NCBI GenBank assembly: GCA_038237475.1
Contig: JBBRYS010000010.1
Coordinates: 130,465 to 194,464 of the forward strand
Source of the DNA: Pyrinomonadales bacterium
GTDB lineage: Bacteria > Acidobacteriota > Blastocatellia > Pyrinomonadales > Pyrinomonadaceae
Length of the DNA stretch: 64,000 nucleotides
Direction of reading: 5' to 3'
Position numbers and translations under genes: made by a program. Of this stretch, positions 1 through 64,000 are shown in pieces; position 1 is the first letter of the stretch, and each line of letters opens with the position of its first letter. Under the pieces are notes generated by a model. The model was given only the letters and a program-made list of their open reading frames with translations, was not told the DNA's origin and ran no database searches.

Positions 1-67
1 GAAATAATCGCTCCAGCAGTCGAAGATTTGCTTGCTCATCATCGACAATCAGTAATTTATGGGTCAT
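1..67 (-). CDS. response regulator, N-terminal fragment running off the window
   Basis: Minus strand has ATG at 67..65 followed by MTHKLLIVDDEQANLRLLERLF, a receiver-domain N-terminus. It forms an ATGA overlap with the stop (64..66) of the upstream kinase gene. Confidence 0.6.
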   Translation of the reverse strand, partial: MTHKLLIVDDEQANLRLLERLF

Positions 68-1458
68 GCGTCAAAGTCCTCCAGGAAAGTATCTGAAACG
101 ATTTCTTGAGCGCTCACGAGCTGCGCGTCCGGTGAAATGGGAATCTGGACCGTGAAGGTAGCGCCCTCACCGGGTTGGCAGTGGACCTTAATGGTTCCTC
201 CGTGCCGTTCGATGATCCCGTAAGAGATGGAAAGTCCGAGACCCGTTCCTTCACCGACCGGCTTGGTGGTGAAAAACGGATCGAAGATTCGAGCTTGCAG
301 TTCAGGGGGGATGCCGCATCCGGAATCGCGAATCGCGATCACCGCAAGATTGTCCTCCAAGCGCGTCGTGATCCAAACCTCGCCGTTGCCTTCGATGGCT
401 TGCGCTGCGTTTGCCAAAATGTTCATCCACACCTGGTTCAATTGCGCCGCATGGCAACTCACGCGCGGCAACTCGCCGTAGTCTCGTCGTAGGCGCAACC
501 GGCCCGAACTGTAGTATTGAGAAAGCAGCCTGAGAGTTGAGTCGATCCCCTCGTGCAGATCGACTTGCTGCAGGTCCGATTCATCCAGTCGCGAAAATAG
601 TCGCAGATTCTGAACCACGTCGCGGATGCGCTCAGCGCCTTCCAGGCAATCAACGACAATGGAATTCAGATCGTTAATGAGGCGGGCGTAATCAAGCCGC
701 TGTTTCAGAGGATCAATCAAACGGGCCGATTCGGGTGACAGTTCCAGTTGATCGTAGGCGGCCAGTAATTCCTGCAAACCGGCAATCTCATTTTTCAGCA
801 AATCCATGTTGCCGTAAATAAAGCCGGCTGGGTTGTTCAACTCGTGAGCGACGCCGGCTGCGAGTTGGCCGAGACTCGCCATTTTTTCGCTGTGAACGAT
901 TTGGGCTTGCAGTCGTTGTAACTCAGCCGCTCGTAAGGCGAGCTCCTTATTCTGCTTCTCGATGTCGGCCTTGTATTTTTTTGCCTCGCACTGCAGGGTG
1001 CGACGATCGAGGGCGCGCTCCACAGCAATCAACAACACGTCGAGCTCGCAGGGCTTAATCAAATAATCCGCTGCCCCTAGACTGAGCGCGTCGCGAACGC
1101 GCTGTGAACGGTCCACTCCCGAGACCATGATCACCGCCGTCTCAGGATAGCGAGCAGTAATCTCACGCAGAAGCTCGACCCCATTGCGACCGGGCATCAT
1201 GACATCGCTGATAACCAGCGAAAAAGACTCCTCAGCCATGCGTTCGAGAGCTTCGTTAGCAGAACCCGCAGTGGTGCATTCGTATTGATCGCGCAGACAT
1301 TCGGCGAATACAAGACGGATCGCTTCTTCGTCGTCGACCACCAAAATGCGATCGCTCTTCGTCGGCTCGTACTCAGTGGAGTCCTTGCCGACACTCGCTT
1401 CCCTTTCATCAGTGAGCACCGAAGGCACAACAGAAGAGATTCTTAGATTATCGATCAT
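64..1458 (-). CDS. hybrid sensor histidine kinase (N-terminal receiver domain + HisKA + HATPase_c)
   Basis: The 464-aa ORF has an REC signature (ILVVDDEEAIRLV, DVMMPGRNG, LIKP) and a coiled-coil. It also has the H-box HELNNPAGFI and ATPase boxes NILANAAQAI, DSGCGIP and GTGLGLSISY. Confidence 0.9.
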   Translation of the reverse strand: MIDNLRISSVVPSVLTDEREASVGKDSTEYEPTKSDRILVVDDEEAIRLVFAECLRDQYECTTAGSANEALERMAEESFSLVISDVMMPGRNGVELLREITARYPETAVIMVSGVDRSQRVRDALSLGAADYLIKPCELDVLLIAVERALDRRTLQCEAKKYKADIEKQNKELALRAAELQRLQAQIVHSEKMASLGQLAAGVAHELNNPAGFIYGNMDLLKNEIAGLQELLAAYDQLELSPESARLIDPLKQRLDYARLINDLNSIVVDCLEGAERIRDVVQNLRLFSRLDESDLQQVDLHEGIDSTLRLLSQYYSSGRLRLRRDYGELPRVSCHAAQLNQVWMNILANAAQAIEGNGEVWITTRLEDNLAVIAIRDSGCGIPPELQARIFDPFFTTKPVGEGTGLGLSISYGIIERHGGTIKVHCQPGEGATFTVQIPISPDAQLVSAQEIVSDTFLEDFDA

Positions 1459-1911
1459 TTCTTTGAGTGGACATTCGAGGCGGTAGTAGACAGATGCTAA
1501 CAGGAGGCGGAAAAGACCACCTGTGGCAGGAGACCGGGTATTTTCGCCGCTTTTCCCCGTAAGAAACAGAGAAATTCGACCAAATGCTTACTAAGCACCA
1601 ACCGTGCCAGTGCTGCACGACCCGGACACAGTCACGCTCGCCGGCGCGGGGACCGCGAGTCCAGTTTTTTCAAGGGGGTACAAGGATTGCCCAGATCGTA
1701 TCGCCGCGGGCAGATGTTTCTGCCCCTTCGATGGTTTGGGTGCCGGCGCTATCGACTGACCGAGATGTTTAGCAGCCCTTCCGCTCGCCGACCCTGCTTT
1801 CATATTCCTCGAATACCAGGCATTCGACACCACAACTATTCAGCTACGCATTCGCAGCTTCTGTCGGGCCGTGCTCTGCATGCCATACCGCTTTCTTACC
1901 GGGGAACCAAA

Positions 1912-3279
1912 ATGGATCGAGATTTGAAATCAGTTCGGACTTCAATAGCGCAAAAACTTCTTACTGCGCTGTGTATTATTTACTTGTCGTTGCCAATTGT
2001 CTGTGCTGCTGCACCGCCTTTCGGAGAAACCGAAAATAAATTTGCTTCCATAGCCGAGCCCATCTCAGCGACCGAGATCACTTCTTATGATTGGAATCTA
2101 CAGCAAACGCAGCGACCATTATTGAATTTACCCGACCCGGTGAACACTAGCTTTCAGTTTTCTCAGTTTCGTCCGCTCGGCCTGCTCAGGCTTGATCTTT
2201 CTCAATCGCTGGAGTTCGACTCGCGGGCAAATAAGTACCTGCTGCGGCTCGCAGAGGATGCTGACCGGCGGAAGCAGTCGATTGAATTTATCGAGACCGG
2301 AATACCGGGACGTTACGTCTCGCCGGATAACAGGTACGACAATCTGATCGACAACAAGGGTGTGAAGACAATTCGGTCGCGGCAGAATGTGGAGTACACG
2401 TTTATCCGCTTCAGCGACGGCGTCGACCGATGTATTCGTATCAAGGGCGAAGGGGGCTCAGTAATTACCCTCGTCTACTCAAGAGACAATCTGATTCACA
2501 GCATTCTTGATTCAAGCGGACGCATCCTCACCTTTAACTATGTGGATGGGAAAATCGATTCAATTACCCAATCCTGGATTGCCGATGCCGTCGCCCTCAA
2601 TCGGACCTGGACCGTGGAGAAAGCGCGGAGCGATGTAAAGTTGGCTCATGCAAGTCGTCCTCGCACAATAATTGTGGCGGCTAACGCAAGCATTACTGCC
2701 AGACATATGAAAGTGCTGCCCGATAATGCCGTGACGACTGAATACACTGCCTCAATGATCAGCAGCGACAGAAAGCTCGCCGCCATTTTTGGGGGCCCCG
2801 GTGCAGTCGCCGCAGCCAACGGATTCGAGCCGGAAAAGCTTGCCGGTCAATATCCCCTCTATCGTGGAGACATCACTGCAATCGATGGTCACCTGTTGAG
2901 AGGGCATCTCAGTTTCGCCATGCATCTGTATGGTAACGAGGAAGGGACCGCAGAGTCAGCCCTCTATGTTCCAGCCGGCTTCACTTCCCACAGTTCAGCG
3001 CCGGGACCTACAGATGCCGCGGTGACTTTTTTCTATCCGCGTCTGGGGAACCTGACGAACGTGACACTCGCAGTCTTTCATGTCGCGAACTTCGCTATTG
3101 AATCCGGCGCTTCGCATCACCTCTCACAAACTCGAATTCGCATCGGCAATATTGGCGGAACGGGTGGTTCCTGTGCAGTTTATAAACACTCTCATATTGA
3201 ATTTTACCGCGGCAATGTAGGCTTACCTTCAGCTCCGGATCGCGAGCGCTTGCGCATCCACCCCGTCAGCGTCTTTTGA
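1912..3279 (+). CDS. hypothetical secreted protein with YD/RHS-like repeat segment
   Basis: Lies in ORF 1687..3279. The first ATG (1912) opens a signal-like segment, MDRDLKSVRTSIAQKLLTALCIIYLSLPIVCAAAPP. The central stretch VITLVYSRDNLIHSILDSSGRILTFNYVDGKIDSITQ resembles YD repeats. I recognise no catalytic family. Confidence 0.55.
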   Translation: MDRDLKSVRTSIAQKLLTALCIIYLSLPIVCAAAPPFGETENKFASIAEPISATEITSYDWNLQQTQRPLLNLPDPVNTSFQFSQFRPLGLLRLDLSQSLEFDSRANKYLLRLAEDADRRKQSIEFIETGIPGRYVSPDNRYDNLIDNKGVKTIRSRQNVEYTFIRFSDGVDRCIRIKGEGGSVITLVYSRDNLIHSILDSSGRILTFNYVDGKIDSITQSWIADAVALNRTWTVEKARSDVKLAHASRPRTIIVAANASITARHMKVLPDNAVTTEYTASMISSDRKLAAIFGGPGAVAAANGFEPEKLAGQYPLYRGDITAIDGHLLRGHLSFAMHLYGNEEGTAESALYVPAGFTSHSSAPGPTDAAVTFFYPRLGNLTNVTLAVFHVANFAIESGASHHLSQTRIRIGNIGGTGGSCAVYKHSHIEFYRGNVGLPSAPDRERLRIHPVSVF

Positions 3280-3375
3280 ATCCGGTCTCACCAAACCCGT
3301 CGGTGGGATTTTCAACCACTGCCCCCAAAAGCCAGTTGGCCTTTTAAGCACAGCCGCGCTTATGATTAGCGCCTT

Positions 3376-4626
3376 ATGAGCAGCACATCGCCATCAGCAG
3401 GCACAAACGTCGCACCTGTCGAAACAATCCGAACGCATTTCCCCGCGCTGGAGAGAATTCATCAGCAGCAACCGGTGGCCTACTTTGACGGGCCAGGTGG
3501 CACTCAGGTGCCGCGCGCCGTGGTCACGGCCATGGCTGATTATCTCTACCATCACAATGCCAACACCCACTGGGCCTATCCGACCAGTGCCGAAACCGAT
3601 GCGTCTATTGAAAGTGCGCGCCATACCTGTGCCGACTTTTTGAACGCGGCGGCGGCAGAAATAATTTTTGGCGCCAACATGACCACGCTGACGTTTCACC
3701 TGGCGCGCGCGCTCAGCGTCAACTGGGGCGCCGGTGATGAACTGGTCGTTACGGAACTGGACCATCATGCGAACATCGCACCCTGGCAACGACTTGCTCG
3801 CGAACGCGGCGTGACCGTGCGTACCGTGCGGCTCATTCCCGAAACGGGCCAGCTCGATTGGGAAGAATTCGAAAAGTCAGTTCATGGACGAACCAGGTTA
3901 ATTGCGATAGGCGCTGCGTCGAACGCGCTTGGCACCATTAACGAAGTCGCGCGGGCGGTTGCACTGGCGCGCAAGTTTCAGGCTCAAGTCTTTGTCGATG
4001 CCGTGCATTTCGTGCCTCACGAAATCGCCGACGTGCGTGCCCTCGACTGTGACTTTCTGGCGATGTCTGCCTATAAATTTTATGGGCCGCACATCGGAGT
4101 CCTTTATTGCAAGGGCGACCTGATCGATGCAATCGATTTCCCCAGGCTTCTGCCCGCGCCGGACAAGGGACCGGAACGAGGCGAGACCGGAACTCAAAAT
4201 CATGAAGGCATTCTGGGCGCGGCAGCAGCAATAGATTTCTTGGCTTCGCTTGGGAACGGTGCATCAAAACGCGCGCAGCTCATCACAGTCTATTCAGAGT
4301 TACATCGCCGCAGCCTGGAACTGGTGCAACAACTTTGGCACGGGCTTGCATCGATTGAGGGCGTTCGCCTTTATGGTCCTCCTCCAGACGCGGCGCGCAC
4401 TGCGACGGTTTCATTTGTAGTTGACAGGGTTTCGTCCACCGAGGTCGCGCGGCAGTTGGCCGAGCGGGGACTGTTTCTCTCGCACGGCGATTTTTACGCA
4501 ACGACAGTCGTGGAACGCCTGGGGTTAGGCGACGAAGGACTGGTCCGCGCCGGCTGCGCTTGTTATACGACTAAGGAAGAGGTTGAGAGGCTGGTGAAAG
4601 GTGTGGCGGAAATTGCGGGGGGATAG
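3376..4626 (+). CDS. aminotransferase class V / cysteine desulfurase-like PLP enzyme (canonical catalytic Cys absent)
   Basis: The 416-aa ORF has a PLP-lysine motif SAYKFYGPH and a C-terminal VRAGCACYTTKEEVERL, as in the SufS/CsdA family. The position of the SufS GHHCA loop reads GDFYA. Confidence 0.8.
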   Translation: MSSTSPSAGTNVAPVETIRTHFPALERIHQQQPVAYFDGPGGTQVPRAVVTAMADYLYHHNANTHWAYPTSAETDASIESARHTCADFLNAAAAEIIFGANMTTLTFHLARALSVNWGAGDELVVTELDHHANIAPWQRLARERGVTVRTVRLIPETGQLDWEEFEKSVHGRTRLIAIGAASNALGTINEVARAVALARKFQAQVFVDAVHFVPHEIADVRALDCDFLAMSAYKFYGPHIGVLYCKGDLIDAIDFPRLLPAPDKGPERGETGTQNHEGILGAAAAIDFLASLGNGASKRAQLITVYSELHRRSLELVQQLWHGLASIEGVRLYGPPPDAARTATVSFVVDRVSSTEVARQLAERGLFLSHGDFYATTVVERLGLGDEGLVRAGCACYTTKEEVERLVKGVAEIAGG

Positions 4627-4654
4627 CGTTTGATTTGAAATTTCACAAGTTCAA

Positions 4655-4737
4655 TTTTATGCTTTGTACTTTCAATTTTGTGCTTTGTACTTTTTCAATT
4701 TTGTGCTTTGTACTTTGTGCTTTGTGCTTTGAATTTG
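4655..4737. repeat. tandem GTGCTTT/GTACTTT heptamer-based repeat (about 21-nt super-unit caattttgtgctttgtacttt)
   Basis: Direct reading of caattttatgctttgtactt / caattttgtgctttgtacttttt / caattttgtgctttgtactttgtgctttgtgctttg, immediately after the stop of the 3376..4626 gene. Confidence 0.85.
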
Positions 4738-4758
4738 GATGTTGCGTCTGGATTTATT

Positions 4759-4974
4759 GTCCGCGTTAGCGGACAACCGAGAATAGCCCACCAGTTTACT
4801 GCTGGGGATCGGAGGGCGACGATTGGTAGTCCGAGAAGCGGACGGCTGATTGATAGTCATCACATACCCCCACCCTCTTCAGCCGTCCGCTTCACGGACT
4901 TCGGCTCAATTCCCTTTGATCCGATGCCACCGACAAATCGGTGGGCTATTTTCAATCGTTCGCTAAACGCGGAC
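4759..4974. repeat. long imperfect palindrome (arms 4759-4848 and 4880-4974) built from GTCCGC-N3-4-GCGGAC mini-hairpins
   Basis: The left arm gtccgcgttagcggac...aatagcccacc...agtccgagaagcggacggctg matches the reverse complement of the right arm cagccgtccgcttcacggact...ggtgggctatt...cgctaaacgcggac. The loop is 4849-4879. Confidence 0.8.
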
Positions 4975-4980
4975 TAACCT

Positions 4981-5095
4981 ACATTTGAACTTTGAACTTT
5001 GTGCTCTTATTAGCTGCGCTGATGGTCCTGCCTGTGCTCGGAGACAAAGAACAAAGCTCTAAGTACAAGGCTCCAAGCTCAAATCCAATCACCCT
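4981..5095. repeat. heptamer-type repeat, partly the reverse complement of the 4655-4737 repeat
   Basis: The region reads acatttgaactttgaactttgtgctc ... caaagaacaaagctctaagtacaaggctccaagctcaaatccaa. The CAAAGxA units are the complement of TxCTTTG units on the other side of the palindrome. Confidence 0.6.
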
Positions 5096-5124
5096 CGAAG
5101 CGAGGAAAAGCCTCCCACTCTCCC

Positions 5125-6135
5125 TCACCTGACTGCATTAATAAAATCTGCCAACAAACCAAACGCCGTGCTTTGCAGATTCGGACGGTGAGACATGATT
5201 GTCAGCCCCGGCATCATGTCGAGCTCAAAATGAACTGCCAGTGAAGTGCCGCGCACAGAAGCAAGCGGATCAGTAGCACTCAACTGTTCGGGCCGTACAC
5301 CAGCGATTATCGATTCGTCCTCGTTCACCTGCACGCGCGACACCAGCTTGAATGGCCTTCCTTCTGCCCGCGCCCGGCGCAAAGTCTGAACGTCGAGATC
5401 TCGGATTCCCTCCCGCCGAACCGCGTCAGGTGTCAGCGGAGACTTCAGCAGAACTTTTGCCAACGCACAAACCTTGACGGCCGAATCCCAACCGTCAACA
5501 TCATGACTCGGATCGGTCTCAGTCACGCCGAGCTCCTGCGCTGCCTTGACGCCTTCTTCGAATGTGCGTCCGGTTTCCATCGCCTCGAGAATGACATTTG
5601 TAGTCGAGTTAAAAATTCCGGTGAAGCCCCGCAGACGAACTGCCGGCAGGCACTCGCGAAACAGTGAGAAGATTGGCGCGCTATCGAGCACAGTCGATTC
5701 AAACAGAAAGCGTTTTCCGACGCTCTCACTCAAGGCCGTTAATTCATTATAGCCATGGACCACGACGCCTTTGTTCGCAGTGATGGCGTGAGCCCCGGCC
5801 TGTAAGGCTGAGCGTAAATAGTCAATTGCCGGTTGACCTGTCTCTACATTGAGTGAAGTTGTTTCGAAGACTACCGAAGGCTGCGCCGCTTCCAGCCACT
5901 GCTTAACGCCATGAGCTTCCTGAATGGCGGATGAATCGAGCTTGCCTGCGAGCAAGTTATCCGGATCGAAGCCTGCGGCGTTCCAACGCCAACCCATCCC
6001 TCGCGTCGCGACTCCAGTAATGCGCCAATCGATTCCATAGAGCTCGGCCAGTTCGGCCCGTTTCGATCCAAACAGCCGCGCCAGCGCTCGACCGACATTT
6101 CCAAACCCGAGAAAGCAGAGATTATGAACTTGCAT
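5125..6135 (-). CDS. hom: homoserine dehydrogenase
   Basis: Lies in ORF 5125..6207. ATG at 6135 gives MQVHNLCFLGFGNVGRAL, a Rossmann GxGxxG motif. It also has ITANKG and a catalytic-domain LGVTETDPSHDVDGWDSAVK motif typical of homoserine dehydrogenase. Confidence 0.8.
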   Translation of the reverse strand: MQVHNLCFLGFGNVGRALARLFGSKRAELAELYGIDWRITGVATRGMGWRWNAAGFDPDNLLAGKLDSSAIQEAHGVKQWLEAAQPSVVFETTSLNVETGQPAIDYLRSALQAGAHAITANKGVVVHGYNELTALSESVGKRFLFESTVLDSAPIFSLFRECLPAVRLRGFTGIFNSTTNVILEAMETGRTFEEGVKAAQELGVTETDPSHDVDGWDSAVKVCALAKVLLKSPLTPDAVRREGIRDLDVQTLRRARAEGRPFKLVSRVQVNEDESIIAGVRPEQLSATDPLASVRGTSLAVHFELDMMPGLTIMSHRPNLQSTAFGLLADFINAVR

Positions 6136-6236
6136 TCGTCTTTGGAATCCTTTGCGACGTATTATATCGCCTGCTCCGGACAGCCACCGGAACGACACTT
6201 TCGACACGCACCCTGTGAATCGGTGTTCCTGGAAAG

Positions 6237-7085
6237 ATGAAACAATACCACGACCTGCTCAAATCAATTCTGTCCCACGGCGAGGAACACCAGGATCGGA
6301 CCGGCGTGGGCACCATTTCTCACTTCGGGTATCAAACGCGATTCGATCTTCGCGAAGGCTTTCCCATTGTAACGACCAAGAAGATTCCGTTCAGGTGGGT
6401 CGCCGAAGAACTGTTCTGGTTTCTCTCGGGCGACACCAACGAAGCGAACCTGCGCTCCAGAGGTGTCGACATCTGGGCCGAGTGGGCTGACGAACAACAC
6501 ACTCAGCGCTTTGGCCGCCCCGCCGGGGATCTTGGTCCAGTCTACGGCTATCTTTGGAGATCGTTTGGCGGTCATTATCCCGCGTGGAACGGAGTGGACC
6601 AAATCGCGAATCTCATCAACGAGATCCGGACAAATCCCAACTCTCGCCGGTTGATAGTTACCGGTTGGGACCCCGCACAGGCTGATCAGGTCGACCTCCC
6701 ACCCTGTCATACATTGTTTCAATTTAAGATCCAGCGTGGACTCGTGCTTCATTGCCAGCTCTATCAGCGTTCGGCCGACGCCTTTCTGGGGGTTCCTTTT
6801 AATATCAGCTCGTATGCTCTGCTGCTGCACCTGGTGGCGCACGTGTGCGAGTTGGAAGTAGGAGAGTTTGTCTACACCCTGGGTGACTATCACATCTACA
6901 AAAATCATTTGCAGCAGGTGAACGAGTTGCTCGCGCGCGAACCGCTGCCCCTGCCGCAGCTCTCGATTACAGACGAAGACAATCGGCTGCGCGGACTGGA
7001 GGGGCTGCTCAACCTGCGCTATGAGAATCTGGCGCTTAAAGGCTATCAATCGCACGGCAAAATTGCCGCACCCGTCGCCGTCTGA
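6237..7085 (+). CDS. thyA: thymidylate synthase ThyA
   Basis: [26 protein letters not shown]..., [10 protein letters not shown], and the [10 protein letters not shown] active-site Cys motif across 282 aa. Confidence 0.97.
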
Positions 7086-7092
7086 GGCGGTC

Positions 7093-7266
7093 AAGGGGAA
7101 AGGGGTAAGGGGTAAGGGGTAAGAGCGAAGGGCAAGGGGCGAAGGGCAAGAGACGAGGCGCACTACCACTGACAACTGACCACTGACAACTGACTACTGA
7201 CTACTGACTACTGACAACTGACAACTGACCACTGACAATTTGTAACTGACAACTAGCTACTGACCA
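7093..7266. repeat. 7-nt periodic tandem repeat filling the thyA-folA spacer (GGGGTAA-type then CTGACAA/CTGACTA/CTGACCA-type units)
   Basis: Direct reading: ggggaaaggggtaaggggtaaggggtaag...gggcaaggggcgaagggcaag, then (a/c)ctgac(a/t/c)a repeated about 14 times up to the folA start. Confidence 0.9.
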
Positions 7267-7272
7267 ACAATA

Positions 7273-7749
7273 ATGATAATTGGAATTGTCGCGGTAGATC
7301 GCAATGGCGCCATTGGCAAGGAGGGCAAGTTGCCCTGGCACTACTCTGCTGATATGAAGTTTTTCAGAGAGACAACCACCGGCCACGCCTGCGTGATGGG
7401 CTACAAAACGTGGTTGACACTCAAGCGCCCGCTGCCCAATCGCCTCAACATCGTCCTCAGCCGTAGGTCAGAATTGGAACCTCAGGAATCAGTGTTGTTG
7501 GTGCGAAATGTCGAGTCCGTGCTGCTGCTGGCGGCCGATTTGCAAAGCGACCTCTTTGTCATCGGCGGCGAACAGATCTATCGCGCGTTTCTTCCGGCGA
7601 TTGAAAAATGGATTGTGACGGAAGTACCGCAGGAGATCGAGGGAGCTGATGCCTTTGCCCCGCCGGGCTATTTAGACGGCTTCCAGCTCACCGACAGGAA
7701 ATTCATCGCGGAAGATTTACCTGTGTCGTTCTACGATCGCCCTCTCTAA
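7273..7749 (+). CDS. folA: dihydrofolate reductase FolA
   Basis: MIIGIVAVDRNGAIGKEGKLPWH, TWLTLKRPLPNRLNIVLSR and VIGGEQIY motifs. The gene is 158 aa and lies downstream of thyA. Confidence 0.93.
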   Translation: MIIGIVAVDRNGAIGKEGKLPWHYSADMKFFRETTTGHACVMGYKTWLTLKRPLPNRLNIVLSRRSELEPQESVLLVRNVESVLLLAADLQSDLFVIGGEQIYRAFLPAIEKWIVTEVPQEIEGADAFAPPGYLDGFQLTDRKFIAEDLPVSFYDRPL

Positions 7750-7751
7750 AG

Positions 7752-7789
7752 CTCGGTCCAGGTCTCGCACAAGAGATCGCTGGACCGAG
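7752..7789. terminator. hairpin between convergent folA and S9 peptidase genes
   Basis: ctcggtccag - 18 nt - ctggaccgag gives a 10-bp perfect stem. There is no strong U-tract on either side. Confidence 0.4.
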
Positions 7790-7808
7790 TCGTTCTCAAC
7801 TACCGGAT

Positions 7809-9866
7809 TTACTTTTCAGCAACCGCGGGTGCCGGCGGCGTCATCTTCCTCACATACTTGTCATACCAGGCCAGGTAGCGCTCATAACGATCGCGCACGT
7901 AGCTGGGGCGCTGAATGCCGTGATTCTCGTTGGGATAGATGATGAGCTGGGTCTCGACGCCGAGGCTGCGCAGGGCCTGATACATCTGCTGGCCGCCCTG
8001 CACCGGCACGTTGAAATCCTTTTCGCCTCCCAGAAACAACGTCGGGGTCTTGATGCGATCGGCATGCAGAAACGGGTATGAAATCTTTTGGTAGACCTCC
8101 CACGATTTCGGATTCCACGGTGGGCCAATTTCATAATCGTATTGGTGGATGTACTGGTCGGTCCCATAGAACGCGACGGTGAAGGCCGTGCCGGCGCCAC
8201 TGGTACCGGCTTTGAATCGCGTGTCACTGGCGATGATGTAGTCGGTGAGAATGCCACCATAGCTCCAGCCGCCGACTCCCAGGCGATCGGGATCAGCGAC
8301 TCCCATTTTGATAACGTGATCGACCCCAGCCAGCAGATCATCAACTTCATAATGGCCCCAGTCAGCAAAGATGGAGTGCGAAAACTGTTGGCCCCGGCCT
8401 GAGCTGCCACGATAGTTAACCGCGAGGACCGCATAGCCGTTCGCCGCAAACCACTGACGCTCCGTGCTGAAAGAATGCTGATCCTGTCCATTCGGACCAC
8501 CGTGGATACGCAATAACAACGGCACCTTGCCGGTCGTATAGCCGACCGGATAGGTCAACAGGCCATGCACTTCCGTGCCGTCTTTGCTCTTGAAATTCAC
8601 CTCTTCCGTCTTGCCGAGTTCCACCTCGCTGATCAGAGCATCGTTCTGGTGAGTGAGCTGGCGTAGCGAACCACCCTCCATCGCGAAAACTTCCGTCGGT
8701 CGATTGTCGTCACCGGAGAGCACGGCTGCTTTGCCGCCGGCGATCGTCAAACTGGAAACGACAACGGGTGGAGACAAAAGACGCTTTACTGCAGTGCGAG
8801 TGATACTCACCGGATAGACAGAACGATCGTCAGTCACGAGAGCAGTGAGCGAGTTGTCAGCCGCGCCAAATCTCAACCCCGACAAGCCACGATCGAGATC
8901 GTCTGCGGCTTTCACACGGGCCGGCGCGCTGCTTCCATCAGCGGGCACAAACAGCAGCCGATCCATGCTGTAAGCTCCGTATTTCTTTTCATCACCTTCA
9001 ACAAAGGCAATCCATTTCCCATCCGGGCTCCACTCAGGCCGCGCTCGTCCGGTGCGATTCGTTGCTTGCGTCAGCAGCTTTTCAGTCGCACCCGGTTTCG
9101 CTTCAGCCACAAACAACTGCGCCGCGGGATCGCGATCGGGATCGTCTGTGTGGTTGCTCATGAACGCGATCAAACGCCCATCGGGCGACCATGACATCGA
9201 AGATTCATCCCACTTGCCGGTTGTCAGCCGTTCGAGTTTCTTCGCCGCGATGTCATAAAGGTAGATGAAACTGTGTCGCCCTGAAAGCAGATAGCCCTGG
9301 CCATCCTGCTTGTAGCGATAGCGATCGATCACGATTGGCTTGGGCGGTTTCGGCGGTCCGGCAGGCGTGGGACTGGCTGCCGCCTCGGCCTCCGGATCAG
9401 GATCGCCAATGACCAGCGCCAAAGTTTTCGAATCGGGAGACCACTCATAGCCCTGCAAACGACCTTTGAAGTCAGTCAACTGCATCGCTTCTCCGCCCCT
9501 GCGGTCAAGCAACCAGACTTGATTGCCTTTGGCCTTGCCGGGGCGCGCAGAAGTAAAGGAGAGATAATTTCCGTCGGGGCTCCAGCGGGGCGATGACTCG
9601 CTGTCCTGGCTAAAAGTGATCTGACGATCGCTCTTGCCGTCAAAGCTCACCATCCAGACGTGAGTGTTGCTCTTGTCCTCCTTGACGTCGACCGTTGAGA
9701 CAACGTAGGCGATCCATTGTCCATCAGGAGAGACCTGCGGATCCCGCACTTCACGAAGACGTGCGATGTCATCCAGCTTAAGCGGATGGCGTGCGGTCTG
9801 CGCGGCGACCGCAGACGCCAGAAACAGAGACATCAGAACTATTGCGAATAGTCGGCGGGGGGCCAT
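7809..9866 (-). CDS. S9 family serine peptidase with N-terminal TolB-like beta-propeller
   Basis: Lies in ORF 7809..9902. ATG at 9866 is preceded by AGGAGA and gives the signal peptide MAPRRLFAIVLMSLFLASAVAAQ. It has repeated SPDG propeller motifs and the catalytic GGWSYGG. Confidence 0.9.
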   Translation of the reverse strand: MAPRRLFAIVLMSLFLASAVAAQTARHPLKLDDIARLREVRDPQVSPDGQWIAYVVSTVDVKEDKSNTHVWMVSFDGKSDRQITFSQDSESSPRWSPDGNYLSFTSARPGKAKGNQVWLLDRRGGEAMQLTDFKGRLQGYEWSPDSKTLALVIGDPDPEAEAAASPTPAGPPKPPKPIVIDRYRYKQDGQGYLLSGRHSFIYLYDIAAKKLERLTTGKWDESSMSWSPDGRLIAFMSNHTDDPDRDPAAQLFVAEAKPGATEKLLTQATNRTGRARPEWSPDGKWIAFVEGDEKKYGAYSMDRLLFVPADGSSAPARVKAADDLDRGLSGLRFGAADNSLTALVTDDRSVYPVSITRTAVKRLLSPPVVVSSLTIAGGKAAVLSGDDNRPTEVFAMEGGSLRQLTHQNDALISEVELGKTEEVNFKSKDGTEVHGLLTYPVGYTTGKVPLLLRIHGGPNGQDQHSFSTERQWFAANGYAVLAVNYRGSSGRGQQFSHSIFADWGHYEVDDLLAGVDHVIKMGVADPDRLGVGGWSYGGILTDYIIASDTRFKAGTSGAGTAFTVAFYGTDQYIHQYDYEIGPPWNPKSWEVYQKISYPFLHADRIKTPTLFLGGEKDFNVPVQGGQQMYQALRSLGVETQLIIYPNENHGIQRPSYVRDRYERYLAWYDKYVRKMTPPAPAVAEK

Positions 9867-9915
9867 AGTTTTATTCTCCTGATATTGAGTATTGGATTCC
9901 AACGAGTAGGAATAG

Positions 9916-11283
9916 TTATCCCTTCACGGACATGTCCAGCACGTCATGCCGCGTGATAATACCGACGATGCGACCGTACTCCTCAACCAGAACAGCCGGG
10001 CTGGTCTGCAGCCGGCGCGTGACGTCATTTGAGCTTGCATCCACATCGACGGTGGGAAAGCTCGCTTCCATTACGTCGCTGACTGTTGCCTCCAATAGCT
10101 CGTGGTTACGTACGACTTTCGCCAACACACGGCTTTCGCGAATCGAGCCAACTGCGCGACCTTCTTCCAGAACCGGCAATTGAGTTAGTCCCAGTTCGTC
10201 CATGCGCGCCAGGGCATAGGAAATAGTGTCCTCCGGTGCAACCGACACCAGCGTCTTGGGCGAGTGGGCCTTTTTGGTTCCGGCAATCAAGCCGGCGGTG
10301 ATCTTGCGTGGTTCGAGTAGGCGTTTTTCTTTCATCCACTCATCCGAATGAAACTTAGTTAGATAGTGCTCGCCAGTGTCACAGACGATGAAGACAATCA
10401 CCGCCTCGGCGTCCGCATCGCGAGCCACGCGGAGGGCTGCTGCAACATTGGTTCCCGTCGAGCCTCCACAGAATATTCCTTCCGTTCGTCCCATTTGCCG
10501 CGCCAGATCAAACGACTCGCGGTCGGTGACGTTGATCACGTCGTCGACGTACTTGATGTGCACGTTGGGAGGAATAACTTCCTGACCAATTCCTTCCACC
10601 AGGTAGGGCGTAGCTTCGACCAGCTTTCCCGTTTCCTTGTAGGTCTTAAAGACAGAGCCATAGGGATCGGCGCCGATGATCCTCACGTCCGGGTTTTTCT
10701 CTTTTAAATACCGGCCGGTTCCGGAGATGGTGCCGCCCGTGCCGATGCCGGCTATAAAGTGAGTGATCTTTCCTTCGGTCTGTTCCCAGATCTCGGGACC
10801 CGTCGTGCGATAGTGGGCTTCCGGGTTTGCCGGGTGAGAATACTGATCGGGATAAAACGAGTTGGGAGTCTCGGCGGCAATTCGCTTCGCGGTTGAGACG
10901 TAATGATCAGGTGTTCCAGGTTTAGCCGACACCGGTGTGATGACTACATCCGCGCCGAGCGCTTTGAGGTAGCGAGATTTTTCGACCGAGGACTTGTCAG
11001 TCATGACAAAGATGCATTTATAGCCTTTGACGGCAGCTGCCAGGGCCAACCCGATACCGGTGTTACCCGAAGTCGCTTCCACGATCGTGCCACCGGGTTT
11101 CAAGGCGCCTTCGCGTTCAGCGGCCTGGATCATCGAAATTCCGATGCGGTCCTTCACTGAGAATCCCGGGTTCAGGTTCTCCATCTTTCCCAGGACCGTG
11201 GCCTTGAGACCTTTGGTCAAGCGCGAAAGTTTGACTAAAGGCGTGTGGCCGATCAGTCCGAGAATATTTTCAGAATATTGCAT
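9916..11283 (-). CDS. cystathionine beta-synthase type enzyme (PLP cysteine-synthase fold + tandem CBS domains)
   Basis: [13 protein letters not shown]-lysine motif and SGNTGIGLA in the N-terminal part. The C-terminal roughly 120 aa form a CBS pair ([27 protein letters not shown]). Confidence 0.88.
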
Positions 11284-11544
11284 GCCTCTCCCTTTGTTTG
11301 TGGCTAATATTGATAATCGCGAGTGCTCGCGAACCCTAATTGGAATGCCTCAGGCTTTCGTCGCGCAGCCCGACACCTGATTCTGGTCCACTTCCCAATT
11401 AAGCTCTGTCGCGCAGACAATTCTGCCCTTCGCGCAACCAATTGGCAATCGCGGCGAAACTTGTATCAGTCGAAATGTCCCGGCAGCACCGTTCAGCATT
11501 TAGATGGCGATGGCCGGCCGGGCTGCGTCGTGGGAAAAAGGTCT

Positions 11545-12801
11545 TCATTTCGCCGAAACTTCGCAGAACTTTTGCGCGATCAAGTCTGCAGCGACCCGAT
11601 GGCCCAGCTGATTCCAATGTCCATTTCCCTGGTTGCTGCCAAAGCCATGCAGAAAAACTTTGTTTTGATCGGCGTAAGCTTGCATGTCATGCGCGAGAGT
11701 GAAAACGGTCATTCCCTCGCGCTCGCCGAGCTGACTGATCCGCTCATCAGGGTAGAAGAGATTATCAGCGCCCACGCGTCTTAAAAAGTTCTGGCGGGCA
11801 GCCGAGTCGGGGTAAACCTGAATCCCATTACTCAAGGTAACAATCACGAACTTAGCTCCCTTGGCTTGCACATCGGCACGCATCTGCAGAAGCAAATGCT
11901 CGGTAACTTGCCACGCATCCTGCCACACCTGATCTTTGGGCTCGCGATATATGACGTTGTCGATCCCGATGTCTTCAGCCGACGGCGACACGTTATTGGT
12001 TTGCGTGTTAGGTATTGGCGAGGGATCTGGCGCGGGCGCTGCGGTTGCGTTGCGTGCACGCCTCGCTGCCAGCCAGATCTTGAAACCATGATGGCCTTCG
12101 TTAATGGCCTGAACTACGCGGGAGTGATCGCGTATCCAACGGCCCAGACGATTGATGGCGGACACGCGCCAAAGGAAAGCGCGCGAGTCTTTGAAAGAAT
12201 CGTCGAGCACCAGCCTGCCTTCCGTTTCGACAAAGTACGGTATCTGGTCCGTTCTTTTCAACTGGCGCAGATTGTCACTGACATCGTTATTGGTGGTAAA
12301 GGTCAGCATCACAATGTCAGGTGAATATTGCCAGACGCGCTCGCGCAAGGTGAGCATCTCCTGAGCTGTGCCGTATCCTGAAACGCCGAAGTTAATCACC
12401 TCAAGCGTATGGTCTCCAAAGGCTCTACACTGCTCCATCTTTTTTTTCATCAGGGACCAGAAGGCTTCTTCAAGCGCCACCTGGAAAGCTTCCGGATATG
12501 AATCTCCAATGACGGCTATGCGGATTGTGCCTGGCGGCTTCGCGATGGAATGTTCGATGTCTCGCAGGCCATCACTATTGATATTGACGTAAGCGCGTCC
12601 TTCTTTGTGATACCAGCCTTGCATGTGCGGACGTAACGCGTAACCTCGCACAGCGTCGGGCTGATAGAACTCCGGATACGAGTAGCCTGCGATGCGGAGG
12701 ACAACCTCTCCAATCACCAGACCAAATACGAGCCCGAATAAAACAAGCGCCAGTTTCCCCAACAGGCGCCGCAGCAGGCCACCCTGATTTTTGTTTGACA
12801 T
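11545..12801 (-). CDS. membrane-anchored SGNH/GDSL hydrolase
   Basis: Lies in ORF 11545..12879. ATG at 12801 gives MSNKNQGGLLRRLLGKLALVLFGLVFGLVIG, a TM anchor. SGNH blocks are IAVIGDSYPE, GVSGYGTAQE, TTNND and GNGHWNQLGH. Confidence 0.8.
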   Translation of the reverse strand: MSNKNQGGLLRRLLGKLALVLFGLVFGLVIGEVVLRIAGYSYPEFYQPDAVRGYALRPHMQGWYHKEGRAYVNINSDGLRDIEHSIAKPPGTIRIAVIGDSYPEAFQVALEEAFWSLMKKKMEQCRAFGDHTLEVINFGVSGYGTAQEMLTLRERVWQYSPDIVMLTFTTNNDVSDNLRQLKRTDQIPYFVETEGRLVLDDSFKDSRAFLWRVSAINRLGRWIRDHSRVVQAINEGHHGFKIWLAARRARNATAAPAPDPSPIPNTQTNNVSPSAEDIGIDNVIYREPKDQVWQDAWQVTEHLLLQMRADVQAKGAKFVIVTLSNGIQVYPDSAARQNFLRRVGADNLFYPDERISQLGEREGMTVFTLAHDMQAYADQNKVFLHGFGSNQGNGHWNQLGHRVAADLIAQKFCEVSAK

Positions 12802-12853
12802 CAGCAGTATTGATAAGACTTGTAGCTCGCCTCGCGGCCGCACACCAGCTTGC

Positions 12854-13177
12854 TCACAAGAGTTTCTTTGGTTTGGCAAACGCCAGCAGCATGTCGGTTA
12901 TCACCTCAAGGTCAGGCACCTGAAGCAGATCTGCATAAGCGTTAATGTGCTGGTATGCCATCTGCCGGGTGTACGTATCCCACTCAGGGTCAGTATTGAC
13001 CTTTCCCTGCAGCGGTTGCTGATCAGCCGCCAGATCCTGAATCTGCGCGTAGTTCTTGTCCCGCACAGCGAGCAGACTGACATCAAGCGCTAACTTTAGC
13101 CAGAACGGTGCGCGAATCTGTGGGCGGAAGAGATTGGGTATTAACTTCAAGTCACTGACCTGCCGGGCGTGCGGCAC
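12854..13177 (-). CDS. hypothetical protein (possible member of the carbamoyltransferase cluster)
   Basis: A 107-aa GTG-initiated ORF fills the gap between the DUF5989-like and SGNH genes on the same strand. Codon usage is GC3-rich like its neighbours. I recognise no family. Confidence 0.35.
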   Translation of the reverse strand: MPHARQVSDLKLIPNLFRPQIRAPFWLKLALDVSLLAVRDKNYAQIQDLAADQQPLQGKVNTDPEWDTYTRQMAYQHINAYADLLQVPDLEVITDMLLAFAKPKKLL

Positions 13178-13261
13178 TCAATGCAGCGGACCCGTGATGG
13201 CCTGGCTCAGAGGTCGAAGAGTCGCGCTCAACAGGACAAGGGCAGACGCTTTTCCACACTG

Positions 13262-13444
13262 TTAGAACAGAGAGTAAATAAAAGGGCCAAGACCGGTGGA
13301 CGACGCAAACACCAACAGCAAACCGCAGACCAGCAGCGTTATCACCATCGGAATCAGCCACCACATTTTCCGCTTCCAGAGGAACACCAACAATCCGCCC
13401 AGGACGCCGGCGTTCGCACTAAATCTTTGTAACCATCGCTTCAT
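13262..13444 (-). CDS. DUF5989 / SxtK-like small membrane protein
   Basis: The 60-aa ORF ends in WKRKMWWLIPMVITLLVCGLLLVFASSTGLGPFIYSLF. This is the characteristic single TM plus the PFIY(S/T)LF C-terminus of small proteins encoded next to carbamoyltransferases. Confidence 0.8.
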   Translation of the reverse strand: MKRWLQRFSANAGVLGGLLVFLWKRKMWWLIPMVITLLVCGLLLVFASSTGLGPFIYSLF

Positions 13445-13528
13445 GATATTTCATGTCCAACAAAACTCAGGCTGTCTTTTCTAAAAAGTCTTAAGCACCA
13501 TCTTTGTCGATTCAGACTGCCTGGCAAC

Positions 13529-15313
13529 TTACTTCTTAACCAAAAAATGCTCCATTACCAACAGGTCGAGTCCGCTGTTGCTGAAAGTGCGAAAAGCATT
13601 CGCCGGGCTCGTCACCATAGGTTCACCGCGCAAATTGTACGACGTATTCAATAACACAGGCACCCCGGTGGCCTCGCCAAACTTTTCAATCAAGCGGTAG
13701 TAAACCGGATTGACTGTCCGTTGAATTGTCTGCAGACGGCCGGTGCCCTGATGGTTCACGGCCTGAATCAAGTCCTGCTTATCTTCCCGGATCGGCGTTA
13801 CAAATTGCATGAATCTTGCCGCATGGTGATTTTTTCCGGGAGGCAAATCAAAAAACTCGTGCGTGCGCTCATCCAGGATAACCGGTGCGAAGGGTCTGAA
13901 GGGCTCGCGAAATTTTATTTTCTCGTTGACGATGCCCTTCATTTCCGCAAAGCGTGGATCAGCGAGAATACTTCGATTGCCGAGCGCGCGCGGGCCCCAT
14001 TCGAACCGGCCCTTGAACCAACCGAACACCTTTCCCTGCGTCATTTCTTCGACCACTCGATCCAGCAGGCGCTCCTCATCATCGATATGTTCGTAGGCGA
14101 TACCGTTGGCGCGCAGGAAATCTCCGATCTGCGCATCGGAAAACTCTTCTCCCCAGTAACAATGATCGAGAATAAACTTCCGCGGCCGCTGCAGAATGAT
14201 GTGATAAGCCCAAAGCGCTGCACCCAGTGCTGCGCCCGCATCGCCCGCCGCCGGCTGGACAAAGATATCGTCGAAGGCCGTCTCGCGCAGGATGCGCCCA
14301 TTGGCGACGCTGTTGAGCATCACGCCACCAGCGACACACAGTTTTTTTAGCCCGGTCTTCTCCTGCAGATGATTAGCCATCTTCAGGAGAATCTCTTCAG
14401 TAGCGCGCTGGATACTCGCCGCCACGTCGGCATACATCTGGTTTTCTTCAGCCACACGGTCGTCCCATTGCGGATGGTCACGATTGGGGTGAGTCGTCGT
14501 CGTGTAGAAATCCACCTCAGAACGCCGGGGCGGACCAAACAGATCTGTGAATTTTGAGTTGATGGTCTGCTCGGTCGATTTATAAAAGGCGAAGTATTCC
14601 ATGTTGAGGCGAAAGCTGCCATCGTCGTTGACCTCAACCAGCTTGTAAACCTTGTCGAGGTAACGAGGTTCACCGTAGGGCGCCATGCCCATCACCTTAT
14701 ACTCGCCTTCATTGACTTCAAATCCGAGGAACGCGGTGAAGCCCGAGTAAAGCAGCCCGAGCGAATTCGGAAACTTGATCTCCTCGAACAACTCGATGCG
14801 GTTTTCGCCGCCGCCTTTCCAATCGACCCGGCCATGACCGAGCGTAGTGGTGGTCCATTCTCCGACGCCGTCAACCGTCATGATCGCCGCTTCCTCAAAC
14901 GACGAGCAAAACAGCGTGCTGGCCGCATGCGACATATGGTGCTCGCTGAAGAGGACGCGATCCGCGGGAAGATTTAATTTTTTGAGTATGCGTCCCTTGA
15001 TCCAAAGCTTTTCATTGAACCAGGCGACCATCGCTTCGCGAAAGACAGTCGATGTTTTCGGGAAGGCCCCGAGCACGGTGGTCAGAATCCGCTCGAACTT
15101 TACCAGAGGCTTTTCGTGAAACACCACGTAGTCCAGGTCGCCAGCACTTATGCCGCCCTGAGCCAAACAGAAATCAATCGCCAGCTCGGGAAAGTTATGA
15201 TCGTGCTTCTTGCGGCTGAATCTTTCCTCTTCGGCGGCGGCTATCAGACTACCGTCCTGGATGAGGGCGGCGGCCGCGTCGTGATAGAAACATGAAATAC
15301 CGAGGATGTTCAT
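13529..15313 (-). CDS. carbamoyltransferase (NodU/CmcH/SxtI family)
   Basis: Lies in ORF 13529..15364. ATG at 15313 gives MNILGISCFYHDAAAALIQDGSLIAAAEEERFSRKKHD, the typical family N-terminus. The roughly 595-aa length is typical, and the C-terminal YrdC-like part has LLNTSYNLRGEPMV. Confidence 0.93.
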   Translation of the reverse strand: MNILGISCFYHDAAAALIQDGSLIAAAEEERFSRKKHDHNFPELAIDFCLAQGGISAGDLDYVVFHEKPLVKFERILTTVLGAFPKTSTVFREAMVAWFNEKLWIKGRILKKLNLPADRVLFSEHHMSHAASTLFCSSFEEAAIMTVDGVGEWTTTTLGHGRVDWKGGGENRIELFEEIKFPNSLGLLYSGFTAFLGFEVNEGEYKVMGMAPYGEPRYLDKVYKLVEVNDDGSFRLNMEYFAFYKSTEQTINSKFTDLFGPPRRSEVDFYTTTTHPNRDHPQWDDRVAEENQMYADVAASIQRATEEILLKMANHLQEKTGLKKLCVAGGVMLNSVANGRILRETAFDDIFVQPAAGDAGAALGAALWAYHIILQRPRKFILDHCYWGEEFSDAQIGDFLRANGIAYEHIDDEERLLDRVVEEMTQGKVFGWFKGRFEWGPRALGNRSILADPRFAEMKGIVNEKIKFREPFRPFAPVILDERTHEFFDLPPGKNHHAARFMQFVTPIREDKQDLIQAVNHQGTGRLQTIQRTVNPVYYRLIEKFGEATGVPVLLNTSYNLRGEPMVTSPANAFRTFSNSGLDLLVMEHFLVKK

Positions 15314-15360
15314 AGAATGCCGGTCTTGTGGATTTGGGATTTGAGTAGAATATTTTCCGA

Positions 15361-15627
15361 TCAATAAGGTCGCCGCGCGTCCTCCAGCGTCTCCGGTTTA
15401 GTCTCGCGCGGCAACCAGCCTGACTCTTTTGATCTCAAATTCAGCGGGTCTTTGAACCAGCGTACGCCAATTCCAAATGGAACGGCTACGGTGAAATAGA
15501 AAACGGTCATGAAGATGCGCGCCACGAAGTCGCCCATCACCTGGCCGAAGGCTCGCCACTTCTTCCACGCTTTTTTTAAGAAACCTAACAAGTGACTTTC
15601 AAACCTTCCTATCTGGGGCTGAAACAC
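15361..15627 (-). CDS. SxtJ-like small membrane protein
   Basis: The 88-aa ORF ends just upstream of the carbamoyltransferase. Its hydrophobic FVARIFMTVFYFTVAVPFGIGVRWFKDPLNLR segment resembles SxtJ-family proteins. The start codon is uncertain (GTG at 15627). Confidence 0.5.
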   Translation of the reverse strand: MFQPQIGRFESHLLGFLKKAWKKWRAFGQVMGDFVARIFMTVFYFTVAVPFGIGVRWFKDPLNLRSKESGWLPRETKPETLEDARRPY

Positions 15628-15821
15628 ATAACTGGACCAAACTCACTGGTTCTGGAAACTTCACCCGAAGATATTCGGAGTGTCTTATGAATCTTTAACC
15701 TACCGAATTCCCCTGCAATTGTCCAAACCGGACCATCGACTGAATTACCGATGGCGTAAAAATATGGACGAACATTGCGGCGGCCAGGAGTGTTAACGCA
15801 GCAGGTCCGACTCAACTTCGA

Positions 15822-15857
15822 CTAAAAAGGGCGCTGCTCCTTAATGAAGCAGCGCCC
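15822..15857 (-). terminator. rho-independent terminator after the TonB-dependent receptor gene
   Basis: Minus strand reads gggcgctgct-tcattaagg-agcagcgccc followed by TTTTT, 27 nt after the stop at 15884. Confidence 0.75.
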
Positions 15858-15883
15858 GATTGGTTAGGCAGATAACGTTCTGC

Positions 15884-18800
15884 TTAGAACTCGAACCTTG
15901 CGGCAAACTGAATGATCCGGGGCGGATAAGCATTGCCCGAGGTAATTTGCCCAAAGGTCGCACTGTTGATGTTGAAAATATTGCTGTCCTCGCCAAGGCT
16001 CGTCGCATTGGCACCCGAGGGAGCAAAGAAGTTGACATTGTTGAGCACGTTGAAGACCTCCATACGCAATTGGAGCCGGGTCTTTTCCGAGATCGCTATG
16101 TTCTTCATCAGGCCCGCATCCCAATTGAGATACATTGGTCCGTTTATGAAGGTGCGTGGCAGGTTACCGGTTTGACCCGGCTGGGCCCTGAAGAACACCT
16201 GGCCCGGGAAACCTGTTAACGGGGCTGTTCCCAAATTCCCACCCGTGGCCGTGCCGTCCGGCGCGATCGCCGACGGATTGATGAAGTAGATTTTCCCGTT
16301 CTGCCTGAAGACGCCGACAAGCTTTTTGATCTCATTCGGCGAGAGATTCGAATTCGCGGTTTGCCGCTGCGATCGGCCGGCGCGATTTAGTGTCCCGGTC
16401 AAATCTCTGATCGAGATCGGAGCGCCGGAGCTTGAGTTCACCAGGGATGTAAGCTGGAAGCCGCCGAAGAGCCGGTTGATGCCAGAACCATTATTCAGGA
16501 ACCGTTTGCCTTTACCGAACGGCAGTTCATAGATCCCGTTGATGTTGACAGTGTGCGTTCGATCGTAATCCGTTCGCGCATAGTCAAGTTGTTGATTGGC
16601 GTTGTCCAGAAATGGATCGAAGCGCGCCTGTCCATCCGTCTCGATGTCCGAAAGAATTTTCTGGAAAGTGTAATTGGCCTGGAAGCTGAGACCATTGGTA
16701 AAGCGGCGGCGAATCTCAGCCTGCAGAGAGTTGTAGCGGTATTTCCCGCCATTGGTCAGCAAGTCAACCGGACCGGCAAACTGATTTCGCCGAAACTTGA
16801 TGCCCGCGTTGGTGGCCGGATCGAAATCCAAACCGTTTGTTACGTAGATTAGCGCCAGGTCCGCCGGCGTCCCATTGATAATGGGCGTCGTTACAGCTGA
16901 GTTATTCAGGAAGGCTCCAAACGGCAACAAATTGAACGCCGGCAGTGGCTGGCTACCGGCGATAGCCGGATTGAAGCTCGCGTCGGTACAACGAAGCAAC
17001 GGATCCCCGGTCCCTGTAATCGTTGCCCCCTGGAGGCGGCAGTTGTTTCGAGCGATGTTGAAGTCTCGCAGGAAATTATTGGCGTTGATATTGAGTTGGT
17101 TCAGATCAATGCCGCGCACCATGTTGTTGCTGCGCCCACCAACATAGCGGATCTCGATCGCAGTACGATGACCAATCTCTCTTTGGATGCCGAAGTTAAA
17201 TTCGTCATTGCGCTGGACCTGGATGTTCGGGTTAACCGCGAAAACGGTATTAAAGAAGCTGCCATTGTCAGCATTGGCCTGCGCGAAAGTGATTGGCGGC
17301 GTTCGCAAAGGCGGCAGCCGTAGGGCCGGCAAACTATTTAAGCGAGCGTTGACGTTGACCGCGCCGCCGGCCAGCCCGGTAAGATTCAAACCAGCATTGC
17401 CGCCAGCGGCGTTGCGAGTCGAAGTCACATACTCATCGTTTACGAAGCTACTGCGGAAGCCGCCACGAATCACAGTCTTTCCCTGTCCGGGCATTAGCGC
17501 GCTCAGAAATCCATTCTTAAATTCCGGTGTGTACGCAAAGCTCAAAACGGGCCCGAAATTATTCTTGTCCATCTTATAGAACCGGCCGGCCTTGCCCGAA
17601 TTACCGCCTACCAGGCCGTAGCTTCCATTTGGATTCAGCAGCGCATCGACCAGACTCGTCCCGGCCGGGATGATGGGCTCGAGGAAGACCCTATCTGGGC
17701 TCGTCAATGGCGTAAAGATGTCGTAACGCAGGCCGAGGTTCAACGTCAGCCGCTGGTTGACTCGCCATTGATCGCTGACATATGAGCCAATCGTATTGAA
17801 GTTGAGTTGCTGAACGAGGGGAACGCCGAGCTGCGTGCCGACGCTGGGATTGACAAAGTTTGCCGCCACCGAACCGGCGCCGATGAACCCACCCAGCAGA
17901 TAGCGAAGCGTGTCCGCCCTGCCGCGTTGTGTGGCACTGATCCCGCCCGGGTAAAGCGAAGCCGCCAGACGAGGCGTCAGAACATTATTGGTGTTGGTGA
18001 TGGCATAAATCGGAGTCTTGTTGAAGTTGCTGATCACCTGAATGCGCTGGCCATTAAAGTCGGTGCCGAAACGCAGCGAGTGATTGCCAAAACTATACGA
18101 AGCATTGTCCTGGAAAGTGTACTGCCTCGTGTTGCGTCCCTGATCTTCGAAACTGGCTTCAGGGCTGCTCAAGGTCAGCGGCAGGCCGGACGCGGGCAAA
18201 CCATTCGCGGCGATCTGTCCGATGATGAAATTGCCGGGCAGCGAATTCTGTTTGAAAAAGGGTTCGGCCGGCTCATAAGCAACGCGAACTTCGTTGACAA
18301 AGTTTGAGCTGAGGGTGGAACGATACGACACGATATAAAGATTGGTCGGACCGCTTTGCACCACAAAGGGATGCGCACCGTATCCGCCGGTATCCGTTTG
18401 CCGCTCATCCCCGTTGTTGTTGTACTTGTAGACGAAGTTCAGACTGTTTTTTTGATTGACGTCGAAATCAAATCTGGTCGTCAGCCCGTTACGGGTGTCA
18501 TTATCAGACTGATTGAACTGCAGGAGTTGAGTAAGGCCGTTATTGGCAACGGTCGAGTTTCCAACCGCTGGCATGCGGTTAAGAACACGAGCCTGAATGG
18601 TGGGATCGACCCCGATCACGCCGCCGGCCGAGGCCGGAATGGCCCCGGTGAATCCGGCGCCCGTCAGAACGTTAACCGTGCGTGTTACACCACTGTTATC
18701 CGTGTAAGTAAAGTTCCCAGTGCGCGCCGATCCCAGCAGGATGTTGCGCGTAATCGAACGCTGCTGCCGCAGAATGAACCGCTCATACGCTGCAAAGAAG

Positions 18801-19690
18801 AAGGCTTTGCCTTTGATAACCGAGTGACCGCCCTCGCCGAAGGCGGGCAATGGCAGTGGCCCGCCAACCTTGCCGCCAAACTGGTTGCGATTAAGGAAGG
18901 GCCGCTTGATGCCGGCTGCATTATTGAAAAAATCATTGGCCGCGAACTTTACGTTGCGGTTGTATTCAAACAGCGCCCCATGAAAATCCTGTCCGCCTCG
19001 CGGCGTGACTAACTGCACTTGTGTAGATCCGCCGCCGCCTTGATCGGCACTGGCATTTTGGGTCACAACAGTGAACTCGCCGGTGTCGTCCACTGTGGGA
19101 CGGTCCTGCACAAACCCACCCGTGCGAATGAAATTGTCCTGCACATTGACGCCGTCACGAGTAAAGTTCGCCGAAGAAGATCTCTCTCCATTGATCGACG
19201 CGCTGGTGGGGTTGGCGCCGGCGACTGTATTCAAGAGTGCGAGGGGATTGCGCCCATTCAAAGGCAATTCCAGAACCTGACGCGGGCTAATAGTGCTGCT
19301 TAATTCAGCGTTGGTTGAATTAACCAAGTCGGCCCCGGCAATCACAGTTACGTTTTCTGTGACCTGGCCCACCTCGAGGACTGCATTTAGTGAGTATTCC
19401 TGACCAATATTAATCTTGACATCAGTAGCGTTATAAGCTTTGTGTCCCGGCGCAGTGATCGTAATCGTATACGACCCCACCTCAAGCTGGGTCACGTTGA
19501 AACTGCCTTCGCCGCTGGTTGCGAGGCTGCGCTCTTTGGTTGTTTGATTGTCCTTGATCGTAACCAGCGCGCCGGGTATTACGCCGCTGGCATCAGACAC
19601 GGTGCCCGAGAGGCGGCCTGTGCTCGACTGCCCGAACGCCGGCAAAACTGCCAGCCAAAGGACCAGAAAAATTTTAACTGTTCTTCTCAT
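15884..19690 (-). CDS. TonB-dependent receptor with carboxypeptidase-regulatory-like N-terminal domain
   Basis: The 1268-aa ORF has the signal peptide MRRTVKIFLVLWLAVLPAFGQ and a CarboxypepD_reg-like segment (GTVSDASGVIPGALVTIKD). A plug region (LELPLNGRNPLALL) and a long beta-barrel follow, ending in the terminal aromatic FAARFEF. Confidence 0.9.
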   Translation of the reverse strand: MRRTVKIFLVLWLAVLPAFGQSSTGRLSGTVSDASGVIPGALVTIKDNQTTKERSLATSGEGSFNVTQLEVGSYTITITAPGHKAYNATDVKINIGQEYSLNAVLEVGQVTENVTVIAGADLVNSTNAELSSTISPRQVLELPLNGRNPLALLNTVAGANPTSASINGERSSSANFTRDGVNVQDNFIRTGGFVQDRPTVDDTGEFTVVTQNASADQGGGGSTQVQLVTPRGGQDFHGALFEYNRNVKFAANDFFNNAAGIKRPFLNRNQFGGKVGGPLPLPAFGEGGHSVIKGKAFFFAAYERFILRQQRSITRNILLGSARTGNFTYTDNSGVTRTVNVLTGAGFTGAIPASAGGVIGVDPTIQARVLNRMPAVGNSTVANNGLTQLLQFNQSDNDTRNGLTTRFDFDVNQKNSLNFVYKYNNNGDERQTDTGGYGAHPFVVQSGPTNLYIVSYRSTLSSNFVNEVRVAYEPAEPFFKQNSLPGNFIIGQIAANGLPASGLPLTLSSPEASFEDQGRNTRQYTFQDNASYSFGNHSLRFGTDFNGQRIQVISNFNKTPIYAITNTNNVLTPRLAASLYPGGISATQRGRADTLRYLLGGFIGAGSVAANFVNPSVGTQLGVPLVQQLNFNTIGSYVSDQWRVNQRLTLNLGLRYDIFTPLTSPDRVFLEPIIPAGTSLVDALLNPNGSYGLVGGNSGKAGRFYKMDKNNFGPVLSFAYTPEFKNGFLSALMPGQGKTVIRGGFRSSFVNDEYVTSTRNAAGGNAGLNLTGLAGGAVNVNARLNSLPALRLPPLRTPPITFAQANADNGSFFNTVFAVNPNIQVQRNDEFNFGIQREIGHRTAIEIRYVGGRSNNMVRGIDLNQLNINANNFLRDFNIARNNCRLQGATITGTGDPLLRCTDASFNPAIAGSQPLPAFNLLPFGAFLNNSAVTTPIINGTPADLALIYVTNGLDFDPATNAGIKFRRNQFAGPVDLLTNGGKYRYNSLQAEIRRRFTNGLSFQANYTFQKILSDIETDGQARFDPFLDNANQQLDYARTDYDRTHTVNINGIYELPFGKGKRFLNNGSGINRLFGGFQLTSLVNSSSGAPISIRDLTGTLNRAGRSQRQTANSNLSPNEIKKLVGVFRQNGKIYFINPSAIAPDGTATGGNLGTAPLTGFPGQVFFRAQPGQTGNLPRTFINGPMYLNWDAGLMKNIAISEKTRLQLRMEVFNVLNNVNFFAPSGANATSLGEDSNIFNINSATFGQITSGNAYPPRIIQFAARFEF

Positions 19691-20083
19691 CTTGAACTCC
19701 TATTTAGCTCTTAAGTTAACTGTCACTCAGCAGCGAACCTGATCAGGACCGGAGGCGACTTCCGAAACTTCGGAGCAACTGATCGTGTCACTGATTACCG
19801 TTCAACTAAAGTGCAACCCTCATTCCCGCGGTCCAGAGGGAAAAAGCATTCAAGTTATCTTCAGCGAGAATTCAGGAAGGAGATTGAGATTGCGAGAAAT
19901 GGATCTACGCGAGGATAAAAATTGTGGATTATGGATATTCTACATAAGCTGCCGGAGCGACACGTACGGATTAATGGAATCTTCTGGAGCCCAGGCGTCA
20001 CTGCGTTACTCGCGGCACGCGGTCCTTTAAAGATCGGTAAGGCTTCATCGCGAGTGCCGCTAGATGCGAGGTGAAGTTATACC

Positions 20084-20129
20084 AAACGAAAAACGACAAG
20101 GGACCAGAATCGCTCCTGATCCCTTGTCG
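20084..20129 (-). terminator. rho-independent terminator after the Fis-type HTH gene
   Basis: Minus strand reads cgacaagggatcag-gagcgatt-ctggtcccttgtcg (13 of 14 bp paired) followed by TTTTTCGTTT, about 28 nt after the stop at 20157. Confidence 0.75.
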
Positions 20130-20156
20130 TCGGCGCACTTGTGACTAATGGGAGTT

Positions 20157-20558
20157 TCACAGGTACGCAGCGGTAGGTTGACCTTGCGTCTCACCTTCGA
20201 TCGCTTCGTAGCCGACCGGCGTGATCTTGTAGCGCTTAATCTTGGTGTTAAGGGTCGTGATCTTTACACCGAGCAACTGTGCGGCGCGTGTCTGGTTGCC
20301 GGAGGTACGGCTCAAGGCGCTGCGAATGAGGTCAATTTCGAATCGTCGCACTTCCTCGTGCAATCTGACACTGCGTTTGGTCGCCGGTTGTGAGACGCGA
20401 AATGACTCCACTTCCCGCAGGAGGGTCAGCGCGACCTCTCTTAGGGTGTTCAGCCTGTTGTCCATGGCTGCCTCGCCGCGAACAACAGCTGCTCCGGCTG
20501 CTCCGGCTGTTTCACTGGGGCACCATTCATCCGTTCTCCACATCATTGAACTACTCAT
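20157..20558 (-). CDS. Fis-family helix-turn-helix DNA-binding protein
   Basis: Lies in ORF 20157..20615. The internal ATG at 20558 is preceded by GGAGGAG. The C-terminal FEIDLIRSALSRTSGNQTRAAQLLGVKITTLNTKIKRYKI is an HTH_8 (Fis-type) motif. Confidence 0.7.
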   Translation of the reverse strand: MSSSMMWRTDEWCPSETAGAAGAAVVRGEAAMDNRLNTLREVALTLLREVESFRVSQPATKRSVRLHEEVRRFEIDLIRSALSRTSGNQTRAAQLLGVKITTLNTKIKRYKITPVGYEAIEGETQGQPTAAYL

Positions 20559-20812
20559 CGTTTCTCCTCCATGAAAGGTTTCTTCTGGCTCAACATGTGG
20601 CTGGGGTTCCACCATTGTTCGTCTTATCGCTGCAGCGCCGTCGAAACTTCCCCGGTTCGCGTTGCCGCGGTTGTCGTAATGTGACTATACGCAGCACGTT
20701 TTCCGCAGAGATGGAATTTGTGACGAAACGGCTAAAAGTTGTGATGGGTCGGCTGGAATAAGATCCAGACGGTTGGTTTGTGGTGAATTGTGAAGAATCT
20801 GTCGTTCAGAAT

Positions 20813-20990
20813 TTTGTGCTTTGTGCTTTGTGCTTTGTGCTTTGTGCTTGAACTATGTATTGAACTTTGAACTGAGACGAGAGACCTGGAGCTGGGAATG
20901 TGGAATTTGAAACGCGGAACTTGAGACCTGGAACCTGAGACCTGAGACTCGAAACTTAAATTGAGCATTCCGCAATCAGCAATCACCAAT
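20813..20990. repeat. 7-nt periodic intergenic repeat (GTGCTTT x5, then GAACTTT/GAGACCT/GGAACCT/CAATCAG-type heptamers)
   Basis: Reads tttgtgctttgtgctttgtgctttgtgctttgtgctt, then gaactttgaactgagacgagagacctggagctgggaatgtggaatttgaaacgcggaacttgagacctggaacctgagacctgagactcgaaacttaaattgagcattccgcaatcagcaatcaccaatcg. The 7-nt phase is kept throughout. Confidence 0.85.
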
Positions 20991-20992
20991 CG

Positions 20993-21778
20993 CTACAGCG
21001 GTCTTCCCACGGCCTCCTGCAGATTGGTCCGATAGTTCCGGCTGAGGGTCAGTTGCTTGCCATTCTCCATCACCACGTGATACTCACCATGAAACCACGG
21101 CTGCAACTCCTTAATCTTGTCGATGCGAACGATACTCGAGCGGTGAATTCTGAGAAATTTTTTCGGATCCAGCTGAGACTCAAGTCCGCTGATAGTCTCT
21201 CGCAAAAGATGCGTCTTCTTCCCGTTATAGACGCGAACGTAATTTCCTTCCGCTTCTATACAATGAAGATCGTCGATATCCAGAAAGAAAACTCTGCCCT
21301 CCGTCTTGATCACTAACCTCTCGAGATAGCGCGGGCCCGCCTTTAATTCTTCAAGCAAAGCCAGAATATGCTGATCGCGTTGATTAGAGAGGCCGTCGCG
21401 AATAAAACCCTTGGCCCTCTTCCAGGCAGAATCAAAGCGCTCACGATCGAAAGGCTTGAGTAGATAGTCAAGCGCATGCACTTCAAATGCTCTCACTGCA
21501 TACTGGTCGTATGCGGTGGCAAAGATAATGTAAGGAACGCTTTCGCTCTTCAGGCATTCAAGTACTTCGAACCCGCCCAACTCAGGCATCTGAATATCCA
21601 GAAAAATGAGATCAGGCGCCAGCGAACGGATGGCTTCCACCGCCTCGCGACCATTGGCACACTCACCGATGATCTCTACCTCGGTGTCCCCCTCGAGCAT
21701 TTCGCGAATCATCTCGCGCGCCAATGGTTCGTCGTCAATGACTAACGCTCGAATGCTTTTTGCGTTCGTCATCATCAT
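20993..21778 (-). CDS. LytR/AlgR-family response regulator (REC + LytTR DNA-binding domain)
   Basis: Lies in ORF 20993..21901. Three ATGs at 21778-21770 give MMMTNAKSIRALVIDDEPLAREMI. It has DLIFLDIQMPELGG and LLKPF, and a C-terminal LytTR domain (IEAEGNYVRVY..., IHRSSIVRIDKI). Confidence 0.9.
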   Translation of the reverse strand: MMMTNAKSIRALVIDDEPLAREMIREMLEGDTEVEIIGECANGREAVEAIRSLAPDLIFLDIQMPELGGFEVLECLKSESVPYIIFATAYDQYAVRAFEVHALDYLLKPFDRERFDSAWKRAKGFIRDGLSNQRDQHILALLEELKAGPRYLERLVIKTEGRVFFLDIDDLHCIEAEGNYVRVYNGKKTHLLRETISGLESQLDPKKFLRIHRSSIVRIDKIKELQPWFHGEYHVVMENGKQLTLSRNYRTNLQEAVGRPL

Positions 21779-22243
21779 CCCCCGATCGCTGGTACAAGTG
21801 TCTAGACTTCTGCTTTTCCCGATGCAGAAACTGTGCCTAATCCCATGAACACCACTACCAAACTGTTTGTGACAAAAAGTATGAACGAAAGAAAAAGACA
21901 AAAAGCGCAGGATCCGGTGGCACCTACGAATCAGAAAAGCAAATAGTTCAGGGTATTCTGAGAAGCTGGGACTCCGAGATCCTGGTTACGCCTTCCAAAA
22001 ATCTGAATTATCGGGTGCCCTCTGGATTGCTGCGCCCTTGGATGCAGGTTCAGCCTCGAGCGTTACGTTTCTTTTTTTCGAGGATATCTGGCCGGGAGGG
22101 ATTAAAGGCGCCCGCCTCCGAATTCCGCTCATCGGCTGGCAGGATGCAGGTCAAATTGGAAATTGTTGAGGCCGGTGAAATCGATGACGGCAGTGGACCG
22201 CCAGGTGATGGATCTGATGTCCGCTTCCCTGGATACAGGAGTA

Positions 22244-23365
22244 TTAGAACTTCCTTGGGATTTCAAGGGTCACGACCAGACCACCGTGCACACCATTGGA
22301 GAGCTCAAGCAGATGGTCTGACCCGTATAAGCGCTCTAACCGGGCTTTGGTGTTAGCCAAGCCAACCCCTTTGCCGACCTGCTGATTGAGGGTGTCAGCC
22401 GTCAAGCCCGGGCCATTATCGATAACCTGAATCCTCACGCAGCCGTTGCGAGGCACGGCCGTTATTTCAATTCGTCCCGCGTGTTGGCTGGCAATTGCGT
22501 GGCGCATAGCATCTTCCACCAGCGGCTGCAGGATTAGGTTAGGAACCTGAACGTCAAGAACACTCGGATCTACATCGACCAGAGTAGTCAACCTATCGCG
22601 AAAGCGGATTCGTTCAATTTCGAGGTACCCATTCAGAAACTCCATTTCCTCCTGCAGCGTCACCTCCTGGGCACCGGCATTCTCCAGAGTCAGTCGCAGA
22701 AAATCACCCAGGCGCGCGATCATACGGCGGGCCGCTTCGGTATCCCTGTTTAGCAGCGCAGAGATCGAATGCAGCGTATTGAAGAGAAAATGAGGATGCA
22801 CTTGCATCTTCAGCGCTTCCAGCTGCGATTGGGCCAACTGTGTCTCCAGTCGGGAAGCCCGCAATTCTCCACGGCGATAACTCTGGTAGTAATTCAAAGC
22901 GTGACTGCATAACAACATCAACCAGTAAATACACAACTGGCGATCGAGGTTATAGAGAATGTACTGAAGATCACGGAACACAGTGAGGTAGACGGTCTTG
23001 TTGAACGCCGTCAGGAAGATGGCATAGTGCACTCCAGACATCGATCCCACCAGGAGCACACTCACAACGACGTGCAAAAGAGTACGTCGGGGCCAGTTGG
23101 CGCGGTCAATGCGAAAGCGCCGCGAGAGCCACAACACCAGGGGCGTAGCCAGGGCCCAGAGATAACAAATACTCATCTGCATGATTAACACATGCCCGAC
23201 CGGCATGGGTTTTTCCATGTAGAGGCTGTTAAAGAGAACCTGGCTGGTGAAAAACAGGCCGACCAGCGTCCAGACTGTTACAACCAATCCGTAACGAACC
23301 AGACGGCGTTCTAGTAGACGCCCGGTTTTTGTCGGGACTATCGGGAACTCAGAAAGACTGTCCAT
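22244..23365 (-). CDS. LytS/YehU-type sensor histidine kinase
   Basis: A multi-TM N-terminus is followed by the His_kinase (PF06580-type) motif QVHPHFLFNTLHSISALL. The HATPase_c boxes are LILQPLVEDAMRHAI, DNGPGL and GVGLANTKARLERLYG. Confidence 0.9.
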   Translation of the reverse strand: MDSLSEFPIVPTKTGRLLERRLVRYGLVVTVWTLVGLFFTSQVLFNSLYMEKPMPVGHVLIMQMSICYLWALATPLVLWLSRRFRIDRANWPRRTLLHVVVSVLLVGSMSGVHYAIFLTAFNKTVYLTVFRDLQYILYNLDRQLCIYWLMLLCSHALNYYQSYRRGELRASRLETQLAQSQLEALKMQVHPHFLFNTLHSISALLNRDTEAARRMIARLGDFLRLTLENAGAQEVTLQEEMEFLNGYLEIERIRFRDRLTTLVDVDPSVLDVQVPNLILQPLVEDAMRHAIASQHAGRIEITAVPRNGCVRIQVIDNGPGLTADTLNQQVGKGVGLANTKARLERLYGSDHLLELSNGVHGGLVVTLEIPRKF

Positions 23366-23652
23366 AGTTTTGCCTACAGAAACGAGATCACGGGCTGGAA
23401 GGTTTCACCTGGGCCGCAAGAACGGGGCGTTTGTTCTCTCCGCCAACCTGCCTCTTATTGAATACTGAGCGCGCGGCTGCGATTCTTTTGTGACTAACGG
23501 GCCTCAGAACGTGATGAGCAGGCGAGGCTCTTCCGGTTGTCTGATTGCCTGTCCTGACTTCCGGTTATTGATCCTCAGGTTCGAAACTGGAAACATGAAC
23601 TCAACATCTCATGCCATTACGATGGAACAGTCCGAAGTAGTGCTTGCCGAGA

Positions 23653-24666
23653 TTAGTGCTTCACTGCCAGGTCCCTGATTATCTGCCGAATCTGTTCCGC
23701 GTCCTTAACCTTCGGCTGTACTCTCAAATACTCTTGCAGTTCGACGATCGCCCGCTTGTCATCGCCGCGCTCCATGTAGATAGCGCCGAGGTAGCGGTGA
23801 GCATTTGCGGCTTGATCTCCGCCGAGCTGCAAAGCGCGCTGCAACTCCTTTTCCGCTTCCTCGGGCTGCAGCAAACCGACCAGTGCCCGGCCCAAATACT
23901 CGTGAGCAGAAACTGACGCATCATTGGCTTTGATGGCTAACCGCAGCTCGGTCTCCGCCTCCGCATACTTCTTTTGCTGCAACAGAACCAGCCCGTAATT
24001 CATCCGTGGAAGGAAAGCTTCGGGCGCCAACCTTTTGGCGGCCAGAAGAGACTCGGCGGCAAGCTTGAGCTCGTTGAGTTGAAAATACTCCAAACCTAAA
24101 TCGTTGAAGGCCATTATAAATTCGGGAAACACAGCAATGGCTTTCCTGAGCTTCTCAGCTGCCTTTTTGTGATCGCCTTTCTGCGCCGCGGTCATGGCTT
24201 CCTGATAAAAAGCAAGCGCCGGACCCGGAACGTTCGCGAAGGATGCATTGAGAACACCCGGCGCGCCGGCCCCACCTCCCTTCAGCTTCAAAGTAATTTG
24301 CACGTAGGCTGTTTGGCCTTCGCTGCCACGATTACTGGATTCGGTAATTCGCACTGACTCACTGGCGGGTTCGTAATCATTGCCGGCCTCGATGGTGAGT
24401 TCGTACGTTCCCTCAGTCAAGCGGGGAATCGCGAAAGCGCCGTTGTCGTCAGTCAGGGTTGATGAGGGGCCACCTCTGACGCTATTGACCTTGACGCGCA
24501 CGCGGCGACCGAGAGGCCTGCCCGAAGGATAGTAGATGCGGCCCTGGATGGAATTCCTGCCGTTCAATCCCGGGTTGCCAACGTCGGTATCGAGACCTGA
24601 GCTTTGACCCAGCGCAAGGGGGGACAGTGAGAAGAGTACGAGGATGGTTAATAAAAGACAGCGCAT
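23653..24666 (-). CDS. secreted protein with carboxypeptidase-regulatory-like domain and TPR repeats
   Basis: Signal peptide MRCLLLTILVLFSLSPLALGQ and a beta-sandwich segment (IQGRIYYPSGRPL...TYELTIEAG). The C-terminal half carries TPR-like repeats (AIAVFPEFIMAFNDLGLEYFQLNE..., AHRYLGAIYMERGDDKRAI). Confidence 0.8.
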   Translation of the reverse strand: MRCLLLTILVLFSLSPLALGQSSGLDTDVGNPGLNGRNSIQGRIYYPSGRPLGRRVRVKVNSVRGGPSSTLTDDNGAFAIPRLTEGTYELTIEAGNDYEPASESVRITESSNRGSEGQTAYVQITLKLKGGGAGAPGVLNASFANVPGPALAFYQEAMTAAQKGDHKKAAEKLRKAIAVFPEFIMAFNDLGLEYFQLNELKLAAESLLAAKRLAPEAFLPRMNYGLVLLQQKKYAEAETELRLAIKANDASVSAHEYLGRALVGLLQPEEAEKELQRALQLGGDQAANAHRYLGAIYMERGDDKRAIVELQEYLRVQPKVKDAEQIRQIIRDLAVKH

Positions 24667-24668
24667 GG

Positions 24669-24808
24669 GATTTCTGATTGCGGATGTCTGATTTCTGATT
24701 GCGGGTTTAGGGTATCTTTTTTTGAACTTGAGATCTGAGAATTTGAGATCTAGGATTTGAGAATTCCGAGGTCGGAAAATCAGAAATCTGCAATCTGAAA
24801 TCCGGGAT
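24669..24808. repeat. 7-nt periodic intergenic repeat with self-complementary ends
   Basis: gatttctgattgcggatgtctgatttctgattgcgg ... ttgagatctgagaatttgagatctaggatttgagaa ... aaatcagaaatctgcaatctgaaatccgg. The outer heptamers are reverse complements of each other. Confidence 0.85.
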
Positions 24809-24813
24809 CGTTT

Positions 24814-24840
24814 CGAGGCGAGGCTGCAGGCCTCGCCTCG
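24814..24840 (-). terminator. GC-rich hairpin downstream of the second TonB-dependent receptor gene (no U-tract)
   Basis: cgaggcgaggc-tgcag-gcctcgcctcg forms an 11-bp perfect stem 26 nt after the stop at 24866. Confidence 0.35.
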
Positions 24841-24865
24841 AGTTCACAACCCCAAGCTCAGCGCT

Positions 24866-27800
24866 TTAGAAACTGAACTTGACTGCGAGTTGCACGTTGC
24901 GCCGCTCCAGATTTCCATTCGGGGTTAGGCCTTTGGTGGCCCCGACAGTGCCATTGGCAACGTCGGTAGTCCCGACCAGAACATAAAGATTGGCATGATT
25001 GAGAGCGTTGAACATCTCGCCGCGAAGTTGCAGGCTCTTGTTTTCACCGATCTTGAAGTTCTTGTACAAGCCTGCGTCAACGTTCCAGATTCCGGGCCCC
25101 CGGAACTGGTTCCGTTTGGTCATGTTGGCCGGGTACGGACCAAAGTCCGAGCAGCCGCAGATCGGGTTAATAAACGCTCCCACCGGCTGGCCCGTCAGGT
25201 TTATGTAATTAAAGAAGTTCGCCTGAGCCCCCGGAGTTACGTTCACAGAGACCGCGCCATTCGGCACCAACCGCGGTGACGATAGCAACGCATTGGTTGA
25301 GTCATAGATCGTGAATGGTGTACCGGTCCGGGTGTTGAAAATCCCCGTGACCTGCCAACCACCCAGAACCTGCTTACTCCAGCCAGTTGCCTGCTTCGCG
25401 AGTGGGACATCCCAGATCACGCTGCTGACAAACCGATGTCGCACATCGGCATCGGAATAGCCATAGTCCAGACCCGGATTGAACGGGTTGGTCAACCCGA
25501 GGTTACCGGTGAAGGCTGCCTCGCTGAAGGTAGTACTCAGATTGTCCTTGTTAACGGCATAGGTGTAATGCGCCGTCAACTGAATCCCCTGCCGCCGGAA
25601 GTTGTTCGCGTCGAAATTTACAATGAGGGCGTTATAGTTCGAATACCCGTCGTTACCCCGGGCGTTTATTCCCGAGTACTGGCTGTTCAATCTGGCATTC
25701 GGGTCGGCTTTACCTAAATAGAAGGCTCCGGCCCCAGGCTGGTTGTAAGTGTTGATTGAGTAGAGGCTGCGGCCCGCGGATCCGGAGTACTCCACCGATA
25801 AGACGTTTCCACCACCGAACAACTCATGCTGCAAAGCTGCGCTCCAGAAATGAGCATAGGCATTGGTGATGTCCTGTCGGACATGCCGCAGACTTCCCCT
25901 TGGTATTAATTTGGTTGGCGGTGTATTGCCGCTCAGTGGTCCAAAGTTGCTGCTGGTGATGGGCAGGGTTGGGACATCCACGCCCTTCTGCAGTGACAGC
26001 ACCAGGTAATTAGGCGGATTCTGGATCACGTTAAAAGTAACGTTGCCGAAGTTCCGCTCGTAAGCCAACCCGTAGCCGCCACGGATACTGGTCTTGCCAT
26101 TTCCAAAGACATCCCAGGCAAAGCCAACGCGAGGCGCAAAGTTGTTCTTGTCAGGCTTCCACAACCCGCCTACGGGGCTGTTCTTTGCGATCTGCACGCT
26201 GCCATTCTGGATTTGCTCCTGAATGGTGCTGCCGCTGCCGAAATAAAAATTGGAGTCTAGATTGGGATTCTTATTGTGTTGCACTCCGTAATACTCGTAG
26301 CGCATCCCCAGGTTCAAAACCAATCTGTTGTTGAAGCGCCAGGAGTCGTTCACGTATGCGCCCCACTCGCGATAGCGATTGCTGCGAGTGAAATCCGGCG
26401 GGCCCACCGGCAAGGTCACGCTCTGTCCGGGAAATTTCCCCTGCGGGAAAATTGCCGCCTGGAATTGCTGGACACTGCCATTGACGAAATTATCCAGCGA
26501 CTGTGCATAGTTATTCTGAGTAGAAGAAAGACTCTCGACCGCGTTCTGGTAAGCGCCAAAGAATCGATTGTCCTGGATGTAGTAAACGACGCCGCCGAAT
26601 TTAAGCTGATGCCGGCCGCGGGTCAAACTAAAGTCCTGGTAGACCTGGCCCATATTCTGGGCGCCCGCAAAGCCAACCGGTGAATTGGCCGCGTTATATG
26701 GCCAGTATCCAGGAAACGTGATTGGTTGCCCGCCGATGGTACCGGTGGTTCCAGGAAACATGAACAAGCCTGGGCCAATCGGTTGTTCTCCGTAGGGAGA
26801 ATCCTCCACCAGCCGGTTGAAGGCCAGCTTAGTGTCGGAGATAAACTTCGGCGAGAAGGTGTGGCTCATTGAGACGATGAAGTTATTGCGCAGCTGAGTA
26901 AACGGAGTAGAAAAACCCTGGTAAGGACTGAAACCAGAGCTTCCAATCGGATTCTTTATACTCTCTCTGGCCCATCGTCCGTAGAGGCTCGTCTTGTTAC
27001 TGAAGTTATAGTCAATGCGACTGGCCATCGAGTAACTGTCCTGCGGAGCACCGCCACCCAGATTGACGGGCGTATCAAACTGCACGAGCTGAAACGCCGG
27101 CAGGCTCGCCGGTAAACCTACGAACGCATTGCCAGCCTGTGATCCCGCGGGAATTAACTGGTTGGTGACATCTCCAACTGTATAGACGGTTCCGGTCGGG
27201 CGCGCCGCCAGGTGAAACTGGCTAAAGTAATTACGAGTAGCTGCTGCCGAAGCGGCAATCAACTGCGCAGTCGGAACTACTGAGAGGACTGGTCCGGTGC
27301 TGCGCACTTTGGTCCATTCAATACTATTAAAGAAGAAGAGCTTGTTCTTAACCACCGGCCCACCGATGGTGTACCCGAACTGATTGCGTGTAAACACGCC
27401 GCGGGCGACTCCATTGGCGTTGTTGTTGTAGCCATTGGATGCCAGGCGTGAGATGCGGTTGAATTCGAAAGCCGACCCGTGAAAGCTGTTGCTGCCGCCG
27501 CGTGTCGTCACATTGATCACACCTCCCGAAGCTCGTCCATATTCAGCGGAGAAGTTGCTCGTGATAACACGGAACTCACCCACTGCATCGAGCGGGATGT
27601 TCTGGCCGACAGCCGCGTAGTAAAGATTAGTATTGTCAACGCCATCAAGCAGCACATTCGTACTCGCAGCACGTTGGCCGTTGATGGTAAAGCCCGCGCC
27701 GCGACCCGTTGCACCGATACCAGGAACGGCGGCACCAGGATCGTCGCTGCCCACATTACTGGACAATCCGACCAGGTCGTAAGGGTTACGCGTCAACGTC

Positions 27801-28291
27801 GGCAGTTGACGAATCTGTGTGCCACTAACAACGTTGGATAGCTCCTGCGACTGAGTGTTGACCTCAATTCCTTCGCTGGCCACGACGTTGATGGTGCCGC
27901 CGCTAACTTCAGTCAGAGACAGCGGTGATTCCAGCGAGACTCTGGAACCAACCGTTATCTGCACTCGCTGGGTCAAGGGCTTGAAACTACTGCCCTGAGT
28001 AGTGACGTCGTATAATCCCGGCTGCAGCGAGCTGATTGTATAGAGGCCCTGGTTGTCAGAAGTGGCCGTCGCCTCGCGTCCTGTTTGCACGGACTTCACC
28101 GAAACCGTAGCTCCGGCGACAACGGCCCCATTCGGATCGGTGACTTTGCCGGAGAGTTGGCCGGTTTCAGTCTGGGCCATGACTGAACCGACTAACATCG
28201 CCAGAACCAGAAGTCCAAAGCCGAGTCGGCCGGCGCCGTTGCGAAATTGCCTAGGTGTGGTTTTTGTCATATTCATTCCTTTCTTGATCAT
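24866..28291 (-). CDS. TonB-dependent receptor with carboxypeptidase-regulatory-like N-terminal domain
   Basis: The 1141-aa ORF has a signal-like LGFGLLVLAMLVGSVMAQ and the segment GKVTDPNGAVVAGATVSVKS. It has a plug motif (IRQLPTLTRNPYDLV) and a terminal LAVKFSF. Alternative ATGs lie at 28276 and 28270. Confidence 0.9.
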   Translation of the reverse strand: MIKKGMNMTKTTPRQFRNGAGRLGFGLLVLAMLVGSVMAQTETGQLSGKVTDPNGAVVAGATVSVKSVQTGREATATSDNQGLYTISSLQPGLYDVTTQGSSFKPLTQRVQITVGSRVSLESPLSLTEVSGGTINVVASEGIEVNTQSQELSNVVSGTQIRQLPTLTRNPYDLVGLSSNVGSDDPGAAVPGIGATGRGAGFTINGQRAASTNVLLDGVDNTNLYYAAVGQNIPLDAVGEFRVITSNFSAEYGRASGGVINVTTRGGSNSFHGSAFEFNRISRLASNGYNNNANGVARGVFTRNQFGYTIGGPVVKNKLFFFNSIEWTKVRSTGPVLSVVPTAQLIAASAAATRNYFSQFHLAARPTGTVYTVGDVTNQLIPAGSQAGNAFVGLPASLPAFQLVQFDTPVNLGGGAPQDSYSMASRIDYNFSNKTSLYGRWARESIKNPIGSSGFSPYQGFSTPFTQLRNNFIVSMSHTFSPKFISDTKLAFNRLVEDSPYGEQPIGPGLFMFPGTTGTIGGQPITFPGYWPYNAANSPVGFAGAQNMGQVYQDFSLTRGRHQLKFGGVVYYIQDNRFFGAYQNAVESLSSTQNNYAQSLDNFVNGSVQQFQAAIFPQGKFPGQSVTLPVGPPDFTRSNRYREWGAYVNDSWRFNNRLVLNLGMRYEYYGVQHNKNPNLDSNFYFGSGSTIQEQIQNGSVQIAKNSPVGGLWKPDKNNFAPRVGFAWDVFGNGKTSIRGGYGLAYERNFGNVTFNVIQNPPNYLVLSLQKGVDVPTLPITSSNFGPLSGNTPPTKLIPRGSLRHVRQDITNAYAHFWSAALQHELFGGGNVLSVEYSGSAGRSLYSINTYNQPGAGAFYLGKADPNARLNSQYSGINARGNDGYSNYNALIVNFDANNFRRQGIQLTAHYTYAVNKDNLSTTFSEAAFTGNLGLTNPFNPGLDYGYSDADVRHRFVSSVIWDVPLAKQATGWSKQVLGGWQVTGIFNTRTGTPFTIYDSTNALLSSPRLVPNGAVSVNVTPGAQANFFNYINLTGQPVGAFINPICGCSDFGPYPANMTKRNQFRGPGIWNVDAGLYKNFKIGENKSLQLRGEMFNALNHANLYVLVGTTDVANGTVGATKGLTPNGNLERRNVQLAVKFSF

Positions 28292-28657
28292 TAGTTTCCC
28301 GCGACAAGAACAGTCTGTTGAGTAACCCGCATATGATGACTACTCATCTGCTTGTCATACCGCTGAAGTGGCGAAGAGGTTGAGCGGCTTGTCGGACCAG
28401 CGCAGCTTTCCGCTTTTTCGTAAGTACCGACACGCGCCTTCTCTTCCCGTTGTAACTAAGCGCAAGGTGCATGCCGCCAAGCGCCAGTCGGATCCTTTCT
28501 GAATGGACCGCAGTCTCTTCGGCCCTCGCTGAGATGAATAGTTTCACTTCTAACTTCTCTCTTTTGGATTTCCCGGTCTTGTAATCTTGATGGTTTTGGA
28601 TTTTCAGGCTGAGAGATTGAAGTTAAGGTCCAGCCCGCTTCCAATTTGTCGTACTAA

Positions 28658-29593
28658 TCAGTGTGTCTTGCTCCTGGGGTTGGCCCATGACGGCAGGGAG
28701 GGTTCCGCGATAGACGCATACTGGATGGAGTTGGATGGTGGGGTCGCCTTCGACCTGGCCAGCGCCTGAGTAGAATCGATCTCACTCTCCATCTTGATCT
28801 GCTGGCGGCACACCTTGATCACACGCAGCGTGTTCTCCCTGCTGACACTGGAATCGTGGCCGTCATCGGGCAGGATAAACTTTCCGTTTGCGCCGCGAAT
28901 GAGGTGGCCCATCTCATGCAGCAGAATTGTCACGCGAGCTTCTCTGGTGTTCGCATCAAACTCGCCGATCCGTTGATAAGACATGTCGAGCGGAGAAAGC
29001 CGGGCTTTAAAGAAAGAACCATCGGCGTTGAGTACCGCGTGTTCGAAAAGACGGTAAGAAATACCCGTGGTATTGTTCGTGACGCTTACGGTTACCCCAA
29101 ACATTCGCAGGCCGACGGCGCGATCGAGATAGGAAATCTTTAACTGAAGTTTCAACTCATTCAGCGCTTCGATCGCGCGCGACCCGCCATAGAACCTGCT
29201 GCAGTCGTTGTCTTCACGCAGGATGTTGAAAACGTCCAGGTAGGCCTGGTCCAGCGGTGTCAGCTTGTCAGCCGGGGGCAGATCGAGAACGTTTAGCAAC
29301 TCCGACTTATAGGCACGGACTCGTTCGGCCGCCGCCTTGTCCAGGGTTGCGTTTTCAGGTAATTCACTCCTGACAATCGTTCTGCTGCCGTCCCCGAGAG
29401 TTGTAGTTGCCGCCGCTTCAACCAGCGGGTCCGATTGAGTAGCCGTAGCAGTTTGGTTGTTGCCAATTGAGCTGGGGGTCCGCCCTGCGACGCCACCCTG
29501 TGGCGCTCGAGTTTCAGCGAGGGCAAGCAGATAATTCAGAGCGATGATGCTCGTCAGAATACTTACTAAGCGGTAATGCCGACCGTGTAACAT
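28658..29593 (-). CDS. hypothetical secreted protein with HExxH zinc-metalloprotease motif
   Basis: The 311-aa ORF has an N-terminal hydrophobic segment LVSILTSIIALNYLLALA and a single VTILLHEMGHLIRG motif. I recognise no other family. Confidence 0.6.
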   Translation of the reverse strand: MLHGRHYRLVSILTSIIALNYLLALAETRAPQGGVAGRTPSSIGNNQTATATQSDPLVEAAATTTLGDGSRTIVRSELPENATLDKAAAERVRAYKSELLNVLDLPPADKLTPLDQAYLDVFNILREDNDCSRFYGGSRAIEALNELKLQLKISYLDRAVGLRMFGVTVSVTNNTTGISYRLFEHAVLNADGSFFKARLSPLDMSYQRIGEFDANTREARVTILLHEMGHLIRGANGKFILPDDGHDSSVSRENTLRVIKVCRQQIKMESEIDSTQALARSKATPPSNSIQYASIAEPSLPSWANPRSKTH

Positions 29594-29968
29594 GACTCAC
29601 CTCCGTTGCCAGACCGATAGCCAGTGACGGCTGATTCGTCTTTATTTCTCGACCCGAGATTGCAAATCTCAGACAGTCGAGCTGCGATGTTTTCCTATCG
29701 AGCAACGTAGGACTGACATTACGAATCAAGCTGGACCCACAGCGAGGCTTTGTGACAAGTGGGCGACAGAGTGTGATGGAATGGCTTGACAGCTGCGCAG
29801 AGTGTCAATTGAGTTTGACCGGTGCGGTCTCTGGGTTCAGATTAGCGGGCCATTCTATTCCGAGATAATGGTGAAATTCTACGAGTAAGGGTTTGTCCGG
29901 GGAGCGCTTTCAGTTTGTGTCCACAACGCTGTAGACTTGCACTGTCAAATAATCGGCAGGAGGAAATT

Positions 29969-30337
29969 ATGAAACGCTATTCACTCTTTCTCATTATGAT
30001 AATCGCGTTGAGCGGAGCCTTCACAAGAACGTCGGCCGGTGTGCAGGACCGCGAGGCAAAAAAGACGGCCGCTCAGGAAAAGCTGCAGCGCGCAGCTAAA
30101 ATCTCGATCGAGCAGGCGCGTGAAACTGCCCTCAAGCGCGCGCCAGGCACCGTCGAGGAGGGTGAACTTGAAAGAGAGCACGGCAAACTGGTCTATTCGT
30201 TCGATATACGGAACGCCAAGGGCACGATTACCGAGGTGCAGGTCAGTGCCATTTCCGGCAAAGTAGTGCGCATCGAACACGAAAGCAAAGCTCAGGAAGC
30301 TGCTGAGAAGCGCAAGGACGCGAAACAAAAACCGTAA
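29969..30337 (+). CDS. PepSY domain-containing secreted protein
   Basis: ATG at 29969 gives the signal peptide MKRYSLFLIMIIALSGAFT. The segment ISIEQARETALKRAPGTVEEGELEREHGKLVYSFDIRNAKGTITEVQVSAISGKVV is a typical PepSY fold signature. Confidence 0.75.
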   Translation: MKRYSLFLIMIIALSGAFTRTSAGVQDREAKKTAAQEKLQRAAKISIEQARETALKRAPGTVEEGELEREHGKLVYSFDIRNAKGTITEVQVSAISGKVVRIEHESKAQEAAEKRKDAKQKP

Positions 30338-30459
30338 GCCCACACTCAAGAGGGAGCCCTACGCCTGGACTCTGGCGTATTAACAGGCAGGATGGCTGGG
30401 TCTCCTGTGTTAGACTGCGTTTTCCCCTTTGGAAAATGTCATCGGAAAATTGCTGACTG

Positions 30460-32085
30460 ATGAGTAGGCCTGTGGTCAATCGCGCCTGCCGCGTCCAAAA
30501 ACCAGGATTGCAAAGACGAAGCAAGGCGCTGTTGATTGTCTTGTTGGTCTGGTCCTGTTTGTCATTGACCCCGAGGATTGGCCAAAGCCAGCAACCTTCC
30601 ACCGCCGGTAATTCGACCAGCCCCAACCCTCCGGCTCCGTCGTCAGCGGCAAAACCAACTCCGCCACCACAGATTCCGACAAGAACTCCTGGTCCAGCTT
30701 CGGTGACCCCGACTCCAGCCACGGCGACTCCAACGCCGCAGTCGACTCCGTTTGCAGGACCTGCACTTCCCGGGCCCGCACCGATCAGTTCGAGCACACT
30801 AAAAGCCACCGCTTCACCAACGGCAAATGCAGCACCGGCCGCGCAGTCCATGTCGCCACTGATACTGGCCGAGGCATTGCGACTGGCAAACGGAGTGGCT
30901 TCAAGTTTTCAACAGGCTACTCTGAATGAACAGCTGGCAGCCGAGGATGTAAAGCAAGCGAAGGCTGCATATCTGCCAAAGGTCAGCGCGCCCTTGAGCT
31001 ACTTGTATACGTCGCCGGCGCTTGGGCTGCCGCCTGGTTCACCGCGCGTACCAAGCTTTCTCGCGAACAATGCCATCAGCGAATATCAGGCCTACTTAAA
31101 TGTGGCCGGTGACATCGACATCGCCGGTCGCTTGCGCGCGACCCTCGAAAAAAATCGTGCCTTGTTAACCGCGGCCCATGCCGGCACCGAAGTGGCACGT
31201 CGTGCTTTGGCGCAGGCTGTGACTGAATCCTATTACGAGCTGTCACTCGCGACCGCGCAACGAGCGGCGGCGGAAGAAACGCTCGCGGCCGCGGAAGAAT
31301 TTGAGCGTGTCACTTCCCTGTTGCTGAGTGGTGGCGAGATCGCTTCAGTCGATCTCACGCGCGCGCAACTACAAACAATTGCCCGCCGCGACGAGTTGGA
31401 GAGAGCTAGAGCCAATGAGGCAGTAGCTGCGGGCTCCCTGCGAGTGCTCGTGGGCTATGACTTTCTGACACCCATCAGCACGACCGAACTGGTGGAGATG
31501 GCTCCCGTGAGTGGTGAGTATCAAAAGTTTCGGGTTGAAGATGTCAGCCGGCGACCTGAGTTGACGCAATTTGAAGCACAACTACGCGCCGCGAGACAGG
31601 AAACTCGCATCGCCAGGGCCGATCGCTTACCGCAACTTTCCTATTCCATTCTGGGTGGCTTTGATACGGACTCGCTCAGGCCACAGCCTCTCAAGGAGCA
31701 TACTGGGGTCGCCGGCGCAGTTTCGTTGACCATACCGATCTTTGACTGGGGCGCGACCCGCAGCAAAGAAAACCAGGCCCGGCTGAGGGCGCAGATCGCT
31801 GAGAACGAATCTACCTTGGCGCTGCGCGGTTTCACGCAACAGTTTTATGCAGCTCAATCACAGGCTGCATCGGCTGCCGCGCGCATCCGCCTGGCCGAAA
31901 CCGGAGTAACTCGAGCGCGCAGCAACCTCGACGCGTCGATCGCGCGGTATCGCGCGGGCGAAGCTCAAGTCATAGAGGTCACCGACGCGCTGACTACTTT
32001 GGCAGCGCAACGGGGGGCACTGTATCAGGCGATCTTTGATTACCAGACCGCGCTGGCGCGGCTGCAACAGGCGACCGGACAATGA
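30460..32085 (+). CDS. TolC-family outer membrane efflux protein with Pro/Thr/Ala-rich N-terminal linker
   Basis: The 541-aa ORF has a low-complexity region, PNPPAPSSAAKPTPPPQIPTRTPGPASVTPTPATATPTPQ. Two OEP repeats follow (LNEQLAAEDVKQAKAAYLPKV..., YQTALARLQQATG). Confidence 0.85.
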   Translation: MSRPVVNRACRVQKPGLQRRSKALLIVLLVWSCLSLTPRIGQSQQPSTAGNSTSPNPPAPSSAAKPTPPPQIPTRTPGPASVTPTPATATPTPQSTPFAGPALPGPAPISSSTLKATASPTANAAPAAQSMSPLILAEALRLANGVASSFQQATLNEQLAAEDVKQAKAAYLPKVSAPLSYLYTSPALGLPPGSPRVPSFLANNAISEYQAYLNVAGDIDIAGRLRATLEKNRALLTAAHAGTEVARRALAQAVTESYYELSLATAQRAAAEETLAAAEEFERVTSLLLSGGEIASVDLTRAQLQTIARRDELERARANEAVAAGSLRVLVGYDFLTPISTTELVEMAPVSGEYQKFRVEDVSRRPELTQFEAQLRAARQETRIARADRLPQLSYSILGGFDTDSLRPQPLKEHTGVAGAVSLTIPIFDWGATRSKENQARLRAQIAENESTLALRGFTQQFYAAQSQAASAAARIRLAETGVTRARSNLDASIARYRAGEAQVIEVTDALTTLAAQRGALYQAIFDYQTALARLQQATGQ

Positions 32086-33485
32086 ACCGAGAAAACGACT
32101 TCAACAAAGAGAGCGAGGAAACACCCGGCCGTGATGAGGTGGTCACTGTCGAGGAACACTCCTTCACGCAGCGATCTGGATCTATGACTCCAAGGCAACG
32201 GCAGATCCTGATCGTGACGGCGGTGCTGGCCATGGTCGTTTTGATTGCGATCGGAATTCTTATCTGGCGCTGGAAGCACGGCGCCGAAGCCGATAAGGAA
32301 GTCGAACCCATCGTCAGTGTGAAGGTCGCCAAAGCTGAAAAAGAGACGATCGCCGCGCCGGTGATAGCTGTGGGCACAATCTTTCCGCGTGAAAAAGCTG
32401 AAGTCGCGGCCAAGATCAGCGCACAAATCAAACAGATGGCGCTCTTAAAAAACAAGGTCGTCAAGGCCGGAGAAGTGATCGCACGGCTTGAGTCGCGGGA
32501 TCTGCAGGCCCAGCGCGCCGAAGCCGTCGCTGCATTGAATCAGGAACTCGCCAGTGAGCGCAGTGTGGTGACGGGGACGATTCCGCAGACGAACGCGCAG
32601 GATGAGAAAGCCGTTCGCGACGCTGGCGCCAAAGTGAACACTTTAAGAGCGCTCTACGAACGACGCCTCGCGCTTTACCAGAAAGGCGGTATCTCGAAAA
32701 AAGATCTCGAGGCTTCCCAATTCGATCTAACGACAGCTGAAAATGAATTGCGTCTTGCGGAGCAAACTGTTGCACTGCGGGCCAGGTCACTTAATCCAAA
32801 CGATCGCGCCCTGGCAACTGCCAAGGTGCAGGCCGCACAACAGCGCGTGGCCACTCTCGATGCGCAACTGAGCTACGCTACCATTCGCGCGCCGATCACC
32901 GGTATCGTCACAGATCAATTTCAATACGAAGGGGAGTTTGCTGCCGCCGGCGCGAAGCTTGTGACTATCGCGGACATCAGCGAAGTGATCGTCAAAGCGC
33001 CGTTCGCCGATACCGTAGTAGCTCAACTAAAAGTCGGAGACTCAGCCAGCGTGCTGCCCACCGATTCTTCCGCTGCAGAGATGAAAGGTCAGGTGACGTT
33101 GCTCAGCCGTTCGAGTGACCCTGCCAATCGCACTGTCGAAGTGTGGGTGACGCTGGCTAACGGCGCGGGACTCTTGCGGGCCAACGGCGCAGCTCAGGTG
33201 ACCATTGCAGCCAATTCGAAAGATGATGCGATTGTGGTGCCGGCGGCCGCTGTAACACTCGAAGCGAGCAACGCCAACGAAGGGACGGTGATGGTGGTGG
33301 GGGCTGACTCAATTGCGCATGAGACCAGGGTCACCATCGGCATTCGGACGAACGATAGGATTGAGATTGCCGAAGGATTAAAAGGCGGCGAGATCGTTGT
33401 GATTGAAGGAAACTTTGCCCTCGCGGATGGGACGAAGGTTGAGATCGCCAAAGAGGAAGAGAAAAAAGCGGGCGAGGAAAAGTGA
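32082..33485 (+). CDS. efflux RND transporter periplasmic adaptor (membrane fusion protein)
   Basis: ATGA overlap with the tolC-like stop. It has a TM anchor and coiled-coil hairpin region, with motifs LSYATIRAPITGIVT and IEIAEGLKGGEIVVIEG. Confidence 0.88.
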   Translation: MNRENDFNKESEETPGRDEVVTVEEHSFTQRSGSMTPRQRQILIVTAVLAMVVLIAIGILIWRWKHGAEADKEVEPIVSVKVAKAEKETIAAPVIAVGTIFPREKAEVAAKISAQIKQMALLKNKVVKAGEVIARLESRDLQAQRAEAVAALNQELASERSVVTGTIPQTNAQDEKAVRDAGAKVNTLRALYERRLALYQKGGISKKDLEASQFDLTTAENELRLAEQTVALRARSLNPNDRALATAKVQAAQQRVATLDAQLSYATIRAPITGIVTDQFQYEGEFAAAGAKLVTIADISEVIVKAPFADTVVAQLKVGDSASVLPTDSSAAEMKGQVTLLSRSSDPANRTVEVWVTLANGAGLLRANGAAQVTIAANSKDDAIVVPAAAVTLEASNANEGTVMVVGADSIAHETRVTIGIRTNDRIEIAEGLKGGEIVVIEGNFALADGTKVEIAKEEEKKAGEEK

Positions 33486-33516
33486 TGACATCCAGCCGCC
33501 GGCGCAGTTCAAACAA

Positions 33517-36500
33517 ATGAATCTCGCCAGTTTCATCTCCAACCAATCGCGCGCGGTGCTGGTGCTGGTCGCACTGCTCTGCGCCAGCGGACTCTACGCT
33601 GCCTGGCAACTACCAATCGCAATTTTCCCCTCCACTGATTTTCCGCGAGTCGTCATTATTGTCGATAACGGTGTGGCACCGGCCACGCAGACACTTGTTT
33701 CGGTGACACGCCCGATCGAAGAGGCGATGAATGGCGTTCCGGGTATTCAACGCATTCTCTCCAAAACCTCACGCGGTTCCTCCGAAGTAAGTCTCTTCTT
33801 CAACTGGAATGTCGATATCGTCCAATCGCTGCAATTGGTCCAGGCGCGGCTTTCTCAGTTGGCTTCGACTTTGCCACCGACGGCACGGATCGAACACGTT
33901 GAACGTCTAACCTTCGCAGTTTTTCCAGTCACCGGTTATAGCCTGACGTCGGATTCGCGTGATTTGGCCAATCTGCGCGATATCGCTACCTACACAATTC
34001 GCCCACGTCTGGCGAGACTGCCGGGGATCGCCACAGTGGGTGTTGCCGGCGGCCAGGCTCGAGAATTCCACGTTACAGTGGATCCCGATCGTCTCGTCGC
34101 GCACAACGTCTCACTGCAACAGGTAGTTGATGCGGTCCACAATTCAAACATCATTACGAGTCCGGGCTTAATCGAGGAAAACCATCAGCTCGAACTCGCC
34201 CTTATCAGTGGCCAGGCAAGAAAGCCGGAAGAATTGAATGGCATTGTAGTAGCCACCATAAACAATGCCCCGGTGACACTGGCAGATGTAGCCACCGTCG
34301 GCGAAGGCGTGGAGCCTCAATACACTCTTGTCAGCGCCTATCCCGGTAAACCGGCGGTGCTCTTAAATGTCAATCGCCAACCGGACGCGAACACTGTCGC
34401 GGTCGTAGACGAGGTAAAGGCAGAGCTGGCCGCAATGCGCGGGCAAATCCCAAAAGATATTAAGATCGCGCCCTACTATGACCAGTCGCTGCTGGTGCGT
34501 GAATCGATGAGTTCGGTGCGCGATTCAATCCTGATTGGCCTGCTGCTATCAGTCGTGATTCTCTTCGCCTTCCTGCGAAACTGGGGCACGACTTTTGTCG
34601 CGGTGCTCGTGATTCCGGTGACAATACTGACGACCTTCCTCGCCATGTGGCTGGCTGGTCTCAGCTTCGACCTGATGACGCTGGGTGGAGTGGCAGCGGC
34701 GATAGGTCTCGTAATCGATGACGCCATTGTGGTGGTTGAAAATATTTACACTCACATGGCGCGCGGGCAATCGCGGCGGCAGGCAGTACAAAATGCCATC
34801 TCAGAAATAACGGTGCCGATCATCGGTTCAACCATAACCCCGGTAGTGGTGTTTCTACCTCTTACTTTGCTGACGGGTGTTACGGGAAGTTTCTTCCGGT
34901 CGCTAGCCCTGACGATGGCCGTAGCGCTGCTTACTTCTCTGGTACTCGCGCTCTCTTTCACGCCGGTCCTCGCGGAAAGATTTGTGCGGGCCAAGCGGCG
35001 CAAGCCTACGCCGGCAGATGCGGATCTCAGAAGCGACCAGGAAGCGTTGGCCGACGAGCGAGAGGAAGAAGAGGAGCGCGGACCAGTGCTCGGCGCAATC
35101 ATCGCCCGTTACGAGTGGCTGTTGGGACACGCTCTGGATAATCGCTGGCTGGTACTGGTCATCGTAGCCGCAGTGCTGGCCGGCTCGTACCTGCTCTACC
35201 GGCAACTGGGTTCTGAGTTCTTACCGGAATTCGACGAGAGCGCTTTCATTCTCGATTACTGGGCGCCGCCGGGAGCTTCCCTGGCGGAAACAGATCGGAT
35301 GCTGCACCACGTTGAGAAGCTGCTGGTGGAGACTCCGGAAATTGAAAGCTATTCCCGGCGTACCGGTCTCGAGTTGGGCCTGTTTATCACCGAACCGAAC
35401 CGGGGCGACTTCGCTGTCAAGCTCAAGCCCGGGCACGAACGCGCTACCGAAGAGGTGCTGGCAGAGCTGCGTCAAAAAGTAGCCGCGTCGGAGCCGGCTT
35501 TGGAAGTGGAATTCGTAGGCATCCTCTCGGATGTGATTGGCGATCTGACCAGCTCGCCTGAGCCTATCGAAATAAAATTATTCAGTGAAGACGCTGCCGC
35601 CTTGCACAGCAAAGCCGATGAAATCGAGACGGCGATTAAAAAAGTTTCCGGCGTAGTGGACACAAAGAACGGCGTGATCGTTAGCGGACCCGCGATCACT
35701 TTCAACATTGATCCCCAAAGAGCCTCGCGCTTCGGTGTCACAGCAACCGATGTCGCCGGTACCGTAACCACTGCCATGTCAGGCGACGCCGCGTCTTCAA
35801 TCCTGCAACAGGATCGCCTGATAACGGTGCGAGTAATATTCCCAGCCAACGTGCGATCGTCGCTGGAAAAAGTCCGGGGGCTGCAGGTGAGGTCTGCTTC
35901 AGGGGCGCTGTTTCGCCTGGACCAGGTGGCTGACATCGAATATGACAAGGGCCAGACTGAAATTGAGCGCGACGGCCTGCGTCAGACGGTCGCCGTCAGC
36001 GGACGGCTGGAAGGGAGGGACCTGGGCACGGCCATCGCGGAAATCAAGCAACTGCTGGCCAAAGAAGTGAAACTGCCCCCAGGCATGACAATTGAATATG
36101 CCGGCCTGTATCAGGAGCAGCAGTCCAGTTTTCGTGAACTTGCGATCTCACTCGTGTTGGCAGTCGTGCTTGTCTTCCTGACCCTGCTGATTGAGTTCCG
36201 ATCATTCGCGCATCCCATTGCCATCGTTACCGGAGCGGTCCTCGCGCTGGGTGGCGTTCTCCTGGGCCTGTTCGTTACCGGGACCACGCTCAACGTCGTG
36301 TCGTTGATGGGAATGATTATGATCGTCGGCATCGTGGCCAAGAATGGAATCCTAATGCTTGATGCCGTCGAAGAGCATCTGGCGGCGGGAGACTCGTTGC
36401 GTCAAGCGCTGATGCGTTCGGGCCGGCGGCGATTTCGTCCGGTGTTGATGACGTCGCTCGCAGCGATGCTGGGGATGTTACCGCTGGCGCTGGCAATTGG

Positions 36501-36633
36501 AGCCGGGGCCGAGCTGCTACAGCCGCTTGCTATCGCGGTCATTGGAGGACTGGGGGTGGCGCTGCTCTTATCGTTAATAGTGACCCCTACTGTTTATTCG
36601 CTGTTAACACGAGCGCCGGTAGTGCGGGACTAA
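33517..36633 (+). CDS. efflux RND transporter permease (AcrB/CzcA superfamily)
   Basis: Lies in ORF 33403..36633. ATG at 33517 gives MNLASFISNQSRAVLVLVALL. It has 12-TM architecture and conserved GLVIDDAIVVVENI and IVGIVAKNGILMLD motifs. Confidence 0.92.
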   Translation: MNLASFISNQSRAVLVLVALLCASGLYAAWQLPIAIFPSTDFPRVVIIVDNGVAPATQTLVSVTRPIEEAMNGVPGIQRILSKTSRGSSEVSLFFNWNVDIVQSLQLVQARLSQLASTLPPTARIEHVERLTFAVFPVTGYSLTSDSRDLANLRDIATYTIRPRLARLPGIATVGVAGGQAREFHVTVDPDRLVAHNVSLQQVVDAVHNSNIITSPGLIEENHQLELALISGQARKPEELNGIVVATINNAPVTLADVATVGEGVEPQYTLVSAYPGKPAVLLNVNRQPDANTVAVVDEVKAELAAMRGQIPKDIKIAPYYDQSLLVRESMSSVRDSILIGLLLSVVILFAFLRNWGTTFVAVLVIPVTILTTFLAMWLAGLSFDLMTLGGVAAAIGLVIDDAIVVVENIYTHMARGQSRRQAVQNAISEITVPIIGSTITPVVVFLPLTLLTGVTGSFFRSLALTMAVALLTSLVLALSFTPVLAERFVRAKRRKPTPADADLRSDQEALADEREEEEERGPVLGAIIARYEWLLGHALDNRWLVLVIVAAVLAGSYLLYRQLGSEFLPEFDESAFILDYWAPPGASLAETDRMLHHVEKLLVETPEIESYSRRTGLELGLFITEPNRGDFAVKLKPGHERATEEVLAELRQKVAASEPALEVEFVGILSDVIGDLTSSPEPIEIKLFSEDAAALHSKADEIETAIKKVSGVVDTKNGVIVSGPAITFNIDPQRASRFGVTATDVAGTVTTAMSGDAASSILQQDRLITVRVIFPANVRSSLEKVRGLQVRSASGALFRLDQVADIEYDKGQTEIERDGLRQTVAVSGRLEGRDLGTAIAEIKQLLAKEVKLPPGMTIEYAGLYQEQQSSFRELAISLVLAVVLVFLTLLIEFRSFAHPIAIVTGAVLALGGVLLGLFVTGTTLNVVSLMGMIMIVGIVAKNGILMLDAVEEHLAAGDSLRQALMRSGRRRFRPVLMTSLAAMLGMLPLALAIGAGAELLQPLAIAVIGGLGVALLLSLIVTPTVYSLLTRAPVVRD

Positions 36634-36717
36634 CCTGATTTGGTGCTTTTGTACTTTGTACTTTGATTTTCTGACAGGAGTCTTACTCAAATCCGCGCCT
36701 GTCCGCGTAATCCGCGG

Positions 36718-39018
36718 CTAGATTCCTCCGCAATCCACATTACTTGAAGTCACGATCGGACTGAACCGCAGTTGATACTCCGCCGAAGTGATAAACGAGC
36801 ACACCATCCCGCGGAAATTGTTTGGCTGACTGTTCAGCACGCCGAGCCAGAAATTGTAACCGCCCTGATCCGGATTGCGTCGCAGGTAACCAAAATACTG
36901 CATCGAGACAAAAGCTGCGTTGTACTCACGCTGCCGGAACAACTGGTTTTCGGCGACGGTCTTCAACACACCGGCGCGATCCACCGAACCGTTCGCCAGG
37001 CCGGCAACCAAATTATCGCGCTCTGCCTGACTCAGCGAACCGCCGGTCTTCGCGTTTAGCTGCTCGACGTATGAACCAGCCGACATGCCTGCAGGATAAA
37101 GAGCAGTGAAGGCGGGACGAGTAACAAAATCCGCCGCCAGGGCGAGTTTACTGGCGTCGAGATTATTGTTGGCAACCACGCGACCCCGGTCCGCGATGAA
37201 CTCTGCGAACGACGGAGCTCTTCCCAGCGAAGCTCTGTAGAGGCGATATACGTAATAACCCGTCTCCTGGAATTCCGACTCGACAAAGTAAGCCGCGCTC
37301 ACCGTCGTATGATTAGTAGTTAGACAAGCGCGGTCGCCGCCACACGGAGTCAACAAGCCACTCCAGTAATCCAACCCGCCACTATCAGCTTCGCGATTAA
37401 GAAAATCGAGGTAATGCTGCCGCACAAAAAACGGCGCACTATCAAGCGGATTAGTTGTCGGTATCGCTACATCGTTATCGATGATAGTGACCGTAGCCGA
37501 GACTGGATTGCCCAGCACTGAACCGGAGCCCGGATTGTTCAGCGACACATTAAAGGTTTCGTCCCCTTCAACATAAAGATCGTCAATCAGGAGCACTCGA
37601 AATGTCTTGCTGGTTTCGCCGGCGGCAAAACTCATGGTCCGGATCACCGTCATATAGTCGGTGCGGGCCGAAGCAGTTCCATTCGAAGTCATGTAATCCA
37701 CCGTGGCGGCACTGGTCGCATCGCCGCCGCGCGTGATGGTGATGACGACGCTGCCTGCGCCTTCTCCAGCCGCATACGCGTTCGCGCTCAACTGAATCGT
37801 CGCGGGACTGGCAACTGCCACCAAACAAGTCGAGTTGGGGGCCAGATAGTTATTCATCTCATCGAGTGAGAACTGGCAGAAGTCAAAAGTTGAGCCGACC
37901 ATGCTGTTCATGATTGTGTCGGCACAGGCGCTGACCGGTGGAGATTGCTGATCCGGATGAGAAGCACCAAAGTTGTGGCCTATCTCGTGGGCCGTAATCG
38001 CGCTCTTGAAGCTGTCGGCGAAGCGTTCTGAGACTCCATATGAATGCGCGATGTCATTACAGACCGTGCTCATCCATGCGATACCGGCGATGTCGCCTTC
38101 CATGGGCCGATTGGTCCAAAGGTGCGCCAGATCGCGTGGCTGTCCGGCCAGGTTGGCGTTCCAATAGTTGGTGAACTCATGGAGCATTTGCACGGCATCG
38201 GTGGCGCTGTAAGGATCCGCGCTGGTGGCCCAGCTGTGTTGGTAGGAAATATTGAAAGTGATTCCCATCCGCTGGCGATAGACGCCGTCTACCTGGTTCA
38301 TGATGCCGAGAATTTCCGCATTGGCTGCTGCCGAGCTGCCAAAATACGAGACGTAGTCATAATCCGCTTCCGTAGCCAGATCAGCCTGGCGCAGAGTTGT
38401 CGCGGCCATCGCCTGACTTGCTCTGGGCGCGAGTTGCACGACCTCCGATTGCAAACGCGCATCAAGGATAGCGGCGCATGAACCGCGCGCACCTGCGATC
38501 ACATCCGAACTCTTGTAGAGCGCGTAGTCGTTCGGCGCCGCAGCCTTATCAAAATTACGCAGCGGCTCAACGTAATAGAATTCGTCGGCCGTGATGATGA
38601 CTCCTTCGACCTTGTCGTCCGTAATGGAAAAGCGAGCCTCAGCGCCAGGGTAGCCGCTCACCGTGCCGCGAAAAGTTCGCGCTGGGCCATCCATCCTTAC
38701 CATCTGCACGGCGCCGCCGTTGCCGACTTCTTCGGCACGGTAGTTGGCGGTACGCAGGTCGTGAGGCTCGAGCTGCAAAACAAATTGCTGCTCAACTGGG
38801 TTCAGAGAGATTCGGCCATCTTCCCTGACCTGGCGAGCGATATCGCCGGCATCGAGTTGCAGTGACTGGTACCGGCGCACCAGCCTGTCAATCTCCTGCA
38901 CCGGAACGGGGCTTACATTCGCCCCTGAAAGTGTCGGGCGCGCAATCGCTATTGTGGCAATGATGACGGCGCAGAAAACAGCGATCAAAAAAACCCGAGA
39001 ACCCCTGGGAACATTCAT
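36718..39018 (-). CDS. secreted reprolysin-like (M12B-type) zinc metalloprotease with Calx-beta and DUF4214 C-terminal domains
   Basis: Has a signal anchor and the zinc motif ITAHEIGHNFGASHPD. A Calx-beta-like block follows (IQLSANAYAAGEGAGSVVITITRGG...FAAGETSKTFRVLLIDD). DUF4214 motifs are FVRQHYLDFLNREADSGGLDYW and YFGYLRRNPDQGGYNFW...MVCSFITSAEYQLRF. Confidence 0.85.
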   Translation of the reverse strand: MNVPRGSRVFLIAVFCAVIIATIAIARPTLSGANVSPVPVQEIDRLVRRYQSLQLDAGDIARQVREDGRISLNPVEQQFVLQLEPHDLRTANYRAEEVGNGGAVQMVRMDGPARTFRGTVSGYPGAEARFSITDDKVEGVIITADEFYYVEPLRNFDKAAAPNDYALYKSSDVIAGARGSCAAILDARLQSEVVQLAPRASQAMAATTLRQADLATEADYDYVSYFGSSAAANAEILGIMNQVDGVYRQRMGITFNISYQHSWATSADPYSATDAVQMLHEFTNYWNANLAGQPRDLAHLWTNRPMEGDIAGIAWMSTVCNDIAHSYGVSERFADSFKSAITAHEIGHNFGASHPDQQSPPVSACADTIMNSMVGSTFDFCQFSLDEMNNYLAPNSTCLVAVASPATIQLSANAYAAGEGAGSVVITITRGGDATSAATVDYMTSNGTASARTDYMTVIRTMSFAAGETSKTFRVLLIDDLYVEGDETFNVSLNNPGSGSVLGNPVSATVTIIDNDVAIPTTNPLDSAPFFVRQHYLDFLNREADSGGLDYWSGLLTPCGGDRACLTTNHTTVSAAYFVESEFQETGYYVYRLYRASLGRAPSFAEFIADRGRVVANNNLDASKLALAADFVTRPAFTALYPAGMSAGSYVEQLNAKTGGSLSQAERDNLVAGLANGSVDRAGVLKTVAENQLFRQREYNAAFVSMQYFGYLRRNPDQGGYNFWLGVLNSQPNNFRGMVCSFITSAEYQLRFSPIVTSSNVDCGGI

Positions 39019-39188
39019 AGTTTTGGCTCAGCTTATTGCGAGAGAGAGTCTGAAATTGAAACGCGCCCAGCAGAATTCAATCTGCGAGGAAAGGATCTTT
39101 AGTGTTTGGAGAGGTTAAAGCCGGGGAAGCTCATCGGCGCCAGCAAATCAAGCGCGGGTTTTAGAATAAGAAAGCGCTGCCGTCCCTG

Positions 39189-40226
39189 TCAACCAGAAAA
39201 CCTCTCCGGCGTGGATGACAGCAGGTGGACGGCAAAAGTGGCCAGCCAATGTTCACCCTCATAGTGACCGCTGAAGACTTGCTCGAGTCCGGCCCGTGCA
39301 TGTACATCTGCGGCGCTCATTAAACCGGTCGCGGCCGGATTGTCCGGTCCCAGCGCCCGACCGATATTCTGCATACACCAGGCCCGGCTGAGGTTCAGGC
39401 CATCGAGATGAACAAACTTTCCGTCACGGCGATCAGTCAAGGTTGCCGGAACAAACAAATTCTTCGGTTCGCCGGACGCTATGGTTGGCAGAAAGCTTCG
39501 AAACCAAACCGCGAATTCAGTCGGAGAAAGAACTCGCCGCATTAGATCAGCCTCGATCAGCGCGGGGGAAAAAAAGTCTTCGCCGCTGGGTTCCCAACTC
39601 GCCGCCGCATAGTTTTTATCCCCCAGAAAATAATTTCGGCTGCGCTCTTCAATCAGGCGGGCCAATTCTTCGTGACGAACGACCCGCGCGTAGTCAAGGG
39701 CGAACGAAAGGCCAAAAGCAGTGTTGGGGTGGACACCGGTGCGAATCGGATAGACTTGCTTTGGCAGAAAATCGAGGTACCGTGCGACGACGGCCTCGAC
39801 CAGGGGCGCAAGATTTTCTGACCATGCTCGAGCATCGTCTGAGTCACCGTCTGCCAGTTCTTCCGCCAGCTTAAGTAGCCAGGCCCAGCCATACGTTCTT
39901 TCGAACAGCTCACGGCCGGGTTGCTGGAAATACTCAGCTTCGGCGCGCAGGTTTTCCCGGGACAGAGATTCGTTCAGCACGATCCGGATCTCAACAGCTT
40001 CCGGCAGTTCAGGATAGAGCCTTAGCAGGTGGACCAGCAGCCAGTGTCCATGCACCGCTGAATGCCAGTCAAAACAGCCATAGAACGCCGGGTGCAGCTC
40101 GCGCGGAGTTCTTACATCGCCTTGATCAAACAACACGTGATCAAGCTTGTTCGGGTATTCCCTGCGAATACAGCGCAGGACGAGCCCGGCAAAATCAGAG
40201 TTGTAGGCTGAAAGCTTTTCTCTCAT
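39189..40226 (-). CDS. DUF2891 family protein
   Basis: Lies in ORF 39189..40277. The ATG at 40226 forms an ATGA overlap with the stop of the upstream DUF979 gene. The motif REYPNKLDHVL...HPAFYGCFDWHSAVHGHW matches my memory of DUF2891. Confidence 0.6.
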   Translation of the reverse strand: MREKLSAYNSDFAGLVLRCIRREYPNKLDHVLFDQGDVRTPRELHPAFYGCFDWHSAVHGHWLLVHLLRLYPELPEAVEIRIVLNESLSRENLRAEAEYFQQPGRELFERTYGWAWLLKLAEELADGDSDDARAWSENLAPLVEAVVARYLDFLPKQVYPIRTGVHPNTAFGLSFALDYARVVRHEELARLIEERSRNYFLGDKNYAAASWEPSGEDFFSPALIEADLMRRVLSPTEFAVWFRSFLPTIASGEPKNLFVPATLTDRRDGKFVHLDGLNLSRAWCMQNIGRALGPDNPAATGLMSAADVHARAGLEQVFSGHYEGEHWLATFAVHLLSSTPERFSG

Positions 40227-41197
40227 CAAAAGTGCAGACGTATCATCAGCCACATCACTAATACGTGGGCAGTCCATATCGTTAACGCAAACGGAACCTG
40301 GAACTTGATAACGCCATACTGATCGCGCATGTCCAGCAATGCCGTGGGCACGATATTAAAGTTCGCGGCCATCGGCGTCATTAGGGTGCCGGTCGAGCCC
40401 GCAGTCAAAGTCACAATCGCCACCATGGCCGGGTCGACGCCAAACGGTTGAATGATCAGGGGAACCAGCACACCCGCGGCGATCACCGGAAACGCAGCAA
40501 ACGAGTTACCCATAACCATTGTGAACAACGCCATACCCAGGCAGTTGGCAACGATCAGGAGGAAAAGATTCTGCCCAGGAATAGCCCGGTGAATGCCCTG
40601 GGCCATTAAATCGCCGATCTTACTGGCCGTGAAAATGACCCCGAGTGAGGCCAGCAAGGCGGGCAGAATGTTGACTGCACCCATCGCATCATTCAGACGC
40701 CTGCCTTCCAGGAGGGCTTCGCGCAAGGTTCCGCCGGTAATAATCAACCCCACCAGCACGGCGATAATGCCACTGAAGCCGAGACCAATCAGTGCGCCAT
40801 CGTTGGAGCTGAAACCCAGCCAGCGAAACACGAGGGCAAAGGAAAACGTAACGATCGGAATGGAAAGCACTAACAGAAATATCCTGTTGCCGATTGATGT
40901 TACCTTGGATCTGGCCTGCCCCGACTGCGTCACCTTTGCGGCCGCCGCGCTGCGACTTACACGGCCGGCCCCATCAATGCCGACCATTACTAAAACCAGC
41001 AAGCCTGCAATCGATGTCGGTAGAATGCTGCCGAAAACAAAAATGATTCCCAACACAAACCAAAAGAGCGCTGTACCGATGCGGTGCTCGTTACTGCGGT
41101 CTCGCAGGTTCACTCCAGCAAAAATGAACAGCAAGACCCCGGTCATCACGTAGACCGCATTTAGTGTGAAGATGGTTGAAGTGAGGCCTGTCATCAC
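40226..41197 (-). CDS. DUF979 family integral membrane protein
   Basis: A 323-aa polytopic membrane protein with a 4-bp overlap with the upstream DUF969-like gene. This is the classical DUF969/DUF979 gene pair. Confidence 0.65.
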
Positions 41198-41964
41198 CGC
41201 TCCTGAGCCCTCTCGTGCGCGGTTAATCGCTTTCGTTCCCTGACATCAAGCCACCAGAATTGCATTGCTGCAATGCCCACCGAGAGGGTGGTGATCGGGA
41301 TCGCGTATAGGACTAATTTCCAGACGCTGACCGTGTAGCCCAGTCCCTTCATCACACCATAGACGAGCAGGATCCCCGGCAACACCGGTGAAAGATTCTG
41401 ACCATAAAAATTTCCGTAGTTTTCACTCGCGGCATTCGCAGCTTTGATCTCTTCCACGACCTGTACCGGAAGAACATCGACAGTCCGGGCCCGCGCGGTC
41501 GCCTCTGCGGCGCCCAATGACATGGGAAACATCAAAGGCCTGACAAACGCCGGGTGTCCATTCAATCTGATCCCCAGGATTCCCATCAGCACCCGAAACA
41601 ACTGGAAGATAATAAGTAGCCTGCCTACTGATGCTGCCTTGATGCGACGAACGAAGCTGGCAGCCTGTTCCTGCAGTCCGTACCTTTCGGCCAATCCGAT
41701 CGCCGGCAGGGTCAGGATAAAAAGCGTCATCAAGCGATTTTCGACAAAAGCCCGGCCGAGCATATTGATGATGCCTTCCTGGCCGGTTTTGGTCAGATAG
41801 GGCAGGCCTTGAACCAGACCCTGGCTGGAAAGTAGTGGCAATCCCGCGAGCAAACCGGTAACGAGGCCGGCTGTCACAACGACCAGCGTGGTGCGCAATC
41901 GCAGAGCCAGGCCAACAACTACAATCGCTATGCCCGCGAGTTTGAATAGTTCAGGTATCTGCAA
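41194..41964 (-). CDS. DUF969 family integral membrane protein (start uncertain)
   Basis: Lies in ORF 41194..42189. The N-terminal 75 codons overlap the upstream secreted-protein gene and look non-coding. TTG at 41964 gives [41 protein letters not shown], like DUF969 N-termini. Confidence 0.55.
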
Positions 41965-42076
41965 ATTAAATTGGCGTGCGCGCCACGAAATTGACGCATC
42001 CCTGCGTACCGGATCTGCGAAAGAAATCTTAGTTATCCAGGCTTTGGTGCGCTTCGAGCTTTTACTATCAAACCAA

Positions 42077-42772
42077 CTAAAGACTGCGGCACATTTCCGG
42101 GCCCCAGGGCAGGGCGACGGCGCGCCGGTAGGACAATCCAATTTCCGCGAAGTTCCAGTCCTTGCGTTGCCAAATCGAACCGTCCGCATATTCGACTCGA
42201 TTCACCACAACCCTTTCCTGAGCTGCGTTGCTCGACTTGTTTGAGAGCGAGTCAACACTCACTACTTCGCTGGGACCAGAGACGCTAAAGGCCCGCACTT
42301 CTTTTGCCTTATCTGGTTTGATACTTACGCCACAAAGAAACTGCCGCCGGACAGTGTTGGCAGGATTGCTTGAGTCGATGAATTGATATTCCCAGAAGAT
42401 GATATCCACGACTCTGGCGCTCCTGTTCTGTAGCCTTGCCTGAAAAGAAAAACCATCAACGGGTTTACTTTGAGGCCGCCGCGATTCCTGCACGATCTTT
42501 TCAATCGCCGCGCTGCGCCCGTCAATCGTGTCTTCATTTGGATCTCGTGCCCCAGCCGGCAGATTAACCCTGGCGTTTCTCGGGTAATTCTTGTTTTCGG
42601 GAATCATGGCCCGCGCAGGAACGTTGTCGGGCACAGACTGATCATCGATGGCTTGACGACTCTTTTGGTACTTGAAGGCAATGACCTCCAGCGGGTTCCG
42701 CATCTCAGAGCCAGGAGTTTGAAGGGGAACACCAGACGATAGAAACAGCCACAAGATGAGTAGACCTTTCAT
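42077..42772 (-). CDS. hypothetical secreted protein
   Basis: The 231-aa ORF has the signal peptide [22 protein letters not shown] recognise no family. Confidence 0.6.
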
Positions 42773-42989
42773 ATCGATCTCCGCTTGACGTTTCTGATAA
42801 CCTCGTCACATGTAAGGAAGTAGTGTGCCTGTTATTCCAGTTAAGGTAACGATAATTAACCACGCTACCGCTGTCAATAAAAGTGGGGGAAGTATTAGCC
42901 TCGCTTACTGGAATTCGGTCAAGACCAACAGCGTTTTGGCCAGATTGCTCAGAAGCTCCTCTCTATAGTGGACCGTAGCCTTCGACCGA

Positions 42990-43611
42990 TTACTGGCCTG
43001 CGGTCGAATTTTCCTTGTGTGCCTTGATCTCAGCACTGACGCGGTCAAAACAGTCGGGACAGATCCCGTGACTAAACTCAACCTCAGTCCGATCGGAAAC
43101 ATAGGTATCGACTCTTTGCCAGTAATTCTGATCGTCGCGAATTTTTTTACAATAGGAACAGATCGGCAGCAGACCCTGCAGCTGTTTGACCTGGGAAAGT
43201 GCCTGTTCGAGTTCCTGAACGCGATCGGCAAGCACGCGCTGCAACTCAATCATCTGCACTCCGACCTCAACTCTGACTCGCAATTCCTCCCGATGGAAAG
43301 GCTTAGTCGGGTAGTGTTGGCGCCAGCCTGCAGCCCGCGCACTACATCGTCTTTAGTGCTCATGGCACTCAGCAAAATGACGTAGGGAGGAATGGCGAAA
43401 GACAGTCGCGCACTCTGCGACAAACTTCACAGCCGTCTAGTTCCGGCATCATGATATCCAGAATTGCCAGGGAGGGGGCGTCGGGCTCTCGCAAAACGTC
43501 CCACGCCAGTTGCGCGTTGGTGGCAACCAAAGCTTCGTGGCCCCAGCTGGCGAGCGATCGTTCCAGAATGCGGCAGGACACCGGATCGTCTTCGGCGATC
43601 AAAATTTTCAT
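42990..43611 (-). pseudogene. response regulator (REC + coiled coil + Cys4 C-terminal module) disrupted by two frameshifts
   Basis: Frame A (43611-43369) reads MKILIAEDDPVSCRILERSL...ILDIMMPELDGCEVCRRVR. Frame B continues PPYVILLSAMSTKDDVVRGLQAGAN. Frame C (to 42990) continues YPTKPFHREELRVRVEVG...LPICSYCKKIRDDQNYWQRVDTYVSDRTEVEFSHGICPDCF. The shifts lie near 43403-43408 and 43314-43317. Confidence 0.8.
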
Positions 43612-44050
43612 AGCCGTGACCCTCGACGTTCAGACTTGAGTGTCCTTTCGCTCATTTGATTAGCCGCCTTGATTTTGATGCTAATCAGCCGGCAGACGCA
43701 TGACGAAGTCCCCCTCGCGGCAGCGTGCGGCAACTAATGAACCGCCGGGCCGAAGGTATTCTTTGACAACACCGCTGAGACTCCAGTGTCGAAGTCGGCC
43801 TTCCTTCGAATATCACGGGGAGACTGTTTAAGCACCTGAAACATTTCCAAAATTCAAATCCAGCCTGGAAGGGCTTCTGCAAACGCAAAAGGTAGTTTCG
43901 AGGAAAACTCTTAAAGCGAACGAGACGGGACGGCACGAATATATGCTATTCCCAGGCAGGAACCAATTGCGGTTCACGCGGGAGTTTAGGAGCAAGAGGA
44001 AAACCCGGCTCAAGCCAGTACTCTGAACGCCTGTTAACAAACCAGGCAGA

Positions 44051-46309
44051 TCACTTCTCGAGGCCGGCCGGCATGTTGTCGTGCAGGAACCGTGTCAGGA
44101 GTTCGTAAAGGTGTCGCGACGTATTGGTTCCCGTGCTGATATCGTGGCGCCGGTTCGGATACTCCATCATCGTGAAGGGTTTGTTCGCCGCCACTAGCGC
44201 ATTGATCAGCTTTTCGGTGCTCTGGAAGTGAACGTTATCATCGCCGGAGCCATGCACCACCAACAGCTTGCCTCGCAAACCGTCGACGTAGGTAATCGGC
44301 GAGCCATTCTTATAGTCCTCGGCATTGTCCGTTGGTAAGCCCATGTAGCGCTCTTGATAGATCGTGTCATAGAGAGTTTGATCGCTCACCGGGGCCACCG
44401 ACATCCCTGCGCGGTAGATGTCCGGATGACGAAACATCTGGTTCAAAGTCATTGAGCCGCCACCGCTCCAACCCCAGATGGCAATTCTCGATGGATCCAC
44501 AAAAGGCCAGCCCTGAATCACTTTTGCGGCTGCCGCCTGCTCCCGTGAAGCGAGGCTGCCGATCTGACGATAAACAACTTTTCTCCATGCGCGCCCGCGC
44601 GGCGAGGGAGTACCGCGGTTGTCCACGCTGATTACGATGTAGCCCTGTTGCGCGAGCATCAGGTGCCAGAGTTCATTGTTTCCACCCCAGCGATCCAGAA
44701 CCGTTTGCGCTGCCGGTTCGCCATAGACATGGACCAGGACCGGATAACGTTTGGACGGATCAAAATCGGGTGGCTTGATCATCCAGCCATCGAGCTGAAT
44801 ACCATCGCCGATATCGACGCGGAAAAATTCGCTGGGTCCGCGCTTAATGTTCTTCACTTTTTCGAGCAATGCCGAGTTGGCGGCAAGCGGTCTAACCGAT
44901 GTGTGCTGCGGTAGCCGCACCAGGTCAGTTGCAGCGGGAGTCATGAACGTCGAGTAAGTATGAAATGCCAAACCACCGTGAGGTGAAATGCTGTAAGTGT
45001 GCGTCCCAGGCAAAGACTGTGGGCTCACTCGCTCGGCCGGACCTTTTCCGTCAAGCCGTCCACGGTAAAGATAACGCTGCGTGGGATTATCGGGTGAAGC
45101 GGTGTAATAGAACGAGCCGTCAGCCTCATCGATGTTGTCTACATTCGTGATATCAAAATTGCCAGGGGTGATCAGCCGCACACTTTTGCCGTCGCGGGAA
45201 ATGACGTAGAGATGGCGCCAACCATCGCGTTCGCTGATCCACGTAAAGCTCTTACCACCATCCAGCCATTGGAGATCGCTGACTCTCAGATCCACCCAGG
45301 CATCGTCCTTGTCGGTGAAGACGGTGCGCACTAGTCCGTTGCGCGCATCGGCCAGCATGAGCTCAACCGTGTCCTGCCGGCGGTTAAGGTGCTGCAGGAC
45401 GATCTCGGTCGAGTTGCCGGCCCAATCCATATCTGCGATGTAGTTGTTGCGCGGATCTCCCGGCACCGCTAGCCAGCGCACTTCTCCGCCTCCGGCGCTC
45501 ACGACTCCCACGCGCGCGGAAGAGTTTGTGGTTCCCACCTTCGGATACGGAATCGGTGTCACCTTCGGATAAAGAGAGTCGGTGTTGTTGATGAGATAAA
45601 ACTCGCCAACGCCGGTTGAATCGAGTTGCCAGAAAGCGATCGATTGGCTGTCCGGACTCCAGCGCCAGCCGTCACGTAAATCCAATTCTTCTTCGTAGAC
45701 CCAATCAAAGGTCCCATTGATCAAAACAGGCGAGCCGTTGCTCGTCAATTGGCGAATACCGCCAGTCGCGAGATCCTCCACATAGAGATTGTTGCTGCGC
45801 ACGTAACCGACGCGCCGGCCATCAGGCGAGAACTTCGCAAACATCAGCGTTGCCGGCTCCGCTTTGCCACCGAGTTTTTTCAGCCCCTTGCCGTCGAGAC
45901 CCGCAACCCAATAGTCACCCCTGGTGCGCTGGCGCCATACCTGCTGTGAGTTGGTAAAGATCAGCAGCTGCTTGCCATCCGCAGACCAGACGTAGTCATC
46001 AATCGGGAGAGCTGCGGTCGCACCTGCAGGCACCAGTGTCTTTGCTGCAACCAGGATGCTGCGCTGGCCGGAGTCGGCTTCATAGCGAATGATGTCCTGG
46101 CCACCTTTTACGTCCGCTGCAGGCTCAACAGTAGTGTACGCTCGCCCATCTTCCAACCAACGCGCCGGGCCAAATCTCGCCGCGTCGAAATCGCGATCGG
46201 TAAATATTCGCTTGAGTGTCAGGATGGATGGATCCGGTTGTTGCGCGAACAGTTGGCCGGTGCAGCAAGTCGCCAGTACTACCAGCAGCAATATACGAGA
46301 AATTTTCAT
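44051..46309 (-). CDS. S9B dipeptidyl-peptidase IV family serine peptidase
   Basis: Lies in ORF 44051..46405. ATG at 46309 gives the signal peptide MKISRILLLVVLATCCTGQLFAQ. It has a DPPIV_N-type propeller (WSADGKQLLIF, FDWVYEEEL), the catalytic WGWSGGGSM, and GSGDDNVHFQ. Confidence 0.9.
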   Translation of the reverse strand: MKISRILLLVVLATCCTGQLFAQQPDPSILTLKRIFTDRDFDAARFGPARWLEDGRAYTTVEPAADVKGGQDIIRYEADSGQRSILVAAKTLVPAGATAALPIDDYVWSADGKQLLIFTNSQQVWRQRTRGDYWVAGLDGKGLKKLGGKAEPATLMFAKFSPDGRRVGYVRSNNLYVEDLATGGIRQLTSNGSPVLINGTFDWVYEEELDLRDGWRWSPDSQSIAFWQLDSTGVGEFYLINNTDSLYPKVTPIPYPKVGTTNSSARVGVVSAGGGEVRWLAVPGDPRNNYIADMDWAGNSTEIVLQHLNRRQDTVELMLADARNGLVRTVFTDKDDAWVDLRVSDLQWLDGGKSFTWISERDGWRHLYVISRDGKSVRLITPGNFDITNVDNIDEADGSFYYTASPDNPTQRYLYRGRLDGKGPAERVSPQSLPGTHTYSISPHGGLAFHTYSTFMTPAATDLVRLPQHTSVRPLAANSALLEKVKNIKRGPSEFFRVDIGDGIQLDGWMIKPPDFDPSKRYPVLVHVYGEPAAQTVLDRWGGNNELWHLMLAQQGYIVISVDNRGTPSPRGRAWRKVVYRQIGSLASREQAAAAKVIQGWPFVDPSRIAIWGWSGGGSMTLNQMFRHPDIYRAGMSVAPVSDQTLYDTIYQERYMGLPTDNAEDYKNGSPITYVDGLRGKLLVVHGSGDDNVHFQSTEKLINALVAANKPFTMMEYPNRRHDISTGTNTSRHLYELLTRFLHDNMPAGLEK

Positions 46310-46331
46310 GGGTGACGGTTCCTTCATAGCT

Positions 46332-47432
46332 TTAAATGACAAAGACTGGTTTACCAAGAACTTCAAGACGTGGTTTGATTCCCAGGCCTGGCTCAGCGGA
46401 CGCAACCAGCCGTCCGTGCTTCCTTTGGGGCGCTCCGTCGGCGATGCTCACGGTCACGTAACTATTGAAATCCGTTGACGAGAAAAGTAGGTCGGGTCTC
46501 GTGCTGTGCGCCAGATGAGCGATCGCGGCTGTCACAATGTCACCGCCCCAGGTGTCTTCGATGGTCATCGCGATTCCCAATGAGACACAAAGGTCGCGAA
46601 TCTGCCGCGCCTTTGTCAGTCCCCCAACTTTGGAGATCTTCAAATTGATCACATCCATGGCTTGATCTCCGAAAGCGCGCACAACCATGTGCACGTCGTC
46701 GATCACTTCATCGAGCACGAATGGTCTTGAAGTGTGACGCCGCACGGCCAGGCATTCTTCGTAGCTCATGCAGGGTTGTTCGAGATAGACGTCAGTGTGC
46801 CGCACTGCAGCGGCGATGCGAATCGCCTGGTGCTGACTCCAACCGGTATTCGCATCCGCAATCAATACGTCTCCGGGCTCGAGTTCCGCCGCCGCCATTT
46901 TGATCCGGGCGATGTCGGTATCGGGTTCGCCACCGACCTTCAATTGAAACTTAGTGTAACCCTGCGCACGGTAAGTGCTGATGCTCGCGGCCATCGCTTC
47001 AGGCGTGTCCTGCGAAATCGCGCGATAGAGCGGGAAGTCTTCGCCATAGCGTCCGCCGAGTAACGTCGATATCGATTGGCCGCTTGCCTGACCGAGAATG
47101 TCCCAGCAGGCCACGTCGAGCGCGGACTTAACGTAGGGATGCCCGCGCATGGCCTGGTCCATGCGCTGATTAATCAAGCCAAGTTGCGTTGGATCACAAC
47201 CGAGCAGATGGGGCGCCAGCTCCGCCATACCCGCCCGCGCACCGGCAGCGTAGGCCGGCAGGTAAGCAGCACCGAGCGGGCAGATCTCTCCATAGCCGGT
47301 GATTCCGGAATCTGTCTTCACGGCCACGACTGTCGAATCGAAGACCGACACGCTGTTGCCGCCAGACCATTTGTAGCTGCCTTCATGTAACGGCAGTTCG
47401 ACACGATATCCAGCGATTTCCACTATGCGCAT
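46332..47432 (-). CDS. enolase-superfamily enzyme (mandelate racemase / muconate lactonizing enzyme family)
   Basis: Lies in ORF 46332..47516. ATG at 47432 gives [15 protein letters not shown]. Metal-ligand regions are [15 protein letters not shown] and VLDEVI, with KFQLKVGG and [11 protein letters not shown]. Confidence 0.85.
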
Positions 47433-47582
47433 GAAACAGACTCCCGGGAGAGAAAACGGTTTGCGACCAACTATGTCAGTCGTACGAACGAGCTTGCCTG
47501 GGGAGGCTTCGCTCAATCGCTATTCATGAATGAGACCGATCTTAAACAAGACAGGGAATCGCCTTCTCAGTCTCGCGCCTGC

Positions 47583-48644
47583 TTAGATCAAACTTACGAT
47601 AATGCCGCTCGCCACGGCAATTACCCAGATCGACGCCGCCACCACACCTGCGACTCGCCAGTTAGTCGATCTCATGATCGTCAGCAGCGAAGGAAGGTTT
47701 ATAGCTGGTCCGGCGATGAGCAGAGCCAAAGCAGCGCCGATCGGGGCGCCTGCGCCTATCAAAACAAACGCCAGGGGGATCTCGAAAAACGTCGGGAGCG
47801 CCAGCGGAATGGCAAAGGTAGCGACGACTATGACTGCCAACAACTTCGCATTTGGCGATGCGAAAGCGTTGACGGGCAGCCACTGTGCAATGACCATCGA
47901 GACCAGGACACCGATGATTATCACCGGAACTATTCGCAGAGCTACCTGCGCGCACGCCCTCACGAAGCGCAGCAACTGTGAGCTCACCGACAACTTTTTC
48001 GGCGCATCGGGGAGTTCACATGGAAGTCGCGCATTGCCGAAGATCTTGTCAGCAATCATCCCCGTGAACACTACCGCGGCAATGCTGGCGGCAACGCGGG
48101 TTCCAGCAACCCTGTGATCGAAAAGCATAAAAGTGAGAATCAAAGCAGCCGGATTGAGCGCGGGCGCGGCCAACATCAAACCGAGTGATGGGCCAAGTCG
48201 AGCAGAACGTTCATATACGCCTTTGAAGATCGGAGCGACACAACATGAACAGAGCATCAACGGTGCACCGGCAGCTCCGCCAAGTAACTGGCCTCTGAAT
48301 GAGCCTTTGCCCAATGTGCGAGCCAACCAGTTCGGAGACACAAAGGTGGTCACGGCGCCGCTGATCAGAATGCCAAAAATCAGCGCCGGCAAAATTACCT
48401 GGAAGTAGTTCAGCGTACGCCCCAGCGTATTGGCTTCCGTATGGCCGACCAGTGGAATCACGTTCGCTCGCGGAGTCAGCGTTCCGGTTGCCGACACCTT
48501 GTTAATGACCACAAGCGCAGCCGAACTCTTGTAGGCGATTAATGCACCAACGATCAGCAGCACGGGCAAAGCAAAAAAAACAACCTGTTGAATTGCCGTA
48601 AACGTTGTGCCCTCTTTTTTATGAGTGGTTTGTTCTGTAATCAT
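47583..48644 (-). CDS. ArsP_1/YraQ-type permease with vicinal cysteine motif
   Basis: A 353-aa polytopic membrane protein. The motif GAPLMLCSCCVAPIF is typical of the predicted-permease family that includes the organoarsenical exporter ArsP. Confidence 0.7.
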   Translation of the reverse strand: MITEQTTHKKEGTTFTAIQQVVFFALPVLLIVGALIAYKSSAALVVINKVSATGTLTPRANVIPLVGHTEANTLGRTLNYFQVILPALIFGILISGAVTTFVSPNWLARTLGKGSFRGQLLGGAAGAPLMLCSCCVAPIFKGVYERSARLGPSLGLMLAAPALNPAALILTFMLFDHRVAGTRVAASIAAVVFTGMIADKIFGNARLPCELPDAPKKLSVSSQLLRFVRACAQVALRIVPVIIIGVLVSMVIAQWLPVNAFASPNAKLLAVIVVATFAIPLALPTFFEIPLAFVLIGAGAPIGAALALLIAGPAINLPSLLTIMRSTNWRVAGVVAASIWVIAVASGIIVSLI

Positions 48645-48688
48645 GGGCCAGAGATCCTCGTTTAATTTGCCAGACCGGCGCTGAGACT

Positions 48689-49690
48689 TCAGGCTCGTAG
48701 TTCGTCGATTAAATCCGCCAGGGCTCTCTGTTCTCTAGCGGGCTTGAAGAGAAAAGCCAGATTTTTAACCCATCTTCTCAGTTCCGTCAGATATTGTGCG
48801 GAGGTCTCAGCGCGTGTCAACAGTCGCACAAGTTCTTTTGTATCGCCAACCTCAAAATAGCCCGGATAGTCTGTACCCAGAATGCCAACATTTCCGTCTA
48901 TGCGCGAGGCCAGCACGGGCAGCGAAGCCACAATCGCCTCCGACAAAACGTTGGCCCCGCCCTCTAAGCGAGATGAAATCACACAGAGGCGGCTCTTCTC
49001 CATGATACGGCGGACCTGAGATCGCGATTTTTCTCCCAGCCATTCGTAACGTTGGTTGGCAAGCATTTCCCGGCTCGCCCGGGCTGCCATTGCTTCACTC
49101 ATCGCACCGCCTACCTGCAGGATCCGGATGCTTGACTTCGCAGGAAGTATTCGTGCAGCCATCGCAGTGCGAAATGGATCTTTCACAGCACGCATATGTC
49201 CGATGACGCATACTGGAAAGCTAACTATTTGTTTTTTGAATTCATGCCTGCTTACCTTTGCTCCCGGTGGCTTGACTCCGGCCACGCGGACGTTTCGCGT
49301 GTCTTCAACCGACTGATAAATTACGCGGGCTTTGGTTCGCAGATCCCGTCGCAGGGTTTCTATTGCCTTTGGTTGCAGGAGGATGATTCTTGATGCCAGC
49401 TCGAGTGCTAATTGAGCTCGAGTATCGGTTTGCAGATCACGATAAAGATCCGTGCCGGTAAGAGCGACGATGATGGGAGCATCAGGTTGTTGGCGGCGAA
49501 ACCTAATGATCGACATCTGGCTGCGCCGTGCGTGCAAAGCAATCAACAAATCGCAGGGCTCACCCTCGTACGTTTGCAGAATAGTGACTCGATGGCCGAG
49601 TTGCTTCAAAAGCCCTGCCCAGCGCAGCGCTGTTATGCGGTTCCCGTAAAGTGAGTCCGGAGGGGCCGGAGTGACTATGCCAATCCTCAT
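48689..49690 (-). CDS. GT-B glycosyltransferase, SenB-like (candidate selenosugar/thiosugar synthase)
   Basis: The 333-aa ORF begins MRIGIVTPAPPDSLYGNRITALRWAGLLKQLGHRV and has a C-terminal SSRLEGGANVLSEAI (the EX7E-like region of GT4-type enzymes). It lies 6 bp downstream of the EgtB/SenA-like gene. The SenB assignment rests on context and remembered family features, not on a search. Confidence 0.5.
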   Translation of the reverse strand: MRIGIVTPAPPDSLYGNRITALRWAGLLKQLGHRVTILQTYEGEPCDLLIALHARRSQMSIIRFRRQQPDAPIIVALTGTDLYRDLQTDTRAQLALELASRIILLQPKAIETLRRDLRTKARVIYQSVEDTRNVRVAGVKPPGAKVSRHEFKKQIVSFPVCVIGHMRAVKDPFRTAMAARILPAKSSIRILQVGGAMSEAMAARASREMLANQRYEWLGEKSRSQVRRIMEKSRLCVISSRLEGGANVLSEAIVASLPVLASRIDGNVGILGTDYPGYFEVGDTKELVRLLTRAETSAQYLTELRRWVKNLAFLFKPAREQRALADLIDELRA

Positions 49691-49696
49691 TCTTCC

Positions 49697-51037
49697 TTAC
49701 TTTGAGGCGCAGGTGCGAAATCCCGCCCACACGTCGCGCCGATGCGGCTGATAGAAGTTTCGGTAAGTATTGTTGATAAGGCGCGAACGAGTTGCCCAAC
49801 ACCCGCCACGAAGAACCTTGTGATCGCCAAACCAGGGCTCGGAATATTCTTTGTAAGGTCCCGCGGTAAAGCCCGGATAAGCATTAAAGTCGCTGGCTGT
49901 CCATTCCCAGACATTGCCGATCATCTGCCGGCACCCCGACGCGCTATCACTTGCAGGCAGGGCGTCAACGGGGATGCAGCCCAATGCGCGCGAGTCCAGA
50001 TTAGCGCGGCCTGAGCCCAGCGCTTCATCGCCCCAGGGAAATGTTCGCTTGTGGGATGTCGTATTTCCATCCGGTTCTATACTTGCCGCCAGCTCCCACT
50101 CTGCTTCCGTTGGCAGACGACGGCCCGCCCAGCGGCAGTACGCATCGGCCTCAAACCAGTTGACGTGTATGACGGGCAGTCGCTCATCGAGACTAACCCA
50201 TTCATCAAAATTGCGGCGCAGCCAGCGGCCGTTTCCTTCCTTGAACCAATACACCGGATGTTCGGCGCGCACACTAGTGCGCCACTGCCAGCCTTCTGCC
50301 GTCCACAGTTCCCTTCTCTGATAGCCGTGGTCGTTTACAAAATCGCTAAATTCAAGATTGCTCACGGCGGTCCTGGAAATCAAAAAAGGCGCTATTTCAA
50401 CCTCATGTGCAAGTTGCTCATTGTCGAAGACAAAGCGATTGCAGGAAGGGCTGCCGAGAATAAATTTGCCGCCGCCGAATTCTGCATCGCCGGGTACAAA
50501 CAAGTTGGCTTGAGTGCGATCAGCGTCATGCGGCGATCTCGCCTCGTTAACGATCTGCTTTGCATCACTGTCGCTTGCCGGTGATGGATAGCTCAGAGTC
50601 TGACGTGTGTAAGTGATCGCTTCGTCGTGCATCTGCTCGTGTAACAGTACAAGGTTCAGAAAATAGTCCGCATCATATCCCTGAGCAACTGTCATATCCG
50701 GTTTCGCTGAGTTCGCCTGCTCGATCACTCGCTCCAGAACTGTTTGCATATAAGCAAGAGTTTCTGCTCGCTCAAGTAATGGCAGATCCCAGCGAGTGTC
50801 GTGGCCGACACGCGCCGAATCGTAGTGATCGTCGCCATTCTTAAGAATCGGCGACTGTTTACCGAAGTGCCGGAGGATCCAGAACTCCTGAAACCAGGCG
50901 ACGTGTCCAATTTCCCAGCGGAGCGGATTCACGATTGGTAAGCGCGGGCCCAGCCACTGCTCGTCACTCAAGTCGCCAACCAACGCGAGTGTGCGCGAGC
51001 GAGTCTCCCGCAAGGCGCTAACCAATTCCGTGTTCAT
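49697..51037 (-). CDS. EgtB/SenA-family sulfoxide (or selenoxide) synthase: DinB_2 + FGE-sulfatase domains
   Basis: The N-terminal DinB_2 domain has iron-ligand motifs WEIGHVAWFQEFW and LLHEQMHDEAITY. The C-terminal FGE-like domain has RRLPTEAEWE, GNVWEWT and VLRGGCWAT. Confidence 0.85.
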   Translation of the reverse strand: MNTELVSALRETRSRTLALVGDLSDEQWLGPRLPIVNPLRWEIGHVAWFQEFWILRHFGKQSPILKNGDDHYDSARVGHDTRWDLPLLERAETLAYMQTVLERVIEQANSAKPDMTVAQGYDADYFLNLVLLHEQMHDEAITYTRQTLSYPSPASDSDAKQIVNEARSPHDADRTQANLFVPGDAEFGGGKFILGSPSCNRFVFDNEQLAHEVEIAPFLISRTAVSNLEFSDFVNDHGYQRRELWTAEGWQWRTSVRAEHPVYWFKEGNGRWLRRNFDEWVSLDERLPVIHVNWFEADAYCRWAGRRLPTEAEWELAASIEPDGNTTSHKRTFPWGDEALGSGRANLDSRALGCIPVDALPASDSASGCRQMIGNVWEWTASDFNAYPGFTAGPYKEYSEPWFGDHKVLRGGCWATRSRLINNTYRNFYQPHRRDVWAGFRTCASK

Positions 51038-51088
51038 AGCTCTTATCTGAGCGGTCGACAGAAATATTCGGAGAACTTTTTGACCTGC

Positions 51089-52480
51089 CTACTTGCCATC
51101 CATCGAAATAAACAGATTGTTTAAAGATTCGGCCAGGGTTGGGTGCGCGAATATGCCATCCTTCAGGGCCGTGTAAGGCAAGCGACCCATTATCGCTATC
51201 TCAAACATGCTCATCAACTCACCGGCTTCAATGCCCAGGACAGCGCAGCCCAGTATTAGTTTCGTTTCGGCGTCAACCACAGCTTTCATGAAACCGCGAG
51301 TCTCGCCCATTTCAATTGCCCGTGCGACCCGGCTCATTGGCAGTTTCGCCACGCGAATGTCCAGGCCCTGATTCCTGGCTTCTGTTTCGGTGATCCCGAT
51401 GCGGCCGAGTTGCGGATCCAGGAAGACAGTGTATGGAACCAGCCGATCCGTTGTGGTCGCCTGACCCTGTTCAAGGATGTTCGTGCGCAGGATACGAAAG
51501 TCATCGTAGGAAATGTGCGTAAAAGCAGGGCCGCCATTAACATCACCCAACGCATAGATTCCTTCAACATTCGTCTCCAACCGATCGTTTACCCTGACAA
51601 AGCGACGCGCGTCTGTTTCGACTCCAGCCGACTTCAGGTTGAGCCGATCCGTATTCGGTTCACGACCGGCCGCAACCAGCAGGTGAGAACCTTCTACAAT
51701 CCTCTCGCCTCCACTTGTTTTGGCCGTCATGCTTACTTTGGTATTGCTGCCCGTGATGCTCACAGCCTCAGAATTCAGCAGGACGGTGATTCCATCCTCC
51801 TCCAGTATCTTGGCTACTTCGCCGGCAACATCCGGGTCTTCGCGATTCAGCAGCTGCTCCCCCCGCTGAACAATAGTTACTTCGCTACCGAAACGTCTGA
51901 ACATCTGACCAAACTCCAGACCGATGTAGCCGCCACCTAACACAAGCAAATGCTCCGGTAGCGTTTCCAGTTCCATTATCGAAGTCGAATCCAAAGCCGG
52001 AATGCCTTCCAAACCGGGAATCGATGGCTGCGCGGGACGAGCACCGGTGTTGAGGAAGATTCTGTCAGCCGTAAGCAAACGCGTGCCGCCTTCATTCAGG
52101 ACCACCTCAAGTGAAGTTTGACCGGCGAACGTTGCCTCACCTCGCAACAGCTCAAGACCCGCAGTCTTCTCGATGTTCCTGAGTCCACCGTCGCGAAAGC
52201 TTTCGACGATCTCTTGCTTGCGCCGGCGGACCGCTGACATGCTGACCGTCACCGGTCCACAGTTCACACCGTAATCAGCACTGCGACGCGCGAGATACGC
52301 CACGCGAGCGCTGGCCACCATTGTTTTCGTCGGCGTGCAGCCGACGTTGACGCAGGACCCGCCAATATTCTTTCGCTCGATGATGGCTGTTTTCAATCCA
52401 GCTTTGGCGAGCGCGACGGAAAGCGGCGTACCTCCCTGCCCTGAGCCAATCACAATAGCATCGTATGTTTCAACTTCCAT
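51089..52480 (-). CDS. class I pyridine nucleotide-disulfide oxidoreductase (flavoprotein disulfide reductase, MerA-like core without metal-binding extensions)
   Basis: Lies in ORF 51089..52513. ATG at 52480 gives [17 protein letters not shown] (FAD GxGxxG). It has the redox-active [13 protein letters not shown], the NAD motif [11 protein letters not shown], and the dimerisation-domain HPTLAE. Confidence 0.85.
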
Positions 52481-52726
52481 GACAAATGTTTCTCCGATTC
52501 GCACCCAAAGCAAACCGCCTCGGGTGCATTAGTCGCAGCCTGCCCCAATGAATTTTCTCATGCCGAGTCCTTTTGAAACTCTTTTGCCTGACCCGCCGCG
52601 CCGCTCGCACTGCAGACTACGCTGCAGGCCACACGTCAACTTCAACAAAAAAAAGGTAAAGAGACTTTGTTTACTTCTTCTCCTCCGCCCGTACCGGGCG
52701 TCTTAGCGAACAGCAGGAAGCTGAAC

Positions 52727-52911
52727 CTATTGCGGGCATTCAGTATTGCTGTGCGTCACTGTGGCGCTAAAACGCTGTTGGTACTCGGTTGAGGTCACAA
52801 ACGAACAGACCATTGCGTGCTGTTTGGCGACATCCCGCAAGCGCGCCGTTGACCTGCACCAGCCAAAACAGAAAATAATTCACGTCCGCATTACGACACG
52901 CAGGTCGACAG
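52727..52911 (-). pseudogene. decayed, frameshifted copy of the DUF4214 C-terminal tail
   Basis: Minus-strand translation gives ...DVNYFLFWLVQVNGA, then after a 1-nt frameshift VAKQHAMVCSFVTSTEYQQRFSATVTHSNTECPQ*. This is clearly homologous to the last roughly 60 aa of the 53062..55554 gene. Confidence 0.7.
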
Positions 52912-53061
52912 GAGCGCGTACGACGGTGCGTCTTCGTTGACCTGGTGTTTTCTCCGAGCCTTCGCCTCAATCGCTGCACGAGCCTATCTGGTGACGTCAC
53001 TTTCCCTCGTGACAGGCATCGCGCTGAACGGCAATCAAGATCGAACGAGTCACTCGCGAGC

Positions 53062-55554
53062 TTACTGACACTCGACATTCGTGTGCGTTACCAATGAACT
53101 GAACCGCTGTTGATATTCTGCAGATGTGATGAATGAACATACCATCGCATGCTGCTTGGGTACGTCTCGCAATGGCGCGCTGTTGACCTGGCCCAACCAA
53201 AACAGGAATCCACCGATATCCGGATCCCGACGCAAGTAACCGAAGTATTGTGTTGTCACAAACGCGCGATTGTATTCTGCGTCAATGAACGGACGGTTGT
53301 TGATTGGATTTGTTTGCGTGTTATCGTCGGCGAGGCGATAGATTACGGCACCGCGACCGGCGTTTCCGCCTCCGCTTTGGTTGTATAGATCGATCAGCGC
53401 CTGGCGCTGCGAACCCAGGTCCACTGGCAGCCCAGTCTGATCCTTGATGTCATTCTTGATCGTCGCCAACAGCGCATCGACGTATGCTGGTCCATCAAGA
53501 CCTGACGCATAACTTGAAATGAACGCCGCCCTCTGGACGAAAGCAGTTGACAGATCGAGCTGCGCCTGTGCGAGACTCGCACCGCCAACCACTCGGGCAC
53601 GGTCCGGCGTAAACGCTGCGTAACTCACCAACTTGTTCGCTTCTGCCGGGTTTGAGTTGTCGGGATTCGGAAACGGTTGATTGTTACCAAACGCCGCTCG
53701 GTAGAGCCGGTAGACATAAGAACCAGTCTGTTGATACTCGAGTTCGTAGAAGAATGCGTTCGACACATCGATTCGTTTGGTGCGAATGCAAACCTGATCG
53801 TTTCCGCATTGCGTGATCAGGCTGGTCCAAAAATCAAACCCACCCTGATCAGGTTCGCGATTCAGAAAATCATGATAGTGCTGGCGAACAAAATCCGTTA
53901 CATCGTCGATTGGGTTTGTAGGCGGTTCACTGGCGTCGTCATCAATCCTTAGGTTGGCAGTTGCTGGTGTACCCAGGGCACCAAATCCAGTCGTATTCGA
54001 AAGAGCCAGCATCACTCTTTCCGGGCCTTCGACGTAAGCGTCCTGAGTGATCAGGACTCTGAACGTCTTTGAATCCTCACCGGCGGCGAACCTCAGCGTT
54101 CCGAACGCTTCGGTGAAATCACATTTAGGTGAGGCCATGCCGGTAACCGTCGAGCAACGAGAGCCGCTATCCCCTCCAGTTGCAAAGTCAACGGTTACCG
54201 GTAACGATTTATCTCCTAAGCGCACTACCGTAATGGTAGCGAAGCTCGAACTCTCAGTCGTCGTAAAGTTTGCTGAACTGAACTGTAGAAAACCGCCAAC
54301 CGGATTGACATTGATAGTGAAGGTCTGTGGAGGCGACGTGTCATGCCCGCCATTGGCAGTACCGCCATTGTCCTGCAGCACAACGGTGATTGTTGCCGAG
54401 CCACCTCCATTCGCGGCGGGTGCATAGCTTAAAGCCCCTGTCGAAGAAATAGCCGGAGCCGTCGCGAAGAGGCTCGGGTAGGTGTTGTTGGTGATCACGA
54501 AGCTTAATGTTTGATTTGCTTCGTTCGCGGGGCCGGGCGACAAGTTATTGGCCCAATTATTCACAATTTGCGTCCCCGCGTTGTTGTTCACTGTTTGGTC
54601 CAAACCTTTCGTGAACATTGGAGAATCATTGACGGGGTTTATGGTCACAACAAACGTATCGGTCATGCTCTGCCTGTTCGTGCCGTTGACCGTCACACTA
54701 ATCGTTGCAGTGCCAAACTGGTCAGCAGCCGGATTGATCGTCACAGTCCGAGTTGAGCTAGAGCCAGTCACTACCAGGTTCGCAGCGTTATTTGGCACGA
54801 GTGCTGTGTTTGAGGAGGTGGCGGTTATTGATGTGATTGACCCAGAGCCACCGACATTGAACGAGAACTGAAGCTGCGTATCCTCATTGGTAGCCTTGTC
54901 AGTGATGTCTTCGACCGACACCTGCGCCTCGAAGGCACCTATATCAACTGTCGCAACTGTATCAGCATCGGGACCATCAACCTGTCGCGCGAAGCCCGTG
55001 CCTCGCTGATCCGTCGTCAAACTGAGCGGAAAGCCAGTGACTGAATTGTCACCTGCATCGAGAGCCGGACTTCCAGCGAGGAGTGCTTGAGTTTGCGTCA
55101 GGCCACCGTTGTTAGTGAGTGGTGCCAGCCTGGGGTCGACGTTAGTTTTATTGTGGGTGGTCGTACCAGTGAAAGTCGCGCCAGTCGTGTTTCCAATCAG
55201 ATTGTAGTCTTGCGAGTTGAAGGCACCGAGTAAGTCTGGGCCGCTACCTCCGCCACTGACCGAGTTGTTCGCGACAATTGTGTTCTCCAGGTTGACGGTG
55301 CTGCTGTTGTTGGCGATGCCTCCGCCGCTGCCGCCGCTGGTATTGACGGCGTTATTTGAGATCGTGCTATTCGTCAATGTGAGTGTGCCGGCGCCGGTCA
55401 CGAAGATGCCGCCGGCAACGTTAGCATCGCCCGTCACGCTATTGCCGCTCACCGTGCTGTTTATCAAGTTGAGAAGCGCGCCTCTGTGGTCGATGCCACC
55501 TCCTGTGTAAGCATTGTTTCCGCTGACCGTGCTGTTGGTAAGTGTCATCGCCAT
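53062..55554 (-). CDS. 5'-truncated surface protein: choice-of-anchor-Q/beta-helix repeats + cadherin/VCBS-like repeats + Calx-beta + DUF4214 tail
   Basis: ORF 53062..56001 is open. Only from about M150 (55554) does it read as real protein: MAMTLTNSTVSGNNAYTGGGI..., NSTISNNAV..., DPRLAPLTNNGGLTQTQALLAGSPALDAG, VNDSPMF, Calx-beta FAAGEDSKTFRVLITQD, and DUF4214 FVRQHYHDFLNREPDQGGFDFW. It has no signal peptide, and the first roughly 150 codons are antisense of the neighbouring fragment. Confidence 0.7.
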   Translation of the reverse strand: MAMTLTNSTVSGNNAYTGGGIDHRGALLNLINSTVSGNSVTGDANVAGGIFVTGAGTLTLTNSTISNNAVNTSGGSGGGIANNSSTVNLENTIVANNSVSGGGSGPDLLGAFNSQDYNLIGNTTGATFTGTTTHNKTNVDPRLAPLTNNGGLTQTQALLAGSPALDAGDNSVTGFPLSLTTDQRGTGFARQVDGPDADTVATVDIGAFEAQVSVEDITDKATNEDTQLQFSFNVGGSGSITSITATSSNTALVPNNAANLVVTGSSSTRTVTINPAADQFGTATISVTVNGTNRQSMTDTFVVTINPVNDSPMFTKGLDQTVNNNAGTQIVNNWANNLSPGPANEANQTLSFVITNNTYPSLFATAPAISSTGALSYAPAANGGGSATITVVLQDNGGTANGGHDTSPPQTFTINVNPVGGFLQFSSANFTTTESSSFATITVVRLGDKSLPVTVDFATGGDSGSRCSTVTGMASPKCDFTEAFGTLRFAAGEDSKTFRVLITQDAYVEGPERVMLALSNTTGFGALGTPATANLRIDDDASEPPTNPIDDVTDFVRQHYHDFLNREPDQGGFDFWTSLITQCGNDQVCIRTKRIDVSNAFFYELEYQQTGSYVYRLYRAAFGNNQPFPNPDNSNPAEANKLVSYAAFTPDRARVVGGASLAQAQLDLSTAFVQRAAFISSYASGLDGPAYVDALLATIKNDIKDQTGLPVDLGSQRQALIDLYNQSGGGNAGRGAVIYRLADDNTQTNPINNRPFIDAEYNRAFVTTQYFGYLRRDPDIGGFLFWLGQVNSAPLRDVPKQHAMVCSFITSAEYQQRFSSLVTHTNVECQ

Positions 55555-55557
55555 TGA

Positions 55558-56088
55558 CGAGTTCAGGCCTTTGCGGGGGATCGCGCGCGCGTAGTAGGCG
55601 GTGCCAATTTGGCGCAGGCCCAGTTGGAATTGGCCCAGGCGTTTGTGCAGCGGCCAGAGTTTCTGGCGAAGTACCCGGCAAATTTGGATGGCCCGGGTTT
55701 TGTCGATGCCATCGTGGCGACGATCTTGAATGATATCGGGCCCGATCTGACGGCGCAGCGCCAGGGCTTGATAAATCTCTTCAACTCGGGCGGTCGTGGC
55801 GCCGTGCTGTATCGCCTGGCCGATGACAACGTGCAAACCAACCCAATCAACAATCGCCCGTTCATCGACGCTGAGTACAACCGGGCGTTTGTAGCCACAC
55901 AGTACTTTGGCTATTTGCGGCGAGACCCGGATATGGGCGGCTTTCTGTTCTGGCTGGGCCAGGTCAATAGCGCGCCTTTGCGGGACGTGCCGAAACAACA
56001 CGCGATGGTTTGCTCCTTCATTACTTCAGCTGAATACCAACGGCGATTCAGCTCGGTTGTCACTCATACAAATTTGGAGTGTCAGTAA
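55558..56088 (+). pseudogene. orphan 3' fragment of a paralogous DUF4214-tail gene
   Basis: Plus-strand frame is open from 55558: RVQAFAGDRARVVGGANLAQAQLELAQAFVQRPEF...YRLADDNVQTNPINNRPFIDAEYNRAFVATQYFGYLRRDPDMGGFLFWLGQVNSAPLRDVPKQHAMVCSFITSAEYQRRFSSVVTHTNLECQ*. This is co-linear with the last roughly 175 aa of the 53062..55554 product, but there is no upstream body or start context. Confidence 0.65.
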
Positions 56089-56557
56089 CTACCAACCTGG
56101 AATCTGCGGCAAAGGGAAGTTAGTCAGGGGCTTTGGCTTGACCATGGCATCATATCTCGCAGTTCCTCATTTCTCAGAGCTTAATAAACTTTCCCATGTT
56201 GTCCATCTGAATCGCATTCTCGTGGTTGGTGGCTTTAGAAATACTTTCTTTTTGGTAGCGACAGCGGTGACTCTGGCTGCTCAGCGCCAAAGTTCGTACC
56301 ACTTGCGACACCCACCCGCTTGGCCGAAAGCATCAAGCAGATGATTGAAAAGCTCCTGGCATTGCTGCTTGGCACCAATTCCTGTTTGACGGCCTTTAGT
56401 GGATGCCCGCTGAGGACCAAATCAACGGTCGATAGGTGCCAAGCAATCAGTGGCCGCGAATCTATGTGTGCTTCTCTCGAGAGAAGAATCACATTGGGAT
56501 TAATAGAGAATGCTGACACTGCGTGAAAACGTGAGGCACGGTAATGTCTTGGAAAGG

Positions 56558-56634
56558 TGGTAGCGGGGGGCGGGCTTGAACCGCCGACCTTGGGGTTATG
56601 AATCCCACGCTCTAACCAGCTGAGCTACCCCGCC
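56558..56634 (-). tRNA. tRNA-Met (anticodon CAT; a lysidine-modified tRNA-Ile2 cannot be excluded)
   Basis: Minus strand reads GGCGGGGTAGCTCAGCTGGTTAGAGCGTGGGATTCATAACCCCAAGGTCGGCGGTTCAAGCCCGCCCCCCGCTACCA. It folds as a cloverleaf with a 7-bp acceptor stem, D-arm GCTC/GAGC, T-arm GGCGG/CCGCC with TTCAAGC loop, and an encoded CCA. Confidence 0.92.
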
Positions 56635-56755
56635 ATGCGAACTACTTGATCCGCCTTGCGAACGATTGATCCGCCATGCGAACGATTGATCCGCATTGCG
56701 AACGATTGATCCGGCCGTGCTAATGATTGACCGGCATACGAACCATTGTCGAGAA
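56635..56755. repeat. tandem array of about 6 copies of a 19-22-nt unit (consensus ATGCGAACGATTGATCCGCC)
   Basis: atgcgaactacttgatccgcc / ttgcgaacgattgatccgcc / atgcgaacgattgatccgc / attgcgaacgattgatccggcc / gtgctaatgattgaccggc / atacgaaccattg. The array directly abuts the tRNA 5' end. Confidence 0.85.
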
Positions 56756-56949
56756 GTCATTATAGGGGCCGGAAGCGATAGGTCAAGAAGGCCTTCCCGG
56801 ACAGTTCATTTGGCTTCTAGTACGGGCACTTTGGGTGGGCAAGCAACGGGATGGCTTCGAGTAGGAAGCCGTAAGCAGGATTCGTGCCGATGACGACTTC
56901 ATAAGTCTTTGATGAAACGGACCGAGCAAGAATTTAAGAGGTGGTCACT

Positions 56950-57240
56950 CAGCCGTCCGCTTTGCGGACTGACAATCGTCGCTTTGCGGACTGACAATCG
57001 TCGCTTTGCGGACTGACAATCGTCGCTTTGCGGACTGACAATCGTCGCCTGCGGACTGACGATCGTCGCTTTGGGACTGACGATCGTCGCTTTGCGGACT
57101 GACGATCGTCGCTTTGGGACTGACGATCGTCGCTTTGGGACTGACGATCGTCGCTTTGCGGACTGACGATCGTCTCTTTGCGGACTCACAATCATCGCTT
57201 TGCGGACTGACGATCGTCGCTTCGGGACTGACAATCGTTG
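56950..57240. repeat. tandem array of about 13 copies of a 21-22-nt unit (GCGGACTGAC[A/G]ATCGTCGCTTT), plus one isolated copy at 57289-57310
   Basis: Read directly. There are two subtypes (gacaatcgtc and the perfect 10-nt palindrome gacgatcgtc; gcggact versus gggact). The unit is about 80% identical to the reverse complement of the 56635-56755 unit. Confidence 0.9.
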
Positions 57241-57393
57241 TTTTCAGCCCCGGCAGTAAACGAATGAGCTAACCTCATTCGTCTGCTTGCGGACTAACAA
57301 TCGTCCTGCCCCGATCCCCAGCACTAAAGTGCGGAGCTCCTGTCACTCGTCAGCTTTGCAGACTGGGGGTGCAGGGATTTCCAGCTGCGCTAG

Positions 57394-58098
57394 TCAGCGT
57401 GTCAGCACCAGTAACGAATACCCGCCCAGCACGCGAACCACCAGGTGCTGATTGAATGTGGACAACACTCGTCGGGGCCAGCTTGCCAGTCTGGCTTTGA
57501 CGCTGCGCGGATGCGCAATCGCTCCATCGGTGTAGCACCAATCAACCACTTCATATCCAGCGCCCTGCAAAGTCGCCAGCGCCGTCTCCTTCGTAAAGTA
57601 ATGCAGATGTCCGGCTTGCTCTCGCTCGCGCATGATTGGCCCACTTCGCCATACCCACTGTACCGACAGGTCCAACGGAACATGGAAAATCTTGAACGTA
57701 GCTTTGGCCCGCAGGGCGCGCAGAAAACCAATGTAGTCTTCCACGTGTTCAAAGACATCCAGGCAGAGCAGGAGATCGAATGCCGGTTCATCACCCGCGA
57801 TCAAATCCCGGCAATGAAAGTGCAAGCGATCATTTTCTCTCTCCTGGCAAAGCGCAAACGCCTGCGGCGAAATTTCGTAACCAAAAAACTGCGTATCCGC
57901 AGGCAGACTAAACTGCAGCTGTTTAAGGATCTCACCGGCGCCGCAGCCAACTTCACAGACCGTCCGCGGAGCGAGACCGTGTTTCTCGATCAACCTGAGC
58001 ACCTGACCGGCTTTCCAGGCCGAGTCCTCGACATGGTACGTCGGATTCTTTTCGACATACTCGCCGGTCTGATAGATGCTCCCGTTTGTCTCAGTCAT
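57394..58098 (-). CDS. class I SAM-dependent methyltransferase
   Basis: The 234-aa ORF has motif I VCEVGCGAGEIL and motif II/post-I FDLLLCLDVFEHV. Confidence 0.85.
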   Translation of the reverse strand: MTETNGSIYQTGEYVEKNPTYHVEDSAWKAGQVLRLIEKHGLAPRTVCEVGCGAGEILKQLQFSLPADTQFFGYEISPQAFALCQERENDRLHFHCRDLIAGDEPAFDLLLCLDVFEHVEDYIGFLRALRAKATFKIFHVPLDLSVQWVWRSGPIMREREQAGHLHYFTKETALATLQGAGYEVVDWCYTDGAIAHPRSVKARLASWPRRVLSTFNQHLVVRVLGGYSLLVLTR

Positions 58099-58209
58099 AA
58101 TTGGCCCGCGAATTCAGCCGGAGTAATGCGGATAAACAATTCGATGCAGAGCCCTGTAATTGACCTCTGTCGAGGAATGAGACCGTCTCTCCATTCACTT
58201 GAGCGGACG

Positions 58210-59055
58210 CTATTTTGTCGCGACGACCTTGGCACCCAACATCAAGCGCCATGGTAACCCACGCGCCAAAGTTCTTCCGAGCGTGACCGGCAACCCCCCG
58301 AGAAGCCATTCACCGGCAGTCACTATTGCCAGGGGTACGGTCAGATGAAACCCGCCCCCGCCAACGAGCACCTTGCATTTTCGAAAGCCGGCGCGGCGAA
58401 ATAATTCTGTCAGTTCGCCTACGGTATACTCGCGCAAGTGAAATCCAGTCGCGACCTCATCGAAATAGCGCGAGACATCGTGCGGTCCGCTCAGCCGATT
58501 CGGCGTGATACAAAGATAGACTCCGCCTGGCGCCAGCGCCTGGTAGATTCCTGCCAACTGCTCAACGGCATCATCCGGGTGTAGATGCTCCAGCAACTGA
58601 TCGCTATAGGCAAGTTGGACACTGCCCGCCGGCACTGGAATGCTGCAACCGTCCGAGATTGCAAACTCCAGATTGTCAGGAAGCCTGACGCCGCCAGCAA
58701 CTTCGTTTGAAACATCGACTGCATATACCTTTCGCACTCGGTGGGCCACTGCCACTGCCAGCGCGCAGTCCCCTGGTCCAACCTCGAGATAGACTACGTC
58801 CGGGTGCAGATAGCCGCTGATCAACTCTAAGCGGGCCGCAACTTCCTTTTGTCGCAGGACGGCATTTGCCTTCTGCGTCAGCTGAGGGTGATCACTAACG
58901 CGGCTGAACAGTTCATCGTAAACAACTGTATACAAGTGCCGTCTTTCGTCCTTCGACGCCGAGCGCAGACGAGCTGCCAACTCCTTTTCAATGCGATAGT
59001 GTTCCTTAACCCGCTCGAAGGATCGTGTCTCGGTATGGGGAATTCTGACAGGCAT
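58210..59055 (-). CDS. class I SAM-dependent methyltransferase
   Basis: The 281-aa ORF has motif I VYLEVGPGDCALAV, LAYSDQLLEHL and LAPGGVYLCITPN. It lies 7 bp downstream of the GT2 gene. Confidence 0.85.
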   Translation of the reverse strand: MPVRIPHTETRSFERVKEHYRIEKELAARLRSASKDERRHLYTVVYDELFSRVSDHPQLTQKANAVLRQKEVAARLELISGYLHPDVVYLEVGPGDCALAVAVAHRVRKVYAVDVSNEVAGGVRLPDNLEFAISDGCSIPVPAGSVQLAYSDQLLEHLHPDDAVEQLAGIYQALAPGGVYLCITPNRLSGPHDVSRYFDEVATGFHLREYTVGELTELFRRAGFRKCKVLVGGGGFHLTVPLAIVTAGEWLLGGLPVTLGRTLARGLPWRLMLGAKVVATK

Positions 59056-59062
59056 TGATTGG

Positions 59063-60265
59063 TTAGCGTCGCTTCAGCCCTAGAATGCTGAGGAAGAAAC
59101 TGGAAAGCAGGACCTGGCAACCGAGGGCCAGTGCAGTTACGGAGGGAATCACAATCCGCAGAGTCTGCACCGGATCGAGCGCTCCAAACGAACGTTCATC
59201 CCAGAAAACCAAGGCGTAAATCGATCCCGCCAGCCCTGAAAGTACCAGCAACAAACCGACTGCCAGACCTGCTTCAAGATTGATGTAGTCCATGGCCTTT
59301 TCCAATCTTTCATCAGGGGGCAGCAGTCCTTCGCTAATCGCGAACACCTTGGTAAACACGGCAAAGACAACCGCCTGAAAACCGATGATCACGGAAATCG
59401 CTGCGTAAAGCAGTGTGTGAACATCGAAGGTCACGCCCTTCACAACTCGCGGCCCGGAAATCAGCCACAGTCCGACCAGCATTCCGAGGATCATCAGCAG
59501 GGCGCCCGGAACCAGGAACAGCCAGCGTGGACTATAAAGCAGCAGAAACCTGAGATGCCGCCAGCCGTCACGCCAACTGCGCAGATGCGGCGGGCGACTG
59601 CGTCCGTCAGGCGAAAGCGTGGTCGGCACTTCAGTCACGCGCATCCGCTGCAGAGTGGCCTTGACTACCATCTCGCTGGCGAACTCCATGCCGGTCGTCT
59701 GCAATTCCAGCTTGAGCACGGCTTCCCTGCTGAAGCCGCGCAAGCCACAGTGAAAGTCGCCCACCGGGCTGCGGAAGAAAAGCCGGCCCACGAAAGTCAG
59801 CACCGGGTTTCCGAGATAGCGGTGCAGCGGCGGCATGGCGCCGGGCTTGATACCGCCGTGAAACCGGTTGCCCATCACCAGGTCGTGACCGGCGCGTAGC
59901 TCTTCAATGAATGGCCCAAGCGATGAAAAATCGTAACTGTCATCCGCGTCGCCCATGATGATGAATTTTCCGCGAGCCGCTGCGATGCCGCCCATCAGAG
60001 CACTGCCGTACCCCTTTGCTGCCACCGAAACTACTCTCGCTCCCTGCAGGGTCGCAATCTCCTGCGAGCCGTCGGTGCTGCCGTTGTCGGCAACGATGAT
60101 CTCGCCCGCGATCTGATGCTCATGCAAAGAATGCTGGGCTTTCTCAATGCAGGTGGCAAGGGTCTCGGCCTCGTTCAGGCAGGGCATGATGATGGATAAC
60201 TCGATCAGGTCATCGCCCGAAGCGGTGGCTGCGTTCGATGTCCGAGATTTTGTTTCTAGTGCCAT
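59063..60265 (-). CDS. family 2 glycosyltransferase with C-terminal transmembrane domain (polyprenyl-phosphate sugar synthase type)
   Basis: Lies in ORF 59063..60313; ATG at 60265. Motifs are LSIIMPCLNEAETL, IVADNGSTDGS and GDADDSYD (DxD). Four predicted TM helices follow after residue about 250. Confidence 0.85.
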   Translation of the reverse strand: MALETKSRTSNAATASGDDLIELSIIMPCLNEAETLATCIEKAQHSLHEHQIAGEIIVADNGSTDGSQEIATLQGARVVSVAAKGYGSALMGGIAAARGKFIIMGDADDSYDFSSLGPFIEELRAGHDLVMGNRFHGGIKPGAMPPLHRYLGNPVLTFVGRLFFRSPVGDFHCGLRGFSREAVLKLELQTTGMEFASEMVVKATLQRMRVTEVPTTLSPDGRSRPPHLRSWRDGWRHLRFLLLYSPRWLFLVPGALLMILGMLVGLWLISGPRVVKGVTFDVHTLLYAAISVIIGFQAVVFAVFTKVFAISEGLLPPDERLEKAMDYINLEAGLAVGLLLVLSGLAGSIYALVFWDERSFGALDPVQTLRIVIPSVTALALGCQVLLSSFFLSILGLKRR

Positions 60266-60392
60266 GTAAACGATGCCGCGCGAAACGCGCCGACTATACT
60301 GAATGGTCGGCATTGACTGCTAGTCTCTCTGCTGAATTATCGTCTAGTATAGTCTGGAAGTCGCTGCAAATTGGCAAGCTTCTCTTCTCTTG

Positions 60393-62078
60393 ATGAATCT
60401 CAGGCAACCATTCGTCAGATCGCTGCTCTTGCTGGCTCTGTTATTCACCCTGCTGAATGCTTTCAAACCTCTCTGCGTAGACGATACGCTTTATCACTAC
60501 AACGCCGAACAACTTGCTTTTCATCCGCTGGAGCCCTACCGCTTTCGCGTTTATTGGAATGACAGGCCCGAGCCAGCCGTCCAGACTCTAGCCCCGGTAA
60601 TGATGCCTTACTGGTGGGCCATCGCGATTAGACTCGTGGGCGAGCATCCTTTCTTCTGGAAATTATGGATGTTCCCATATGCGCTAATCCTTGTCTTGTC
60701 GTTGCATGCGCTCCTGAGACGCTTTTGCCCGGGTTTTGAGATCATCATGACCTGGATGATCATCTTCTCTCCCGTTTTTCTGCCTGGTTTCAATCTCATG
60801 CTGGATGTTCCGGTGGCCGCCCTCATCCTCTGCTCGGTGGCTGTTTTTTTACGAGCTCTGGATAAAGATTCGCTCCTGCTCGCGACGCTGGCTGGGCTGA
60901 CAGGAGGAATTGCCGCGCAGACGAAGTACAACGGCCTGGTTGCGGTTCCGGTGATCTTGTTGGCGGCGATCATCGCGCGGAAACTTCGTCCGGGTATCAT
61001 TGCCGCTTTCGCAGTCGCACTGGTATTTCTAACCTGGGAAGGCTTCATCACGTGGCGCGCGGGCCAATCGCACTTTTTAGCACAATCTCGGATTTTCGGG
61101 TCTGTTCATTTGCTGGCCAAGTATGCCTATCTCACCTGGCCTCTGGTGACCATTAACGGGGCGGTCGCTCCTGCCGTCACAGTACTTGCGCTGGTTGCGC
61201 TGCGTGGCTCCAGGCGAACAGCCATAGTTTCAGGCGCGCTGTTGTGTTTGGGCTACCTTCTGATTGCATTCGTTCCCGAGCATTACCAGATCCTGACCAG
61301 AGATCCACGTACCAGTGAGGCACAACTCACGCTGGGATGGTTAATCTTTAGTGCTTACGGAGTCGCACTGGGAACAGCGCTCGCAGTTGTCATTTGGCGC
61401 CTGACAGACCTTTCCAAAGGAGTGTCATCTCTGCTTCGCGACTGGCAACGATACTCTCAGGAGTTATTTCTGGTGGGATGGCTGGTAATCGAGATCGTCG
61501 CTTACTTTGGCTTCTCACCCATTCCCGCCGTGCGGCGCGTCCTGGGCCTACTGGTCGTCATGACCTTAATCATAAGCCGGCTGGCCTCGCGCACTTGTCG
61601 GACGCCGCAACAAATATCTCTCATTCGCGGAGTCGCGATGGCAGGAATGATGTTGGGAGGTTTCTTTTACCTGGTAGATTTTCATGATGCTCGAGTCGAA
61701 CAGCTGGCTGCCCAAACGACGGTGCAAAAGATTTCAGAATTCAAAGACGCCTCGCCCAATGGTCAGACTGCCACAGAGTGGTACGTTGCACGCTGGGGCT
61801 TTCAATATTACGCCGAACTTGCGGGTATGAAACCTGTCTATCCGGACGAATCCAACCTCAAACCCGGCGACTGGTTAGCGATTAGTGATGGGCCCCACTA
61901 TCCTAAACCGCTTGCCGAACACCTTAGTCGCTTTCGTCTGGAGCCGGTGACAAGACTGGTATTCGAAGATCGCCTGCCTTTGGGGACAATGCTTGGCTAC
62001 TACAGCACCGGCATTCCCATTCATCATCACGAAGGCCCTCGAAGACTCGTGAGCATTTATCGCGTGGCCGAAAAGTAG
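60393..62078 (+). CDS. GT-C fold glycosyltransferase (ArnT/PMT, GT39/GT83-like) integral membrane protein
   Basis: Lies in ORF 60390..62078 (ATG at 60393). There are about 11 TM segments in the first 430 aa, with an early loop CVDDTLYHYNAEQL (DD/DxD-like, as in ArnT/PMT). The C-terminal part is soluble. The gene is divergent from the GT2 operon. Confidence 0.65.
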   Translation: MNLRQPFVRSLLLLALLFTLLNAFKPLCVDDTLYHYNAEQLAFHPLEPYRFRVYWNDRPEPAVQTLAPVMMPYWWAIAIRLVGEHPFFWKLWMFPYALILVLSLHALLRRFCPGFEIIMTWMIIFSPVFLPGFNLMLDVPVAALILCSVAVFLRALDKDSLLLATLAGLTGGIAAQTKYNGLVAVPVILLAAIIARKLRPGIIAAFAVALVFLTWEGFITWRAGQSHFLAQSRIFGSVHLLAKYAYLTWPLVTINGAVAPAVTVLALVALRGSRRTAIVSGALLCLGYLLIAFVPEHYQILTRDPRTSEAQLTLGWLIFSAYGVALGTALAVVIWRLTDLSKGVSSLLRDWQRYSQELFLVGWLVIEIVAYFGFSPIPAVRRVLGLLVVMTLIISRLASRTCRTPQQISLIRGVAMAGMMLGGFFYLVDFHDARVEQLAAQTTVQKISEFKDASPNGQTATEWYVARWGFQYYAELAGMKPVYPDESNLKPGDWLAISDGPHYPKPLAEHLSRFRLEPVTRLVFEDRLPLGTMLGYYSTGIPIHHHEGPRRLVSIYRVAEK

Positions 62079-62124
62079 GTGCTGATGCTTGAGTGCCCTG
62101 CGGGAGCATGCTTGTTGGACTACA

Positions 62125-62213
62125 GGTGTTCAGAGTACAAACTTAGTCTGCGTGGCTGCGGCAAACGGGGCGTGTAGGCAAACCCGCAAACTAAGGTTTG
62201 TACTCTGAACACC
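62125..62213. repeat. long inverted repeat (23-bp stem, about 42-nt loop) between convergent genes; possible bidirectional terminator
   Basis: ggtgttcagagtacaaacttagt (62125-62147) pairs with actaaggtttgtactctgaacacc (62190-62213) with one bulge. Confidence 0.6.
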
Positions 62214-62243
62214 GTACCGCCAACCAACTGTTCCAGTCTGGAT

Positions 62244-63866
62244 CTATTTGCGTCCGACGGCGCTTCTGAACTTATCAGTCTTAACCATAACATCGCGAAC
62301 TGCCTGAGAGATTAATTCATAGCCGCGCGCGTTTGTGTGATATCCATCCGCCTGCAAATAAAGCTCTCCAAAAGTATCTATGGGGCGATAACTTCGCCCG
62401 ACTGTGGCAGCTACCGTAAGGCTTCGCACTTTCGGCACATCGACGTTTTGCCACTTCCCTGCCTCGCCGCTGTTTGTGTAGACGTAGAAGACTTTCTGCC
62501 CGCTCGAGAACGTCACTGCAAGCGACCACACGTGATCGCCAGCCTTCTCGTCACCATGCGTGCCGTCGTCGTACATTGACACAGTGTTAGGCATTGCGTC
62601 TCCCAACTGCGGATGGGGCCCGGCGATGAACATTGACGTCGTCACCGGCCGGTTGCCTGTATAGACGCGAAATACTAATTCAACGGCACCTGGATTCTTG
62701 GCCACCTTCTTTTCCATATCAACCAACGACGGCTGCAAACCCAGGCGCTGCTCGAGCTCAGCTTCGATACGCTGCCTGGCGGCAGCGAGCAATTCGCAGT
62801 TATCAACTAATGGAACCTTCTCTTCCTGCGAAATTCGTTGCAAAGCTGCCTGATATGGGCTTCCCGGCCTTAGTTCATTGTGAAGCAGAATGGGAGCAGC
62901 ACCCTGGGCCCGCACCAGCTTGATCATCTCGCGAATATTCTTTTCATAGTCAGATGGCGACACACGCACTCGCGACTCCAGCCGTTCATAATCCTTCGCC
63001 TCTAACGCTTCGACGCTAACCCAGGATTCGTAAAGAAACGCTTCATTGGGATCAGCGATCGCTTTGAGCTGATCTCTCATTGATACTGACTCAAACTTCT
63101 TGAGCTGGCCGAGATAGGCCAAGAGTCTGTACAACTCTGAATTCTCAAGTACAAAACGCTTGAGCTTAAAATACTTCGGCCGCGCAACCAGAATATCCCT
63201 GTCGCGCCAGCCTGAAATCGCCGAATCATTCATGCCAAAGCCAATGGCGACAATATCCGGTTCCAGGCTTAGCACCCTTCTCTTCAGCAACTCCAACCCT
63301 TCGTGCGACGTGTAGGCGACCATTCCCATATTCAACACTTCAATTCTGAAATTCGGGAACTCTGTGCTGAGCAACGCCCGCAAACGTTGCGGGTAGGCTT
63401 CGTTCTGATTCGCGTTGTGGCCCAGAGTCCAAGAGTCTCCCAACGAAACAATCCGTAATGTTCGGGCCGGCTTGCTCGTCGGAAACTCGAGATCGCGGAA
63501 TCCTTCTGAATTCAGCGAAATCTCCCAAGTCGGATTGTTCTTGAATTCGTCAGGAATTGAGGGCTGGAACCGCCGCAGCATAGCCTTTCGGTCTTCTTCT
63601 GAAGACATCGGGCAAAACAGATCGAGATATTTGAGGTGCGCATTCGGTCGTCCGCGGAACAACATGACATCGTCGTGATCGAGAATGCGCAGTCCGTCCA
63701 TCCAGGGCGGCGTCAAGCCGGTGTTTCGCACCAGGTAAGGAATCGGCACAGTCTCAACGCGCGAATTTCTAATGCGATAAGTTGCGCGGATCGCTGCTTC
63801 GAGTAACAACACACAAACGACCGTGCCCACCGCGACCTTTCCCAGGTTCTTAAGGAATCTCACCAT
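62244..63866 (-). CDS. membrane-anchored SGNH/GDSL hydrolase with inserted beta-sandwich-like domain
   Basis: Lies in ORF 62244..63875 (GTG); ATG at 63866 gives MVRFLKNLGKVAVGTVVCVLLLEAAI. SGNH blocks are IVSLGDSWTLGH, GMVAYTSHEG, GFGMNDS and DGYHTNARGYELI. An insert, VELVFRVYTG...MYDDGTHGDEKAGDHVWSLAVTF, lies before block V. Confidence 0.8.
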   Translation of the reverse strand: MVRFLKNLGKVAVGTVVCVLLLEAAIRATYRIRNSRVETVPIPYLVRNTGLTPPWMDGLRILDHDDVMLFRGRPNAHLKYLDLFCPMSSEEDRKAMLRRFQPSIPDEFKNNPTWEISLNSEGFRDLEFPTSKPARTLRIVSLGDSWTLGHNANQNEAYPQRLRALLSTEFPNFRIEVLNMGMVAYTSHEGLELLKRRVLSLEPDIVAIGFGMNDSAISGWRDRDILVARPKYFKLKRFVLENSELYRLLAYLGQLKKFESVSMRDQLKAIADPNEAFLYESWVSVEALEAKDYERLESRVRVSPSDYEKNIREMIKLVRAQGAAPILLHNELRPGSPYQAALQRISQEEKVPLVDNCELLAAARQRIEAELEQRLGLQPSLVDMEKKVAKNPGAVELVFRVYTGNRPVTTSMFIAGPHPQLGDAMPNTVSMYDDGTHGDEKAGDHVWSLAVTFSSGQKVFYVYTNSGEAGKWQNVDVPKVRSLTVAATVGRSYRPIDTFGELYLQADGYHTNARGYELISQAVRDVMVKTDKFRSAVGRK

Positions 63867-63882
63867 GATGATCACAACACTC

Positions 63883-64000
63883 CTAGCTCTTTAACACACT
63901 GCGAAAAATGTCAGCCAGCAAACCCGCGTTGGCCGCAACTGAGTAATGCTCTTCGACTACCCTTCTGCCGGCCACTCCCATTGTTGCGCCCAGTGCGCGA
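63883..64000 (-). CDS. C-terminal fragment of a probable GT4-type glycosyltransferase (runs off window)
   Basis: Minus-strand frame reads ...RALGATMGVAGRRVVEEHYSVAANAGLLADIFRSVLKS* with the stop at 63883-63885. This resembles typical GT1/GT4 C-termini. It is too short for certainty. Confidence 0.4.
   Translation of the reverse strand, partial: RALGATMGVAGRRVVEEHYSVAANAGLLADIFRSVLKS

Follow-up and report, generated by a model that had tools for sequence, protein, structure and literature searches.

What are a flavoprotein reductase and a membrane permease doing beside a selenoneine-type gene pair? The 64-kb window analysed here (the whole stretch of DNA, from a contig of 227,059 bp in NCBI) carries four minus-strand genes in a tight row, with intergenic gaps of 51, 6 and 44 bp. 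A sequence-only reading had described them, with the same coordinates and gaps, as a class I disulfide reductase with a CVNVGC redox motif that is not MerA, an EgtB/SenA-like enzyme, a SenB-like glycosyltransferase and an ArsP_1 permease with the motif LCSCCVAPIF; the ORFs, the Pfam domains and the motif and model matches given below bear out each of these descriptions. A non-coding stretch of about 250 bp on the same strand (52481..52735), between a truncated DUF4214 remnant (52736-52879) and the ATG of the first gene, is presumably the promoter or regulatory region; a promoter consensus search of this stretch returned nothing above chance, and it has no match in Rfam. Ribosome-binding sites precede the first gene (GGAG, 5' of the ATG at 52480) and the permease gene (GAGG), and that of senB (AGGAAG) overlaps the senA stop. 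We infer that the four genes are probably co-transcribed as one operon for selenoneine (sen) biosynthesis in a Pyrinomonadaceae-like soil acidobacterium. The same genes occur in the same order in three independent metagenome contigs (L166, L167 and L168; protein identity 65-80%), so the arrangement is not due to chance; in L166 the identities to the window proteins are 79% for the reductase, 71% for SenA, 68% for SenB and 80% for the permease.

The second gene (senA, 49697..51037, minus strand) encodes a 446-aa protein with DinB_2 and FGE-sulfatase domains. When it was scored against profile HMMs, as had been proposed, it passed the NF041186 cutoff for SenA (487.5 against 420) and fell below that of the EgtB model TIGR03440 (338.3 against 360). 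Its composite motif, N37 E42 H45 / H79 R82 / H133 M136 H137 / Y395 Y398 / N427 F428 Y429 R433, equals the published SenA active-site motif xNEH--HRHxHYYN(F/Y)(F/Y)R (PMC11030361) and is the commonest SenA form, seen in 43 of the 93 NHISS compared. The EgtB sulfoxide synthases (types I, II and IV) share its DinB_2 plus FGE-sulfatase fold, three-histidine iron site and catalytic tyrosine, but have S/D (EgtB-I) or S/H (EgtB-II) in place of N/E and R-R in place of H-R; EgtB systems also come with EgtD, whereas no egtD adjoins the window senA. EgtB of types I and II was rejected on the TIGR03440 score, on N-E-H rather than S-D-H or S-H-H, and on H-R rather than R-R. The best-scoring solved structure is that of OvsA from the ovoselenol cluster (PDB 8u41, 8ux5; 302 bits), likewise a selenosugar-dependent NHISS, and the top PDB match is the OvsA-YNF mutant, which was engineered to mimic SenA. 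OvsA itself was rejected: its histidine-binding residues M/Q/A (...HYMQAYR) are replaced in the window protein by Y398/N427/F428, the hercynine-type SenA residues. Identity to Variovorax paradoxus SenA is low (245 bits in two pieces), and about 50 residues of the window protein (322-373) have no counterpart in it. From the model score and the active-site motif, gene 2 is predicted to encode SenA, the selenoneine synthase, a non-haem iron selenoxide synthase.

The third gene (senB, 48689..49690, minus strand; Pfam Glycos_transf_1) encodes 333 aa, exceeds the TIGR04348 cutoff (378.2 against 300) and matches the V. paradoxus SenB structures 8jjn/8fbx with 181 bits. Published work on SenB defines a catalytic K158, a selenophosphate pocket (N20/H58/R61/T83/T85/R155), a sugar triad (N20/T23/E231) and E239. 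All ten of these key residues are kept: N17, T20, H53, R56, T78, T80, R167, K170, E243 and E251 of the window protein correspond in turn to N20, T23, H58, R61, T83, T85, R155, K158, E231 and E239, the catalytic lysine being K170. The motif EGGAHV reads EGGANV in the window, and the uracil/ribose contacts R22, H211 and T214 are changed to I, R and V. We predict that gene 3 encodes SenB, the selenosugar synthase (a Se-glycosyltransferase), and the identity of the SenA plus SenB core is very likely. This core is known biology, and the NCBI annotation pipeline would name both of its genes. The reductase and permease have not been described before as operon partners of senA-senB in this pathway, and they are the new part.

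The canonical senABC cluster (Variovorax paradoxus, Amycolatopsis; Kayrouz & Seyedsayamdost 2022) resembles the window in its adjacent senA and senB, in their domain architectures, in the SenA composite motif, and in the catalytic and selenophosphate-pocket residues of SenB. It differs in possessing senC, whereas Pfam scans of ORFs of at least 150 aa across the 64 kb found no AIRS/SelD domain and, in the other ORFs, no EgtD-type methyltransferase; nor does the described cluster include the reductase and permease genes, which are conserved additions in the window operon. The sequence-only reading had reported both absences correctly, but the senC-less composition to which it drew attention is not distinctive, because of 30 senA-senB loci flanked on both sides by 8 kb or more, 19 also have no selD within about 10 kb (the other 11 have one nearby). 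A search for SelD recovered acidobacterial and Blastocatellia proteins, none of them on a contig matching a SenA-bearing contig in size.

Two interpretations of this composition had been put forward. The 64 kb without selD could indicate a selenium-independent sulfur-sugar analogue, in which the SenB-like enzyme would make a thiosugar and the SenA-like enzyme ergothioneine or a hercynyl-thiosugar; according to the literature, thioglucose is weakly accepted by SenA in vitro. This now appears very improbable. SenB retains K158 and every residue of the selenophosphate pocket, SenA has exactly the motif of enzymes that use selenium, and in orthologous reductase-senA-senB clusters selD or a putative selenate ABC importer is present. 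Moreover, a thiosugar leads to sulfoxide build-up and no ergothioneine, and SenC makes no thiophosphate (10.1101/2022.04.13.486033). The other interpretation, a variant equipped for recycling and transport, agrees with the comparative data, in which the partnership of senA-senB with each accessory gene is conserved.

The reductase gene (51089..52480, minus strand) encodes 463 aa from the ATG at 52480, or 474 aa from the TTG at 52513 used as the start by NCBI. Pyr_redox_2 and Pyr_redox_dim domains, a CxxxxC pair in the FAD domain (C-V-N-V-G-C) and a C-terminal His-Glu dyad (H-P-T-L-A-E) place the protein among the class I pyridine-nucleotide disulfide oxidoreductases. In fold, Cys pair, FAD, NAD(P)H and dimerisation domains and dyad it agrees with RclA, Har and MerA, all of which use the Cys pair to reduce small electrophiles; for RclA and Har the substrate is HOSCN (PMC9335216, PMC9483559). 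The best PDB match is an RclA-type protein (6kgy, 344 bits). The window reductase nevertheless stays under every NCBIfam cutoff (PRK06370.1-4, 545.8 against 629; RclA, 435 against 740; Har/MerA, 381 against 650; MerA TIGR02053, 369.9 against 454), reaching 40-60% of the curated RclA/Har/MerA cutoffs. RclA and Har were rejected on these missed equivalog cutoffs, and MerA on its score, on the absence of an HMA/NmerA domain by Pfam and on a C-terminus devoid of a Cys pair. After beta-2 of the NAD(P) fold the protein reads Q-R, with Arg where RclA has Glu, and its gene is linked to sen, selD and egt genes, not to rcl or mer genes.

Both accessory genes are conserved and show clade-specific linkage. 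In L082-L085, L166 and L167 the gene immediately upstream of senA is a reductase orthologue of 75-79% identity, another such orthologue adjoins P0002, and senA is the next gene for all four of the closest metagenomic reductases (75-78%). The block reductase-senA-senB is found in L082-L085 and L003, and beside P0002. In a neighbour-joining tree the window protein falls in a clade of 14 reductases (bootstrap 50%), 13 of which adjoin selD, senA and/or a type II EgtB; the fourteenth (L088) has less than 600 bp of flank. Gene orders include selD-reductase-egtB(II)-senA-senB (L086, L089) and putative selenate ABC importer-reductase-senA-senB (L082). The active site follows the same division: the sen-linked clade has the canonical motif C-x-N-[V/Y/L/T]-G-C, whereas unlinked relatives (61-66% identity) have C-x-N-E-G-C. 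Where this residue is not Glu, 20 reductases are linked within 3 kb and 5 are not; where it is Glu, 2 are linked within 3 kb against 55 that are not that close. Most family members at 61-66% identity have no sen or egt linkage, and distant homologues (44-47%) adjoin senA-senB in Myxococcota, deltaproteobacterial and other Acidobacteriota MAGs. The constant partner over all these loci is the NHISS enzyme, SenA or EgtB, and not selD. The reductase is likely to be a functional part of the selenoneine pathway. Only 4 of 30 well-flanked senA-senB loci have the reductase, and only 2 of 69 SenA-motif loci the permease; given this rarity, neither is essential to the pathway.

The permease gene (47583..48644, minus strand) encodes 353 aa of the ArsP_1/YraQ (UPF0718) family (PF03773, 119.4 bits against a gathering threshold of 32.3). 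Within LCSCCVAPIF lies C132-S-C134-C135; C-x-C-C is present without exception in 122 homologues, the sen-linked L013 and L066 among them. The ArsP, SO_0444 and SaoE permeases (the TCDB organo-arsenical exporter family) share the PF03773 fold and the C-S-C in a transmembrane segment; C-S-C (described in 10.1101/2022.07.06.499078) is a family feature, not specific to selenium, and the ArsP-family members characterised so far are metal(loid) exporters. The window permease differs from them in its third Cys (C-S-C-C) and in its place in a selenoneine operon. It scores 84.9 bits for SaoE (cutoff 325) and 84.7 for SO_0444 (cutoff 300), so far under both curated equivalog cutoffs that neither efflux transporter was accepted as its identity. 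Orthologues of 74-80% identity come after senB in L166-L168; the permease gene adjoins senA in L013 and lies between senA and selD in L066. In at least nine further cases, judged by identical contig size, a permease orthologue and a SenA orthologue share a contig, and L169 has a permease 70% identical with no sen genes nearby. A functional link between the permease and the pathway is quite probable, and the protein can be tested as a candidate transporter of selenium or selenoneine.

Taken together, the two accessory genes could form a selenium-acquisition module. The permease would import a selenium species held on its Cys motif (a selenotrisulfide or similar), and by reducing this species, or else selenite, selenodithiols or Se(0), the flavoprotein would provide selenide to an unlinked SelD that feeds SenB. 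The frequent position of the reductase just downstream of selD or a transporter gene (L082, L086, L089, L109, L111, L130, L141) fits such a role equally well: in L086, L087, L089, L109, L111, L119, L130 and L141 it is directly 3' of selD, with ORFs that overlap or nearly abut, in L082 its start overlaps the permease gene of the putative selenate ABC importer (TIGR04553, 268 bits against a cutoff of 250), and in L166 it comes after an MFS gene. The ArsP-type permease of the window lineage would then fill the accessory-transporter role held by the ABC importer in L082. A flavoprotein partner for selenophosphate synthesis does recur, since in proteobacterial sen loci (11, including L039, and a partial copy in a twelfth) SelD carries an N-terminal TIGR03169 pyridine-nucleotide disulfide oxidoreductase domain, although this SelD-fused domain is NDH-2/SQR-like rather than class I and is absent from the window. 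Yet the reductase is still attached to senA in the window, L082-L085, L166, L167 and P0002, where no selD lies within 7-10 kb. Related reductases, moreover, adjoin egtD or egtB without selenium being involved (L110, L120, L134), and the export activity of characterised ArsP-family proteins runs counter to import. We consider selenide supply an unlikely role for the pair.

Alternatively, both could be general oxidant- or metal-stress genes that share a stress regulon with selenoneine synthesis without acting on pathway compounds: one for a reductase of HOSCN or Cu(II) like RclA/Har, the other for an exporter of Cu/Zn or organo-metalloids like SO_0444. The nearest characterised homologues (RclA, Har and MerA; SaoE and SO_0444) are of this kind, and senA-senB in this lineage often has heavy-metal efflux genes or copper genes in its vicinity (RND/CzcB, CDF, CopZ, YHS, PCYCGC; L162, L163, L165, L167, L168, L003). 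RND systems are abundant in Acidobacteriota, however, so that this proximity may be chance, and both proteins are far under the curated cutoffs of these homologues. A stress function is improbable, since the reductase is linked to sen, selD and egtB genes in a clade-specific manner, in step with an active-site residue, and repeatedly over phyla in different gene orders.

The reading that we favour, at a probability of roughly 60%, is a sen operon provided with a selenium-reducing flavoprotein and a permease for thiophilic selenium. SenB would convert selenophosphate and a UDP-sugar to a 1-seleno-sugar, and SenA would couple this oxidatively to C2 of hercynine, giving a selenoxide that would eliminate spontaneously to a selenenic acid, which would have to be reduced to selenoneine. 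The senC/selD gene and a hercynine source would lie elsewhere in the genome; selD is outside the locus in most relatives too. The reductase, its role modelled on its closest characterised homologues RclA and Har, which reduce the sulfenic-type oxidant HOSCN, would maintain the selenium of the pathway in a reduced state, presumably with NADPH. Its putative targets are the selenenic acid or diselenide of selenoneine, and possibly the selenosugar diselenide, reduced at the Cys-Cys/FAD centre. The chances that its substrate is on the product or intermediate side of the pathway are about even. The permease would carry a thiophilic selenium species across the membrane, perhaps exported selenoneine or a selenium by-product, perhaps imported selenium.

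Selenoneine biosynthesis, described in 2022, has been treated as a three-enzyme pathway whose final step, from selenenic acid to selenol, is credited to non-enzymatic reduction or disproportionation, with DTT required in vitro. The published pathway includes no enzyme for the reduction of the selenenic acid, and its selenosugar forms a diselenide dimer (preprint 10.1101/2022.04.13.486033); the product released by EgtE is likewise a sulfenic acid (PMC4493562). A conserved, pathway-linked reductase would provide this last reduction, or selenide. As a tentative proposal, which we hold as somewhat against the odds, the reductase may be the founder of a flavoprotein disulfide reductase subfamily for 2-seleno/thio-imidazole metabolism, paired with a C-S-C-C permease that would be the first dedicated bacterial transporter of selenoneine or its selenium precursor. 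It might then catalyse the last step of selenoneine, and in some lineages ergothioneine, biosynthesis, for which an enzyme is missing, and NADPH reduction of an imidazole selenenic or sulfenic acid or diselenide would be a new substrate class for the family. The senA-senB pairs of soil Acidobacteriota and many other phyla are usually without a linked selD, so surveys that demand selD co-localisation undercount potential selenoneine producers. A reductase of this kind could raise heterologous selenoneine yields and give the flavoprotein disulfide reductases a new physiological substrate.

The four minus-strand genes of the operon encode a flavoprotein disulfide reductase (52480-51089, with an alternative TTG start at 52513; Pfam Pyr_redox_2/Pyr_redox_dim), a SenA-like enzyme (51037-49697; DinB_2 and FGE-sulfatase), a SenB-like glycosyltransferase (49690-48689; Glycos_transf_1) and a permease (48644-47583; ArsP_1). 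The intergenic gaps are, in order, 51, 6 and 44 bp; these coordinates and gaps are exactly those given by the sequence-only reading of this DNA. Candidate ribosome-binding sites lie 5' of the operon genes, that of senB overlapping the senA stop codon, and about 250 bp of non-coding DNA precede the reductase gene. Promoter and terminator consensus scans of the operon returned counts equal to the shuffled expectation, none above chance, and an Rfam search gave no match in or near it.

The gene described initially as EgtB/SenA-like scores 487.5 bits against the NCBIfam SenA model (cutoff 420) and 338 bits against the EgtB model, below its cutoff of 360. Its top solved-structure match is OvsA (302 bits), which outscores V. 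paradoxus SenA (245 bits in two pieces). The break in the latter match falls at a stretch of about 50 residues that is missing from the Variovorax enzyme and kept by the window protein, OvsA and EgtB. An OvsA identity, prompted by the highest PDB score, is ruled out by the residues that separate histidine from hercynine binding, which are M/Q/A at the substrate-binding positions of OvsA and Y/N/F in the window protein. Judged by the composite active-site motifs published for SenA, OvsA and EgtB (PMC11030361), its residues (N37/E42/H45, H79/R82, H133/M136/H137, Y395/Y398 and N427/F428/Y429/R433), which differ from the S-D/R-R residues of EgtB, settle its predicted identity as a SenA with hercynine-binding Y/N/F. 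This motif is the commonest type among the 93 NHISS enzymes (the class holding SenA, OvsA and EgtB) that we compared. The closest SenA match among GTDB representative genomes stands at 72%, and since near homologues in public data already carry the NCBI name 'selenoneine synthase SenA [Pyrinomonadaceae bacterium]', the sen core is known biology. The proposal that the small glycosyltransferase is SenB is likewise borne out, with 378 bits against TIGR04348 (cutoff 300) and conservation of all ten catalytic or selenophosphate/sugar-contacting residues from the structural papers (published K158, E239, N20/T23/E231 and H58/R61/T83/T85/R155 corresponding to window K170, E251, N17/T20/E243 and H53/R56/T78/T80/R167); three nucleotide-contact residues are changed.

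Pfam scans of the other window ORFs of at least 150 aa found neither SelD nor EgtD in the 64 kb, in agreement with the earlier remark that senC (a selD homologue) and egtD are missing from it. We took 80 loci with SenA relatives from GTDB representative genomes and clustered their ORFs; for the 30 loci that combine a SenA-motif gene with SenB and extend 8 kb or more in both directions, SelD occurs in 11/30, EgtD in 10/30 and neither in 16/30. SelD, where present in sen loci, is free-standing or part of the known TIGR03169 oxidoreductase::SelD fusion. The lack of a locally linked senC is the norm in the lineage of the window, because selD is absent from every Acidobacteriota locus examined at a range of 7-10 kb (L001-L005, L011, L014, L031, L162, L163 and L165-L168). 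SelDs exist in Acidobacteria and Blastocatellia; with an acidobacterial SelD as query, no retrieved SelD lay on a contig equal in length to one bearing SenA. The original selenoneine survey, which found 827 clusters, required selD for detection, and senC-less sen loci have therefore been little noted.

In L010, L015, L019 and L016, genes for SenA-motif proteins lie next to egtD and an ABC transporter gene; senB was not detected in the flanks of the first three, and L016 has a senB HMM hit. The SenA variant of L010 (...YYTYYR) recurs in proteobacteria, at loci that carry the oxidoreductase::SelD fusion. After senB in two acidobacterial loci comes a gene for a 70-aa single-domain rhodanese (L162:9496-9708 and L163:9497-9709), which may be a selenium or sulfur carrier. 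A UbiE/ArsM-like SAM methyltransferase of about 296 aa is encoded immediately 5' of senA or the reductase gene in L001 (9111-10001), L085 (2537-3382) and L167 (3013-3912), those of L001 and L167 being 62% identical. Its candidate roles are Se-methylation and an alternative way of making hercynine. This sen-linked type is absent from the window, whose own methyltransferases (57394-58098 and 58210-59055) are unrelated to it.

The permease belongs to the ArsP_1/YraQ family, and 122 homologues keep its C132-S-C134-C135 motif without variation. C-S-C is diagnostic of the exporter group that comprises ArsP, SO_0444 and SaoE (10.1101/2022.07.06.499078); the window protein falls far under the SaoE and SO_0444 cutoffs. 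Orthologues of 74-80% identity follow senB in L166, L167 and L168, and at least nine more seem, judging by equal contig sizes, to share contigs with SenA orthologues. More distant homologues lie directly upstream of senA in L013 (46%) and between senA and selD in L066 (28%); a 70% homologue in L169 has no sen genes as neighbors. A functional link between the permease and the sen pathway is likely. Our literature search found no description of an ArsP-type selenium permease.

Just downstream of the operon, on the same strand, lies a block of genes (39189-47435) with a probable role in the breakdown of hydroxyproline and peptides, comprising a cis-3-hydroxy-L-proline dehydratase gene (46332-47435; NF043002, 620 bits) that starts 147 bp past the permease gene, a DPP-IV family S9 peptidase gene (44051-46405) and DUF969/DUF979/DUF2891 genes (39189-42189). 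We rejected the dehydratase and DPP-IV genes as module members because they are not conserved beside the permease in L166-L168. A DUF4214 C-terminal module (...FITSAEYQQRFS...THTNVECQ) is present in four copies: a 48-aa truncated remnant (52736-52879) immediately 5' of the reductase gene, two on the minus strand (53065-53310 and 36730-36948) and one on the plus strand (55840-56085). One of these four, a 94%-identical copy on the opposite strand, overlaps the long ORF 53062-56001 at its 5' end; this points to a duplication or rearrangement in the region, and to an ORF that has been called too long. In this lineage, heavy-metal efflux and copper genes (RND/CzcB/OEP, CDF, CopZ, YHS, PCYCGC) are often found only a few kb from senA-senB (L162, L163, L165, L167, L168, L003), and an RND system of the window (30460-36633) is about 11 kb from the operon. 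The proximity may reflect a part played by selenoneine in metal stress, or it may be chance.

The reductase belongs to the class I flavoprotein disulfide reductases and has a C-V-N-V-G-C motif and an H-P-T-L-A-E dyad. Among characterised proteins it is closest to RclA, Har and MerA, and it scores under every curated NCBIfam cutoff; with neither an NmerA domain nor a C-terminal Cys pair, it is not a MerA, as the sequence-only reading held. Curated cutoffs and domain content together rule out MerA, RclA, Har, mycothione, glutathione and lipoamide reductase identities. Where RclA has Glu behind beta-2 of the NAD(P) fold, its clade carries Q/H-R; analogy with MerA and glutathione reductase suggests NADPH as the probable cofactor.

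Using the reductase to scan metagenome contigs, we annotated 80 loci of 61-78% identity. In all four of the closest (75-78%) senA is directly next, followed by senB where the contig goes on, and the reductase again lies immediately upstream of the gene for the nearest SenA homologue (P0002, 76%). Gene orders include putative selenate ABC importer (TIGR04553, above cutoff)-reductase-senA-senB in L082, selD-reductase-egtB type II-senA-senB in L086 and L089, selD-reductase-egtB type II in L109, L111 and L130, and selD-reductase in L087, L119 and L141. Remoter homologues (44-47%) adjoin senA-senB in varying orders in Myxococcota, deltaproteobacterial and other acidobacterial MAGs. In a neighbor-joining tree rooted on RclA, the window reductase falls in a 14-member clade (bootstrap 30/60; 60/60 for the window with L082-L085), and each of the 13 members with sufficient flanking sequence shows linkage to selD, senA or egtB-II, the remaining one (L088) having a flank of less than 600 bp. 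Linkage tracks an active-site position: unlinked relatives read C-x-N-E-G-C, and linked ones retain V, Y, L or T in place of the Glu. Non-Glu reductases number 20 linked within 3 kb versus 5 not, and Glu reductases 2 linked versus 55 not so close (5 of the 55 at 3-10 kb), counts that are not phylogenetically independent.

An apparent MFS::reductase fusion in L166 looks like two in-frame genes joined by a low-quality linker of about 100 aa, and was for that reason kept out of the evidence. In L003, a Pyrinomonadaceae MAG, the reductase upstream of senA (7027-8483) is split into two overlapping ORFs, either an assembly-error frameshift or a pseudogene. The recurring selD-reductase-type II EgtB cluster (L109:8879-12816, L111:679-6026, L130:6054-10251, L086:9211-15494, L089:8552-15592) encodes an EgtB with the motif SHH(K/R)RHQHFYNFFE; senB is not within 10 kb in the first three. 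In L089, SelD is a selenoprotein in its own right, its gene carrying an in-frame TGA (Sec) in CAG-U-AAK. A cysteine-type EgtB tied to selenophosphate synthetase is not known from any described pathway.

What might the reductase reduce? The published selenoneine pathway has two reducing-equivalent steps without an assigned enzyme; the selenosugar was isolated as a diselenide, the selenenic acid has to be reduced to selenoneine, and DTT is used in vitro (10.1101/2022.04.13.486033). EgtE of ergothioneine synthesis likewise yields a sulfenic acid (PMC4493562), and RclA and Har use a Cys pair to reduce the small sulfenic-type electrophile HOSCN (PMC9335216, PMC9483559). A less likely alternative is that the reductase generates selenide for SelD; its frequent placement right behind selD or a transporter gene supports this, as do the known SelD-oxidoreductase fusions. 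Across all linked loci its constant partner is an NHISS enzyme (SenA or EgtB), not selD. This constancy, the two unassigned steps, the EgtE sulfenic acid and HOSCN reduction by RclA and Har lead us to favor, at a probability of about one half, a reductase that would act on oxidised selenoneine or selenosugar species. A full-text literature search returned no description of a sen- or egt-linked reductase.

In summary, the proposal of a selenoneine cluster equipped for recycling and transport has held up, with SenA and SenB confirmed and both accessory genes conserved, and its alternative, a sulfur-sugar analogue of the pathway, is disfavored. The locus represents a known system in a new form, in which a senC-unlinked senA-senB core is joined by two conserved, uncharacterised accessory genes, and of these the reductase is the more interesting lead.

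Follow-up and report, generated by a model that had tools for sequence, protein, structure and literature searches.

The window, by which we mean the whole 64-kb stretch of DNA that was analysed, contains three broken copies of one large secreted-protein gene family, and the host genome is Acidobacteria-like (Blastocatellia-like), from soil. Members of this family are large secreted proteins in which variable heads (CSLREA beta-helix, metalloprotease and others) precede Calx-beta and a conserved helical C-terminus, the 2xDUF4214 module. Their genes encode about 1100-2200 aa, and two or three of them often follow one another in a tandem array (L094, L104, L096, L098, L110); divergent pairs are also found (L144, L142, L167). 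The largest of the broken copies (main), the tail fragments and an intact fourth member, whose DUF4214 tail is 42-45% identical to the tails, are listed in Table 1.

Table 1. Position of the family copies and associated features in the window
Feature	Coordinates	Strand	Basis or remark
Main, 5'-truncated paralogue, 830 aa	53062-55554	minus	Pfam and NCBIfam matches, alignment to full-length relatives
Tail1, C-terminal 184 codons of main, inverted homologue of tail2	53065-53616	minus	
Tail2, 176 codons plus stop, 3' fragment of a second paralogue	55558-56088	plus	DUF4214 match and homology to main
Tail3, decayed last ~58 codons of a third paralogue	52727-52905	minus	tblastn and reading by eye
Spurious 149-codon N-terminal extension of the 979-aa ORF	55555-56001	minus	codon-aligned antisense of tail2
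Head-to-head junction	55555-55575		homology ends on both sides
tRNA-Met	56558-56634	minus	470 bp from tail2
Fourth family member, intact	36718-39018	minus	reprolysin metalloprotease head, Calx-beta, DUF4214 tail

The main gene and the annotated 979-aa protein

Main is a run of uninterrupted codons for beta-helix repeats, a choice-of-anchor Q domain, cadherin/tandem-95-like repeats, Calx-beta and the C-terminal 2xDUF4214 module. The choice-of-anchor Q model NF041518 matches residues 140-211 of the 830 with 65.2 bits (cutoff 25), PF03160 (Calx-beta) scores 40.7 bits, and PF13946 (DUF4214) scores 48.4 bits in two stretches. An earlier note on this DNA had placed the start of the gene inside a choice-of-anchor-Q beta-helix; the open frame does begin in beta-helix repeats, but the Q domain proper lies ~140 residues further downstream. 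Over the C-terminal ~800 residues of full-length family members, main shows 44-53% identity. Its tail belongs to a subtype ending in ...MVCSF...THTN.EC(Q), with two conserved cysteines, and this subtype differs from that of distant homologues.

In the annotation, main forms part of a longer ORF (53062-56001, minus strand, 979 aa; NCBI protein P0001). Six full-length relatives (about 1100-1340 aa) align to this ORF by tblastn only from about 55548-55584 downward, in agreement with the earlier note's view that the gene makes sense only below about 55554. The alignments of the relatives begin at their own residues 267-297, and that of P0022 at 523. A signal peptide and a CSLREA domain (C-[TS]-L-R-E-A) are present in all six and absent from the window ORF, so that the N-terminal part which the note had reported missing is indeed lacking by alignment and by tblastn, and tblastn searches with ten full-length relatives detected no N-terminal/CSLREA segment elsewhere in the 64 kb. 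At least 280 N-terminal residues are absent from main; judged from its closest intact relative, L092 (ORF of at least 1365 aa), the loss probably amounts to at least 535 codons. The evolutionary rate of main is not accelerated relative to L092.

The first 149 codons of the annotated ORF are homologous to none of the family members. They are the codon-aligned antisense of tail2, whose sense strand is the conserved one, and they remain open because tail2 lacks TTA, CTA and TCA codons before codon 156, where the only one occurs. The annotated 979-aa protein, which the earlier note had called a trap, is an ORF-calling artefact. P0001 joins a truncated gene to the antisense of a different fragment, and as such a chimera it should serve neither to represent the family nor to define domain boundaries.

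Relationships among the three tails

The frame of tail2 is directly preceded by an in-frame TGA at 55555-55557. The fragment is the C-terminal part of a 2xDUF4214 module, with the cut in the linker that precedes the second DUF4214 unit, and on its own it matches PF13946 at 36.9 bits. It aligns to main residues 647-830 with 75% aa identity (E = 8e-84), consistent with the earlier description of this frame as co-linear with the last ~175 aa of the main protein, and shares 85% aa identity with the tail of L081. Among 80 other tails, 59 alignment columns are conserved to 95% or more, and tail2 deviates at none of them; tests for relaxed constraint in tail2 and main gave no sign of decay. The 159-aa tail2 ORF itself is absent from the protein collection.

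The tail alignment and dN/dS calculation called for in the earlier note gave 72% nucleotide identity between tail1 and tail2 over all 534 aligned nt, uniformly distributed (58-83% in 60-nt windows), with saturated synonymous sites (pS 0.74) and a dN/dS of about 0.05. Because of this saturation and the low dN/dS, the two tails are old paralogues, as the note had judged from an identity of roughly three quarters estimated by eye. They share no identical run above 13 nt and show neither mosaic nor conversion tracts. Tail1 (53065-53616) and tail2 (55558-56085) lie 1941 nt apart, close to the ~500-bp inverted homologous segments around ~2 kb described previously; the inverted arms 53062-53359 and 55791-56088 (298 nt) are 79% complementary.

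The third tail, which the earlier note had located 150-330 bp beyond main, occupies a position 157-335 bp downstream of the main stop. By tblastn it is detected at 52736-52879 with 65-68% aa identity, and by eye the homology extends from about 52905 to 52727. One base is missing after ...FLFWLVQVNGA, giving a 1-nt frameshift, while the fragment retains its own stop (TAG at 52729-52727) with a hairpin and a T-run beyond. The frameshift is real, and tail3 recurs at 100% identity in a Logan contig (L169), independently assembled from the same organism. Identity between tail3 and tail1 is 59% over 231 aligned nt, and the longest identical runs in pairs with tail3 are 8-9 nt. Mismatches fall at all four bases and none of the 34 large ORFs scanned matched a reverse transcriptase; together with the low identity, this led us to reject a template/variable repeat arrangement of the kind found in diversity-generating retroelements (DGR). 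Chance is excluded as a source of the tail homologies by E-values of 1e-15 to 1e-84 and by DUF4214 Pfam matches above the cutoff.

Recombination and function of the tails

Silent-cassette gene-conversion systems are known from Neisseria pilE/pilS, Borrelia vlsE and the Anaplasma msp2 'functional pseudogenes', and they resemble this locus in that truncated, promoterless partial copies of a surface-protein gene lie near a larger copy. The earlier note had raised the idea that the tails are silent cassettes for gene conversion of the C-terminus. In contrast to those systems, the locus has no intact expression site, its only large copy being 5'-truncated and without a signal peptide, there are only two fragments, and these carry the conserved portion of the protein rather than the variable one. 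Identical flanking tracts are lacking as well, the maximum being the 13-nt run, and a Pfam search covering 34 large ORFs of the window (part of those with at least 200 aa and none of the small ones) gave no match to a recombinase, integrase, transposase or reverse transcriptase. With no intact recipient, no recombinase among these ORFs, and tails that form the most conserved part of the family, the silent-cassette proposal is not sustained. Gene conversion or homologous inversion between the tails is likewise rejected on the 13-nt maximum and the saturated dS. The only inverted repeats at the segment boundaries are the tails themselves, 72-79% identical. No second copy of the 3' 24-mer of the tRNA-Met was found with up to three mismatches allowed, and a mobile-element or tRNA-island origin was discarded, as there was no att repeat and no integrase or transposase among the ORFs scanned.

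A broader alternative holds that the tail fragments are functional, either as standalone small DUF4214 proteins or as a reservoir of C-terminal modules for shuffling, gene conversion or tail-tail inversion, and we regard it as improbable. In its favour, tail2 combines an intact frame with perfect conservation, the protein database often contains tail-only ORFs (164-181 aa), the same module occurs on many different heads, and five independent true truncations (in the window, L109, L143, L159 and L164) break within ~22 residues at the tail start. However, these tail-only ORFs have no conserved start codon or signal peptide, several database 'tail-only proteins' are frameshift or deletion products of otherwise complete genes (L163, L166), and the clustering of breakpoints is open to detection bias, as the retrieval yielded only tails of nearly full length and further breakpoints lie at various upstream positions. 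The absence of conversion tracts and of recombinase matches among the ORFs scanned, and the location of the tails in the conserved rather than the variable part of the family, also argue against such a role. Poly-A slippage was dismissed as the origin of tail-only ORFs: a run of at least 7 A within 60 nt upstream was seen for just 4 of 85 tails, the window copy not being one of them.

The structural model bears on the same question. In an AlphaFold2 model (pLDDT 93, pTM 0.89) the 295-aa 2xDUF4214 module forms one compact helical unit, and it appears to be a self-contained unit common to many heads. Tail2 covers about two-thirds of the modelled fold, so that as a standalone protein it would lack about one-third of a single compact structure. 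No PDB chain matches the module in sequence, and the best fold match to the model, the N-terminal LPS-anchoring domain of Caulobacter RsaA (6t72), is weak (E = 0.087, TM 0.30-0.34, 13% identity). An anchoring role for the tail would fit this match, which we treat as a lead only; literature on DUF4214 and CSLREA held nothing informative for tail function. A more specific proposal, which we consider quite improbable, is that genes of this family preferentially break or rejoin at one boundary, directly upstream of the last DUF4214 unit (K-x-P-S-Y-x-x-F-x-x-D-R-A-R-V-V-G-G), and that tail-only fragments are shuffling intermediates or a reservoir and not random debris. If true, heads and tails of surface proteins in Blastocatellia would still be undergoing module shuffling, and 55558-56088 would be one such fragment.

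The junction near 55555 and the origin of the relics

Homology to main stops at about 55554-55575 and homology to tail2 starts at about 55561-55567. The two sides of the junction have no repeat in common, no repeat of 14 nt or longer at the junction recurs elsewhere in the window, the sides do not differ in GC content or tetranucleotide composition, and there are no Ns. Composition thus shows no sign of an inter-genome chimera. The only independent assembly found, Logan SRR19962011 from the same organism, covers both flanks with 100% identity on two contigs, which end at 54882 and 57145 and leave the junction unbridged; the break at 54882 falls inside main, and no repeat in the window accounts for it. 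We found no syntenic locus in a close relative (the best flanking-gene match is 70% aa), and none of 79 metagenome loci showed flank homology, only the family genes being in common. In the window, the relics lie between an oxidoreductase gene (51089-52480) and the tRNA-Met, and an EgtB-like gene is a neighbour. With two pristine fragments and an independent same-organism assembly that leaves it unbridged, the junction near 55555 either formed recently in evolutionary terms or is a misjoin within the genome, and pristine fragments fit a very recent event and a misassembly equally well.

If the junction were a misjoin, main and tail2 would belong to intact full-length genes at separate places or further apart, and tail3 would still be real. 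We consider this somewhat unlikely. The family is multi-copy and highly conserved, hence hard to assemble, and two otherwise identical assemblies of a relative (L163 and L084) differ by a 119-nt internal deletion, which, together with the unexplained Logan break and the pristine state of both fragments, speaks for an assembly error. Against it, no 14-mer or longer sequence is shared at the junction, although graph assemblers join through k-mers, the identical composition and lack of Ns give no hint of a join, and the adjoining tail3 shows real decay at the locus. In addition, broken family copies are common and reproducible in related metagenomes, where similar truncated junctions recur in independent assemblies. 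Two contigs that come from different metagenome collections, L081 and L083 (99.97% identical), share a family copy that is cut off at main residue 240 and runs on into a BNR-like fragment; L092 has the intact version of this copy (90% nt identity). In L164 and L165 (two assemblies) a tail-only fragment is joined to a beta-propeller fragment, and L167 and L168 contain a 5'-truncated, frameshifted family fragment.

Inversions offer a further route to the head-to-head geometry. A simple local inversion is disfavoured, as the displaced N-terminal part was found nowhere in the window by tblastn with the ten full-length relatives. A larger inversion, with its second breakpoint beyond the window and the missing parts together elsewhere on the chromosome, would produce this geometry from breakpoints inside two same-orientation paralogues and is compatible with the lack of an N-terminal fragment, but no positive evidence for it was found, and two paralogues would each have to be broken internally, at positions that are not homologous; we deem it very improbable.

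We think it fairly likely that a cluster of paralogous genes has decayed here, its relics having arisen by non-homologous deletion or rearrangement. In the ancestral arrangement that we conjecture, the simplest route to the junction would be a single deletion that took both 5' parts and the common intergenic region of a divergent gene pair; with no decay in either fragment, this event would be evolutionarily recent. An earlier, separate deletion may have removed most of a tandem downstream copy, leaving tail3. The first relic would then be a paralogue that has lost its promoter, its signal peptide and its N-terminal codons, the second a 3' fragment of another paralogue lying head-to-head against it, and the third a 3' stub of 58 codons, older and frameshifted, which begins 157 bp beyond the stop of main. 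In their present form the three would be unable to yield a secreted full-length protein, from which we infer that all three are pseudogene fragments without function.

Such relics resemble those left by ordinary bacterial gene decay after illegitimate recombination in other expanded surface-protein families, which likewise comprise truncated copies without start signals, show a frameshift (one here) and differing relic ages, and adjoin intact members; here, the gene caller also made a chimeric ORF across the junction. Unlike ordinary pseudogene relics, two of the three fragments lack any decay, and the junction event is therefore very recent or artefactual. Main also compares with the CSLREA/choice-of-anchor Q/Calx-beta/DUF4214 proteins of Blastocatellia-type Acidobacteria in its Q domain, cadherin-like repeats, Calx-beta and 2xDUF4214 module, but differs in lacking the signal peptide, CSLREA domain and first beta-helix repeats and in its distinct tail subtype. 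Those proteins have been named by NCBIfam and JGI.

Altogether, the locus represents gene decay of an ordinary kind (one junction may instead stem from an assembly error), not a new genetic mechanism, and by itself it opens no new question. The junction provides a concrete spot for a quality check of the 227-kb contig assembly, and the locus further illustrates how rapidly genes turn over in this large, uncharacterised surface-protein family of Acidobacteria.

The spurious ORF and the two truncated paralogues

The annotated 979-aa protein is spurious. Its ORF carries, by Pfam and NCBIfam, a Calx-beta domain, two DUF4214 stretches and a choice-of-anchor Q domain, and we aligned it with six relatives of 1072-1340 aa (P0056, P0077, P0083, P0073, P0069 and P0022), each spanning the whole homologous length. 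All six begin with a signal peptide and a CSLREA domain (C-T-L-R-E-A-I) followed by several beta-helix repeats. In this alignment the window protein has no counterpart of the signal peptide, the CSLREA domain or the first beta-helix repeats; its homology begins at ...AMTLTNSTVSGN, at window position ~55554, equivalent to residues 267-297 of the relatives (523 in P0022). A tblastn search of the whole 64 kb with ten full-length relatives found no N-terminal family piece, in agreement with an earlier note that the main gene makes sense only from about 55554 downward, with its N-terminal part gone. The closest intact relative found, metagenome locus L092, is 72% identical to the main gene in nucleotides and 75% in amino acids (dN 0.18, dS saturated); judged from its ORF of at least 1365 aa, 535 or more residues may have been lost.

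As had also been proposed, the plus-strand frame past the junction (tail2) is co-linear with the C-terminal end of the main protein (75% identity to its last 184 residues, E = 8e-84), and its DUF4214 match exceeds the Pfam cutoff. The 979-aa ORF had been called a trap, and its first 149 codons are indeed the codon-aligned antisense of tail2, an open frame for the sole reason that tail2 lacks TTA, CTA and TCA codons ahead of codon 156. Antisense frames of these DUF4214 tails tend to be open because these codons are rare; the longest open run has a median of 91 codons (87 distinct tails). The codon-aligned frame is habitually open (window 53149-53388 (+), 52746-52940 (+) and 55555-56001 (-); L081:2360-2659 (-)), and the resulting shadow ORFs look alike (...AVDLAQP.QK...) and can be picked up by gene callers.

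Features of the locus and broken family copies in metagenome contigs (L handles); positions without a handle are those of the window
Feature	Position	Strand	Remarks
Annotated 979-aa ORF	53062-56001	minus	identical to NCBI-deposited protein P0001, from a 227-kb contig
tail2	55558-56088	plus	176 codons, stop 56086-56088; frame opens directly after TGA 55555-55557
tail3	~52905-52727	minus	last ~58 codons, ...FLFWLVQVNGA / LRDVAKQHAMVCSFVTSTEYQQRFSATVTHSNTECPQ, then stop
Fourth family member	36718-39018		intact, reprolysin head
tRNA-Met(CAT)	56558-56634	minus
DinB_2 + FGE-sulfatase protein	49697-51037	minus	beside oxidoreductase gene
Pyridine-nucleotide-disulfide oxidoreductase	51089-52480	minus	directly downstream of relic cluster
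Tail-only fragments	55558-56088; L109:417-929; L143:321-890; L159:149-709; L164:8690-9238 (= L165)		unrelated upstream sequence
Truncated copy	L081:1-2958; L083:1-2818		99.97% identical contigs (ENA, JGI); cut at main residue 240, joined to BNR-like fragment
Tail-only fragment	L164; L165		behind beta-propeller fragment
5'-truncated, frameshifted fragment	L167; L168		divergent from another DUF4214-tailed gene

Two tandem-repeat arrays adjoin the tRNA gene (window 56630-56748 and 56958-57238). The first (20-bp unit, 5.9 copies) starts at the tRNA 5' end and lies between the tRNA and a strong promoter-like site, TTGACC-16-TATAAT, at 56786-56759. The second (22-bp unit, 13 copies; CGCTTTGCGGACTGACGATCGT) creates a spurious 111-aa ORF (56899-57234), and Logan contig L162 breaks within it. 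On the other flank, the oxidoreductase likely begins at the ATG at 52480 rather than at the TTG at 52513, and the 463-aa form exactly matches a gene call in Logan contig L169; the domain pair of the neighbouring DinB_2 protein is similar to EgtB-type sulfoxide synthases.

Divergence and structure of the tails

The C-terminal 184 codons of the main gene (tail1) and tail2 are 72% identical in nucleotides (387/534), with a longest identical run of 13 nt. The codon alignment, a check recommended in the note, gave pN of 0.13, pS of 0.74 (saturated) and dN/dS of about 0.05, and identity in 60-nt windows varied smoothly from 58% to 83%, with no mosaic tracts between the two. The tails are therefore old paralogues, as had been judged from an estimated three-quarters identity, and they diverged under purifying selection without sequence exchange. 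The nearest tails to tail2 are metagenomic, not tail1 (85% amino acid identity in L081, 81% in L082). At 59 columns conserved in at least 95% of 80 other tails, tail2 has no change and tail1 one, and the main gene, measured against the outgroup L084, has not evolved at an accelerated rate; both junction partners are thus undecayed. The third, frameshifted copy reported downstream of the main gene is present with one base missing and is 100% identical in the independent contig L169; it is older, being both truncated and frameshifted.

Modelled with AlphaFold2 from a 42-sequence alignment, the 295 C-terminal residues that make up the 2xDUF4214 module (window 53065-53949, minus) are predicted to form one compact all-helical unit (pLDDT 93, pTM 0.89). 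Tail2 spans only about the last two-thirds of this predicted unit, which counts against a functional standalone product. Two conserved cysteines mark the end of the main gene's tail subtype (MVCSF ... ECQ). Among PDB folds, the module comes closest to the LPS-binding N-terminal domain of RsaA, the Caulobacter S-layer protein; the similarity is weak (E = 0.087, TM 0.30-0.34), and no PDB sequence matches the module, so that a possible anchoring role of the tail is only a lead.

Broken copies across the family

Scanning metagenomes with tail2 gave 79 loci, in which genes ending in the tail are normally 1100-2200 aa; a natural short form of 335 aa carries its own signal peptide. Heads of many kinds are joined to the module, among them beta-helix, reprolysin, multicopper oxidase and ice-binding-like ones. 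The family genes often stand in tandem, two or three in a row (L094, L104, L096, L098, L110), divergent pairs occur (L144, L142), and broken copies turn up frequently. In L081 and L083 a signal-peptide-like start is followed by a BNR-like fragment in another frame and then by the truncated family gene; the intact counterpart, L092, matches at 90% identity precisely from the truncation point on. The assemblies L163 and L084 come from a single study and show 100% identity outside 119 nt of the first DUF4214 unit that L163 lacks (L163:9900-9921 vs L084:9803-9921); this deletion splits a 1685-aa gene into ORFs of 1452 and 166 aa and may represent population variation or an error of assembly. Two compensating frameshifts in L166 are probably long-read indels. 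Many database 'DUF4214 proteins' of 164-181 aa are products of such broken or frameshifted copies.

Five independent true truncations (window, L109, L143, L159 and L164) cut the tail inside ~22 residues, from K-x-P-S-Y to V-V-G-G, where the last DUF4214 unit begins; the remaining family breakpoints are scattered farther upstream. This clustering could reflect a breakage hotspot or detection bias, and we treat it as a lead, not a result, because retrieval favoured near-complete tails.

The junction and the history of the locus

The junction may be real: no repeat of 14 nt or longer is common to its two sides, GC is 54.6% on either side, the right flank has a tetranucleotide correlation of 0.92, inside the range of the left-hand segments (0.885-0.956), and real decay, confirmed in L169, adjoins it in the form of tail3. 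These observations speak against an assembly misjoin, which may still account for the junction, as both fragments are pristine and the Logan assembly of run SRR19962011, holding the organism at 100% identity, stops within the main gene, at 54882, and picks up again only at 57145, within the 22-bp array, leaving 55555 unbridged. No in-window repeat of at least 14 nt accounts for the contig end at 54882, which suggests that another close paralogue or a strain variant in the sample has sequence in common upstream of it. Neither the flanking-gene search nor the 79 metagenome loci yielded a syntenic locus from a close relative.

The most economical history is that two non-homologous deletions, the earlier leaving tail3 and the recent one creating the junction, collapsed a cluster of paralogues arranged divergently or in tandem. 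A scan of 34 large window ORFs gave no recombinase, integrase, transposase or reverse transcriptase match, and no att-like repeat was found at the tRNA-Met. The conservative list in the earlier note (deletion, inversion breakpoint or chimeric join) was reasonable. The lack of a reciprocal product anywhere in the window disfavours a simple local inversion. RecA-type recombination and gene conversion need an established minimum homology, of which the 13-nt maximum between the tails falls short, making such exchange implausible; as the fragments also hold the conserved, not the variable, portion of the protein, the suggested silent cassettes for C-terminal gene conversion are unsupported. The locus comprises gene relics of a surface-protein family with rapid turnover, or is partly an artefact of assembly.
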